Of a stretch of DNA of 64,000 bases, positions 1 to 64,000 are shown one piece after another. Position 1 is the first letter of the stretch, and each line of letters opens with the position of its first letter. Origin of the DNA: Solirubrobacterales bacterium. GTDB taxonomy: Bacteria; Actinomycetota; Thermoleophilia; Solirubrobacterales; 70-9. The stretch is from positions 10,542 to 74,541 of the forward strand of contig DASUTJ010000078.1 in NCBI GenBank assembly GCA_036374655.1, in the 5' to 3' direction. The notes below the pieces were generated by a model, which had not been told where the DNA came from, ran no database searches, and saw only the letters and a list, made by a program, of their open reading frames with translations. Made by a program: the position numbers and the translations under genes.

Positions 1-1029
1 TGCCTCCAGCCCGATCTGCCCCTCGACCATCCGCTTCTCCCGCTTCTCCTCGGGGGTGAGCCAGCAGCGGTCGCGATGGTCCGGCGCCTCGGCAAGGCGC
101 GCCTCAAGGCCGGGATACTGGCTGCACTTGCCGAACTCGTGCGGGCAGCGGGGCCGGAACGGGCACCCCTCGGGCAGCTCCAGCAGCGATGGCGGCTGTC
201 CGGCGATCTGCGGCAGCCGGTGCGGCCGCGGCCGGTCGATCCGGGTCAGCGAGCCGAGTAGGCCCCAGGTGTAGGGGTGCTGGGGGTCGTAGAAGATCTC
301 GTCCAGCGTTCCCTGCTCGACCACCTTCCCCGCGTACATCACCAGCACCCGGTCGGCCACCTCGGCGACGACCCCGAGGTCGTGGGTGATCAGGATCGTC
401 GCCAGGTTGCGCTCCCGGTTCAGTCGCTCGAGCAGGTCGAGGATCTGGGCCTGGATCGTCACGTCGAGCGCCGTCGTCGGCTCGTCGGCGATCAGCACCT
501 CGGGCTCCAGCGCCAGCGCCATCGCGATCATCGCCCGCTGGCGCATCCCGCCGGAGAACTCGTGCGGGTAGTCGTCGACCCGCTGCTCGGCTTTGGGGAT
601 TCCGACCGCCTCGAACAGCTCCACAACGCGCGCCTTGCCCTCCCCCTTGGAGGTGTCGGGACGGTGGGCGCGGATCGCCTCGACTATCTGATCGCCGATC
701 CGGTAGACCGGGTTGAAGGAGGTCATCGGGTCCTGGAAGACCATCGCGATCTTCTCGCCGCGCAGGCGCCGCATCTCGGCTTCGCTGGCGCCCGTCAGAT
801 CCTCGCCGTCCAGTCTCACCGAGCCCTCGATGCGGGCGTTGTTGGCGCGGGTCAGCCCGATCAGGGTCTGGGCGGTGACGCTCTTGCCCGAGCCCGACTC
901 GCCGACGATCGCCAGCACCTCTGCCGGGCGCAGGTCGAAGCTGACCCCGTCGACGGCCTGCACGACACCCTCTTCGGTCGCGAAGCCGACCCGCAGGTCG
1001 CGGACGGAAAGAAGTGGTGCCGGGCTCAT
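1..1029 (-). CDS. Oligopeptide/dipeptide ABC transporter ATP-binding protein (DppD/OppD-like), 3' end cut by window edge
   Basis: Own minus-strand translation from ATG at 1029 ([16 protein letters not shown]...): Walker A GESGSGKS, signature FSGGMRQR, Walker [13 protein letters not shown]-terminal CPFRPRCP motif of oligopeptide-type ATPases. Open to position 1. ATGA overlap with the upstream permease stop. Not in the ORF track because no stop lies inside the window. Confidence 0.85.
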
Positions 1030-1988
1030 TTCGACGCGCTGTCTCCCAGCCGCACGCGGGGGTCGAGGTAGGCGTAGACGATGTCTACGATCGTGTTCAC
1101 CAGAACCACGAAGAAGGAGCCGTAGAGAACTACGCCCATGATCGGCGGCAGTTCGAACCCTTTCACCGCTTGGGCGGCGTAAGCGCCGACCCCGTCGATC
1201 GAGAAAATGGCTTCGGTGATAATTGCGGTGCCGGCGATGGTGGCGCCGAAGTCGAGGCCGAAGAGGGTGATCACGGGGATCAGCGAGTTGCGCAGCACGT
1301 GCTTGGTCATCACCTGCCGCTCGCTCAGACCCTTGGCCCGCGCCGTCCGCACGTAGTCCTCGTTCATCACGTCGAGCATGTTCGAGCGCACGACCCGGCT
1401 GTAGATGCCGATCGAGAGCACCGCCAGCGTGAACCAGGGCAGGATCAGGTGGTTGAGCCACTCGACCGGGTCTTCGCTGAACGGCACGTACTGGCCGTTG
1501 GGGAAGATTTCGGTCTGGTAGCTGAGGAAGTAGAGGAGCACTGGGGCGAGCAGGAAGACCGGAATCGAGACCCCGGCGATCGAGACACCGGTGAGGATGC
1601 GGTCGAGCCAGCCCCCGGCCCTGATCGCGGACAGGTAGCCGAGCAGGAGGCCGAAGAAGAGCCAGATCACCGCCGCTCCGATCGCCAGGGAGAAGGTGGC
1701 CGGAATCCCTTCGATGATCCGGTCGTCAACCGGGATCCGCGGTTCGTACTGGATCAGCTCACCGGTGAAGACCTTCTTCATCATCGTCAGGTACTGCTGC
1801 GGCAGCGGGTCATCGAAGCCCCATTCGGCTTCGATGTTCTTCACCAGCAGAGGGGTCGCGTTCTTGCCGGCCAGCGATTGCGCCGGGTTCTGCTGTGGCA
1901 GGACCATGAAGACGACGAAGACGATCACCGAGACCGCGAAGAGGACCGCGACCATCCCGACCAGGCGCCTGGCTATGAAGCGGGTCAT
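1026..1988 (-). CDS. ABC peptide transporter permease (DppB/OppB-like)
   Basis: Last 320 codons of track ORF 1026..2999. Start MTRFIARRLVGMVAVLF at 1988 (cat at 1986-1988), ATGA overlap with the upstream gene. Multi-TM, with EAA-type loop DYVRTARAKGLSERQV. Confidence 0.9.
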   Translation of the reverse strand: MTRFIARRLVGMVAVLFAVSVIVFVVFMVLPQQNPAQSLAGKNATPLLVKNIEAEWGFDDPLPQQYLTMMKKVFTGELIQYEPRIPVDDRIIEGIPATFSLAIGAAVIWLFFGLLLGYLSAIRAGGWLDRILTGVSIAGVSIPVFLLAPVLLYFLSYQTEIFPNGQYVPFSEDPVEWLNHLILPWFTLAVLSIGIYSRVVRSNMLDVMNEDYVRTARAKGLSERQVMTKHVLRNSLIPVITLFGLDFGATIAGTAIITEAIFSIDGVGAYAAQAVKGFELPPIMGVVLYGSFFVVLVNTIVDIVYAYLDPRVRLGDSASK

Positions 1989-3034
1989 GGGCGGGTCGCC
2001 CCGGGCTCCGGAGACGCTGCCTGTGCCTCGAACTGCAGCGCCGCGTCCAGCCGAGCCTTGCCGCGCGGGTCGAGCGCGTCGCGCAGGCCGTCGCCGACGA
2101 TGTTCAGCGACAGCACGGTGAGCATGATCATGAAGCCGGGGGCGATCGCCAGCAGCGGCTGGATCCGCAGCAGGTCGACACCGACGGTGACCATCGTCCC
2201 CCAGGAGGAGTTGGGCGGCTGCACGCCGGCGCCGAGGAACGAGAGCCCCGCCTCGAACAGCATCGCGTTGGCGATCATCAGGGTGAAGAAGACGATGACC
2301 GTCGAGGCGAGGTTGGGGAGGATCTCGCCGAACATCACCCGCAGCGGCCCCGCCCCTTGGGCAACGGCGGCTTCGACGAACTCTTTCTCGCTGAGTGAAA
2401 GCACTTCGCCGCGAATCGGCCGGGCGATGTAAGGCACGGTGAAGATGCTGATGATCAGGATCGGGATCCAGAGCGAGCCGCCCGCAAGTTCGAGTGGGCC
2501 GATCTTGAGGCCGCCGACGGCCAGGGCGATGCCGACAGAGAGCCCGATCAGGAAGACGGGCAGCGACCAGATCGTGTCGAGGGTGCGGGCGATGATGCTG
2601 TCGGCCCAGCCGCGGTAGTAGCCCGCGACCAGCCCGAGGACGACGGCGAGGATGGTGGCGATCAGGGCGGCGCTGATCCCGACCAGCAGCGAGGTGCGGC
2701 CGCCGTACATCAGCCGCACCATCTCGTCGCGGCCGAGGCGGCTGTCGGCGCCGAGGAAGAACTTGCCGCCGGCGTCGAACCACTGCGGCCCGATCGGTTT
2801 CCCTTCCGGGGTGACGACGTCGCGCTCTTCGCCGTCGACGGTGACGGTGTCGACCGTGTGCTCCTGGTTCGGCCCGGTTTCGGCGACGTGGTCGGCCCAC
2901 AGTGGCGCTGCGAGGACGAAGACGACTATGAGCAGGAAGACGCCGAGGAAGGCGACCGCGAGGCGGTTGTGGAGAAAGCGGCGCAGAGCGAGAGACCAAG
3001 GTCCTCGCTCTGCGCTCGTTTCGCCGTCTTGCAC
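1985..3034 (-). CDS. ABC peptide transporter permease (DppC/OppC-like)
   Basis: 349-aa ORF. N-terminus RRFLHNRLAVAFLGVFLLIV, a long first periplasmic loop and EAA-like loop EKEFVEAAVAQGAGPLRVMF. Confidence 0.9.
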   Translation of the reverse strand: MQDGETSAERGPWSLALRRFLHNRLAVAFLGVFLLIVVFVLAAPLWADHVAETGPNQEHTVDTVTVDGEERDVVTPEGKPIGPQWFDAGGKFFLGADSRLGRDEMVRLMYGGRTSLLVGISAALIATILAVVLGLVAGYYRGWADSIIARTLDTIWSLPVFLIGLSVGIALAVGGLKIGPLELAGGSLWIPILIISIFTVPYIARPIRGEVLSLSEKEFVEAAVAQGAGPLRVMFGEILPNLASTVIVFFTLMIANAMLFEAGLSFLGAGVQPPNSSWGTMVTVGVDLLRIQPLLAIAPGFMIMLTVLSLNIVGDGLRDALDPRGKARLDAALQFEAQAASPEPGATRP

Positions 3035-3058
3035 GTTCCTCGTCTTACTCCGGGGGCG

Positions 3059-4705
3059 CTACTTGAATTCGAAGCTGCTCAGGTACTGGCCCATCGTCAG
3101 GTTGAAGATGACGCTGTCGAGGTTGATCTCGTCGGAGACGAAGGTCGACACGGTCCGGTTCCCGTAGGGGGCCCAGGGAGCCTGTTCCATGATTTCTTCG
3201 TCCAGTTCCGCGTAGGCCTCTTCCTGCTCGGGCCCGAGCTGCTCTTCGCTCAGTTCGGTGATCTTCTTGTTGACCGCTGGGTCGTCGAACATGGCGTGGT
3301 TGTAGTTGAAGGTCGGCGTGATGCTTTCGCCGGCCAGCAGCGGCTGGAAGAAGTCGTTCGGGTGCGGATAGTCCTGGAACCAGTTGAACCAGCCGGCGTC
3401 GAGGTTGGGCGTGCTCTGATTGCCAATTACCGTCGAGAAGTTGTCGGCGCTAAGGAGTTTCAGCGTCGTATCGAAGCCGAGGTCGGTGAGGACCTCGTTG
3501 AAGTATTCGCCCGCTTCGTTGTTCGGGCTTTCGTCGTCGGTCCAGACGGTGATCTCCATGTCCGACGGGTTGGCTTCTTTGATCATCTGCTTGGCTTTCG
3601 CCAGGTCATACGGGTAGAGCTCGAACTCTTCGTGGCCGGGCATCCCCGGCGGCAGTATTTGCTGCGAGCCGCTGAGCGACCCGGCGTAGATCCGTTCCAG
3701 GGCCTTGTCGTCAACGGCGTAGTTGACCGCCTGCCGCACCTCGAGGTCGTCGAAGGGCGGCTCCTGGGTGTTCATCCAGAAGTAGTAGGTGCTGATCGTC
3801 GGCTCGACCCGGAACTGGGTCCCTTCGAAGTTTTCTTTGACTTCCGCGTAGCGCGAGGAGGGCGGCGGGTTCTGCATCCAGTCGAAGGTGCCGTTTTCGA
3901 CGTCGTCGACCTGCGTCACCTCGTTGCGGATGACGGTGATCTTGGCGCCGTCGACTACACCTGCCGGCAGGTCGGGCATCGCCTCGCCGTTGGCTTTCTC
4001 CCAGTAGGGATTGCGTTTGTATTCCCAGCCCTTGCCCGGCTGCGACTTGGTGATCATGTACGGGCCGGTGCCCGGGGCCGGGTCGGCGGACATGTCCTCG
4101 AGCGGGGTGTCCTGGGGCAACACCGCCACGAAGAGGAGCGCGAGCTCGTTTTCGAAGGTTCCGCGCGGATTTTCGAGGTTGATGACGATTTCGCCGGTTT
4201 TGTCGTCGGCTTCGATCCCGGGGATCGGCCCTTTCTTCGTTTCGGCGAACTCTTCGGCGCCTTCGATCGAGAAGTAGAAAGTCGAGCCGGGGGAGTTCAG
4301 CTCGATCATCCGTTCGACCGAGAACGGGAAGTCGGAGGCTTTGACCGGAGTCCCGTCCGAGTATTTGAGGCCGGGACGGAGGAAGAGGGTGTAGGTCTTG
4401 CCGCCGTTGCTGATCTCCGGCAGCTCTTTGGCCAACGCCGGGATGACCTCGGTGCCTTCGTCGCCGTTGGCGTGCTTGTAGGTAAGGAGGGGGAGGTAGA
4501 CCTCGGCCATCGCCGTCCAGCCTTCCACCGTGTAGGAGAGCGCCGGGTCCATGTAGTCGGGGAAGGACGCGTAGGTCGCGTTCAGGATCCCGCCTTTTCC
4601 GCCGCCTCCACCGGAGCTGTCATCGCCACCGCCGCACGACGCAAGTCCGATAGCTGCCACCGCTGCAAGAACCAGAATCGCGATAACTGCGCCTAGCTTC
4701 TTCAA
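3059..4705 (-). CDS. ABC transporter substrate-binding lipoprotein, family 5 (DppA/OppA-like)
   Basis: 548 aa, TTG start preceded by GGAGAG. Lipoprotein signal MKKLGAVIAILVLAAVAAIGLASC followed by a Gly/Ser linker. Size and sequence pattern fit peptide/nickel SBPs. Confidence 0.9.
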   Translation of the reverse strand: MKKLGAVIAILVLAAVAAIGLASCGGGDDSSGGGGGKGGILNATYASFPDYMDPALSYTVEGWTAMAEVYLPLLTYKHANGDEGTEVIPALAKELPEISNGGKTYTLFLRPGLKYSDGTPVKASDFPFSVERMIELNSPGSTFYFSIEGAEEFAETKKGPIPGIEADDKTGEIVINLENPRGTFENELALLFVAVLPQDTPLEDMSADPAPGTGPYMITKSQPGKGWEYKRNPYWEKANGEAMPDLPAGVVDGAKITVIRNEVTQVDDVENGTFDWMQNPPPSSRYAEVKENFEGTQFRVEPTISTYYFWMNTQEPPFDDLEVRQAVNYAVDDKALERIYAGSLSGSQQILPPGMPGHEEFELYPYDLAKAKQMIKEANPSDMEITVWTDDESPNNEAGEYFNEVLTDLGFDTTLKLLSADNFSTVIGNQSTPNLDAGWFNWFQDYPHPNDFFQPLLAGESITPTFNYNHAMFDDPAVNKKITELSEEQLGPEQEEAYAELDEEIMEQAPWAPYGNRTVSTFVSDEINLDSVIFNLTMGQYLSSFEFK

Positions 4706-6015
4706 CGTCTCTCCTCTTTAGTGCCGGGCCCGTTCCCAGGGATCAACTCCACCACAACGTCGTCCAGCCCGTCAAGCGACGCCTGTTGTGGCCCTCCAGT
4801 TGGCACTTCGCCCTGTCGGAGCCAATTCCCCCCGAGCAAAGGTGCCATTACGACAACGATGGCGATTACCCCGCACCCCGCGACAAGGAACGTCATCCGC
4901 GGGCTGACAAGGGCGGCGATCACGCCGCCGACCGCGAATCCGATCCCGGGCATCGCCGCGCCGATCGACTCGAGCACGCTCATCACCCGCGCCTGCATCG
5001 ATTCCGCGGTCAGTTCCTGAACGGCGCTGATCGCCGCTACCCACTGGACCCCGTTTCCGGCGCCGCCGAGCACCGAGACGAGACAGGCGACGGCCAGGGT
5101 GGGGGCGGCGGCGAGGCCGAGGTAGCCGGCGCCGACGGCCAGGGTGCTGAAGAAGAGGAGATTGGGCAGCGGCGCCTGGCGCAGGCGGGCGAAGAGGAGG
5201 CTGCCGAGGACCATGCCGGCGCCCCAGCTGGCGAGCATCAGGCCGTATCCGGTGTCGTTCGACCCCAGCGTCTCCTTTACGTAGATCACCTCGACGGGGA
5301 GGACCGCGGCGAAGAAGACGAAGGCCAGCCCCTGCGCGGTGAGGATGCGGCGCAGCAGGGTCTGGCTGCGGATGTAGGCGACGCCGGCGCGGACCCGCTC
5401 GCGCATCCGCCCCGGTTCCGGCTCGGCCTGGGGCATCGACCCCGCGGTGAAGAGGATCCAGGCCACCGCGTAGAAGGAGACAGCGTCCAGCAGCAGCGCC
5501 GACTGGACCCCGAGGCCGGCGACCGCGAGGCCGGCCAGCGCCGGGCCGACCGCGGCCCCGCCGGTGAAGGCGACGTTGAGCAGGGCGTTGCCTGCCCGCA
5601 GTTCGCCACTCGGCTCCAGCGCGGTGGCGACGACGGCGCGGGTCAGCGACCGGCCCGCCAGGGCGAGGGCCCCGTCGACGGTGGCCAGCGCCACCACCGC
5701 CGGCAGCCAGAAGTCGTCCACCAGCAGCGCCAGTCCGGCGAAGGCAGCCGCCTCGCAGCAGTAGATGACGGGCAGGGCGAAGCGTGGCGGTGGCCGCTCG
5801 ACCCTCGTCACCAGGATCGGGGCCAGCAGCGCAGGCAGGAAGCGGGTTCCGAGGAAGAGCGCCGTCGTCGCCAGGGCGCTCTCGGTCTGGTCGAAGACCA
5901 GCACCGAGAGGGCGATGATCCCCATCCAGTCGCCGAGCTCGTTGATCGCGTAGGACGCCGCCAGCCGCCGGAAGAGGGGCCGTCGCAGGGGGGAGGTCAA
6001 TTTGGGGCTAGTCAT
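4702..6015 (-). CDS. MFS transporter (EntS/MFS_3-like)
   Basis: 437 aa, about 12 hydrophobic segments. N-terminus FRRLAASYAINELGDWMGIIALSVLV is typical of this MFS subgroup. Its stop overlaps the SBP TTG start (TTGA). Confidence 0.85.
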   Translation of the reverse strand: MTSPKLTSPLRRPLFRRLAASYAINELGDWMGIIALSVLVFDQTESALATTALFLGTRFLPALLAPILVTRVERPPPRFALPVIYCCEAAAFAGLALLVDDFWLPAVVALATVDGALALAGRSLTRAVVATALEPSGELRAGNALLNVAFTGGAAVGPALAGLAVAGLGVQSALLLDAVSFYAVAWILFTAGSMPQAEPEPGRMRERVRAGVAYIRSQTLLRRILTAQGLAFVFFAAVLPVEVIYVKETLGSNDTGYGLMLASWGAGMVLGSLLFARLRQAPLPNLLFFSTLAVGAGYLGLAAAPTLAVACLVSVLGGAGNGVQWVAAISAVQELTAESMQARVMSVLESIGAAMPGIGFAVGGVIAALVSPRMTFLVAGCGVIAIVVVMAPLLGGNWLRQGEVPTGGPQQASLDGLDDVVVELIPGNGPGTKEERR

Positions 6016-6240
6016 GGGGGTTAGCCGTGCGTACTACCGCATTTCTGCACAACTTTTCCTGCAGATGCACAAGTTTCCGCCAAGCTGTGCTACAAAGTGA
6101 CCAGCAATTAGGAAGTTTCCACGATGCAGCGCACAACGTTGCGGGCTTCAACGACTACGAGAAGGGGCAAAGAACATGGGCTTTCGTCACTAAGCATTCC
6201 TCCGCAGACCAACTGATCGGAAGGTCTGCACCAGTCTTTT

Positions 6241-6277
6241 GAAGGGCGTCCTGGATGGGGGCGCCCTTCGTTTTTTT
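6241..6277 (+). terminator. Rho-independent terminator with no annotated upstream plus-strand gene
   Basis: Stem gaagggcg (6241-6248) pairs with cgcccttc (6262-6269) and is followed by T7 (6271-6277). Lies in a low-GC 500-nt intergenic region. Confidence 0.6.
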
Positions 6278-6523
6278 CTGAATCATTTCGATCCCCTGCA
6301 CAGGTTTTGGATCGATACTCGGATGGAATCCGTTTCTGGGCGAATTTGGCCATCTGGCTAAAGCCCTTGCCGATTCCCCATATAGACGTCTAACTTTGGA
6401 GTTCGCAAATAGCGGAACCGCCAACCCCAGCGCTCCCGCGCAGGGAAAAGCGGGGCGCCCCTGAAGAAATAGCCGGATTCCCGGCGGGGGCAAAACCCAG
6501 TCGACGACTTTCCGAGACCAGAG

Positions 6524-7921
6524 ATGGAGCAAACCCGCCCCACCCGCACCGCGATCGCCGTCATGGTCGGCGCTCTGCTGCTCACCGTCGGGGTCGCGAT
6601 CTGGGATTCGCCGCGTTCGGACTGGAACCTGACCTTCTTCGCCGTCCTGCTCGCCTTCTCGGTCTTCAGCGATCTGACCGCGGTGACCACCGAGTCGAAG
6701 CTGAAGATCTCCGGCAGCTTCCTGGCGCTGGTGATCGCGATGGTCTTCCTCGGCGGCACCCCGGCGGCGCTGATCGGCGTCGCCACGATCCTCACCGGCT
6801 GGCTGCGCTGGCGCGACGAGTGGCACTACTTGCTGGACAACGTGCTCACTTACGCGCTGTTCCCGCTGATCGGCGGCATCGTCTTCCACGAGGGCGTCAC
6901 CGCCCTGGGCCTGACCCCGGACGACCCCTGGTTCTACCTCTGCGTCTTCGGCCTCTTCCAGCTCGCCCTGGCGATCAACTTCGTGATGATCGCCAGCTAC
7001 GGCTGCTACGTCGAGCGCTCCTCCTTCTCGACCAAGCTGAAAGTCCTGCCGCCGGTCCTGCCTTCGGAGTTCGCCAGCGCGATGCTCGCCGTCGCCGTCG
7101 CCTACATCTACGCCGCGATCGGGATCGCCGCGATCGCCCTCTTCGGCGTCGTCCTGGTCACCTTCCAGTACCTGCTCGGCCAGCTGCTGCTCTCCCAGCA
7201 GCGGGCGAAAGAACTGGAGCTGCGCTCGACGCAGCTGGCCAGCTTCCAGGTCGGGATGTTGAGCGCGATGCTGCGCACCCTCGACCTGCGGGATCAGATG
7301 ACCGCCCGGCACAGCGCCGCGGTGGCTCGCTACTCGCGGGCGATCGCGCAGCGGGCGGGCTACTCGCGCCGCGAGGAGGAGCTGGTCCACATCGCCGCGC
7401 TGCTGCACGACATCGGCAAGTTCATCCTCCCCGACCGGATCCTCAAGGCCAACGTGCCGCTCACCGACGAGGACTGGATGCTGATCAAGCGCCACCCGCA
7501 GCAGGGCGCCCGCGTGGTCTCCTCGCTCGACGGCTACGGGCCGGTGGCGGACATCATCCTCGCCCACCACGAGCGGATCGACGGCAAAGGCTACCCGCGC
7601 GGTCTGGCCGGGGACGAGATCCCCGAGCTGGCGCGGATCATCTCCGTCGCCGACACCTACGACGTGATGACCGCCCGCGACTCCTACCGGACGCCGATGT
7701 CGAGCCACGACGCGATCGTCGAGCTGCGGCGGGTCGCCGGCAAACAGCTCGACGCCCGCTTCGTCGAGATCTTCATCGAGCTGCTCGAGGGCAAGGACGT
7801 CTCCTTCCAGCACGGCGAGGCGGCCGACTTCGAGAAGGAGCTGGCGCTCGAGGCGCGGATCGAGGAGACCGCCAGCCCCGGCGGCGAGACCAACCGCTTC
7901 CAGGTCGCCGGCGTCAACTAA
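6524..7921 (+). CDS. Membrane-anchored HD-GYP domain phosphodiesterase (c-di-GMP-type)
   Basis: 465 aa. N-terminal half has about 7 TM segments. C-terminal HD domain with HDIGK and HHERIDGKGYPRGL (the GYP motif). Confidence 0.85.
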   Translation: MEQTRPTRTAIAVMVGALLLTVGVAIWDSPRSDWNLTFFAVLLAFSVFSDLTAVTTESKLKISGSFLALVIAMVFLGGTPAALIGVATILTGWLRWRDEWHYLLDNVLTYALFPLIGGIVFHEGVTALGLTPDDPWFYLCVFGLFQLALAINFVMIASYGCYVERSSFSTKLKVLPPVLPSEFASAMLAVAVAYIYAAIGIAAIALFGVVLVTFQYLLGQLLLSQQRAKELELRSTQLASFQVGMLSAMLRTLDLRDQMTARHSAAVARYSRAIAQRAGYSRREEELVHIAALLHDIGKFILPDRILKANVPLTDEDWMLIKRHPQQGARVVSSLDGYGPVADIILAHHERIDGKGYPRGLAGDEIPELARIISVADTYDVMTARDSYRTPMSSHDAIVELRRVAGKQLDARFVEIFIELLEGKDVSFQHGEAADFEKELALEARIEETASPGGETNRFQVAGVN

Positions 7922-7925
7922 CAGC

Positions 7926-7953
7926 GCATCTGTTCCCGGTCGGGAACAGATGC
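7926..7953 (+). terminator. Perfect 12-bp stem/4-nt loop hairpin downstream of the HD-GYP gene
   Basis: gcatctgttccc-ggtc-gggaacagatgc. No U tract. Shares the core GTTCCCG/CGGGAAC with the hairpin at 21629-21653. Confidence 0.45.
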
Positions 7954-7971
7954 ATGTAGCGTTGCGCGCGC

Positions 7972-9006
7972 ATGCGCGCCGTCACTTTCCAGGCACCCGA
8001 GCAGGTGCGGATCGAGGAGAAGCCCGACCCCGAGCTCGTCGCCGGCGACGACGCCGTCATCCGCGTCGAGGCGAGCGGGATCTGCGGCTCGGATCTCCAC
8101 ATCTACCACGGCCGGGTGCCGGTCGAGCCCGGCTTCACGATCGGGCATGAGTTCGTCGGCACCGTCGTCGCGGCCGGAGACGACGTCGAGCGCGTCGCGG
8201 TCGGCGACCGCGTCCTCGGCACCTTCCACACGGCCTGCGCGACCTGCACTTCCTGCCTGCGCGGCGACTACCACCGCTGCCGCAACCAGCGCACCTTCGG
8301 GCACGGCTCCCATCTCGGCGACCTGCAGGGCGCCCAGGCGGAGCTGCTGCTGGTGCCGCGGGCGAACCTGACCCTGCGGCGGGTGCCGGAGGGAATGTCG
8401 GCCGACGTCGCCCTGTTCGCCGGCGACGTGATGGGAACCGGCTACCACGCCGTCGCCCATGCCGGGATGCAGTCCGGCGACACGGTCGCGGTCCTCGGCC
8501 TCGGCCCGGTCGGCCTCTGCGCGGTGCAGGCGGCCCTCGCCGGCGGCGCGGTCCAGGTCTTCGCGATCGACACGGTGGAGGAACGGCTGGCGATGGCCGA
8601 GCGCTTCGGCGCCACGCCGCTGCACCTGACCGAGGCCGACCCGAAGAAGGCCGTGCGGGCAGCGACCGGAGGACTGGGGGTCGACGTCGTCGTCGACGCG
8701 GTCGGCGATCCGGGTCCGCTGGCCCTGGCGGTCAGCCTCGCCCGCGACGCCGGCACCGTATCCGGGATCGGCGCCTACGCCGGCAAGGGCGAGGTGCCGC
8801 TCGGCCTTGCCTGGCTGAAGGGACTGCAGCTGCGGCTCGGTCTCGCCAACGTGATCGCCCACGTCGACCGCGTGCTGGCCCTCTTGGAGGCCGGCAAACT
8901 CGATCCGGCCCCGCTCGTCACCCATCACATGCCGCTCGATCAGGCCGGCGAGGCCTATCGCGTCTACGACAACCGCGAAGCGCTGAAGATCGTCCTCACG
9001 CCGTAG
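7972..9006 (+). CDS. Zinc-dependent alcohol dehydrogenase (MDR family)
   Basis: 344 aa. GICGSDLH, GHEFVG, the structural-zinc Cys cluster CATCTSCLRGDYHRC and Rossmann motif GLGPVG. Confidence 0.9.
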   Translation: MRAVTFQAPEQVRIEEKPDPELVAGDDAVIRVEASGICGSDLHIYHGRVPVEPGFTIGHEFVGTVVAAGDDVERVAVGDRVLGTFHTACATCTSCLRGDYHRCRNQRTFGHGSHLGDLQGAQAELLLVPRANLTLRRVPEGMSADVALFAGDVMGTGYHAVAHAGMQSGDTVAVLGLGPVGLCAVQAALAGGAVQVFAIDTVEERLAMAERFGATPLHLTEADPKKAVRAATGGLGVDVVVDAVGDPGPLALAVSLARDAGTVSGIGAYAGKGEVPLGLAWLKGLQLRLGLANVIAHVDRVLALLEAGKLDPAPLVTHHMPLDQAGEAYRVYDNREALKIVLTP

Positions 9007-9016
9007 GGTAAGCCCA

Positions 9017-9038
9017 CTGTGTCAGTTGACTGACACAG
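9017..9038. promoter_or_regulatory. Perfect 10-2-10 palindrome abutting the GntR gene (candidate operator/promoter)
   Basis: ctgtgtcagt-tg-actgacacag ends 1 nt before the ATG at 9039. Contains TTGACT (9026-9031). A TANNNT-like hexamer tactgt lies at 9050-9055. Confidence 0.5.
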
Positions 9039-25792: not shown

Positions 25793-27469
25793 GTGAGCGA
25801 GTCGACTTCCCTCTACCGGCGCCACCGCCCCGGGTCCTTCGACGAGGTCGTGGGGCAGACGCACGTCGTCCGCACCCTGCGCAACGCGGTCGAGCAGGGC
25901 AAGGTCCACCACGCCTACCTCTTCGTCGGCTCGCGCGGGACCGGCAAGACCTCGATGGCGAAGATCCTCGCCCGCTCGCTGAACTGCGAGCGCGGCGGGC
26001 CGACCGTCACCCCCTGCGGCGAGTGCGAGTCCTGCGTGACGATCGCCGCCGGCACCTCGGTCGACGTGATCGAGATGGACGCCGCCTCGAACCGCTCGGT
26101 CGACGACGTCCGCGACCTGCGCGAGCGGGTCGCCTACGCGCCCACCGGTGGCCGCTGGAAGGTCTACATCCTCGACGAGGCGCACATGCTGACCAAAGAG
26201 GCCTGGAACGCCTTCCTCAAGACGCTCGAGGAGCCGCCGCCGAACACCGTCTTCGTCCTCGCCACGACCGAGTCGCACAAGGTGATGGCGACGATCGCCG
26301 ACCGCTGCCAGCGCTTCGACTTCCAGCGCCCCTCGCTGGAGCAGATCTCCGAGGTGCTGAACCGGGTCGCCGCGGCCGAGTCGATCCAGGTCGACGAAGG
26401 GGCGGTGGCGATGATCGCCCGCTCGGCCTCCGGCAGCTTCCGCGACGCGCTCGGCACCCTCGACCAGCTGGTCGCCTTCGGCGGCGAGAACGTCGAGCTG
26501 AAGGACGTCCTGGAGATGCTCGGCGCCGCCGATGCCGACCTGCTCTTCGAGGCGGTCGACGCGGTCGTCGCCGAGGATCCAAAAGGGGTCCTGATCGGGG
26601 TCGAGCGGATGGCCCGCTCCGGCCGCGACCCGTCCCAGTTCGCCCGCGACCTCCTCGCCCACCTGCGCCACCTGCTGATCGTCCAGACGACCGGCGAGGT
26701 GCCAACCAGCTTCGTGGTGACCGCCACCGACACCGGCCGCATGCAGGCCCAGGCGGCCGCGATCAAGCCGGCGAATCTGATCCGCACCATCGACCAGCTG
26801 GCGGATGCGCTGACTGCAGTTCGCGAGGGCGACGACGCGCGCATGGCAGTGGAGATTGCTCTGCTCAAGGCATCCAGGCCGGATCTAGACCCCGACACTG
26901 CTGGACTGCTGCGAAGGGTCGAGCGTCTGGAGAGCGGGGGCGCAGGGGCCGCGGGTCCTGTCACGGCAGATGCGCCGCCGGTTGACGACCCACCCCCAGC
27001 GGAAGAGGAAGAGGCCGAAGACGTCCCTCCGGTGGGTGGCGACGATTCCGAGGACTCTCCCGGTAGGGAGAGCCCGGAATCGGAGACAGGACCCGCCGGC
27101 CAGGAGCCTTTGTCCCTAGAAGATGTTCAGCGCGTGTGGCCCGCCGTCTTGCACAAGCTGAGTGAGACGGCGCCTGCTCTCGCTTCCTGCTTAGAGGGAG
27201 CCCGCCCCGTGAGCTTTGGCGATGAGGGACTTCAGATCGGGTTCCCCCCAGACAACACCTTCAACAAACGCAAGGCGGACAGTTCGGACCGCCGGGATAC
27301 GGTGGCGGCGGCGTTTGCCGCGGTGACCGGGACGGGGTTGCGGCCCACTTATGTGCTGCTGGAGGGGGAGGCGCCGCCGGACACGCCGGCCCCGGGCAGC
27401 GAGGAGATCGACGAGGAGCAGCTGCTTGAGCGGCTGAAGAGCGAGTTCGACGCGGAGGAGGTCGGTTAG
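25793..27469 (+). CDS. dnaX: DNA polymerase III subunit gamma/tau
   Basis: 558 aa. Walker A GSRGTGKTS, zinc module CGECESC, SRC-type box and an acidic/Pro-rich C-terminal region. Confidence 0.92.
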   Translation: MSESTSLYRRHRPGSFDEVVGQTHVVRTLRNAVEQGKVHHAYLFVGSRGTGKTSMAKILARSLNCERGGPTVTPCGECESCVTIAAGTSVDVIEMDAASNRSVDDVRDLRERVAYAPTGGRWKVYILDEAHMLTKEAWNAFLKTLEEPPPNTVFVLATTESHKVMATIADRCQRFDFQRPSLEQISEVLNRVAAAESIQVDEGAVAMIARSASGSFRDALGTLDQLVAFGGENVELKDVLEMLGAADADLLFEAVDAVVAEDPKGVLIGVERMARSGRDPSQFARDLLAHLRHLLIVQTTGEVPTSFVVTATDTGRMQAQAAAIKPANLIRTIDQLADALTAVREGDDARMAVEIALLKASRPDLDPDTAGLLRRVERLESGGAGAAGPVTADAPPVDDPPPAEEEEAEDVPPVGGDDSEDSPGRESPESETGPAGQEPLSLEDVQRVWPAVLHKLSETAPALASCLEGARPVSFGDEGLQIGFPPDNTFNKRKADSSDRRDTVAAAFAAVTGTGLRPTYVLLEGEAPPDTPAPGSEEIDEEQLLERLKSEFDAEEVG

Positions 27470-27814
27470 GTGGCACGTGGAGGCGGACCCGGAGGCTTTG
27501 ACATCCAGGGCCTGATGAAACAGGCGCAGCAGATGCAGGCCGAGATGATGGAGGCGCAGGAGAAACTCAAAGACGAGGTCGTCGAGGCGAGCGCCGGCGG
27601 CGGCATGGTCAAAGTGAAGATGGGCGGCGACCTGACCCTGCGGGAGATCGTCATCGACCCCGAGGCGATCGATCCCGAGGACGCGGAGATGCTGCAGGAG
27701 ATGGTCCAGGCGGCCGTCAACGAGGGCCTGCGCGCGGCGCAGGAGCTCGCCAGCTCGAAAATGGGCGGCATCGCCGGCGGCGACCTCGGCGGCCTGGGGG
27801 GCATGCTCGGTTGA
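27470..27814 (+). CDS. ybaB: Nucleoid-associated protein YbaB/EbfC
   Basis: 114 aa. LMKQAQQMQAEMMEAQEKL ... GGGMVKVKMGGDLTLREIVIDPE. Canonical position between dnaX and recR. Confidence 0.88.
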   Translation: MARGGGPGGFDIQGLMKQAQQMQAEMMEAQEKLKDEVVEASAGGGMVKVKMGGDLTLREIVIDPEAIDPEDAEMLQEMVQAAVNEGLRAAQELASSKMGGIAGGDLGGLGGMLG

Positions 27815-28410
27815 GCGAGGGACCGGCACCGCTGGCCCGCCTCGTGGCCGAGCTCTCGCGGTTGCCGGGGATCGGCCAGCGGACCGCACAGCGGCTCGCG
27901 TTCCACCTGCTGCGCGCCCCCGACGAAGAGGCCTTCGCCCTCGGCGAGGCGATCCGCGAAGTGAAGGAGAAGGTCGGCCTCTGCGAAGAATGCTTCAACC
28001 TCGCCGAGGGTCCGCTGTGCCGGATCTGCGCCGACCAGAACCGCGACCGGGCGACGATCTGCGTGGTCGAGGAGCCGGCCGACGTGATCCCGATCGAGCG
28101 CACCCACGAATACCGCGGCCTCTACCACGTGCTCGGCGGCGCCCTCTCGCCGATCGACGGCGTCGACGTCGAAGACCTGAAGATCGGCGAGCTGCGGCGG
28201 CGGGTCGAACGGGGCGGGATCGACGAGGTCGTGCTGGCGACCAACCCGACCACCACCGGCGAGGCCACCGCCCTGCACATCGCCGACATGCTGCGCGGTC
28301 AGGTGACGGTGACGCGGCTGGCCAGCGGCCTCCCCGTCGGGGCCGACCTCGAGCACGCCGACGAGGTAACGCTCGGCAAGGCCCTGGCGGGCCGGAGAAG
28401 TCTGGAATAA
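27811..28410 (+). CDS. recR: Recombination protein RecR
   Basis: 199 aa. HhH LPGIGQRTAQRLAFHLL, C4 zinc finger CEECFNLAEGPLCRIC, Toprim region VVEEPADVIPIE. Confidence 0.95.
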   Translation: MSEGPAPLARLVAELSRLPGIGQRTAQRLAFHLLRAPDEEAFALGEAIREVKEKVGLCEECFNLAEGPLCRICADQNRDRATICVVEEPADVIPIERTHEYRGLYHVLGGALSPIDGVDVEDLKIGELRRRVERGGIDEVVLATNPTTTGEATALHIADMLRGQVTVTRLASGLPVGADLEHADEVTLGKALAGRRSLE

Positions 28411-28502
28411 GCGGATAAACACATTCGTCCTGGACGAGTGTCGAGCCGCAAATAGCGCCTTTTCGGAAATCCGCTGTCCGGGGCTTTCGCCAAGGTCACT
28501 GC

Positions 28503-29234
28503 GTGCCTGACCAGCCGCAGCCCGATCGCCGCAGGAGCGACCGCTCCAGCGCGGGCCGGATCGCGCTCAAGGTCTCCGAGCTGCACGCCGATCTCCTAAG
28601 AAGCTTGCACGAGGAGATTGGCACCAATGGGGAGCCCTTCCTCCAAGCCGCACAGCGGCTGGCGGGGGAGTTCGGCTCGGTAACCGCCGCGGCGATCGAC
28701 GCCGCGCAGCCGGCCACGTCGGCGGCACCGCCCGTGCCCGCCCCCGAGGAGCCCGGCGAACTGCCGAGCCTCTACCGGCCCGGCCACATGCGCCGCCGGC
28801 TCGAGCAGCTGCTGGAGACCAACCGGCGCTACAAACATCCCTTCGGGCTCGCGGTCTTCGACGCTTCCGGGCCCGGCACCCGGCCCGGCGACGTCGCCGG
28901 CGGCCAGGAGACGGTGCTCTCGATCGTCGGCGCCGCGCTGCGCGACAGCATTCGCATCGTCGACGAAGCCTTCCGCCTCGAGGAGGACGCGATCTGCGTC
29001 CTCGCCCCGAACCTCGGCACGGTCGAAGGGGTGCAGATGTGCGAGCGGCTGCTCGGGCTGCTCGACGACCTGGAGAAAGCCGGAGGCCTGCGGATCACCG
29101 TCTCGGCCGGGGTCGTCGCCTGCCCTGAGCACGGCACCGACGCCGACGAACTTCTGCACAAGGCAGACGCGGCAATGTGGCGCGCACGCGCGGTGGGGCA
29201 GCCCGTGGGCGTGGGCGCCTTGCAAGATCGCTAA
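28503..29234 (+). CDS. GGDEF-like domain protein with degenerate active site
   Basis: The C-terminal about 150 aa align to the GGDEF fold (RRYKHPFGLAVFD ... RIVDEAFRLEEDAICVLAP ... ITVSAGV ... LLHKADAAMWRARAVG). The GG[DE]EF position reads EEDAI, while RxxD (RIVD) is retained at the I-site position. GTG start is uncertain. Confidence 0.65.
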   Translation: MPDQPQPDRRRSDRSSAGRIALKVSELHADLLRSLHEEIGTNGEPFLQAAQRLAGEFGSVTAAAIDAAQPATSAAPPVPAPEEPGELPSLYRPGHMRRRLEQLLETNRRYKHPFGLAVFDASGPGTRPGDVAGGQETVLSIVGAALRDSIRIVDEAFRLEEDAICVLAPNLGTVEGVQMCERLLGLLDDLEKAGGLRITVSAGVVACPEHGTDADELLHKADAAMWRARAVGQPVGVGALQDR

Positions 29235-29345
29235 CAGTTTCTGCGAAATCCGTCGATAACCGGTGTAAACCCGCGGAACCGGTGGGAGAATCCTCATCCG
29301 GCGCGAAAAGCGCTGCACCGCCACCCGATCGACCCTCTTATCTAA

Positions 29346-30185
29346 ATGCCTGGAATCCGCACCAACGCCGCCGCCGAAGTCCTCGGCGTGAGCCCCAACA
29401 CCCTGCGCAGCTGGGAGCGTCGCTACGGCTACCCGAAACCGAAGCGGACCGAAGGCAATCACCGCAACTACGAGCTGGTCGAGCTGCAGGCGCTGCGCGA
29501 TGCTCTGGGGGAGACCGGCAACATCTCCTCGGCGATCGAGCTGGCGCGCCAGCGGCAGGAGGCGCCCGCCAACGACGGCAGCCTCTTCGCCGCCTTCGAG
29601 AGCTTCGACGAGACCGCCGCCGACCGCGCCGTGGAGGAAAGCCTCGCCATGCGCTCGCTGGAGCGGACCGTGGAGGAGCTGCTGCTGCCGGCGATCGACA
29701 AGCTCGCCGCCGACCCCGAGCGCGAGGCTGAGCTGGAGTTCGCCGCCCGCTGGGCGACCGGTTGGCTGCACGGCGCCCGTCGCCTCGCCTCCGCCGCCGC
29801 CCGGCCCGCCGGGATCTTGCTGCTGGACTCGAGTCACGGCCAGGACGCCGAGGAGGTCTATACGCAGGCGCTCGACCTGGCCCTGCGCCGCGCCGGCTTC
29901 CGCGTCCTCGTGCTCTCCAACGAGCTCGGCGACGAGCGGCTCGACCGCGCCCTCGGCGCCCTCGACCCGACCGCGATCGTCCTCTGCGGCCCCGGCGCCG
30001 ACACCCAGAGCGCCGTCAAGCTGGTCCGCAAGATCCGCGACCTCGGCTTCGTCGCCCCGCTCTACGGCTACCGTGCCGACGGCCTGATCGGCGCCGCCGT
30101 CCCCCCGGCCGGCAACCGGCCGAGCGAGGTCACCGGGATGCTCAACGCCGATCTGCGGCGTCGAGCTTCTCAGGCTTTCGCATAA
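29346..30185 (+). CDS. MerR-family regulator with C-terminal B12-binding-like (CarH/LitR-type) architecture
   Basis: N-terminal MerR HTH (AAEVLGVSPNTLRSWERRYGYPKPKRTEGNHRNY), then a helical bundle and a Rossmann-like module (ILLLDSSHGQDAEEVYTQALDLALRRAGFRVLVL). The canonical Wx9EH residues are not evident. Confidence 0.65.
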   Translation: MPGIRTNAAAEVLGVSPNTLRSWERRYGYPKPKRTEGNHRNYELVELQALRDALGETGNISSAIELARQRQEAPANDGSLFAAFESFDETAADRAVEESLAMRSLERTVEELLLPAIDKLAADPEREAELEFAARWATGWLHGARRLASAAARPAGILLLDSSHGQDAEEVYTQALDLALRRAGFRVLVLSNELGDERLDRALGALDPTAIVLCGPGADTQSAVKLVRKIRDLGFVAPLYGYRADGLIGAAVPPAGNRPSEVTGMLNADLRRRASQAFA

Positions 30186-30239
30186 GTCTTCCCGCTGCGT
30201 GCAACACCTGACCCTCCCCGGAGGTCATTCACGCCAGCG

Positions 30240-30854
30240 ATGGAGGATTTGACGCTCAGCGAGAGAGACGCGGTCACCGCGCGGGTCTTCCGCGCCAACC
30301 GGGGCGACCGGGACGCGCGGGAGTGGATCGCCAGTCGCGCCTACACCGCCGGATTGCGGCTCGCGACCTTCTCGCTGGGCGATCCGAACCTGGCGCAGGA
30401 CGTCGGCCAGGAGGTGGCGATCCGGGTTCTGCGCGGGCTGCCGAAGCTCCGCGACGCGTCCCGGTTCGACGCCTGGACCTACCGGATTTGCGCCGGCGAG
30501 ATCAAGCGCGCGGCGAAGAAACGTCAGCGCCACGACTGGCACCCCTACGACGCCGCCGAGGGCGAACTGCGGGTCGAGGCGACGTTCGCCGAGAGCCTGG
30601 GCGAGCGCGACTGGGTGGTTCGGGCTCTGGCCGAGCTGAGCGAGAGGCAGCGCCTGGTCCTCGGCCTTCACTACGTCTACGGGCTGAACGACAGGGAGAT
30701 CGCGGCGGTCATCCGCTCGCGCCGCGGCACCGTCAGATCGCTCCTGAGCAGGGGTTTGGCCCGTCTTCGGGAGCAGGCGGAGAACGAAGGGGAAAGCGAT
30801 CGCGGCTCCGAAGCGGCGGTCGGTCAACGCACTCGCGAGGAGGCAGTCGGATGA
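30240..30854 (+). CDS. ECF-type sigma-70 family sigma factor
   Basis: 204 aa. Region 2 (DVGQEVAIRVLRGLPKLRDASRFDAWTYRI) and region 4 HTH (LSERQRLVLGLHYVYGLNDREIAAVIRSRRGTVRSLLSRGLARLR). Confidence 0.78.
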   Translation: MEDLTLSERDAVTARVFRANRGDRDAREWIASRAYTAGLRLATFSLGDPNLAQDVGQEVAIRVLRGLPKLRDASRFDAWTYRICAGEIKRAAKKRQRHDWHPYDAAEGELRVEATFAESLGERDWVVRALAELSERQRLVLGLHYVYGLNDREIAAVIRSRRGTVRSLLSRGLARLREQAENEGESDRGSEAAVGQRTREEAVG

Positions 30855-31531
30855 ATCAGGCAGACGTCCAGAAGGCCCTGAAGGAGCACGCCAAGGCGAT
30901 CGGAGACCTGCAGCCGGACCCCGAGCGGATCCACGTCGCCGTCCTCGGCGCGGCGCGAAAGGCTCCCGGCCGCCGTTGGACGCCGCTGGTGACCGGCATC
31001 GTCTGCCTGCTGCTGGGAGCCGCCGTGGCGACCGCCGCCACCGGGTTGCTGGACCCGGCCCTGGAGTCCTTCCTCCATGGCGGCAAGTCCCCGGGCCGGC
31101 AGCTCTCCGGAAAAGCGCTGCCCAGCTGGCTGCGGCCCGCTCCCGGCTACAACGCCCCCGACGAAGTCTCGGTGGTGGCGTCGTCCGGCGAGGAGCGTCT
31201 TCTCGCCTACCGTCAGCGGGGGTGGATCTGCTTCGACTACGGCAGTCACGCCGGCGAGTGCCGCACCCCGCGCGAATGGCGGAGGGACCTGGAAAAGGCC
31301 CCGTGGATTCTGCGCGGCCCGGTGGGCAGATCGGTCTGGTTCGGCCTGGTCGATGCGAGCGTCGCCCTGGTCAGGGTCGAATACCGGGAAGGGGGGACGA
31401 CGGACGTGCTCGTCCGCAACGGCGGCTTCGTGCTCGACGCCGACCGCGCTCGCGACCCGCAGCGCCTAGTCGCCCTCGACGCCTCGGGTGACGAGATCGT
31501 CTCCGCTCCCGTCGTGTATCCGACCCGCTAG
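30851..31531 (+). CDS. Putative anti-sigma factor / single-pass membrane protein
   Basis: ATGA overlap with the sigma gene stop. 226 aa with one TM (WTPLVTGIVCLLLGAAVATAATGLL) and an extracytoplasmic domain. The call rests on position only. Confidence 0.45.
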   Translation: MNQADVQKALKEHAKAIGDLQPDPERIHVAVLGAARKAPGRRWTPLVTGIVCLLLGAAVATAATGLLDPALESFLHGGKSPGRQLSGKALPSWLRPAPGYNAPDEVSVVASSGEERLLAYRQRGWICFDYGSHAGECRTPREWRRDLEKAPWILRGPVGRSVWFGLVDASVALVRVEYREGGTTDVLVRNGGFVLDADRARDPQRLVALDASGDEIVSAPVVYPTR

Positions 31532-31534
31532 AGC

Positions 31535-33679
31535 TCAGGCCCCGGAGCCGTCGGCCACGGGCGGCGCCGTCTCGCTTATTCCCCAGCGCTCGTGCAGCCG
31601 TCGCAGCGGCGCCGGCGCCCACCAGTTCCACTTGCCGAGCAGCTCCATCAGCGAGGGGACGAGCAGGGCGCGGATGATGCTGGCGTCGATCAGGACCGCC
31701 AGCGCCGTGCCGACGCCGTTCTCCTTGATGAAGATGATCTGCGAGGTGGCGAAGGCGCCCATCGCGACGGCGAAGAGCAGCGCCGCGGCGGTGACGATCC
31801 GCCCGGTCCGCTCCAGCCCGATCGCCACCGACTCGGAGTCGGAGGCGCCGTTGTCGCGCGCCTCCTTGATCCGCGAGAGCAGGAACACCGCGTAGTCGGT
31901 CGAGAGGCCGAAGGCGACCGCGAAGAGCAGGATCGGCATCGTCTGCTCGATCGCCCCCGGGCTCGAATAGTCGAGGAAGCCCTCCAGTCGGCCGTCCTGG
32001 AAGATCAGCACCAGCAGGCCGAAGACGGCGCTGAGGTTGAGGAAGTTCATGATCAGCGACTTGATCGGCAGGATCACCGAGCCGGTCATCAGGAAGAGGA
32101 CGATCAGCGTCGAGACGATCACGATCGCCAGCGCGATCGGCAGGTGCTCGGCGAGGCTCGACTGAAAGTCGATGAAGTCCGCCGTCGCGCCGCCGACCAG
32201 GACCTCCGTGCCGGGCGGCGTCTTCAGGTCGCGGATTTCCTTCACCGTGGTCTGGCTCGCCTCGGAGATGAACGGGTCGGCGGAGGTGACCTGTAGCGCG
32301 GTAACCCCGGGGGAAAGCTGCTGCGGGGGTGCCACGTCGGCGACCCCCTCGACCCGGCTCACCCGGGCCGCGAACCGCTCCGCGCCAGCCGGGCCGCTGC
32401 CTTCGACGTCGATCCAGATCGGCGTTTCGCGGTAGGGCGGGAACTGCGAGCTGACGGTGTCGTAGGTCTGGCGCGCGCTCGCCGACTCGGGCAGCACCGT
32501 CGGGTCGACGGTGTCGAACTTGATCTGCAGGAAGGGCAGGCCGAGGACGATCAGGAAGAGGGCGGAGAGCGTCGCGATCGGCAGCGGCCGCCGCATCACG
32601 AAGCGGGAGAGCCGGTACCAGAAGCCGTGTTCGTCGGGCCGGGCGTCGGCCGCGGCCCGGCGCTGGAGGAACTTCGGCGCGCCGGCGTTGACCCGGTTGC
32701 CGAGCAGGGTGAGGACGGCCGGCAGCACGGTCAGCGAGATCAGCGCCGCGAACAGCGCCACCAGGGCTCCGCCGAGGCCCATCGAGTAGAGGAAGCGCTG
32801 CGGGAAGACCAGCAGCGAGGCGAGCGCCGCCGAGACCGTCAGCGAGGAGAAGAAGACCGTCCGCCCGGCGGTCGCCAGGACGCGTTTCATCGCTTCCAGC
32901 CCCGGCCCGGTCTTGGCGATCTCCTCGCGGTAGCGGGAGACGATGAAGAGGCTGTAGTCGATCGCCAGACCCAGCCCGAGCGCCGTGGTCAGGTTGAGGG
33001 CGAAGATCGAGATCGAGCCGACTTCGCTGGCCAGCCGCAGGATCAGGAAGGTGCCGACGATCGCCAGGCCGCCGATCATCAGCGGCAGGACAGAGGCGAC
33101 GAGGCTGCGGAAGAAGAGCAGCGAAAGCAGGAAGAGCAGTGGGAAGGCGAGCAGCTCGGCCTTTTTCAGGTCTTCCTCGACCTGCTTGTTGACCTGCTCC
33201 TGGGCGACCGCGGCGCCGCCGACGAGGACTCCGGGCTCTTCGTTGAGTTCGTCGGCGATCTCGGCGCCCGCCTCCTGCCACGGCTTGTCTTCGGTGGCCT
33301 TCAGCGCCACCGCGAAGTAGGTCGACTGGCCGTCGTTGGAGACGAAGGCCTTGGAGCGGGTGTCGTAGTAGCCGGTCACCGAGGCGACGTCGGGGCGGTC
33401 GCGCACCTGCTGCTCGAGCGCCTCGACCCGCTGCCGGGTCGCCGGGCTGGCCACCGGCGCGTCCTCGACCACGGCGATCACCGCAGGGATGCGCAGGCCG
33501 GCTTCCTCCAGCCGGTCCATCGCCTGCACGGTCTCGGTCGCCGGGTCGTCGGCGCCGTAGGGGTCGAGCCGGTCGGCGACGCCGCCGCCGACCGCTCCCG
33601 CCACGAGGAAGAAGACGAGCGCCAGCAGGGCCACCCGTTTCGCCTTGCCGTTTGCGAGCTGCGCCAGGTAATCGAACAT
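31535..33679 (-). CDS. MMPL-family (RND superfamily) transporter
   Basis: Start MFDYLAQLANGKAKRVALLAL at 33679 inside track ORF 31535..33751 (1-nt overlap with the padR stop). Two 6-TM bundles with GLGLAIDYSLFIVSRYREE and GLSTDYAVFLLSRIKE motifs. Confidence 0.88.
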   Translation of the reverse strand: MFDYLAQLANGKAKRVALLALVFFLVAGAVGGGVADRLDPYGADDPATETVQAMDRLEEAGLRIPAVIAVVEDAPVASPATRQRVEALEQQVRDRPDVASVTGYYDTRSKAFVSNDGQSTYFAVALKATEDKPWQEAGAEIADELNEEPGVLVGGAAVAQEQVNKQVEEDLKKAELLAFPLLFLLSLLFFRSLVASVLPLMIGGLAIVGTFLILRLASEVGSISIFALNLTTALGLGLAIDYSLFIVSRYREEIAKTGPGLEAMKRVLATAGRTVFFSSLTVSAALASLLVFPQRFLYSMGLGGALVALFAALISLTVLPAVLTLLGNRVNAGAPKFLQRRAAADARPDEHGFWYRLSRFVMRRPLPIATLSALFLIVLGLPFLQIKFDTVDPTVLPESASARQTYDTVSSQFPPYRETPIWIDVEGSGPAGAERFAARVSRVEGVADVAPPQQLSPGVTALQVTSADPFISEASQTTVKEIRDLKTPPGTEVLVGGATADFIDFQSSLAEHLPIALAIVIVSTLIVLFLMTGSVILPIKSLIMNFLNLSAVFGLLVLIFQDGRLEGFLDYSSPGAIEQTMPILLFAVAFGLSTDYAVFLLSRIKEARDNGASDSESVAIGLERTGRIVTAAALLFAVAMGAFATSQIIFIKENGVGTALAVLIDASIIRALLVPSLMELLGKWNWWAPAPLRRLHERWGISETAPPVADGSGA

Positions 33680-34227
33680 CAACCGTTCCTTTCCTCGTGA
33701 GCGGAATCGAGAAGCTGCGCCTCCATCCGCTCGCACCAATCGACGAACCACTGCGAAAACTCCAAGCCTCCCTGCAGGACGATCATCGGGAAGGGGTCCT
33801 CGATCTCCCCTTTCAAATCCTCGATCGCCTTCAGCTGTTGATGGACGGCGAGCCGCTTGGCTCGCATCGCGCGCAGGATCTCGACCGCCTCGTCCCGCGG
33901 CAGCGCGTTGGCGAAGAAGAGCTTCAGCAGCCCTTCGTCGCGCATCTCGAAGGTCTCGGGCGTCTGCCGCAGCCAGGCCCGCAGCTCCTCCTCGCCGTCG
34001 GCCGTGATCTCGTAGATCGTCCGTTTACGGCCACCGGTGGGGGAGTCGGAGCCGGTGATCAGGCCCGCTTCCGCGAGCCGTTTCAGCTCCGGGTAGATCT
34101 GCCCGTAGCTGGCCGCCCAGAAGAACCGGGTCGAGTTGTCGACCAGCGCTTTGATCTCGTACCCCGACCGCGGTTCGTTGCGGACGAAGCCGAGGATCAC
34201 GTAGGCCGTCGGGCTCAGCTGCTCCAT
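33679..34227 (-). CDS. PadR-family transcriptional regulator
   Basis: 182 aa. YVILGFVRNEPRSGYEIKALVDNSTRFFWAASYGQIYPELKRLAEAGLI. Confidence 0.85.
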   Translation of the reverse strand: MEQLSPTAYVILGFVRNEPRSGYEIKALVDNSTRFFWAASYGQIYPELKRLAEAGLITGSDSPTGGRKRTIYEITADGEEELRAWLRQTPETFEMRDEGLLKLFFANALPRDEAVEILRAMRAKRLAVHQQLKAIEDLKGEIEDPFPMIVLQGGLEFSQWFVDWCERMEAQLLDSAHEERNG

Positions 34228-34238
34228 GTCGCGATCTT

Positions 34239-34257
34239 ATATATCGCTTCGATATAT
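34239..34257. promoter_or_regulatory. AT-rich 8-3-8 palindrome upstream of padR (candidate operator/promoter)
   Basis: atatatcg-ctt-cgatatat lies 12 nt upstream of the padR ATG. Striking in a GC-rich genome. Confidence 0.45.
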
Positions 34258-34330
34258 CGTCAAGTGTGATCAGGGTCACGTTATGGTCAGCGCTCGGTGT
34301 TCAAAGACCAGCAGGAGGAAGGAGCTTCGG

Positions 34331-34567
34331 ATGTCGCTTGACCAGAGCAAGGTCGGCCGGGTCGTGGCCGAACAGATGGAGGCGATCGAGAACGACTACG
34401 GCGACGACTGCGAAATCGGCGACGTCTGCACGATCGTCGAGGTGGTCGGTCCGCACGGCTCGCACGTGCGGGTGCGGAGCAGCGACATGCGGCCGCACAG
34501 CGGCCTCGGCCTGATCCGGATGGCCGAACAGGCGATGCTGGGGAACCTAGGGGGCTCGGCCGAGTAA
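34331..34567 (+). CDS. Small hypothetical protein (78 aa)
   Basis: ATG preceded by AGGAGGAAGGAG, very high GC3. No recognisable motif. Ends 30 nt before ask. Confidence 0.5.
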   Translation: MSLDQSKVGRVVAEQMEAIENDYGDDCEIGDVCTIVEVVGPHGSHVRVRSSDMRPHSGLGLIRMAEQAMLGNLGGSAE

Positions 34568-34597
34568 GAAGCCGGCGGTGACTATCCTCAGGCGTCC

Positions 34598-35887
34598 ATG
34601 TCAGGGGATGGATCCGACATCGTCGTGATGAAGTTCGGCGGCACCTCTGTTGCCGGCGCCGAGCAGATCAAGCGCGCCGCGGGGCGGATCGTCGCCGCCC
34701 GCGAGGCCGGCAACCGCGTCGTCGCCGTGCTCTCCGCCCGCGGCAAGACCACCGACCAGCTGGTCGAACAGGCGCATGAGATCTCCGAGCGCCCGGTGGC
34801 GCGCGAGATGGACATGCTGCTCTCGACCGGGGAGCGGATCTCCTGCGCCCTCTGCGCGATGGCGATCCACGACATGGGCCACGAGGCGATCTCGCTGACC
34901 GGGTCGCAGGCGGGGATCGTCACCGACTCCTCCCACACCAAGGCGCGGATCATCGACGTCCGCGCCGACCGCATCGCCGAAGCGCTGCAACAGGACCGGA
35001 TCGTGCTCGTCGCCGGCTTCCAGGGGGTCTCGACCGAGAGCCGCGACGTCACCACCCTCGGTCGCGGCGGCTCCGACACCACCGCCGTCGCCCTCGCCGC
35101 CGCTCTGCGGGCCAGCGTCTGCGAGATCTACACCGACGTCTCCGGCGTCTACAGCGCCGACCCGCGAATCGTCCCCGACGCCCACAAGCTCGACCGCGTC
35201 TCCTTCGAGGAGATGCTGGAGATGTCGGCCTCCGGGGCGGGGGTCCTGCAGCTGCGCTCGGTCGAGTACGCGCGCAACCACGGCGTCCGCATCCACTGCC
35301 GCAGCAGCTTCGAGGACGGTCCCGGTACCCTCGTCGTCTCAGAGGAGGAGACCATGGAGAACCCCTTCGTAACCGCAGTCACCCACTCCGACAAGGAGGC
35401 CCGCGTGACCCTCACCGGGCTCCGCGACGAGCCCGGCGTGGCCGGACGCGTCTTCGGCGCGCTGGCCGATGCCAACGTCAACGTCGACGTGATCATCCAG
35501 AACGAGCCCGTCGGCGACGAAGCCCTCGCCGACCTCTCCTTCACCGTCGACCGCTCCGACCTGACCACCGCGAAGGACACGATCGCCGCCCTCGGCGACG
35601 TCTCGCTGCGGGTCCTGACCGACGAGCAGATCGGCAAGGTCTCGATCGTCGGCGCCGGCATGCGCTCCCACCCGGGCGTCGCCGCCAAGGTCTTCAAAGT
35701 CCTCGGCGAGGAAGGGATCAACATCGAGATGATCTCCACCTCGCCGATCAAGATCTCATGCGTCATCCCCGCGGATCGCGTCGCCGACGCCGTCAACGCC
35801 CTGCACAAGGCGTTCGACCTCGGGGAGGACGCGATCCAGCCCGAGGACCCGACCGGCCCCGGCCACCGGCCGACGGTCGCCGGCTGA
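34598..35887 (+). CDS. ask: Aspartate kinase (with a likely in-frame internal start for a beta subunit at 35354)
   Basis: 429 aa. [10 protein letters not shown], kinase domain plus two ACT domains. Internal AGAGGAGGAG-N3-ATG at 35341-35356 is in frame. Confidence 0.95.
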
Positions 35888-35908
35888 GCGCGGTCATACT
35901 CGATCGAG

Positions 35909-36943
35909 ATGGCCGCTGACGGATACAAAGTCGGAGTGCTGGGCGCAACCGGCCTGGTCGGCAGCGCGATCCTCGAGCTGCTGGCGGCGCGCGACTTCCC
36001 GGTCGCCGAACTGCGGCTGCTGGCCTCCGAGCGCTCGGCCGGGAAGACGATCGAGTGGAAGGGCGAGACGCTGACCGTGCAGGCGGTGGGCGACGACTCG
36101 ATCCAGGGTCTCGACCTCGTGCTCTCCTCGGCCGGCGGCTCGGTCAGCGCCGAGTGGACCCCGAAGCTGGTCGCCGCCGGGGCGACCGTCGTCGACAACA
36201 CCAGCTACTGGCGGATGAAAGACGACGTGCCGCTGGTCGTCTCCGAGGTCAACCCCGACGCCCTCGAGGGCCACAAGGGGATCATCGCCAACCCCAACTG
36301 CTCGACGATGCAGATGGTCGTCGCCCTGAAACCGCTCTACGACGCGGCCGGGATCGAGCGGCTGGTGATCTCCACCTACCAGGCGGTCTCCGGCACCGGC
36401 AAGGGGGCGATCGACGAGCTGCGCGCCCAGGCGCGTGCCGTCGTCGGCGGCTATGACGTCCCCGACCCGCAGATCTACCCGCACCAGATCGCCTTCAACG
36501 CCCTCGCCCAGGCCGGCAGCTTCCCCGAGGGGGACGATCACACCGACGAGGAGCGCAAGCTGATCAACGAGACCCGCAAGATCCTCGGCGACCCCGGGAT
36601 CCGGGTCAGCGCCACCTGCGTGCGGGTCCCGGTCGAGACCGGCCACTCCGAGGCGGTAAACGTCGAGACCCGCGAGCCGCTCGACCCCGAGCGGGCGCGC
36701 GAGCTGCTCGCCGCGGCGCCGGGGGTGACCGTCGTCGACGACCCGGCCGCCGGGCGCTACCCGATGGCGATCGACGCCGCCGGCAAGGACGACGTCTTCG
36801 TCGGCCGCATCCGCCGCGACCCCGGCAACGAGCGCGCGCTCGACATCTGGGTCGTCTCCGACAACCTGCGCAAGGGCGCGGCGACGAACACGGCGCAGCT
36901 CGGCGAGCTGCTCATCCAGCGCGGGCTTTTGAACCGCGGCTGA
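35909..36943 (+). CDS. asd: Aspartate-semialdehyde dehydrogenase
   Basis: 344 aa. VGVLGATGLVG, active-site IIANPNCSTMQ. Confidence 0.95.
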   Translation: MAADGYKVGVLGATGLVGSAILELLAARDFPVAELRLLASERSAGKTIEWKGETLTVQAVGDDSIQGLDLVLSSAGGSVSAEWTPKLVAAGATVVDNTSYWRMKDDVPLVVSEVNPDALEGHKGIIANPNCSTMQMVVALKPLYDAAGIERLVISTYQAVSGTGKGAIDELRAQARAVVGGYDVPDPQIYPHQIAFNALAQAGSFPEGDDHTDEERKLINETRKILGDPGIRVSATCVRVPVETGHSEAVNVETREPLDPERARELLAAAPGVTVVDDPAAGRYPMAIDAAGKDDVFVGRIRRDPGNERALDIWVVSDNLRKGAATNTAQLGELLIQRGLLNRG

Positions 36944-38108
36944 GGCGCCGCAGGGCAAACGGCGCCGCCAGCGTCGTCAACACCGCCATCCCGACGACGA
37001 CCGCGAACAGCTCGGCGTCGACCACCCCCTCGGCGGCGCCGATCGAGGCGATGACGATCCCCACCTCGCCGCGGGGGACCATGCCGACGCCGACGATCGC
37101 GGCCTGGTTGCGCCCCAGCGGGCGCGCCGCCAGGTAGGCGGGCACGAGCTTGGTCGCCGCGGCGATGACGGTGATCGCCGCCAGCAGCCAGAGTGCGTGG
37201 CCGCTGAGCAGCGAGCCGAGGTCGAGCTCGATGCCGATGAAGGCGAAGAAGAAGGGTGGGAAGAACGCGTAGAGCGGCCGCACTTCTTCCTCGATCGAGG
37301 TGTGGTCTTTGGTCTCGGCGACGATCATCCCGGCGAGGAAGGCACCGATCAGCGCCGCCAGGCCGATGTTGGCGGAGAAGGCGGCGAGCCCGAGGCAGAG
37401 GATCACCGCAGGCAACAGCGAGGACTCGGCAAAGCGCGGCGTCTCCAGTAGCCGCGGCCGGCTGCTCAGCAGGCGCGCGCCGCCGAGGGCGACGAAGGCG
37501 ACGAAGGCGATCGCGATGCCGAGGGCAAGGAGGATCTTGCCGGCGTCGACGCCCCCCTCGGCGGCCATCCCGACCGCGACCGAGAGGAGGATCAGGGCGA
37601 GGATGTCGTCGACGACCGCGGCGCCGAGCACCGTGCGGGCGGCGCGCGTGCGGTTGATGCCGAGGTCGAGGAAGGTCGCCGAGGTGATCCCGGCGCTGGT
37701 CGCGGCCAGCGCGGCGCCGAGGAAGACGCTGGTGTCGGTGCCCTCGCCGAGCGCGACGCCGAACCCGATCCCGGCGAGGAAGGGGACCAGAACTCCCGCC
37801 GAGCCGACCGCGACGGCCACTTTGCCGACCGCCCGCATCTCCGAGAGCCGCGTCTCCAGCCCGACCCAGAAGAGGAGGAAGACGACCCCCAGCTCGGAGA
37901 AGACGCGCAGCACCTCGCCGACCTCGACCAAACCCAGCACCGAGGGCCCGACCAGGACCCCGCCAAGGATCTCGCCGACGATCGCCGGCTGCCCGATCCG
38001 CTTGAAGACCTCGTCGCCGAGCTTCGCCGCCAGCAGGACGACGAACAGGTCGGTCAGCACCGAAGCGGTGTCACCAGCGGCTAGGGGGAGGGAAGAGGCG
38101 AAGTCCAA
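36912..38108 (-). CDS. Cation:proton antiporter (CPA2 family)
   Basis: 398 aa. IGQPAIVGEILGGVLVGPSVLGL and LLFWVGLETRL motifs. Convergent 32-nt overlap with asd. Confidence 0.82.
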   Translation of the reverse strand: MDFASSLPLAAGDTASVLTDLFVVLLAAKLGDEVFKRIGQPAIVGEILGGVLVGPSVLGLVEVGEVLRVFSELGVVFLLFWVGLETRLSEMRAVGKVAVAVGSAGVLVPFLAGIGFGVALGEGTDTSVFLGAALAATSAGITSATFLDLGINRTRAARTVLGAAVVDDILALILLSVAVGMAAEGGVDAGKILLALGIAIAFVAFVALGGARLLSSRPRLLETPRFAESSLLPAVILCLGLAAFSANIGLAALIGAFLAGMIVAETKDHTSIEEEVRPLYAFFPPFFFAFIGIELDLGSLLSGHALWLLAAITVIAAATKLVPAYLAARPLGRNQAAIVGVGMVPRGEVGIVIASIGAAEGVVDAELFAVVVGMAVLTTLAAPFALRRLSRGSKARAG

Positions 38109-38240
38109 GAGATTTCAGGGTCGGTTAATCGAGTGCCGACCAGTCTTCCCGGCTCACCTGACGTCAGGCTATCCAAATGAGACAAAGAAATTTCAAATTT
38201 GCAGGCAATACGTAACATATTGTCTGCTACGGTTATTCAC

Positions 38241-38432
38241 ATGGAGAGCAGCCGCGCCCAATGGACCGACGCTCGTCTGGACGATCTCGTGGGGCGGATC
38301 GACAGGCTCGAATCGAAAATGGATGCGCGCTTCAACTCTCTTGACGCCAGGTTCGACCGTCTGCAGCAGACCCTGATCGGCTCGATGGCGAGCGTAATGC
38401 TCGCTTTTGCCGCTCAGATCATCTTCGGCTAA
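38241..38432 (+). CDS. Small tail-anchored coiled-coil protein (XhlA-like architecture), paralogue of 11305..11625
   Basis: 63 aa from ATG 38241 (the track ORF starts at 38199). [30 protein letters not shown] followed by one C-terminal TM. AT-rich region upstream. Confidence 0.5.
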
Positions 38433-39343
38433 GCCGCGGCGCCTGCGGTGAGGCGCTCCTCGACCCAGCCGGTCGAGGCGATGTGCTTGCTCATCCCCAG
38501 CTCCTTCGGCTCGGCGCCGAGGGCGAGGCCGACGAGCTGCGGCAGGTGGAGGACGGCGAGGCCGAGGTCGCGGTTGACGACCTTGGCCGCCTCCGGCTGC
38601 TGCATGTCGAGGTTGAGGTGGCAGAGCGGGCAGGGGGTGACGAGGCAGTCGGCCCCGGCGTCGATCGCGTCGCCGACGTGGGTACCGGCCTGGCGCAGCG
38701 AGGTCTCGCGATTCATCGTGATCACCGGAAAGCCGCAGCACTTGCGGGCGCCGTCGTACTCGACGACCTGGCCGCCCAGCGCCTCGATCACCTTCTCCAG
38801 GTAGATGTCGCGGTCGGGGAATTCGCCGTAGCCGAGCCGTTCCTTCGGCCGCACGATGTAGCAGCCGTAGAAGGGGCCGACGCGGAGCCCGCTGAGCGGC
38901 CGCACGACCTGCTCCTTGAGGCGGTCGAGGCCGTAGTCCTCGACCAGCAGCCAGAGGAAGTTCTTGTTGGTGAACCCGTTCTGGTCTTTCTCGTAGGAGA
39001 GGCCCTGGCCGGAGAGGGTCTCGTTGATGTGGGCGCGGTAGGCCGAGTCGGCGTCGAGCCGCTGCTGGCACTCCGACTGCGCGCCCTGGCAGGTCGAGCA
39101 GATGTTCATCATCGAGAGCCCGGTCTGCTGAGCCAGCGCGAAGGTGCGTGCGTTGAGGGTGTCGGCCAGCTCCTGGTTGTGCTCGGCGATGACGCCGGCG
39201 CCGCAGCAGTTGGCGCGGTCGAGTTCGACCAGCTCGATCCCGAGCTTCTGGGCAACCAGCGCCATCGAGCCGTGCAACTCGGGGGTGAAGCCGCGCGAGA
39301 CGCAGCCGGGCCAGTAGGCGACTTTGATCTGATCGGCCATCAT
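38429..39343 (-). CDS. HdrB-like CCG-domain subunit of non-classical succinate dehydrogenase/fumarate reductase (SdhE-type)
   Basis: 304 aa with two CCG motifs: C...NCCGAG...CSTC and C...KCCGFP...CPLC. ATGA overlap with sdhB. Confidence 0.8.
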
Positions 39344-40494
39344 TTCGCCTCCGCGGTGTCGGGATCGGTGGAGCGCTCGATGCCCTTCTCGACGTTCTCG
39401 TCGACGAGCTCACCCTCCTCGCCCTTGATGTACAGGTTGAATTCCTCGCTGTGCTCCTCGGCGTGGGCGTAGATCGCCTTCACGTCGTCCTGGTCGGGGA
39501 GCTTGTGGTGCACGCCCGGGATCAGCTTCGAAAGCGAGCGCATCTTGCCGGTTTTGATCCCGCGGATCGCCGTCGGGATCGAGCCCAGCATTTCCCGGAT
39601 CGCCCGTTTGTTCGGTTTCAGCTTGCCTTTGACGCCGGGGGCGAAGGACTCCTGCAGCAGCAGCGACTCGTCCAGGGTGCCCTTCTTCTCGATGATCTTG
39701 ACGAAGGCCATCTCGTGGTCGTGGCCGCTGTTGGGGTCTTCGATCCCCTCCTCGCCGGCTTTGCGGCGCAGGCGCATGATCTGGTCCATCGGCGCCACGC
39801 CCTTGGGGCAGGCGTCGATGCAGCTGAAGCAGTGGGTGCAGTCGTAGATCCCGTGCGGGTCGTCGGCCAGGTCGTGCAGCCGCTCGTGGGTCTCGGCGTC
39901 GCGCGGGTCGCCGACGAAGCGGTAGGCCTTGGCCAGCGCCGCCGGGCCGATGAAGTCCGGGTCGGCTTCCATCGAGAGACAGGAGGAGACGCAGGCGCCG
40001 CACTGGATGCAGGCCATCGACTGGGTGATGTCGATCATCGACTCCGGCTCGACGACGTACTCGCGCTCGGGCGGCTCGCCGTGCGGCAGTAGCCATGGGG
40101 TGACGCGGCGGATCTTGGTCCAGTGGGTCGACTCCATGTCGGTGACCAGGTCCTTGACGACCGGCATGTTGCCCATCGGCTCGATCACGATCACGTTGCC
40201 GGCGGAGCTGCCGCCGACGGCGCTCGCCTTCTTGTCGGCCAGCTCCTGCGCCTCGCCGATCTGGGTCTTGCAGCCGAGGCCGGACTGGCCGTTGATCTTC
40301 ATCCCGCAGGAGCCGCAGATCGCGGCACGGCAGGAGCAGCGGACGGCCAGCGAGCCGTCGTCGCGATCCTTCGCCTGCAGCAGGCCGTCGAGGACCGAGA
40401 GCGAGGGCTCGAGGTCGACGTTGAACTCCTCCCAGTAGGGCCCCTGGCCGCTCTCGGGCTGGAACCGCCGGACTTTGATCGTGTACTCGGCCAT
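39340..40494 (-). CDS. sdhB: Succinate dehydrogenase/fumarate reductase iron-sulfur subunit with a ~140-aa C-terminal extension
   Basis: Start [11 protein letters not shown] at 40494 (1-nt overlap with the sdhA stop). 2Fe-2[13 protein letters not shown]...[12 protein letters not shown] and [12 protein letters not shown] (CxxCxxCxxxCP). Cys-free basic/amphipathic tail. Confidence 0.85.
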
Positions 40495-42182
40495 TAGTAG
40501 GTCCTCTCTTGCGGTTCCCACTGGGTGATCGTGACCTCGGAGTAAGAAATCTCAGGACCGTCGTCGGTCATCTCGAGGTCGATGTGTTTGAGCCACTCCT
40601 CGTCGTTTCGCTCCGGGTAGTCGGTGCGGTACTGGGCGCCGCGGCTCTCCTTGCGCTCCAGGGCGGCAACGCAGGTGCACTCGGCGTTGTCGAGCATGTA
40701 CCCGAGCTCGATCGCGCCAAGCAGGTCCTGGTTGAAGACGCTGCCGTGGTCGTCGATGTAGGCGGTCTTCGCCTCCTCCTTAAGGCGCTTGACCGTTTCC
40801 AGCGCTTCGGTGATCCCGGCCTCGTCGCGGAAGACGGCGACCTTGGCGTCCATCGTCTCGCCCAGCTCGCGCTTGATCTCGGAGATCCGGCGGCCGGAGC
40901 CCTTCTCGCGCGACATCACGTCGGCGATCATCGTCTCCTCGTCCTCCAGCACCTTCTTGGAGGGGCGGGCGACGTCGATCCGCTTGGCGCGGGCGGCGGC
41001 GTCGCGGCCGGAGCGCTTGCCGAAGATCAGGGTGTCGAGCAGCGAGTTGGCGCCGAGGCGGTTGCCGCCGTGGACCGAGACGCAGGCGGTCTCGCCGGCG
41101 CTGTAGAGGCCGGGGATGTCGGTGCGACCGTCGACGTCGGTCTTGACCCCGCCCATCGTGTAGTGGTTGCCCGGCTTGATGTGGATCGGTTCGCGGGTGA
41201 TGTCGACGCCGGCGAAGTCGCGGCCGACGAGGACGATCTCGCGCAGCGCCTCGTGCACGCGCTTTTTCGGGACCACGGTGATGTCGAGCGCGACGGTGCC
41301 GTCGGGGAAGCCGCGGCCCTCGTTGATCTCGGTCTGCTCGGCGCGGGAGACGACGTCGCGCGAGGCCAGCTCCATCTTGTTCGGCGCGTACTTCTCCATG
41401 AAGCGTTCGCCCTTGGCGTTGAGCAGGTGGGCGCCCTCGCCGCGGGCGCCCTCGGTGATCAGGAAGCCCTTGCCCGCCAGCGTCGTCGGGTGGTACTGGA
41501 TCATCTCCATGTCCATCAGCTTGGCGCCGACCCGGTAGGCCATCGCGATGCCGTCGCCGGTGCAGATAAGAGCGTTGGTGGTCGGCTGCCAGACCTGGCC
41601 GTTGCCGCCGGTGCAGAGGATCACCGACTTGGCCTGGAACAACTCCATGGTGCCGTCGGCGACATTGCGGGTGACGACGCCGCAGCACTCGCCGTTCTCG
41701 TCGATCGCCAGACTGCTGCAGAACCACTCCTCGTAGCGGGCGATCTGCTCGGAGTACTTCATCAGCTGCTCGTAGAGCACGTGCATGATCGCCTGGCCGG
41801 TGATGTCGGCCACGTAGTAGGTGCGGGCGGCGGAGGCGCCGCCGAAGGCACGGGTGCCGAGCTTGCCTTCCTCGTTGCGGTGGAAGGTGACGCCGAGGTG
41901 CTCGAGGTGGAGGATTTCCTCCGGTGCCTCGCGGGTCATGATTTCGACCGCGTCCTGGTCGCCGAGGTAGTCCGAGCCCTTGATCGTGTCGAAGGCGTGG
42001 GACTCCCAGGAGTCGCCTGGGTTCAGGGCGGCGTTGATCCCGCCCTGGGCCGCGTTGGAATGGGAGCGCACCGGGTGGACCTTGCTGATGATCCCGACCG
42101 AAACGCCTTCCTCGGCGGCGGCGAGAGCGGCGCGCTGGCCGGCGAGCCCGGCCCCGATTACGAGTACGTCATGGGATGGCAC
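40494..42182 (-). CDS. sdhA: Succinate dehydrogenase/fumarate reductase flavoprotein subunit
   Basis: 562 aa. [14 protein letters not shown] dinucleotide fold and [10 protein letters not shown] (His for covalent FAD). Confidence 0.92.
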
Positions 42183-42224
42183 GGGCGCGGATGCTATAGC
42201 GCCGAAATCCGACGGCGTAGTCGG

Positions 42225-42249
42225 AATTCGTCACGTTGCAATTCGTCAC
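42225..42249. promoter_or_regulatory. 10-bp direct repeat (aattcgtcac x2, 15-bp period) upstream of sdhA
   Basis: Copies at 42225-42234 and 42240-42249. Adjacent imperfect inverted repeat cgaaatccgac/gtcggaattcg (42203-42230). Confidence 0.35.
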
Positions 42250-43425
42250 TTAGAGCCAGCCGCGGCCGAGTCGCCGGGTGGCCGAGTCGCTGACCTCGAT
42301 CGCCCTTTCGAGAGTCTCGAAGTTGACGTTGGCGGCGATGTCGTTGGGCCAGTGGTAGCGGCCCGGCTGCTTCTGGTCGGTGCAACTGCAGAGCGCCACC
42401 GTCTCGTAGCCGGCGACCCGCGGCTCCAGCGCGTCGGTGCCGTTGTAGGTGCGCAGGTTGGGGTAGAGCCAGACGCCGAGGTCCTCGGCGACCGCTTCGA
42501 CGAACCCGAGGGCGCGGGGCGGGTAGTCGCGCATCTTCAGGAAGCCCTCGCCCTGCAGCGCCAGCAGGTGGGTGGCGCCGAGGGTCTCGAGGCAGAGGAA
42601 GAAGGTGCTCTCCCTGGGCAGCGCGTCGAAGTGGCGCTCGCCGAACGCTTTCATGCCCTCGCTGAAGCTCTCCTCCGATCCGGTCGAGAGGAGGATCACG
42701 CGGACGCCTTCGGGCGGGTCGGCGAGGAAGCGGCGAGCGAGGTCGAGCAGGGCGACGACCGCGGTGCCGTTGTCGTTGGCGGCGGGGACCGACTTGCGAG
42801 CGCCGATGTCGGCCATCGCCCCGATGCTGCCGAGGCCGAGGAAGAGGCCGATCTTGGCGAGCCAGCGCCGGCCCGTCGCCGCGCCGAGCGCCGCCAGGAC
42901 CGGGCCGCCGACCACCGGGGCCATCAGCGGCGGGCTGGTGTCGGTGCGATCGAGCATCCCGAGACGGTCGGCGAGTTCGGGCAGGGCGGGATGGAAGACG
43001 AGTCCGGAGTGGGGAGCGTCGTGGTGGGCGCTGATCACGATCGTGCGCTCGGCCTGCGGGTCGCCGAGCTGGCAGATGACGTTGTAGGTGGTGCGGGTGG
43101 GGAGGAGCCGGCGCATCCGTCGCTGGCCGGGCGGGAAGTCGTCGGCCATGCCGGCCGCCCCGAGCGCGGCCAGCGGCGCGCCGAGCAGGCGCCGGCCGCG
43201 CAGGGCCAAGACGGCGCCGAGTGACCCGAGGGCGGCGCCGATCCCCAGCGGCCACCAGTAGGTGCCGTGGGCGGGCTCGGCCTCGATCCGCGCCTCCGCT
43301 CCCAGCTCGGCGAACCGGTCGACCAGCCACTCGGCGGCCTCTCGCTCGCCGTCGGAGGCCGATGGACGCTCGATCCGCTCCAGTTCCTCGAGCCGCTCCC
43401 GCAGCCAATTCGCCTCGCTGGACAT
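42250..43425 (-). CDS. M28-family metallopeptidase-like membrane protein
   Basis: 391 aa. IVISAHHDA, NDNGTAVVALLDLAR and LLSTGSEESFSEG resemble the M28 zinc-ligand blocks. Hydrophobic insertions are present. Confidence 0.65.
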   Translation of the reverse strand: MSSEANWLRERLEELERIERPSASDGEREAAEWLVDRFAELGAEARIEAEPAHGTYWWPLGIGAALGSLGAVLALRGRRLLGAPLAALGAAGMADDFPPGQRRMRRLLPTRTTYNVICQLGDPQAERTIVISAHHDAPHSGLVFHPALPELADRLGMLDRTDTSPPLMAPVVGGPVLAALGAATGRRWLAKIGLFLGLGSIGAMADIGARKSVPAANDNGTAVVALLDLARRFLADPPEGVRVILLSTGSEESFSEGMKAFGERHFDALPRESTFFLCLETLGATHLLALQGEGFLKMRDYPPRALGFVEAVAEDLGVWLYPNLRTYNGTDALEPRVAGYETVALCSCTDQKQPGRYHWPNDIAANVNFETLERAIEVSDSATRRLGRGWL

Positions 43426-43458
43426 TGCGTCGGGAAGCTAGCCGCTTACCATGGGCAC

Positions 43459-44613
43459 ATGCTCGGCGGTGGGTCGATCACCCTCTTCCATTTCCGCGGG
43501 ATCAAGGTCACCGTCGACTGGTCCTGGTTCATCGTGCTGTTCCTGGTCATCTTCTGGATGACCGGCCGGTTCGAAGACATCCTGGGCGAATCAGGGACGA
43601 CGCCCTTCGGGCTGGCCCTGCTCAGCGCCGTCGGCTTCTTCGGCTCGATCCTCCTGCACGAGTTCGGGCACGCGATCGTGGCGATGCGCAACGGCATCGG
43701 CATCTCCAGCATCCAGCTCTGGATCTTCGGCGGGATGGCGCGGATGGACCGCGAAGCCGACTCGCCGGCGACCGAGATGAAGGTGGCGCTGGCCGGCCCG
43801 GCGGTGACGGCGGCGATCGTCGTCTTCTTCGCCGCGATCGGCATCCTCGCCGACGGCTGGTCGGGGTTCCGCGAGGCGGCGATCCTCGAAACCAACTCGG
43901 ACGTCTCCGGACTGATGGTGCTGGCCGCCTGGCTGGCGACGATCAACCTCCTGATCCTGATCTTCAACCTGCTGCCGGCCTACCCGATGGACGGCGGCCG
44001 CGTCGCCCGCGCGCTCGCCTGGTGGAAGACCGGCAACCGCAACTCGGCGACCCGCTTCGCCGCCAACCTCGGCCGCGGGTTCGGCTACCTCTTCATCGGG
44101 GTCGGCCTCGTCCTTGCTTTCAGCGGCGACCTCTTTGGTGGTGTCTGGCTCGCCCTGATAGGGATGGTGATCAACGGCTCCGCCCGCGGGGCGGCGATGC
44201 AGACGGCGATGACGAGTCGCATCGGCGACGTCCGGGTAGCCGACGTGATGGATCGCGAGCCGGTGGCCATCCCCGGCGACCTCAGTGTCGAGCGCGCTCT
44301 GGACGAGTACTTCCTCCGCTACCGCTGGCCCTGGTTCCCAGTGGTCGACGCCGCCCACCGCTTCCTCGGCCTGGTCCAGCGCGACCGCGCCGACGAGGTC
44401 CCGGAGATCTCCCGCGCCAGCTCCCACGTCTCCGACCTGGTCGACCACGACATCGGCCTCTTCGTCCGCGACGACACCCCCCTCGACTCGCTCCTCGCCA
44501 ACCAGAACCTCCGCCGCCTGGGGGCGCTGATGGCCGTGGACGCCGAAGGCCGCCTCAGCGGCGTGATCACGATCGAGCAGGTCGGCCGCGCGCTTCGGGA
44601 CGCCTCTCAGTGA
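43459..44613 (+). CDS. Site-2 protease family (M50) zinc metalloprotease with C-terminal CBS pair
   Basis: Start MLGGGSITLFHF inside track ORF 43267..44613. HEFGH, NLLPAYPMDGG and CBS-like repeats. Confidence 0.82.
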   Translation: MLGGGSITLFHFRGIKVTVDWSWFIVLFLVIFWMTGRFEDILGESGTTPFGLALLSAVGFFGSILLHEFGHAIVAMRNGIGISSIQLWIFGGMARMDREADSPATEMKVALAGPAVTAAIVVFFAAIGILADGWSGFREAAILETNSDVSGLMVLAAWLATINLLILIFNLLPAYPMDGGRVARALAWWKTGNRNSATRFAANLGRGFGYLFIGVGLVLAFSGDLFGGVWLALIGMVINGSARGAAMQTAMTSRIGDVRVADVMDREPVAIPGDLSVERALDEYFLRYRWPWFPVVDAAHRFLGLVQRDRADEVPEISRASSHVSDLVDHDIGLFVRDDTPLDSLLANQNLRRLGALMAVDAEGRLSGVITIEQVGRALRDASQ

Positions 44614-46031
44614 GGCGTCGCTCGCCTCAGGTGCTCGACGGCCTGCTGTAGGTCCGCCGCGATCTGCGCGGTCAGTTCGTCGATCCGCTCCAGCCCCGCG
44701 GCTCCCGGCGCCTGCTCGCCCGTTTGCCACGAGAGGTCGAACCGGACCTCGTCCGAGGCCAGCAGGTCGGCGTGCGGGTAGCGGCGCCACCTGGCGGTCT
44801 CGGTGCGGTCGGATTCGCCGTAGCTGGCGACGAACTCGTGAAGGTCCTCCGGGCCCAGCGGGCGTTTCTTCAGCGAAAAGCGGTTCCCCGAGCGCAGGTC
44901 GTAGACCCACAGGGCCCCGTCGCGGACCTGCTCCCGGGAGAAGAAGAGGACGTTGGCGCTGATGCCGGCCGCGTAGAACAGCCCGGCGGGCATTCGCAGC
45001 ATGGTGTGGACGTTGCAGGTCTCCAGCAGCCGGCGGCGGATCGCGGTCGCCGCGCCGCTCTCGTAGAGGACGTTGTCCGGGAGGACGACCGCCGCGCGGC
45101 CCTTGTCTTTGAGGCAGGCGACGATGTGCTGGAGGAAGTTGAGCTGCTTGTTGGCGGTTTTGACCCAGAAGTCGGGCCGGATGACGGTCAGCCCGTCCGC
45201 CGCCTCGGAGCCGCTCGCCGTCGCGTACCTGACACTGCCTTTGACGCCGAAGGGAGGATTGGTGAGGACCACGTCCACCTGCTCTGCCGGCGGGGTGGCC
45301 AGGCTGTCTTCGCAGGCGATCGGGAGATCGTCGTCGGAGTCGCCGGAGACTTCGTGGAGGTAGAGGTTCATCGCCGCCAGCCGGGCGACCTCCTGGACGA
45401 GCTCCACCCCGCGAATCGCCTTCGTCCGCAGGTGGTCCCGCGCGGCCGGCGTCAGCCGCGGGTTCGACTCGAGGATGTGCTGGTGCGCCGCCAGGAGGAA
45501 GCCGCCGGTTCCGCAGGCCGGGTCGAGGATCACCTCGCCGGGACGCGGCGCCACGCACTCGACGATGGCGTTGATAAGCGGCCGCGGCGTGAAGTACTGC
45601 CCGGCGCCGCTCTTCGTGTCGCGGGCGTTTTTCTCCAGCAGCCCCTCGTAGGCGTCGCCCTTGACGTCGGCGGAGAAGCCGGACCACTCGGTCCGGTCGA
45701 TCAGGTCGACGACCAGCAGGCGCAGCTTCGCCGGGTCGCCGATCTTGTTGCGGGCCTCGCCGAAGATCAGGCCGAGGGTCCCGCCCTCGCTGCCGAGTCC
45801 GGCCAGCGCCTCGCCGTAGGCGCGCTGCATCGCGACCGCGTCGAGGTCCGCGAAGGACCGCCACGAGAACCGCTCGGGAACCCCGCCGCCGCCGCGTTCG
45901 TCGGCGAGTTTGAGGAAGAGGAGGTAGGTGAGCTGCTCGACGTAGTCGGGGTAGGAGAGGCCGTCGTCGCGAAGCACGTTGCAGTACTGCCAGAGCTTGC
46001 GGACCAGCTCCTGGGCGCCGGGGGCACTCAT
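44607..46031 (-). CDS. hsdM: Type I restriction-modification N6-adenine DNA methyltransferase subunit
   Basis: Start MSAPGAQELVRKLWQYCNVLR at 46031 inside track ORF 44607..46622. HsdM_N-like N-terminus, motif I ILDPACGTGGF, motif IV NPPF. Confidence 0.9.
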   Translation of the reverse strand: MSAPGAQELVRKLWQYCNVLRDDGLSYPDYVEQLTYLLFLKLADERGGGGVPERFSWRSFADLDAVAMQRAYGEALAGLGSEGGTLGLIFGEARNKIGDPAKLRLLVVDLIDRTEWSGFSADVKGDAYEGLLEKNARDTKSGAGQYFTPRPLINAIVECVAPRPGEVILDPACGTGGFLLAAHQHILESNPRLTPAARDHLRTKAIRGVELVQEVARLAAMNLYLHEVSGDSDDDLPIACEDSLATPPAEQVDVVLTNPPFGVKGSVRYATASGSEAADGLTVIRPDFWVKTANKQLNFLQHIVACLKDKGRAAVVLPDNVLYESGAATAIRRRLLETCNVHTMLRMPAGLFYAAGISANVLFFSREQVRDGALWVYDLRSGNRFSLKKRPLGPEDLHEFVASYGESDRTETARWRRYPHADLLASDEVRFDLSWQTGEQAPGAAGLERIDELTAQIAADLQQAVEHLRRATPH

Positions 46032-46888
46032 GCGATGTCGGGGATGTTGCGGAAGACGGCGGTTTCGATCCAGGGACGATCCTTGAAGCTCCGGATGTAA
46101 GCGATGGCGGCCCGCGAGTATTCCTCCCCCTCGCCGGTCATCTCGATCAGTTTCGCGGCGATTTCGGTCAGGCGTTCGACCGCGCCTGCCTCTTCTCGGA
46201 GCGTCGCCGCCTCGGCTCTGTCGCCCGCCAGGACCAGCTCGTAGACCTTGGCGTAGATGGCGCGGCGACCTCTGACGAACGGATCCCAGTCGAGGTGGAG
46301 GATCTCGCGGCTGGCCTCGACCCTTTGCACCGCCGTCTCGGAGTCCTCGTAAGCGGGCGCGACCTTCGTGTAGCCGTCCATGTCGAAGATCAGGTGCGGT
46401 GGGTCTGCGGGGTTGGTCGGGTCCAGGAGCGCCGGCTTCTCCTTGTTCTCGTCGTCCGGCGAGAAGCAGCGATCGCCCTCCTCCAGCAAGGGGAAGTGAT
46501 CCGCCTTGCCGAGCGTCGCTTCCGCGTCCTGGTTGCGGCGGGGCCGGTTGGCGCGGTGGGAGCTGAGGCGGAAGTTGCGCCAGTCGAACGCCAGCCACCA
46601 ATAGCCGCCGTGGACTTTGCACTCGACGACTCGGCCTTTCGGGCGGAAATGGTCGATGTCATCGTCGGTGCCGGGGTTCTTCGACTCCGTGTACCAGCAC
46701 TTTTCGCCGTAGATGCTCTCGAAGAGGTCGCGGAAGTCGACCCAGGCCTGGCGTTTGGCTTTCATCAGTTTCTTCCGTTTTGCCGGATCCTCCTCCGCCG
46801 CCAGGTCCGCTTTGAGTTTCTCGGCGGCTTCGATCAGCCCCTGCGCCCGCGGGTCGGCGAGGATCCGGTTGAGGTTGATGAACCTCAT
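46028..46888 (-). CDS. HNH-type nuclease-like protein (TIGR02646/PtuB-like pattern)
   Basis: 286 aa. DIDHFRPKG, WRNFRLSSHRANR, KADHFPL. ATGA overlaps at both ends (with the ATPase stop and the hsdM start). Confidence 0.68.
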   Translation of the reverse strand: MRFINLNRILADPRAQGLIEAAEKLKADLAAEEDPAKRKKLMKAKRQAWVDFRDLFESIYGEKCWYTESKNPGTDDDIDHFRPKGRVVECKVHGGYWWLAFDWRNFRLSSHRANRPRRNQDAEATLGKADHFPLLEEGDRCFSPDDENKEKPALLDPTNPADPPHLIFDMDGYTKVAPAYEDSETAVQRVEASREILHLDWDPFVRGRRAIYAKVYELVLAGDRAEAATLREEAGAVERLTEIAAKLIEMTGEGEEYSRAAIAYIRSFKDRPWIETAVFRNIPDIA

Positions 46889-48525
46889 GCCGAACGCTGC
46901 TCCTCGGACCTTTCCAGGGCGATTTCCGCCGCAACCTCTTCGGCGATCTCTTCGCGACGGCGGCGGTCCTCCTCGCTGACCTGCTCGGCGTCGGTCTCGG
47001 CCTCGCCTCCGGCGGCGGCGAAGCGGGGCATGAACTGGTCGAGGAAGAGCTGGTAGAGCGGGTCGCGGTCCTGCTTCCAGAACGGGCGGGAGTTGAGCTC
47101 GTCGGACAGGGCTCGCAGCTCGGCTCGCTCCTCGGCGCCGAGGTCGTCCTTCATCGACAGCGCCCGCAGCCGCTCGAGTTCGCGCAGGGTCGCCTCGTCG
47201 AGGCCGCCGGACGGCAGGCGGAAGAGGTCGCTGGCGAGGATCGCCTGGATGCCCATCCCCCGCGGGTCGTCCAGGGGCGCGTCGACCCGGGCGGTGCCGT
47301 TCTCGGCGCGCCGGAAGATCCGCACCTCGGGACGCCGCAGCCGGGCGAAGACGAGGGGGTCGTGGGTGGCCATCACGATGTGGGAGGTCTCGGGCTCGGT
47401 GATGAAGTGGTTGAAGAAGTCCAGGTAGCGCGTGCTCCAGGCGGGGTTCAGGTGGGTGTCCGGCTCGTCGAGCAGGAACAGGGTCTCCTTGCGGGCGGTG
47501 AACTTGAGCAGCCCCAGCACCAGCAGCAGCTGCTGCTCTCCCTCCGAGAGGTCGCGGTAGGTGATCTCGCCGCCGCCGGCCGCGGGGGTCATCCGGACCC
47601 GGGTGCGGACCTCTCCCAGCAGCTTCGAGAGGTGGGTGCTCTCGAGGGCGGTGAAGAACGCGTACGGCTTGTCGTAGTGCCGGTAGACCTGCTCCAGCGC
47701 CTCGGCGCCGGGCAGGAACAGGTACAGGCTCTCGACCTGGGGATTCTGCTTGGTCAGGTCCACCTTGATGCGCCGCGGCATCCGCGAGGGCATCAGCGCG
47801 GTCTCGTAGACGCGGTCGAGGAATTCCTGCACCTCGCCGACCGCGTGCCAGAAGCGTGGATCGCCGTCGTTGCGGTTCCAGGGCGGTTTCTTCAGTGCGA
47901 AGAGGACGCTGTCGAGGCCGTCGATCTGCAGCTCCTCGCGGAGGAAGGCGCGGCCGCCGCCGTCCTCGTCCTCGGGTTCCATGAAGAAGGCGAGCAGGGC
48001 GAACTGGCCGTACAGGGTCTCCGCGTAGAACAGTCGCCGCAGCGCGTTCGGGTCGTCCACCTTGCGGCGCTGTTCCCGATCGCGGATGAGGTAGCTGTAG
48101 AAGCGCTCGCGGTGCGGCTCGTACAGGCCCGCGAGCCGGTCGGTGAGGCCGGAGTAGTAGCCGAAGACGAAGGCGGGCCGGTAGAGCGGGCCGTCCTCGT
48201 CTTCGCTGGCGAACTCGCGCTGGGAGAGGCGGCGGAAGTCCTCCTCGCCGGCCGCCCGCGCCGCCACCTTCGGTTTCGCCTCCGCGGCCGCCTCGACTTT
48301 GACGTCCAGCCCGCGGCAGCGGTAGCGCAGCCGGTACTCGAACGGGGCCGGTTGCCCGAGGTCGAGCTGGCGGAAGATCAGGGTCAGCGCCTCGAGCAGA
48401 TTGGACTTCCCGGCGCCGTTCTCGCCGACCAGGACCGTGTAGGGCGATTCCTCGTCGAAGTCGACGTGCAGCTCGTGGAGGTTCTTGAAGCTGCTGATGT
48501 AGACCTCGTCAAGTCGCATCGGCAA
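46885..48525 (-). CDS. SMC/ABC-like AAA ATPase (AAA_15/AAA_21 type, PtuA-like / restriction-system-associated)
   Basis: 546 aa. Walker A GENGAGKSN, signature LSEGEQQ, Walker B LFLLDEPDTHL, H-loop ATHDP, acidic coiled C-terminal tail. Start overlaps the hsdS 3' end. Confidence 0.75.
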   Translation of the reverse strand: MPMRLDEVYISSFKNLHELHVDFDEESPYTVLVGENGAGKSNLLEALTLIFRQLDLGQPAPFEYRLRYRCRGLDVKVEAAAEAKPKVAARAAGEEDFRRLSQREFASEDEDGPLYRPAFVFGYYSGLTDRLAGLYEPHRERFYSYLIRDREQRRKVDDPNALRRLFYAETLYGQFALLAFFMEPEDEDGGGRAFLREELQIDGLDSVLFALKKPPWNRNDGDPRFWHAVGEVQEFLDRVYETALMPSRMPRRIKVDLTKQNPQVESLYLFLPGAEALEQVYRHYDKPYAFFTALESTHLSKLLGEVRTRVRMTPAAGGGEITYRDLSEGEQQLLLVLGLLKFTARKETLFLLDEPDTHLNPAWSTRYLDFFNHFITEPETSHIVMATHDPLVFARLRRPEVRIFRRAENGTARVDAPLDDPRGMGIQAILASDLFRLPSGGLDEATLRELERLRALSMKDDLGAEERAELRALSDELNSRPFWKQDRDPLYQLFLDQFMPRFAAAGGEAETDAEQVSEEDRRRREEIAEEVAAEIALERSEEQRSA

Positions 48526-50146
48526 CCGCCCTCAGCGTCTGGTTCTCCTCCGGCTCTCCCACTGCTTCAACCGACTCGCCGAGCTCGTCGCGCAGGGCCA
48601 GGTAGAAGCGCTCGATGTCGTCGATGTCGTTGAGGTCGAATTTCGCCGCCCGGCAGAGTCCGGGAATGTCCAGCGGGCCCGATCGCCTCAGTACGCCGGC
48701 GAGCAGGGGCTCGCCTTCCCGGACCGGCTCCTGGTCTGCGCTCATCCCCGTCTCCTCCATCAGCTCGCTATCAATATCGACTCGGTCCGGCGGCGGCTCG
48801 CCCACTCGCTCGAGCAGCTCCTCGGCAGGCTCGTCTCCCTCCTCCTGGGGCACCAGCGCGCCAGAGGCCGCGGCGGCGAGGATTTCCCGCTCGACGGTCT
48901 CGATCCCCTCCAGCGAGAGCGAGATCGTCTCCCGGCGCTCCGACGACTCGGCCAGCAGGAGCTCCGCCCGCGCGGCGATCGCGGCCTGTTCCTCGAGCGG
49001 CGGCAGCGGGAACGGCATCGCCGCGAAGCGGGTGCGGGACAGGTGGGCGATGTTCGTCGACCCGCGGGAGACGCGGCGGAACTCGCCGCTGTGCAGGTAG
49101 TGGCGGAAGACCAGGAGGGCAAACCCCGGATCCACCCGGGGACCGGCGCGGAAGCGCACCAGGGTGTTCTGGAAGCAGGCCCCGGGGAGCTCGTCCCGGT
49201 AGATGGCGGGGCGGCCGACCAGCTCGGGGCTCTGCCCCTCGTTGAGCAGGATGTCGCCCGCTTTCAGGGCGTACCGCTCGTACTCCTCCGGCGTGAAGTT
49301 CATCTCCTTGACGTCGGTCAGGTCGATCCGGTCCTCGAAGACGTTCGCCACCCGCAGGTAGGGACGCATGTCAGAGCCGCTGTGGCTCTGCGGCGAGCGC
49401 TGCTTGCCGAGCCGCACGTCCGCGACCTCGTCGACGCGGGCGATCTCCCAGCCGGGAGGAAGGTCGGGGAAGATCGAGTCTCCGGTCGCCTCTCCCTCCG
49501 CGGAGGGATTCTCCGCCAGCCGGCCGCTTGCCGCCGCCGCGAGGATCTCGGAGTCCTGTTCGCGGGTGCGCGCCAACGCCGTCTCGAGTGCCTCCCGGGC
49601 GGCGCGCAGCTCGTCGAGGCGCCGCGTCGCCTCGGCGGCGATCCGCTCCTGCTCGGCAAGCGGCGGCAGCGGGAAGGGGAGGTCGGCGAGGCGCGCCGCC
49701 CCCAGGTGCTGGATCCCGATGCCGCGGGCGGTGTCGGCGAAGACACCGGAGGCCATGTGCTGGCGGAAGACGAGCAGGGCGTACCCGGGGACGACCGCGT
49801 GGGGGCGAACGCGGATGACGGTGTTCTGGAAGCAGCAGAGGGGCAGCTCCTCGCCCCAGATGGCCGGCCTGCCCACCTGGCTTTCGCTCCCCGAGGCCTC
49901 GGTGAGCACCACGTCGCCCTCGACGAGGGCGTACACCGACCGCTCCTCCGGCGTGAAGTCCATCTCCTGCACGTCGTCCAGGTCGATTCCTCCCGCGGTG
50001 ATGTTCGCCGCCCGCAGGTAGGGGGTCGGGAACCGTCCTCCGACGTGCTGGGGCGAGCGCTGGCGACCCACCCGCACCCGGCCGACGCGGGCGACGGTCG
50101 TGCTCACCCAGCCGGGCGGAAGCTGAGAGGGGCTGGGGTCGTCCAC
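48509..50146 (-). CDS. hsdS: Type I restriction-modification specificity subunit with two homologous TRDs and a C-terminal extension
   Basis: Last 545 codons of track ORF 48509..51727, GTG start VDDPSPSQLPPGW. Two TRDs each open LPPGW and end LPFPLPPL[AE]EQ..IAA. The EILAAAASG helix is repeated. Confidence 0.85.
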   Translation of the reverse strand: MDDPSPSQLPPGWVSTTVARVGRVRVGRQRSPQHVGGRFPTPYLRAANITAGGIDLDDVQEMDFTPEERSVYALVEGDVVLTEASGSESQVGRPAIWGEELPLCCFQNTVIRVRPHAVVPGYALLVFRQHMASGVFADTARGIGIQHLGAARLADLPFPLPPLAEQERIAAEATRRLDELRAAREALETALARTREQDSEILAAAASGRLAENPSAEGEATGDSIFPDLPPGWEIARVDEVADVRLGKQRSPQSHSGSDMRPYLRVANVFEDRIDLTDVKEMNFTPEEYERYALKAGDILLNEGQSPELVGRPAIYRDELPGACFQNTLVRFRAGPRVDPGFALLVFRHYLHSGEFRRVSRGSTNIAHLSRTRFAAMPFPLPPLEEQAAIAARAELLLAESSERRETISLSLEGIETVEREILAAAASGALVPQEEGDEPAEELLERVGEPPPDRVDIDSELMEETGMSADQEPVREGEPLLAGVLRRSGPLDIPGLCRAAKFDLNDIDDIERFYLALRDELGESVEAVGEPEENQTLRAVADAT

Positions 50147-50184
50147 GGTCGGGATACAAGCTACTTCCCGCGGATGTTCCCGAA

Positions 50185-51855
50185 CTACGCGACCGGGCGG
50201 TGCCGCTCGATGATGCGGCCGAAGTCGGTACCGGCTGGGAGGGTGCCGAAGGCCTGGCCCCAGTCGCCCGAGAGGCGGGAGGCGCAGAAGGCGTCGGCGA
50301 CCGCTTCGTCGCCGTAGCGGACGAGCAGGGATCCTTGTAGGGCGAGGGCCATCTTCTCGACCACGCGGCGGGCGCGGGCCTCGATCGTCTCCAGGTCTCC
50401 CGGTAGTTCGTCGCGCAGCTCGCTGGCGAAGGCCTGCAGGCGCGGCTCGCTGACGGCGCCCTCCTCGACCTCGGCGAAGTAGGCCTCCAGCGAGGCCGGG
50501 CTCTTGACCATCGCCCGCAGGACGTCGAGACACTGGACGTTGCCAGAGCCCTCCCAGATCGAGTTGAGCGGGCTCTCGCGGAAGAGCCGCGGCATCCCGG
50601 ACTCCTCGACGTAACCGTTGCCGCCGAGGCACTCGAGCGCCTCGCCGGCGTGCATCACGGCCCGCTTGCAGATCCAGTACTTGAGGACCGCGTTGGCAAC
50701 CCGCTTCAGCTGCGCTGCCTCTTCGTCGCCGGCGATCGCTTCGTCGTAGGCGCGGGCCAGGCGCAGGGCGCCGATCGTCGCCGCCTCCGACTCGACCGCG
50801 AGGTCGGCGAGGACGTTGCGCATCAGCGGCTGCTCGACCAGCTCGCGGCCGAAGACCGAGCGGTGGGTGGTGTGGTGGATCGCCTGCGCGACCCCGGCCC
50901 GCATCCCGGTCGCGCCGCCGAGCACGCAGTCGAGACGGGTGTGGTTGACCATCTCGATGATCGTCCGCACCCCGGCGCCCTCCTCGCCGACCAGCCAGGC
51001 CGAGGCGGCGTCGAACTCGATCTCGCTTGAGGCGTTGGAGCGGTTGCCGAGCTTGTCCTTGAAGCGCTGCAGGCGGAAGCGATTGCGCTCGCCGTCGGGC
51101 GTCCAGCGCGGGAAGAGGAAGCAGGAGATGCCGCCGTCGGCCTGGGCGAGGACGAGAAAGGCGTCGCACTGGGGCGCCGACATGAACCACTTGTGGCCGG
51201 TCAGCTCGTACTCGGCGCCGGGGCCGCCGCCGTTGACGGGACGGGCGACGGTGGTGTTGGCGCGGACGTCGGTCCCGCCCTGCTTCTCGGTCATCCCCAT
51301 CCCAGCGAGGGCGCCCACCTTCTCCGGGGCGGGCGCGTTCCGCGGGTCGTAGCTGGAGGAGAGGAAGCGCGGCTCCCACTCCGCCGCCAGCTCGGGCTGC
51401 GTGCGGAGGGCTGGGATAACCGAGTAGGTCATCGAGATCGGGCAGCCGATCCCCGCCTCGGCCTGCGACATGCACATGAAGGCGGCGCCGCGGGCGACGT
51501 GGGCGCCCGGCCGCGGGTCCTTCCACGGGGAGGAGTGCAGCTCGAAGCCGACCCCGACGCCCATCAGCTCGTGCCAGGCGGGATGGAACTCGGGGATGTC
51601 GACCCGGTTGCCGTAACGGTCGTGGGTCTTCAGCTTCGGCCCGTTCTCGTTGGCGAGCCGACCGAGCTCCTGCGCCGCCTCGCTGCCGGCGTACTCGCCG
51701 GCAGCGGCGATCCGCTCGCGATCCCACTCGGCTCCCTCGCGCTTCACCGCCTCGACCAACACGGTGTCGGCCTCGAAGACGTTGTAGTCGACCAGCGGCG
51801 GCGGTTGGTTGACCACCGCGTGGTTGCCGAAGGCCTTTCGCTCGACGGTTGCCAT
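50185..51855 (-). CDS. AidB-like acyl-CoA dehydrogenase
   Basis: Start MATVERKAFGNH at 51855 inside track ORF 50185..51999. 556 aa. MTEKQGGTDV, LGNRSNASSEIEF and YVEESGMPRLFRESPLNSIWEGSGNV are typical of the AidB subgroup. Confidence 0.85.
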   Translation of the reverse strand: MATVERKAFGNHAVVNQPPPLVDYNVFEADTVLVEAVKREGAEWDRERIAAAGEYAGSEAAQELGRLANENGPKLKTHDRYGNRVDIPEFHPAWHELMGVGVGFELHSSPWKDPRPGAHVARGAAFMCMSQAEAGIGCPISMTYSVIPALRTQPELAAEWEPRFLSSSYDPRNAPAPEKVGALAGMGMTEKQGGTDVRANTTVARPVNGGGPGAEYELTGHKWFMSAPQCDAFLVLAQADGGISCFLFPRWTPDGERNRFRLQRFKDKLGNRSNASSEIEFDAASAWLVGEEGAGVRTIIEMVNHTRLDCVLGGATGMRAGVAQAIHHTTHRSVFGRELVEQPLMRNVLADLAVESEAATIGALRLARAYDEAIAGDEEAAQLKRVANAVLKYWICKRAVMHAGEALECLGGNGYVEESGMPRLFRESPLNSIWEGSGNVQCLDVLRAMVKSPASLEAYFAEVEEGAVSEPRLQAFASELRDELPGDLETIEARARRVVEKMALALQGSLLVRYGDEAVADAFCASRLSGDWGQAFGTLPAGTDFGRIIERHRPVA

Positions 51856-51919
51856 CGGCCTGATTGTGCCATGCCCTGGCCGGTCAGCCAGAACGTCGGG
51901 CAGATAGCATCGCCAACCC

Positions 51920-53134
51920 GTGGCGAAGATCAAAGTCGAGAACCCGGTCGTCGAGCTCGACGGCGACGAGATGACCCGGATCATCTGGTCGTTCATCAAA
52001 GAGCAGCTGATCCTTCCCTACCTCGACATCGAGCTCGAGTACTACGACCTCGGGATCGAGAGCCGCGACGCGAGCGAAGACAAGATCACCGTCGAAGCCG
52101 CCGAAGCGATCAAGCGCCACGGGGTCGGCGTCAAGTGCGCGACGATCACCCCGGACGAGGCGCGGGTGGAGGAGTTCGGCTTGAAGGAGATGTACCGCTC
52201 GCCGAACGGGACGATCCGCAACATCCTCGGCGGCGTCATCTTCCGCGAGCCGATCGTGATCTCCAACATCCCGCGGCTGGTGCCGGGCTGGACGAAGCCG
52301 ATCGTGATCGGCCGCCACGCCTTCGGCGACCAGTACCGGGCGACCGACCTGGTGGTCCCCGAGGAGGGGACGCTGACCCTCACCTACACGCCGAAGAACG
52401 GCTCCCAGCCGGTCGAGCTCGACGTCTACGACTTCCCCGGCGGCGGCATCGCGATGGCGATGTACAACCTCGACGAGTCGATCCGCGAGTTCGCCCGCGC
52501 CTCGATGCGCTACGGGCTGGACCGCGGCTTTCCGGTCTACATGTCGACCAAGAACACGATCCTCAAGCGCTACGACGGCCGCTTCAAGGACCTCTTCGCC
52601 GAGGTCTACGAGGCCGAGTTCAAAGCTGACTTCGAGGCCGCCGGCCTGACCTACGAACACCGCCTAATCGACGACATGGTTGCCGCCGCGCTGAAGTGGG
52701 AGGGCGGCTACGTGTGGGCCTGCAAAAACTACGACGGCGACGTCCAGTCGGACACCGTCGCCCAGGGGTTCGGTTCGCTCGGCCTGATGACCAGCGTGCT
52801 GATGAGCGCCGACGGCAGCACGGTCGAGGCCGAGGCGGCGCACGGCACCGTCACCCGGCACTACCGCCAGCACCAGGAGGGCAAGCCGACCTCGACCAAC
52901 CCGATCGCCTCGATCTTCGCCTGGACCCGCGGGCTCGCCGCCCGCGGCCGGATGGATGGAACCCCCGAGGTCTCGCAGTTCGCCGAGACGCTGGAGCGCG
53001 TCTGCGTCGAGACCGTAGAAAGCGGGAAGATGACCAAAGACCTGGCCCTGCTGGTGGGCGGCGGCCAGGAGCACCAGACCACGCAGGAGTTCCTCGCCTC
53101 GATCGACGAGAACCTCCAGCGCGCGATGGCGTAG
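51920..53134 (+). CDS. icd: NADP-dependent isocitrate dehydrogenase (homodimeric, eukaryote-like subfamily)
   Basis: 404 aa. [44 protein letters not shown]. Confidence 0.95.
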
Positions 53135-54157
<1,023 letters not shown>

Positions 54158-54170
54158 GTCACACCTAAAA

Positions 54171-54198
54171 GAAGAGGCCGGCGATTGCCGGCCTCTTC
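54171..54198. terminator. Bidirectional 12-bp GC-rich hairpin terminator
   Basis: gaagaggccggc-gatt-gccggcctcttc, flanked by aaaa on the plus strand (TTTT after the hairpin for the minus-strand gene 54220..54615). Also lies 13 nt after the mdh stop. Confidence 0.7.
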
Positions 54199-54219
54199 AT
54201 GGGTAACGGTTGGTACCGA

Positions 54220-54615
54220 TCAGCCTCCAGCCGGGTAGTACTGGCGGCCTTTCTTCTTCACCCGTCCCTCTTTCTCGAGGTCGCCGAGGACCCGGTAGAG
54301 GTAGTTGGGCTTGATTTTCATGTTTTTGGCGACGTCCGAGGCGCTGATCCCGGGCTGCCCCTCGATCAATTTCACCGCCTGGTCGGCGCGGGTCCCGCCG
54401 CGGCGTTTACGGCGACGGCGCGGACCGCTGCTGGTAGTGGCGCTGGCAGTGGCTTTTTTGGCGCTGCCGCGGGGGCGGCCGGGACCACGGCGAGTGGCTT
54501 TGCCGCCGAGGGCAGCGAGAGCCTGCTCGGCCTGCTTGAGCTGACTCTCGAGCTCGCGGACGGTTCTCTCGAGAGCATCGCGAGCCACGTCCAAATGGTT
54601 GGTGCTGGGGGGCAT
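54220..54615 (-). CDS. Small basic DNA-binding-like protein (coiled coil + AT-hook-like GRP motif + C-terminal wHTH)
   Basis: 131 aa. RRGPGRPRGSAKK, RRRRKRRGG, then ISASDVAKNMKIKPNYLYRVLGDLEKEGRVKKKG. Confidence 0.55.
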   Translation of the reverse strand: MPPSTNHLDVARDALERTVRELESQLKQAEQALAALGGKATRRGPGRPRGSAKKATASATTSSGPRRRRKRRGGTRADQAVKLIEGQPGISASDVAKNMKIKPNYLYRVLGDLEKEGRVKKKGRQYYPAGG

Positions 54616-54691
54616 CTAGTTCCTTTCCATCCAAAGTTCAGAAATACCCTGGAACGGAGTGTGCCAGAGTCACACCACACTGTGACACTCG

Positions 54692-54709
54692 ATTGGACTA
54701 ATTGGACTA
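54692..54709. repeat. Tandem 9-bp repeat attggacta x2 upstream of the small basic protein gene
   Basis: Copies at 54692-54700 and 54701-54709. Adjacent 6-6-6 inverted repeat gtcaca-ccacac-tgtgac. Confidence 0.4.
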
Positions 54710-54743
54710 TTCGCTCATTTGCGAGTGTCCAGACCGCGCGCGG

Positions 54744-55376
54744 CTACTGTCGGTACTTGGACCGCTTCTTCGGATAGGTCCGGAAGACGTGGTCCCAGAT
54801 CGGCGAGGAGACGCCGTAGCCGGCGCTGTGGTCCTGGAAGTGGTGACGCATGTGGTGTTCGCGCAGCCGCTTGGCGAAGTCCGTCTTCGGCACGAAGTGG
54901 TGCACGTAGTAGTGCGTGTAGTCGTAGAAGAGGTAGCCGAGGAGGAAGCCGGCGAAGACCGGGAAGGCGGCGTCGCCGAGGATCGCCCAGAAGCCGAGGA
55001 AGAAGAGCGCCGCGAGCGGGTTCGAGACCGACGGCGGCATCACCAGCCGCATCTTGTCGTTGGGGTGGTCGTGGTGGACGCCATGGATGATGAAGTGCAT
55101 TCGGCGGCCGAAGGCGTTGTCGGGCTCCCAGTGGAAGACCAGGCGGTGCAGCCAGTACTCGGTCAGCGTCCAGACGGCGCCGCCGGCCAGGGTCAGCAGC
55201 ACCAGCTGCCAGGCGGCGTAGCCGCGATCGGCCCCCAGCCACTCCATGGCCACGATCACCGGAACGAAGATGATCGCCGGGACCGCGGGGTGGACGCGGG
55301 AGAAGTAGTTGAGAAATTCGCTTTTGAAAAGTGGCGGAGAAGCGGAGAGCTTCTCGCTACGGGAATGGCCCTCCAT
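54744..55376 (-). CDS. Fatty acid hydroxylase / sterol desaturase superfamily membrane protein
   Basis: Start MEGHSRSEKL at 55376 inside track ORF 54744..55775. 210 aa. His boxes HRLVFH, HGVHHDH and HHMRHH. Confidence 0.8.
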   Translation of the reverse strand: MEGHSRSEKLSASPPLFKSEFLNYFSRVHPAVPAIIFVPVIVAMEWLGADRGYAAWQLVLLTLAGGAVWTLTEYWLHRLVFHWEPDNAFGRRMHFIIHGVHHDHPNDKMRLVMPPSVSNPLAALFFLGFWAILGDAAFPVFAGFLLGYLFYDYTHYYVHHFVPKTDFAKRLREHHMRHHFQDHSAGYGVSSPIWDHVFRTYPKKRSKYRQ

Positions 55377-55511
55377 CGCCTCCGATATTAGCGCTGGGGC
55401 CCCGCGTTCCCGGAAGACGCAGGGAAGCTGTGACGAAGCTGTTTCAAAGAGGTGGCGATTTGCGGAAACGGCCCCCGCGGGTACCCCGGGCGAATGCAAA
55501 TATGCGCGCCG

Positions 55512-55694
55512 ATGCCGCGCAAGCCAAAGCCGCCGACCTGCGAGGACTGCTATTTCCGCAAGAACGGCCTCTGCGCGCTGGAGCTGAACGAGGCCTGCAC
55601 CACGTTTCGCCCCAACCGCCCAGAGGGTCTCGTCCCGCCCCGTCAGCCAGTTCTGCTGATGCGCGCCCCCCGCTGGGCATCCCGTCCCGCGTAG
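55512..55694 (+). CDS. Small Cys-rich hypothetical protein (60 aa)
   Basis: MPRKPKPPTCEDCYFRKNGLCALELNEACTTF: four Cys spaced CxxC-x8-C-x8-C. GC3 is high by hand count. Lies upstream of hsp20-lon. The track ORF begins at 55452. Confidence 0.4.
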   Translation: MPRKPKPPTCEDCYFRKNGLCALELNEACTTFRPNRPEGLVPPRQPVLLMRAPRWASRPA

Positions 55695-55794
55695 GCGCTC
55701 CCGGCGGGTGGCGACGATGCGGGACTCCCGCCGGTAGGCGGGAGGGACGTATCGGAGACAGGACCCGCCGGCCACAGCGCATTATGTTGTCTGG

Positions 55795-56193
55795 ATGCCC
55801 CAGCGCGATCTATATGTCGATTGGAGCCGGGCCAGGTACGTGACCCGGCGCTCGACCGGCTTCTCGCCCAACGTCGACGTCTACTACTGCGGCGACCCGC
55901 AGCGGGCGATCGTCAAGGTCGACCTCGCCGGGGTCGAGCTCTCCGAGGTCGGGATCGAGGTCAGCGGCCGCCACCTGGCGATCGCCGGCGAGCGCCACCT
56001 GCAGGAGACCGAGGGCCGCGTCTACCAGCAGATCGAGATCCCCTCCGGCTCCTTCCGGCGCGTCGTCGAGCTGCAGGTCGAGGTCGACGCCGAGCGCGCC
56101 AGCGCCACCTACGAAGAGGGGATCCTGCGGATCGAGCTGCCGCTTCGCGACCCCAGCGAGACCACCCGCCGGGTTCCGATAGGCCGCAGGTGA
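55795..56193 (+). CDS. Hsp20/alpha-crystallin family small heat-shock protein
   Basis: 132 aa. VDVYYCGDPQRAIVKVDLAGV ... GSFRRVVELQVEVD ... ATYEEGILRIELP. Confidence 0.85.
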   Translation: MPQRDLYVDWSRARYVTRRSTGFSPNVDVYYCGDPQRAIVKVDLAGVELSEVGIEVSGRHLAIAGERHLQETEGRVYQQIEIPSGSFRRVVELQVEVDAERASATYEEGILRIELPLRDPSETTRRVPIGRR

Positions 56194-58577
56194 TGGAGGG
56201 CGCACCGGTCCTCGAGGTGGTCGACTCCCCGCTCGACGCGGAGGACGCGATCTTCGTCAACCAGTCGCTGCCCGAGGCGCTGCCGGTCCTGCCGCTGCGC
56301 GACACCGTCGCCTTCCCCGAGACCCTGGCCCCGCTGGCGGTCGAACAGGAGCGCTCGATTCAGCTGATCGACGACGTCCTCGGCACCAACCGGATGCTGG
56401 CGATGGTCACCGCCCGCGACCCCGAGAACGAGGTCCCCGGACCCGACGACCTCTACGGCGTCGGCGTCGTCGGCGCGGTCGCGCGGATGGTGAAGATCCC
56501 CGACGGGACCCTGCGGGTCCTGGTCCAGGGGATGCAGCGGGTGAAGTTGGGCGGTTTCGTCGCCGAGGAGCCCTACATGGTCGCCCGGGTCAGCGAGATG
56601 CCCGACGTGATCGAGCCGACCCAGGAGCTGGAGGCGCTGAGCCGCAACGTCCAGCGCACCTTCTCGGAGATCGTCGAGCAGATTCCCTACCTGCCCGAGG
56701 AGCTGCAGATGGCGGTCGCCAACATCGACGACCCCTCCGACCTCGCCCACCTGATCGCCGGTGCGCTGCGGATCGGCACCGAGGAGAAGCAGAAACTGCT
56801 CGAAGAAGTCGACGTCGCCAAGCGGCTGCGCCACCTCTCGCGGATCCTCGCCCGCGAGCTCGAGGTGGTCCAGCTCGGCAGCCAGATCCAGTCGCAGGTG
56901 CAGTCGGAGATCGACAAAGGCCAGCGCGAGTTCTTCCTCCGCCAGCAGATGAAAGCGATCCAGGACGAGCTCGGCGAGGGCGACGAGCAGCAGGCCGAAG
57001 CGAACGAACTGCGGGAGAAAATCGAGGCGGCCAACCTGCCCGAGCACGCGCTGAAAGCGGCCGAGCGCGAGCTCTCGCGGCTGGAGAAACTGCCGCCGGC
57101 CGCCGCCGAGCACGGCGTCATCCGCACCTACCTGGAGTGGATGGTGGAGCTGCCCTGGTCGGTCGAGACCAAGGACAACCTCGACATCAGGCACGCCCGC
57201 AAGGTGCTCGACGCCGACCACTACGACCTCGAAAAGGTCAAGGACCGGATCCTCGAGTACCTGGCGGTGCGCAAACTCAACCCCGACTCGCCCGGCCCGA
57301 TCCTCTGCTTCGTCGGCCCGCCCGGGGTCGGCAAGACCAGCCTCGGCAAATCGATCGCCAAAGCGCTCGGCCGCGAGTTCGAGCGGATCTCGGTCGGCGG
57401 CGTCCGCGACGAGGCGGAGATTCGCGGTCACCGTCGCACCTACATCGGTGCCATGCCCGGGACCATCGTCCGCGCCCTGCGCGACGCCGGCTCGCGCAAC
57501 CCCGTCTTCATGATCGACGAGATCGACAAGATGGGCGCCGACTTCCGCGGCGACCCGGCCTCGGCGATGCTCGAGGTCCTCGACCCGGCCCAGAACGACA
57601 GCTTCCGCGACCACTACCTCGACCTCGAGTTCGACCTCTCCGACGTCGCCTTCATCGCCACCGCCAACGTCCTCGACACGATCCCGGGGCCGCTGCTCGA
57701 CCGGATGGAGACGATCGAGCTCTCCGGCTACACGCTGGAGGAGAAGCGGCAGATCGCCCGCCGCTACCTGGTCCGCCGCCAGGTCGAGGCCAACGGCCTG
57801 AAGCCGTCGCAGATCGAGTTCACCGACGCCGGGCTGACGGCGATCATCGAGGAGTACACCCGCGAGGCCGGGGTGCGCAACCTCGAGCGCCAGATCGGCA
57901 CCATCTGCCGCAAAGTCGCCCGCCAGGTCGCCGAGGGCAAGGCGAAGGGCAAGGTGCGGGTCTCCGGCAAGAAAGCGCGCGAGCTGCTCGGTCGCCGTCG
58001 CGTCTTCGCCGAGCAGCGGCGGCGGACCCGGGTCCCCGGCGTCTCCACCGGGCTGGCCTGGACCCCGACCGGCGGCGACGTCCTCTTCATCGAGGCGACC
58101 GCGATGCCCGGCTCGGGCAAGCTGACGATCACCGGCCAGCTCGGCGAGGTGATGAAGGAGTCGGCGCAGGCGGCGCTCTCCTACGTGCGCGGCCACTACC
58201 CCGAGATCGCTCCCAAGCTCGACGACGAGTGGTTCGCCCGGCACGACATCCACGTCCACGTGCCGGCGGGCGCGGTGCCGAAGGACGGCCCCTCGGCGGG
58301 GGTGGCGATGACCGTCGCCCTTTCCTCGCTGATTCGCGGCAAGCCGGTCCGCAACGACGTCGCGATGACCGGCGAGGTAACCCTGACCGGGCAGGTGCTG
58401 CCGATCGGCGGCCTGAAGGAGAAGTCGCTGGCGGCGCAGCGGGCGGGGATCAAGAAGGTGATCGTCCCCAGCCGCAACGAAGCCGACGTCGCCGAGATTC
58501 CCAAGCACGAGCTCGGCGACCTCGAGTTCGTCTACGTCGACGAGGTCTCCGAGGCCCTCGAAGCGACCCTCCCTTAG
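56193..58577 (+). CDS. lon: ATP-dependent Lon protease
   Basis: Start MEGAPVLEVVDSPL at 56193 (shares 1 nt with the hsp20 TGA) inside track ORF 55821..58577. Walker A GPPGVGKTS, catalytic PKDGPSAGVAM and GGLKEK. Confidence 0.95.
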   Translation: MEGAPVLEVVDSPLDAEDAIFVNQSLPEALPVLPLRDTVAFPETLAPLAVEQERSIQLIDDVLGTNRMLAMVTARDPENEVPGPDDLYGVGVVGAVARMVKIPDGTLRVLVQGMQRVKLGGFVAEEPYMVARVSEMPDVIEPTQELEALSRNVQRTFSEIVEQIPYLPEELQMAVANIDDPSDLAHLIAGALRIGTEEKQKLLEEVDVAKRLRHLSRILARELEVVQLGSQIQSQVQSEIDKGQREFFLRQQMKAIQDELGEGDEQQAEANELREKIEAANLPEHALKAAERELSRLEKLPPAAAEHGVIRTYLEWMVELPWSVETKDNLDIRHARKVLDADHYDLEKVKDRILEYLAVRKLNPDSPGPILCFVGPPGVGKTSLGKSIAKALGREFERISVGGVRDEAEIRGHRRTYIGAMPGTIVRALRDAGSRNPVFMIDEIDKMGADFRGDPASAMLEVLDPAQNDSFRDHYLDLEFDLSDVAFIATANVLDTIPGPLLDRMETIELSGYTLEEKRQIARRYLVRRQVEANGLKPSQIEFTDAGLTAIIEEYTREAGVRNLERQIGTICRKVARQVAEGKAKGKVRVSGKKARELLGRRRVFAEQRRRTRVPGVSTGLAWTPTGGDVLFIEATAMPGSGKLTITGQLGEVMKESAQAALSYVRGHYPEIAPKLDDEWFARHDIHVHVPAGAVPKDGPSAGVAMTVALSSLIRGKPVRNDVAMTGEVTLTGQVLPIGGLKEKSLAAQRAGIKKVIVPSRNEADVAEIPKHELGDLEFVYVDEVSEALEATLP

Positions 58578-60094
58578 TGCGCAACCGCTCCCGCGTCTTC
58601 TGGCTTCTGCTCGGCGTCACCGCGCTGGGGGCGGTGCTGCGGTTCGCGACCCTCGGCACGCAGTCCTACCACCACGACGAGATCGTCACCGCCAGCCGGG
58701 TGCTGCGGGTCGGCTTCGGGCACGCGATGGACGCGGTCGGCTTCTCCGAGTCGGCGCCGCCGCTCTACTACGCGCTGGCCTGGCTCTGGACCCAGGTGGC
58801 GGGGACGGGGGAGTGGGGGCTGCGCTCGCTCTCCGCGGTCGCCGGCGTGGCCACGATCCCGGTCGGCTTCCTCATCGGTCGCGAACTGCGCGGCCAGCGC
58901 GCCGGGCTGCTGGCGGCGGCCCTGGTCGCGGTCAACCCGATGCTGCTGTGGTACTCGCAGGAGGCACGGGCCTACTCGCTGCTCTGTCTCTTCTGCGCGC
59001 TCTCGCTCCTCTACTGCGTGCGGGCGATGGGCCGCGAGCGGAGCGAGGAGCGCGGGAAGCGGGACTTCGTCCTCTGGGGCGTCTTCTCGGCGCTGGCCCT
59101 GGCCACGCACTACTTCGCCGTCTTCCCGTTGATCGCCGAGGTCGTCCTGCTCTGGCGCCGCCGCGGCCGGTCGATGCTCCCCGGCCTCTGGATCGTCGGC
59201 GTCACGGCGGCGCTGCTGGCACCCCTGGCCTACCACCAGATGTCCTACGGGCACGCCGAATGGATCGGCAAATTCAGCCTCGGCCACCGGCTCGGGGAAG
59301 TCGCGATCAGCTTCATGGTCGGCGAGATCGGCGACATCATCGGCCGGGTCGAGAGCCCGGAGCCGGCGCTGGTGCCGCTGGCGCTGGTCGCCGCCGCCTT
59401 CGTCCTGCTGGCGCTGCGGGGGAACCGGGACGAGCGGCGTGCCGGCGCGATCCCCCTGGCCGTGGCGGCGACCGCGATCCTCGTCCCGCTGCTGCTGGCG
59501 GTCGGCCCGGGCGGCAAGGACTTCGTCCTCTCCCGCAACCTGCTGCCCGCCCTGGTCCCCCTCCTCTGCGCCGTCGCCGTCGCGCTGGCGGTCAGGCGGG
59601 CCCCCCGCGCCGGCGGGGCGATCGCCGCGCTGCTGCTCGTCTACTCGCTCGGCTTCAGCGTCTGGGCGAGCGCCTCGCCCGACCTGCGGAAGCCCGACTG
59701 GAGAGCGGTAGCCGATCGTCTCGGCGAGCCCGAAGCGCCGCGGGCGACGGTGACCTGGGTGATCGGCCTGGCGCCGCTGCGCTACTACCTCGAGGACGGC
59801 GCCACCCAGAGCAAGCCCTCGGAAGGCGCGATCCAGCTGAAGCCCGCGGAAGGCTACGACTGGCTGGTGCACGAGCTGAACTTCGTCTCGCTCGGCCAGG
59901 CACCGCCCCCGCCCGCTCGCCTGCTCGGCCCGCGCTTCCGCGAAACGGGCTACGAACGGGTCGGCGAGCTGTATATACGTCGATACGAGGTGCCTGGCGA
60001 GGAGCTGGTGCCGCTGCGACTTCGCACGCTCCGCAGCGCGGATACGAACTTTCGAAACAACGGCGTGCTGCTCGACGGAGTCGGCCCGGGGTAG
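58577..60094 (+). CDS. GT39/PMT_2-like (ArnT-type) membrane glycosyltransferase
   Basis: GTG at 58577 shares 1 nt with the lon TAG, in the frame of track ORF 57137..60094. TQSYHHDE first-loop acidic motif, more than 9 TM, soluble C-terminal domain. Confidence 0.72.
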   Translation: MRNRSRVFWLLLGVTALGAVLRFATLGTQSYHHDEIVTASRVLRVGFGHAMDAVGFSESAPPLYYALAWLWTQVAGTGEWGLRSLSAVAGVATIPVGFLIGRELRGQRAGLLAAALVAVNPMLLWYSQEARAYSLLCLFCALSLLYCVRAMGRERSEERGKRDFVLWGVFSALALATHYFAVFPLIAEVVLLWRRRGRSMLPGLWIVGVTAALLAPLAYHQMSYGHAEWIGKFSLGHRLGEVAISFMVGEIGDIIGRVESPEPALVPLALVAAAFVLLALRGNRDERRAGAIPLAVAATAILVPLLLAVGPGGKDFVLSRNLLPALVPLLCAVAVALAVRRAPRAGGAIAALLLVYSLGFSVWASASPDLRKPDWRAVADRLGEPEAPRATVTWVIGLAPLRYYLEDGATQSKPSEGAIQLKPAEGYDWLVHELNFVSLGQAPPPPARLLGPRFRETGYERVGELYIRRYEVPGEELVPLRLRTLRSADTNFRNNGVLLDGVGPG

Positions 60095-60164
60095 GCCCTG
60101 GCTGATCGGGTATGTGTCAGAGAGTTATTCTGGTGTCGGCCACGGAATCCAGCGAGGAGAAGGC

Positions 60165-60590
60165 ATGAGCAAGACGACTACGGCGCGCGCCGGTGACATT
60201 TACGAGACCGCCCGCGAAAACCCCTACGTGCAGCGTCTGATCGAAGACGAAGAGCTGCGCGACAGCCTCAAGGACGCCTTCGAATCCGCCAAGAGCGCCT
60301 ACGGCCGGGCGACCGGCAACGGCAAGGGCACCGTCAAGGCGGTTACCAGCGACAAGAAGGTCCAGAAGGACCTGCGCAAGGCCGCCGAGAGTCTGCAGGA
60401 AGCGTCAGAGAGCCTGCGCGAGAAGCCGAAGCGCAAGGGCGGCATCGGCCGTCTGCTGCTGATCGCGATCGTCGGTGCGGTCATCGCCCTGGCCGTCAGC
60501 GAGGGTGCGCGCAAGGCCGTCCTCGACGCGCTGTTCGGCGCCGAAGAGGAGTTCGAGTACACGAGCACCACCAGCATCAACGGGTCCTGA
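60165..60590 (+). CDS. Hypothetical membrane-anchored protein
   Basis: ATG after GAGGAGAAGG. 141 aa. Charged helical N-terminal region and one TM (IGRLLLIAIVGAVIALAV). Confidence 0.5.
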   Translation: MSKTTTARAGDIYETARENPYVQRLIEDEELRDSLKDAFESAKSAYGRATGNGKGTVKAVTSDKKVQKDLRKAAESLQEASESLREKPKRKGGIGRLLLIAIVGAVIALAVSEGARKAVLDALFGAEEEFEYTSTTSINGS

Positions 60591-60603
60591 TCGGGCCCGC
60601 TTG

Positions 60604-61212
60604 ATGGAGGCAGCGACCAAAGAGCGGGAGCTGAGCGGCGACAAGGCGCAGCGGATCGTCGACGCGATGCGCGAGTCCGTCGCCAAGCGCGGCGCCGCCG
60701 GCTCCACCTTCGAGCACGTCGCCCGCGAGGCGGGCGTCAGCCGCGGGCTGCTCCACTACTACTTCGGCACCAAGGAGCGGCTCCTGGTCGAGGTGGTGAA
60801 GCGCGACACCGAGCTGCGGGTGGAACGCCTGGACGAGCGTCTGACGCCGGCGAAGACCGTCGACGACGTGGTCGGGGCGCTGGTCACCAGCCTCACCGAC
60901 ATGATCGAGAACGAACCCGGCTTCTTCCTTCTCCTCTACGAGCTGTTCAGCGCCGGCCGCCGCAACCCCGACATCCAGCGCGAGGTCGGCCAGCTGTTCG
61001 AGCGGACCCGCTCCCACGTCGCCGAGGTCCTGCGCAGCAAGGACGAGGAGGGCGTGCTCAGCCTCCGCTTCGCGGCCGAGGACGTCGTCTCCTACCTGTT
61101 CGCGCTGGGCGACGGATTTGCCCTGCAGGCGCTCTCCGACCCCTCGCGCGACAGCAGCGGCGCGATGGCGGTCGGCGTCGCCACCGCCAGCTATCTGCTC
61201 GGCTCCGACTAG
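60604..61212 (+). CDS. TetR-family transcriptional regulator
   Basis: Start MEAATKEREL inside track ORF 60475..61212. HTH FEHVAREAGVSRGLLHYYFGTKERLL. Confidence 0.85.
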   Translation: MEAATKERELSGDKAQRIVDAMRESVAKRGAAGSTFEHVAREAGVSRGLLHYYFGTKERLLVEVVKRDTELRVERLDERLTPAKTVDDVVGALVTSLTDMIENEPGFFLLLYELFSAGRRNPDIQREVGQLFERTRSHVAEVLRSKDEEGVLSLRFAAEDVVSYLFALGDGFALQALSDPSRDSSGAMAVGVATASYLLGSD

Positions 61213-62234
61213 AGCCAGCCGGCGCGCTTGAAGCGCCAGTAGAGATACAGGCAGACGGCGAGGATCAGCCCGAGGATCGCCGGGTAGCCGAAGCGCCACT
61301 CCAGCTCCGGCATGTGCTCGAAGTTCATCCCGTAGATCCCGGCGATCATCGTCGGCACCACGCCGATCGCCACCCAGGCGGAGATTTTCCGCATGTCTTC
61401 GTTCTGCCGCATCGAGACCTGGGTCAGGTTGGCTTCCAGAGCGCTGTCGAGCAGCTGGCGGAAGTTCTCGATCCGGGTGGTGACCCGGCGCAGGTGGTCT
61501 TCGACGTCGCGGAAGTACTCGTGCAGGCCCTCCGGGATGACCGCGGAGTCGATCCTGCAGAGCTGTTCCAGGGCTTCCTCCAGCGGCGCCGTCGCGGCCT
61601 GGAACTCGAGCACCTCGCGCTCGAGCTTGTAGATCCGCTCGGTCGGGTTCTGGCCTTCGCCGAAAACCTGCAGCTCGACTTCGCGCACGTCCTCGTCGAA
61701 GCCGTGGGCGGCTTCCATGTAGCGGTCGACGACGTGGTCGGCGATCGCGTAGAGGACGGCGCCGGGACCCTTTGCCAGCAGGTCTCGGCGCTTCTCCAGG
61801 CGCTCGCGGACGGGCGCCAGGTCGGCGTCGCCGTGGCGCACGGTGATGATGAAGGTGGGGGAGACGAAGACCGAGACCTCGCCGACTTCGATCACCTCTT
61901 CGGGGTCGACGTAGCGGGCCGTCTTCAGCACCACGTGGACCGTCTCGTCGTACTCCTCCACCTTCGGCCGCTGGTGGGCGCGCACCGCGTCCTCAACCGC
62001 CAGCTCGTGCAGCCCGAACTCGGCCCCGATCGCCTCGAACTCGGCCGCGGTCGGCTCTACCACGCCAAGCCAGACAAAGGTCCCCGGCTGCGCCGCCACA
62101 TCGCCGGCCTGCTCGAGCGAGAGACTTCCCTCCCGCCGCTGTCCCTCCGAGTAAGCCGCGCAGTCGACGATCACCGGCTCAGCGTACGGCCTGCGCGTGA
62201 CGGCGCTCACGTAGTGACGCGCCTCACAGACCAC
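61209..62234 (-). CDS. corA: CorA-family magnesium/cobalt transporter
   Basis: 341 aa. YGMNFEHMPE (GMN motif) and two C-terminal TM. GTG start is uncertain (alternative GTG at 62210). Confidence 0.85.
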   Translation of the reverse strand: MVCEARHYVSAVTRRPYAEPVIVDCAAYSEGQRREGSLSLEQAGDVAAQPGTFVWLGVVEPTAAEFEAIGAEFGLHELAVEDAVRAHQRPKVEEYDETVHVVLKTARYVDPEEVIEVGEVSVFVSPTFIITVRHGDADLAPVRERLEKRRDLLAKGPGAVLYAIADHVVDRYMEAAHGFDEDVREVELQVFGEGQNPTERIYKLEREVLEFQAATAPLEEALEQLCRIDSAVIPEGLHEYFRDVEDHLRRVTTRIENFRQLLDSALEANLTQVSMRQNEDMRKISAWVAIGVVPTMIAGIYGMNFEHMPELEWRFGYPAILGLILAVCLYLYWRFKRAGWL

Positions 62235-62299
62235 GGCCGTACTCGGGGGAGAGGCTTTCCCTCAATGCACTGAACCGGCAAGAGGAGAGGGAGAGCGGC

Positions 62300-64000
62300 A
62301 TGCGCGACGCGATGAGGTCACTGGCGGGGTTCCTGGGGAACAGGCGACGGTGGGTCGTCGCGGCCTGGGTCCTGATCGTGGTGCTGGCGCTGCCGTTTGC
62401 CGCGAAACAGACCGAGCACCTGACCGGCGGCGGCTTCGACGTCCCCGGCAGCCAGTCGATGAAGGTGAGCGAATCGCTGCAGGAGGACTTCGGCTCGCAG
62501 GCGGACGGGATCGCGGCGGTGCTGAAGGCGGATCCGGGTGCGACCGCGGCCGAGCGGAACGCCGCAGTGACTCGGGTGCAGGACGAGGTGGCGACGGTCG
62601 ACGACGTGACGCTGACCCCCGCTGCCGCGGCGCAGGCGCGCCGGCAGCTGCAGAGCGCTGACGTGGTCCTGGTCCCGCTGCGCAGCAACCTCTCCTCCGA
62701 CGAGCTGATCGACCCGGCGGCGACGATCCGCGAAGACCTCGACCTCGGCACCGCCGACGGCGGCGTCACCCCCTACCTGGTCGGGCAGCCGACGATCTGG
62801 GCCGGGATGCAGGAAATCTCCAAGGAAGACCTGGCCAAGGCCGAGGGCACCGGCTTTCCGATCGTCGCGATCATCCTCCTCGTCGTCTTCGGCTCGCTGG
62901 CCGCGGCGGCGCTGCCGCTGGCGCTCGGCTTCGTCAGCGTGCTCGTCACCGGGGCGCTGATCTACTTCATCTCGCTGGAGATGACGACCTCGGTCTTCGT
63001 CACCAACATGGCCTCGATGATCGGCATCGGGGTGGCGGTCGACTACTCGCTCTTCATCCTCGCCCGCTATCGCGAGGAGCGCGAAGCCGGGCACGACAAG
63101 GCCGAAGCGCGGGCGCTCTCGCTCTCGACCTCGGGGCTCGCCGTCACCTTCTCCGGGCTGGCGGTGATCATCTCCCTGGCCGGCCTCTGGATGGTCGACA
63201 ACCAGGCGCTGCGCTCGATGGCGCTGGGGGCGATGACCGTCGTCGCCGTCTCGATCCTGACCGCGACGACCCTGCTGCCGGCGCTGATCGCGATGCTCGG
63301 CGACCGGGTGCTGCCGGGCGGCATCGTCGGCCGGGTCGAGCGCTTCTTCCAGCGCCGCTTCTACCGCCGCCGCACGCCCGAGCAGGCCGCCGCCGGCAAA
63401 AACCGCTTCTGGCGCGGCTGGACCGAACGGGTGATGGCGCACCCGTGGACGGCGATCGTCGGGGTCTCGGCGGTGCTCCTCTTCCTCGCCAGCCCGCTGC
63501 TCTCGCTCGAGACCGGGACCGAAGCGCTGGCCCAGTTCCCGAAGGACAGCGACGTCCGGGTCGGCAACGAAATCGCCTCCGACGAGCTCGGCGGCGGCAC
63601 CGACCCGGTGCAGATCGTCGCCAGCTTCGACGGCGGCGAGGTGGATAAGGCGGCGGTCGCCGGCTTCGCCCGCGAAGTGCAGGGCACTGCCGGTGTCGCC
63701 TCGGTCGCCCCGCCCGCCTATGCGGGAAACAGCGCCCTGATCCAGGCGACGCCGAACGCGCCGAGCGAGTCCGACGCCGCGGTGGCGCTGGTCGACCGCC
63801 TGCGCGACAGCGTCGTCCCGGCTTCGGCTCTCGCTTCACAGGCCGCAATCGACGTCGGCGGCGAGACCGCCCGCGGCGACGACGTCCGCAAGCAGGTCAG
63901 CGGCTCGATGTGGAAGATCATCCTCTTCGTCCTCTCGCTCAGCTTCCTCGTCCTGATGGTGATGCTGCGCTCGCTGATCCTGCCGCTGAAGGCGGTGCTG
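62300..64000 (+). CDS. MMPL-family transporter, 3' end cut by window edge
   Basis: Own translation from ATG 62300 after AGAGGAGAGGGAGAG: MRDAMRSLAGFLGNRRRWVVAAWVLIVVLALPF ... GIGVAVDYSLFILARYREE. Open to position 64000. Not in the track because there is no stop. Confidence 0.8.
   Translation, partial: MRDAMRSLAGFLGNRRRWVVAAWVLIVVLALPFAAKQTEHLTGGGFDVPGSQSMKVSESLQEDFGSQADGIAAVLKADPGATAAERNAAVTRVQDEVATVDDVTLTPAAAAQARRQLQSADVVLVPLRSNLSSDELIDPAATIREDLDLGTADGGVTPYLVGQPTIWAGMQEISKEDLAKAEGTGFPIVAIILLVVFGSLAAAALPLALGFVSVLVTGALIYFISLEMTTSVFVTNMASMIGIGVAVDYSLFILARYREEREAGHDKAEARALSLSTSGLAVTFSGLAVIISLAGLWMVDNQALRSMALGAMTVVAVSILTATTLLPALIAMLGDRVLPGGIVGRVERFFQRRFYRRRTPEQAAAGKNRFWRGWTERVMAHPWTAIVGVSAVLLFLASPLLSLETGTEALAQFPKDSDVRVGNEIASDELGGGTDPVQIVASFDGGEVDKAAVAGFAREVQGTAGVASVAPPAYAGNSALIQATPNAPSESDAAVALVDRLRDSVVPASALASQAAIDVGGETARGDDVRKQVSGSMWKIILFVLSLSFLVLMVMLRSLILPLKAVL

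Follow-up and report, generated by a model that had tools for sequence, protein, structure and literature searches.

Septu is a pair of two proteins from translationally coupled genes, the ABC ATPase PtuA and the HNH protein PtuB, for which an E. coli complex has been solved (8EE7/8EEA); the characterized PtuAB pairs cut tRNA-Tyr or are under the control of ATP or msDNA, not of methylation state (PMC11555353, PMC13096335, PMC12819146). In type I-A retrons (Ec78/Eco7, Ec83), PtuAB is a modular effector under a separate sensor or regulator of the same operon, a precedent for recruitment by another sensor described as 'co-option of a conserved ATPase-nuclease' (PMC12819146). PrrC-EcoprrI, from a type IC hsd locus, and PARIS (AriA/AriB) also join an ABC-type ATPase with a nuclease, and both have been reviewed as restriction-modification (R-M) guardians that sense anti-restriction (PMC12707154); the PrrC gene adjoins hsdS and hsdM in a type I operon, and PrrC is controlled by the R-M proteins. 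The precedent for HsdR-less, methylation-gated defence is MADS from P. aeruginosa, which tells self from non-self by methylation and combines a type I-like methyltransferase, an HsdS-like subunit, and an AAA_15-type ATPase (bioRxiv 10.1101/2023.03.30.534895). Defence genes, including Septu, are embedded in Hma, BREX, DISARM, and type I R-M operons; the co-localization of Septu with methylases has already been recorded, and the 0.7% of Septu embedded in Hma work independently of it (bioRxiv 10.1101/2024.01.29.577857).

The window, that is, the whole 64-kb stretch of DNA analysed, comes from an incomplete Solirubrobacterales MAG and carries a minus-strand chain of hsdS, a PtuA-like ABC ATPase gene, a PtuB-like HNH gene, and hsdM, with overlaps of 11, 4, and 4 nt. 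The initial annotation had reported four ORFs joined by a 17-nt (or 11-nt) overlap and two ATGA junctions, and re-reading of the sequence gave the same coordinates:

44607..46031, minus strand: hsdM, type I N6-adenine DNA methyltransferase, 474 aa (N6_Mtase and HsdM_N)
46028..46031, minus strand: overlap of HNH stop and hsdM start (ATGA)
46028..46888, minus strand: PtuB-like HNH nuclease, 286 aa (PADLOC PDLC00343; PtuB fold)
46885..46888, minus strand: overlap of ATPase stop and HNH start (ATGA)
46885..48525, minus strand: PtuA-like ABC ATPase (AAA_21 and AAA_15; PADLOC PDLC00293)
48509..48519, minus strand: hsdS/ATPase overlap of 11 nt, read from the sequence
48509..50146, minus strand: hsdS, type I specificity subunit, 545 aa (Methylase_S, Specificity_I; GTG start)
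48953..49462, minus strand: second target-recognition domain (TRD2) of HsdS, residues ~229-398, paralogue of TRD1 (blastp of TRD1 against TRD2, E=1e-56)
49622..50131, minus strand: TRD1 of HsdS, residues ~6-175, 54% identity to TRD2 over 167 aa

The GTG at 50146 that opens hsdS lies 38 nt from the stop of an aidB-like gene at 50185, and the hsdS stop (48511-48509) falls within the ATPase gene, the overlap being 11 nt if translation of the ATPase starts at ATG 48519 (544 aa, as in the MAG annotation) or 17 nt if it starts at TTG 48525 (546 aa). At the opposite end, the last 7 nt of hsdM are shared with a convergent gene for an M50 protease (43267-44613). Housekeeping functions surround the module (Peptidase_M50+CBS, AidB_N/acyl-CoA dehydrogenase, isocitrate and malate dehydrogenase, SdhA/B, and Lon), and on all these points the earlier description was accurate. 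The four-gene arrangement is far beyond chance, because the same order and overlaps recur in about 100 loci of other organisms.

The two outer genes encode recognizable type I subunits. HsdM matches Pfam N6_Mtase (5.9e-68) and HsdM_N, as well as the PADLOC model MTase_I (PDLC03026, E=5e-160), and it contains NPPF together with a SAM motif; NPP[FYW] is kept in 78/78 members of the HsdM family, every HsdR-less locus included, which argues that methylation still matters. HsdS is composed of two TRDs and a C-terminal tail of ~95 aa, in agreement with the two TRDs originally proposed: Pfam Methylase_S matches in two stretches, PADLOC Specificity_I gives E=9e-93, and at the nucleotide level hsdS contains a direct repeat (49237-49363 versus 49897-50023, 76% identity). 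Both TRDs are paralogous throughout the HsdR-less clade, where a single TRD family is retained across phyla, and HsdS is more conserved in the HsdR-less loci.

The two inner proteins form, as judged from sequence and predicted structure, a divergent Septu-like subfamily. The ATPase matches the PADLOC PtuA model over its full length (E=2e-167), 22 homologues show no variation in its Walker A, signature, Walker B, and H-loop residues, and a Foldseek search with its AF2 model returned PtuA chains of type I-A retrons and Septu as the best matches, followed by PARIS AriA. At the sequence level, the relationship to solved PtuA is barely detectable (phmmer, E=2e-10, Walker regions only), and the NCBIfam PtuA model (retron Ec78) gives 52 bits for a cut-off of 500. 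The HNH protein has no Pfam match, and phmmer found no match between it and solved PtuB; it matches the PADLOC PtuB model over its full length (E=4.5e-70), the pattern CWYxE...DxDH...N...H...N is invariant in 40 homologues, and for its AF2 model (pLDDT 89.7) the top 11 PDB fold matches are all PtuB chains, with probabilities of 0.63-1.00, none of the first ten falling under 0.99. The motifs quoted in the initial annotation were all found again, namely DPACGTGGF and NPPF in HsdM, GENGAGKSN, LSEGEQQ, LFLLDEPD, and ATHDP in the ATPase, and DIDH...N...H in the 286-aa protein. The Septu-like identities that it assigned to the inner pair are upheld by the strong PADLOC matches and the folds, but both proteins score under the NCBIfam cut-offs for PtuA, TIGR02646, and TIGR04435.

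HsdR is optional for the module and usually missing from it. The large ORFs of the window all belong to other families, and tblastn of the window with six verified HsdR proteins returned only noise (E>0.3), so the earlier statement that no HsdR exists in the module or its flanks stands. How often the arrangement occurs with and without hsdR, a question raised at that time, is answered by the survey of relatives: in the window's clade, made up of its ATPase cluster of 20 non-redundant loci and 8 further loci, all in the order hsdS-ATPase-HNH-hsdM (S-A-B-M), HsdR was found in 0 of ~28 loci within ~6-10 kb on each side (flanks unbroken by contig ends). About half of the more distant relatives combine the same S-A-B block with a type IB-like HsdR, encoded by the first gene of an R-M-S order, that has ResIII and EcoEI_R_C domains and an intact nuclease motif (D...EAK). 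The intact HsdR of these relatives shows that the role of PtuAB cannot be just to replace HsdR, the pair being an extra effector at those loci; the proposal that PtuAB provides restriction in place of HsdR is weakened to that extent, while its other half, a functional unit of four genes, is supported.

The survey covered ~100 related loci from more than 10 phyla and archaea, including plasmids, ICEs, and prophages, and a species-level genome scan yielded at least 529 relatives. Linkage of the ATPase/HNH subfamily to hsdS and hsdM is near-obligate, since in 79 of the best 80 loci of these relatives hsdM, hsdS, or both lie on the same strand as the pair; the sole exception, L067, is an A-B pair without M or S. 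The S-A-B order is invariant in the S-A-B-M and M-S-A-B forms, and most related loci of both architectures keep the S/A overlap (-4, -11, or -14 nt); the ATPase/HNH overlap (-4 or -1 nt) is likewise kept in most related loci, and the HNH/hsdM overlap (-4 nt) in most loci of the window's clade. The window's ATPase cluster alone spans Actinobacteria, Alpha-, Beta-, and Gammaproteobacteria, Verrucomicrobiota, Acidobacteriota, and Planctomycetota, and the surroundings of the clade's loci vary from housekeeping genes to an ICE, a plasmid, and integrase islands. Complete genomes with the cassette include Bradyrhizobium CP064684.1 and CP088156.1, Sediminicoccus rosea CP137852.1, Tepidicaulis OZ244942.1, and Vicinamibacterales OZ242279.1. 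The four genes co-diverge (pairwise identity correlations of 0.68 for A and M and 0.76 for A and B) and keep their catalytic motifs everywhere, and the HsdR-less clade extends down to ~58% ATPase identity with the four genes intact and the catalytic motifs conserved. Among 81 close HsdM homologues, 41 lie on the same contig as top matches of the ATPase or HNH protein, and the unmatched ones that were looked up (4/4) are S-A-B-M, so that the close HsdM relatives sampled all lie inside the cassette.

These data support, at the level of sequence, one functional unit in which a type IB-like M2S1 methyltransferase core works together with the divergent Septu-type ATPase/HNH pair. The explanation favoured here, tentatively and with confidence just short of an even chance, is that the locus is a copy of a four-gene system which is conserved, spreads horizontally, and does not need HsdR, and in which M2S1 licenses PtuAB on unmethylated DNA. 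M2S1 would methylate host DNA at a probably symmetric bipartite site; on meeting unmethylated sites in incoming DNA, it would license an associated PtuA oligomer, whose ATPase cycle would release or activate the PtuB HNH nuclease. The target could be DNA, giving a restriction-like outcome, or tRNA, as in other PtuAB pairs, giving growth arrest; in the HsdR-bearing relatives, PtuAB would be a second effector of the same sensor. The control of characterized PtuAB pairs by factors other than methylation counts against licensing, as do the conserved paralogous TRDs of the HsdR-less clade, which are unlike the diversifying specificities to be expected in a restriction arms race. L067 also counts against licensing. 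No description or test of an hsdS-PtuA-PtuB-hsdM module was found in the searchable literature, consistent with the initial suggestion that such a composite system has no known characterization.

A serious rival, absent from the initial readings, is a guardian role of the PrrC/PARIS kind, which is possible but rather unlikely. M2S1 would hold PtuAB latent, and an anti-restriction factor binding or inactivating the methyltransferase core, either a DNA mimic of the Ocr/ArdA type or an Stp-like peptide, would fire it as a tRNA or DNA nuclease, leading to abortive infection; in HsdR-less loci, M2S1 would survive as a sensor or decoy and as an 'antitoxin'. The setting is that of PrrC, with an ABC-type ATPase-nuclease adjoining hsdS within a type I operon; the fold matches that rank highest for the ATPase include AriA, other PtuAB pairs act as toxins that a partner restrains, and at the full R-M-S loci with intact HsdR the pair is an add-on. 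R is often lost across the relatives and M and S never, and the greater conservation of HsdS in HsdR-less loci, with its 'frozen' symmetric TRDs, is what would be expected if sequence specificity had become irrelevant. A pure decoy, however, needs no methyltransferase catalytic motif, which every HsdR-less locus has kept despite deep divergence; the last place of hsdM in the operon in the window's clade is odd for an antitoxin, and the effector is a predicted HNH nuclease without homology to PrrC or AriB.

Type I loci commonly lose hsdR, and its loss is tolerated, which favours a view in which an ordinary Septu pair, as PADLOC would label it, sits in a type I operon lacking hsdR, M+S being an orphan methylase with the transcript alone in common. 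Nested defence genes of this kind are on record and L067 shows that the pair can occur without M or S, but the linkage in 79 of the best 80 loci, the co-divergence of A, B, and M, and the sampled HsdM relatives within the cassette make this first reading of the initial annotation improbable. The invariant S-A-B order with its S/A overlap in both architectures and the intact HsdR-less copies point the same way, as does a decayed copy (L027), in which the integrity of A, B, and M was lost together. An HsdR encoded elsewhere and docking on M2S1, in a split type I system with an embedded accessory pair, is very improbable: most of the genome of the incomplete MAG is unseen, module relatives do use a type IB HsdR, and split type I loci with a shared HsdR exist in some bacteria, but none of the ~28 clade loci has HsdR in the available flanks, the HsdR-less copies include a 64-kb plasmid, ICEs, islands, and unrelated phyla, and a mobile cassette could not count on a matching HsdR in every new host.

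Compared with known systems, the module shares with Septu a translationally coupled ATPase/HNH gene pair, the full-length PtuA/PtuB matches, and the nearest predicted folds, but the pair is very divergent in sequence, remains under the PtuA and TIGR02646 cut-offs, and, instead of standing alone, nearly always follows hsdS inside an hsdM/hsdS operon. The structures nearest to both proteins are those of type I-A retrons; the module has no reverse transcriptase or ncRNA, and its sensor would be the type I methyltransferase core, not RT and msDNA. In contrast to the C-terminal ACNase domain of PrrC and the Toprim domain of AriB, the nuclease of the module is of the HNH type; AriA is a strong fold match of its ATPase, and the module differs from PrrC in having two separate proteins, in being type IB-like rather than IC, and in persisting without HsdR in whole clades. 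With MADS, it would share methylation-based discrimination and a bipartite target motif, whereas MADS has eight genes and a mandatory core (MAD6-8) of which the module has none, no PtuB-type HNH protein was found in the accessible description of MADS, and the module scores fall far below the cut-offs (MAD2 121/720, MAD3 43/420, MAD5 52/400). The kinship with type IB R-M (EcoAI/EcoEI) lies in the genuine type I HsdM and HsdS and in the relatives with HsdR (ResIII and EcoEI_R_C, order R-M-S); the window's clade departs from it in lacking HsdR, in having hsdM shifted to the operon's 3' end, and in TRDs that are paralogous and conserved, not variable, and the module in the ATPase and HNH pair always placed after hsdS. 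The nesting of a defence pair in a modification-based system recalls Septu in Hma and the 'guilt-by-embedding' in type I R-M, BREX, and DISARM (Payne et al.), but in this subfamily linkage to M and S is practically universal, the components have evolved together, and the surrounding type I system no longer has a nuclease-motor subunit of its own. Akin to Septu, type I R-M, and MADS-like systems, the module is widespread and conserved.

The four genes at 44607-50146 of the window form a co-inherited, translationally coupled operon, in which a divergent PtuA/PtuB pair of the Septu type lies between the specificity subunit and the methyltransferase of a type I-like system. Reading of the sequence reproduced the chain of four minus-strand open reading frames with overlapping stops and starts described in the initial annotation, with coordinates and junctions as follows:

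44607-50146, minus strand: the four-gene cassette
48509-50146, minus strand: hsdS, with a GTG start at 50146, 38 nt downstream of the stop of an AidB_N/acyl-CoA-dehydrogenase gene
48511-48509, minus strand: the hsdS stop codon, inside the start of the ATPase gene
46885-48525, minus strand: the PtuA-like ATPase gene
46028-46888, minus strand: the PtuB-like HNH gene
44607-46031, minus strand: hsdM, which shares 7 nt at its end with a convergent Peptidase_M50+CBS gene

The overlap between hsdS and the ATPase gene amounts to 17 nt from the TTG at 48525 and to 11 nt from the ATG at 48519, which is the start in the public annotation and gives a 544-aa ATPase; an ATGA is found at both the ATPase/HNH and the HNH/hsdM junctions. 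The flanks have the housekeeping character previously ascribed to them, the M50 protease and aidB-like genes being followed at a greater distance by isocitrate dehydrogenase, malate dehydrogenase, SdhA/SdhB, an M28 peptidase and Lon. The cassette shows no signs of recent insertion: GC anomalies and flanking direct repeats are absent, no tRNA gene is near it (the sole one lies about 24.5 kb from the closest cassette gene), and the only notable repeat is the duplication of the two target-recognition domains (TRD1 and TRD2) inside hsdS. A promoter and terminator scan of 44000-50800, which is uninformative for a high-GC actinobacterium, returned no promoter-like sites and terminator-like sites at or below chance. 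Elsewhere in the window, a minus-strand ORF of 131 aa (54220-54615), rich in basic residues and without Pfam matches, is located between the malate dehydrogenase and fatty-acid hydroxylase genes.

Profile searches sustained the original assignment of all four proteins. HsdM combines the Pfam domains N6_Mtase (5.9e-68) and HsdM_N with a PADLOC MTase_I match (E=5e-160), and the SAM-binding and NPPF motifs seen in its translation identify it as a type I N6-adenine methyltransferase; NPP[FYW] is kept in 78/78 HsdM relatives. HsdS is covered by Methylase_S (Pfam) over two stretches and by PADLOC Specificity_I (E=9e-93), and the two TRDs that can be delimited in it are those of a type I specificity subunit. 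The M2S1 core is apparently an active methyltransferase. The C-terminal tail of HsdS, of about 95 aa, was considered as a docking domain for PtuA and set aside; its detectable sequence conservation is limited to the window's clade, and a long HsdS (510-600 aa) is present in all relatives, the HsdR-bearing ones included, long S subunits being generally found in type IB systems.

The 546-aa ATPase contains the Pfam domains AAA_15 and AAA_21, typical of an ABC-type ATPase, and is matched from end to end by the PADLOC PtuA profile (PDLC00293, E=2e-167); the 286-aa HNH protein, in which no Pfam domain was found, is likewise matched end to end by PADLOC PtuB (4.5e-70). Among 22 ATPase homologues there is no variation at the residues of the Walker A, signature, Walker B and H-loop motifs, nor among the HNH homologues in the CWYxE...DxDH...N..R..H..N core, and both the ABC motifs and the HNH core are kept in all intact members of the family; the ATPase-nuclease pair is apparently active. 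Both proteins fall below the NCBIfam cut-offs (NF041760 PtuA, 51.8 bits vs 500; TIGR02646 HNH, 29.4 bits vs 52.15), and phmmer aligns the ATPase with solved PtuA over the Walker regions only (E=2e-10) and finds no match between the HNH protein and solved PtuB. The kinship is settled by comparison of the predicted folds: the HNH protein's AF2 model (pLDDT 89.7) has 11 leading PDB matches that are all PtuB chains, from complexes of Septu and of retron I-A (probability 0.99 or more in the first ten, 0.63 in the eleventh; TM 0.36-0.57), and that of the ATPase, of modest confidence (pLDDT 72), retrieves PtuA chains first and PARIS AriA next (TM 0.3-0.45). Profile matches and folds of this kind, at such a distance from the characterised proteins, identify the pair as a divergent Septu-type PtuA/PtuB subfamily.

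The survey of this gene arrangement, with and without hsdR, revealed a conserved and widespread module in which HsdR is optional. An ATPase alignment, searched against a single genome from each GTDB species, gave at least 529 relatives; the best 80 loci were analysed, 24 further loci from other look-ups were added, and linkage was assessed by tblastn with the four window proteins together with ORF recovery of divergent hsdS genes. In 79/80 loci the ATPase/HNH pair is encoded in one operon with hsdM, hsdS or both, on the same strand, and does not constitute a self-sufficient two-gene Septu. The order hsdS-ATPase-HNH (S-A-B) is invariant, the hsdS stop overlaps the ATPase start in most loci, and hsdM (M) is placed either upstream (M-S-A-B) or downstream, as in the window (S-A-B-M). 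Pairwise identities of the ATPase correlate with those of HsdM (r=0.68) and of the HNH protein (r=0.76). The reverse approach, starting from the 120 closest HsdM homologues listed (61-78% identical, plus the window's own), left 81 whose contigs measure 6 kb or more, at least 41 of them on one contig with a match listed among the top 120 for the ATPase or the HNH protein; the four unmatched homologues that were looked up all proved to be S-A-B-M loci without HsdR. The only decayed copy of the cassette, in a Planctomycetota MAG (L027, 8377-13192), has HsdS, ATPase and HsdM in fragments and no HNH gene. The sole surveyed locus with the ATPase/HNH pair but neither hsdM nor hsdS (L067, 10001-12453, Tengunoibacter tsumagoiensis) is surrounded by two kinases, one FHA-domain and one TPR, together with HD-CE and CHAT proteins, and its context resembles that of a different conflict system.

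The hosts comprise Actinobacteria, Proteobacteria, Acidobacteriota, Verrucomicrobiota, Planctomycetota, Chloroflexota, Bacteroidota, Firmicutes, Cyanobacteria, CPR and methanogenic archaea, and the cassette is also carried by plasmids, by a P. aeruginosa ICE beside Wadjet and by an integrase-bounded island of E. coli MB06233; eight viral contigs of IMG/VR hold distant members, and no homologue was found in the INPHARED phage collection. The E. coli copy (L089, NZ_CM129883.1 3568451-3580541) is a natural M-S-A-B cassette without HsdR, on an island that is bounded by a tyrosine integrase, also carries a Fic/DOC gene and two hypothetical genes, and is inserted beside ygbA and the hyp operon. In two Pseudomonas loci (L006 and L018, 14083-21611) the cassette is part of a conjugative element with VirB/Trb type IV secretion genes upstream, adjoins a Wadjet-like JetABCD operon (DUF2397, DUF2398, SbcC-like, DUF3323), and has its hsdS start overlapped by a PhdYeFM antitoxin-like gene. 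The HsdR-less clade also has recurrent small genes directly upstream of hsdS (L088, 9772-10254; L098, 7856-8269; L002, L102 and L104, about 4800-8100), namely, in Roseomonas and Sediminicoccus, a MarR-family regulator whose gene overlaps the start of hsdS, and, in Bradyrhizobium, A. rhizogenes and Methylorubrum, a divergent TacA1/GNAT-acetyltransferase toxin-antitoxin pair; they may be regulators or co-travelling addiction modules.

The absence of HsdR, first noted for the module and its flanks, extends to the whole 64-kb window, where the large ORFs belong to MMPL, Lon, DnaX and other families and where tblastn with six Pfam-verified HsdR proteins gave only noise. Among the surveyed loci, HsdR was sought in flanks of up to 10 kb with type IB-like queries and by Pfam annotation of large ORFs, and none was found near the approximately 28 loci of the window's clade (about 6-10 kb of flank where contig ends allow). 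Of about 60 loci at a greater distance, with 37-46% ATPase identity, 29 have a large gene directly upstream and on the same strand; six of nine large cassette-adjacent ORFs annotated with Pfam are HsdR of the type IB kind, with ResIII and EcoEI_R_C, some also with HSDR_N, and all six with an intact D...EAK nuclease motif, in the architectures R-M-S-A-B or R-S-A-B-M (R, HsdR). HsdR-bearing and HsdR-less loci are interleaved in most ATPase clusters (UPGMA on identities), and two clusters are wholly devoid of HsdR, one M-S-A-B and from actinomycetes (n=5), the other that of the window, all S-A-B-M (n=20 non-redundant). Eight more HsdR-less loci of the window's clade come from a Roseomonas plasmid, Sediminicoccus, Paractinoplanes, a JGI contig, a Solirubrobacterales-like contig, A. 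rhizogenes, B. ontarionense and Methylorubrum. The two hsd genes and the ATPase/HNH pair are accordingly the constant core, which without HsdR has survived divergence down to about 58% ATPase identity and movement across phyla and replicon types; on gene content, the cassette has no need for HsdR.

A cryptic HsdR was also considered, and rejected, among seventeen large ORFs near HsdR-less cassettes, which Pfam assigned to TraG, TonB receptors, subtilases, carboxylases, a NERD helicase, an MZB-domain protein and others; a 1086-aa AAA_34/Helicase_C_4 protein of Bradyrhizobium was discarded as well, as it adjoins a Toprim primase and is part of a mobile element. In a Bryobacterales MAG (L020, 1087-8019), three large same-strand genes upstream of the cassette encode a DExH-box helicase-like protein without Pfam matches, an MZB (MrfA Zn-binding) protein and a NERD + SLFN-like helicase; none is HsdR, and they probably represent another defence system on the same island. 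Large subtilase (Peptidase_S8) genes near the cassette occur in unrelated hosts (L011, 16452-18998; L013, 3840-6395; L063, 2509-4974) and may be part of an adjacent defence system, such as an IetAS-like one.

An unexpected feature of the HsdR-less clade lies in its specificity subunit. Within the window hsdS (48953-50131), TRD1 and TRD2 are paralogues, 54% identical over 167 aa, and the corresponding direct repeat spans 127 nt at 76%. This symmetry is found in 16/17 HsdS of the window's clade (39-64% identity), in which a single TRD family, 46-78% identical to the window TRDs, is used across all phyla; several HsdR-less loci of other clusters share it. In HsdR-bearing loci, by contrast, the TRDs are ordinary and mutually dissimilar (22-36%), and at equal ATPase identity HsdS is 44-50% identical between HsdR-less pairs vs 32-38% between HsdR-bearing pairs, the HsdR-bearing sample being small. 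A conserved symmetric TRD pair suggests a fixed, palindromic bipartite target, and a specificity that is both conserved and probably palindromic is the reverse of what type I systems usually show.

As to how the cassette operates, we tentatively favour, at somewhat short of even chances, a licensing model, in which M2S1 would methylate, and thereby mark, self DNA and, when bound to unmethylated sites, would license PtuAB as the effector. The retention of the methyltransferase motif in every HsdR-less locus argues for it, as does the precedent of MADS, an HsdR-less and methylation-gated system that has a bipartite motif and M and S of a type I-like kind. It is possible, though on balance doubtful, that PtuAB is an alternative 'R subunit', an ABC-ATPase oligomer with an HNH nuclease that would dock on M2S1 and restrict unmethylated DNA at or from the fixed symmetric site; if so, type I-like restriction-modification enzymes would gain a new class, with the SF2 helicase-nuclease HsdR replaced and, in relatives, functionally duplicated. 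The composite system proposed in the initial annotation, with the ATPase/HNH pair in place of HsdR, is partly right: it stands as a functional composite on the grounds of linkage and co-evolution, but replacement of HsdR is unproven, relatives with intact HsdR being known.

A guardian role of PtuAB, which would sense anti-restriction in the manner of PrrC or PARIS, is the main rival of the licensing model and a live alternative to HsdR replacement, although on balance doubtful. Guardians of restriction-modification systems are an established concept, the genomic setting is PrrC-like, relatives with intact HsdR make PtuAB an add-on, other PtuAB pairs are toxins under the restraint of a partner, with tRNA-Tyr as the molecule cut, and a frozen HsdS would suit a sensor without need of sequence specificity; on the other side stands the methyltransferase motif retained throughout the HsdR-less loci. 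The conserved symmetric TRDs are incompletely accounted for by any of the models. Two independent systems, a methylation-only M+S pair with a Septu module inside it, had been the other initial reading; linkage, co-divergence, the HsdM-first result, motif retention and the joint decay in the Planctomycetota locus all argue against it and render it improbable. An hsdR acting in trans is the least credible explanation, and very unlikely.

The initial observation is hence confirmed, and is more general than could be known when it was made. It would amount to a third wiring of the Septu effector, after stand-alone Septu and retron I-A, in which an effector other than HsdR is served by, or guards, the methyltransferase core of a classical type I system. 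For annotation, PADLOC-type tools would call the cassette 'Septu' plus an orphan M/S; thousands of loci now annotated as an 'orphan type I M/S' together with 'Septu' or 'AAA family ATPase/hypothetical protein' would become one system, and counts of orphan methylases and censuses of defence systems would both be corrected. The module also lends itself to separating methylation-gated licensing from guardian sensing of anti-restriction, and tractable natural copies are available in the E. coli MB06233 island, the P. aeruginosa ICE and the Roseomonas and Pantoea plasmids.

With regard to known systems, the embedding of defence genes in type I restriction-modification operons has already been described; for the S-PtuA-PtuB-M cassette or its HsdR-less clade, no description was found in the searchable full-text literature, in agreement with the earlier impression that a composite of this kind was uncharacterised. 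The cassette has the HsdM and HsdS of a type I restriction-modification system and lacks HsdR, and is accordingly not a complete one. The position of its ATPase-nuclease genes, inside a type I hsd operon beside hsdS, is that of a PrrC-type guardian, which the restriction-modification proteins keep latent; PrrC is not among the matches listed for the ATPase (best 25 of 145 in PADLOC). The AriA models of PARIS match the window ATPase partially (E=4e-25), and AriA is also a fold match, but the partner here is an HNH protein of the PtuB fold, whereas that of PARIS is the Toprim protein AriB, so the cassette is not PARIS. Nor is it a member of MADS, since the NCBIfam scores are far lower (MAD2, 120.6 vs 720; MAD3, 43.1 vs 420; MAD5, 51.5 vs 400), MAD6-8 are absent and the operon has four genes only. 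With TIGR04435 (cut-off 300 bits), the window ATPase scores 109.9 bits over its C-terminal half only and five relatives from other clusters score 116-149 bits, as befits a sister family and not a member. The likeness to retron I-A lies in the co-opted Septu effector, which is here attached to a type IB-like methyltransferase.
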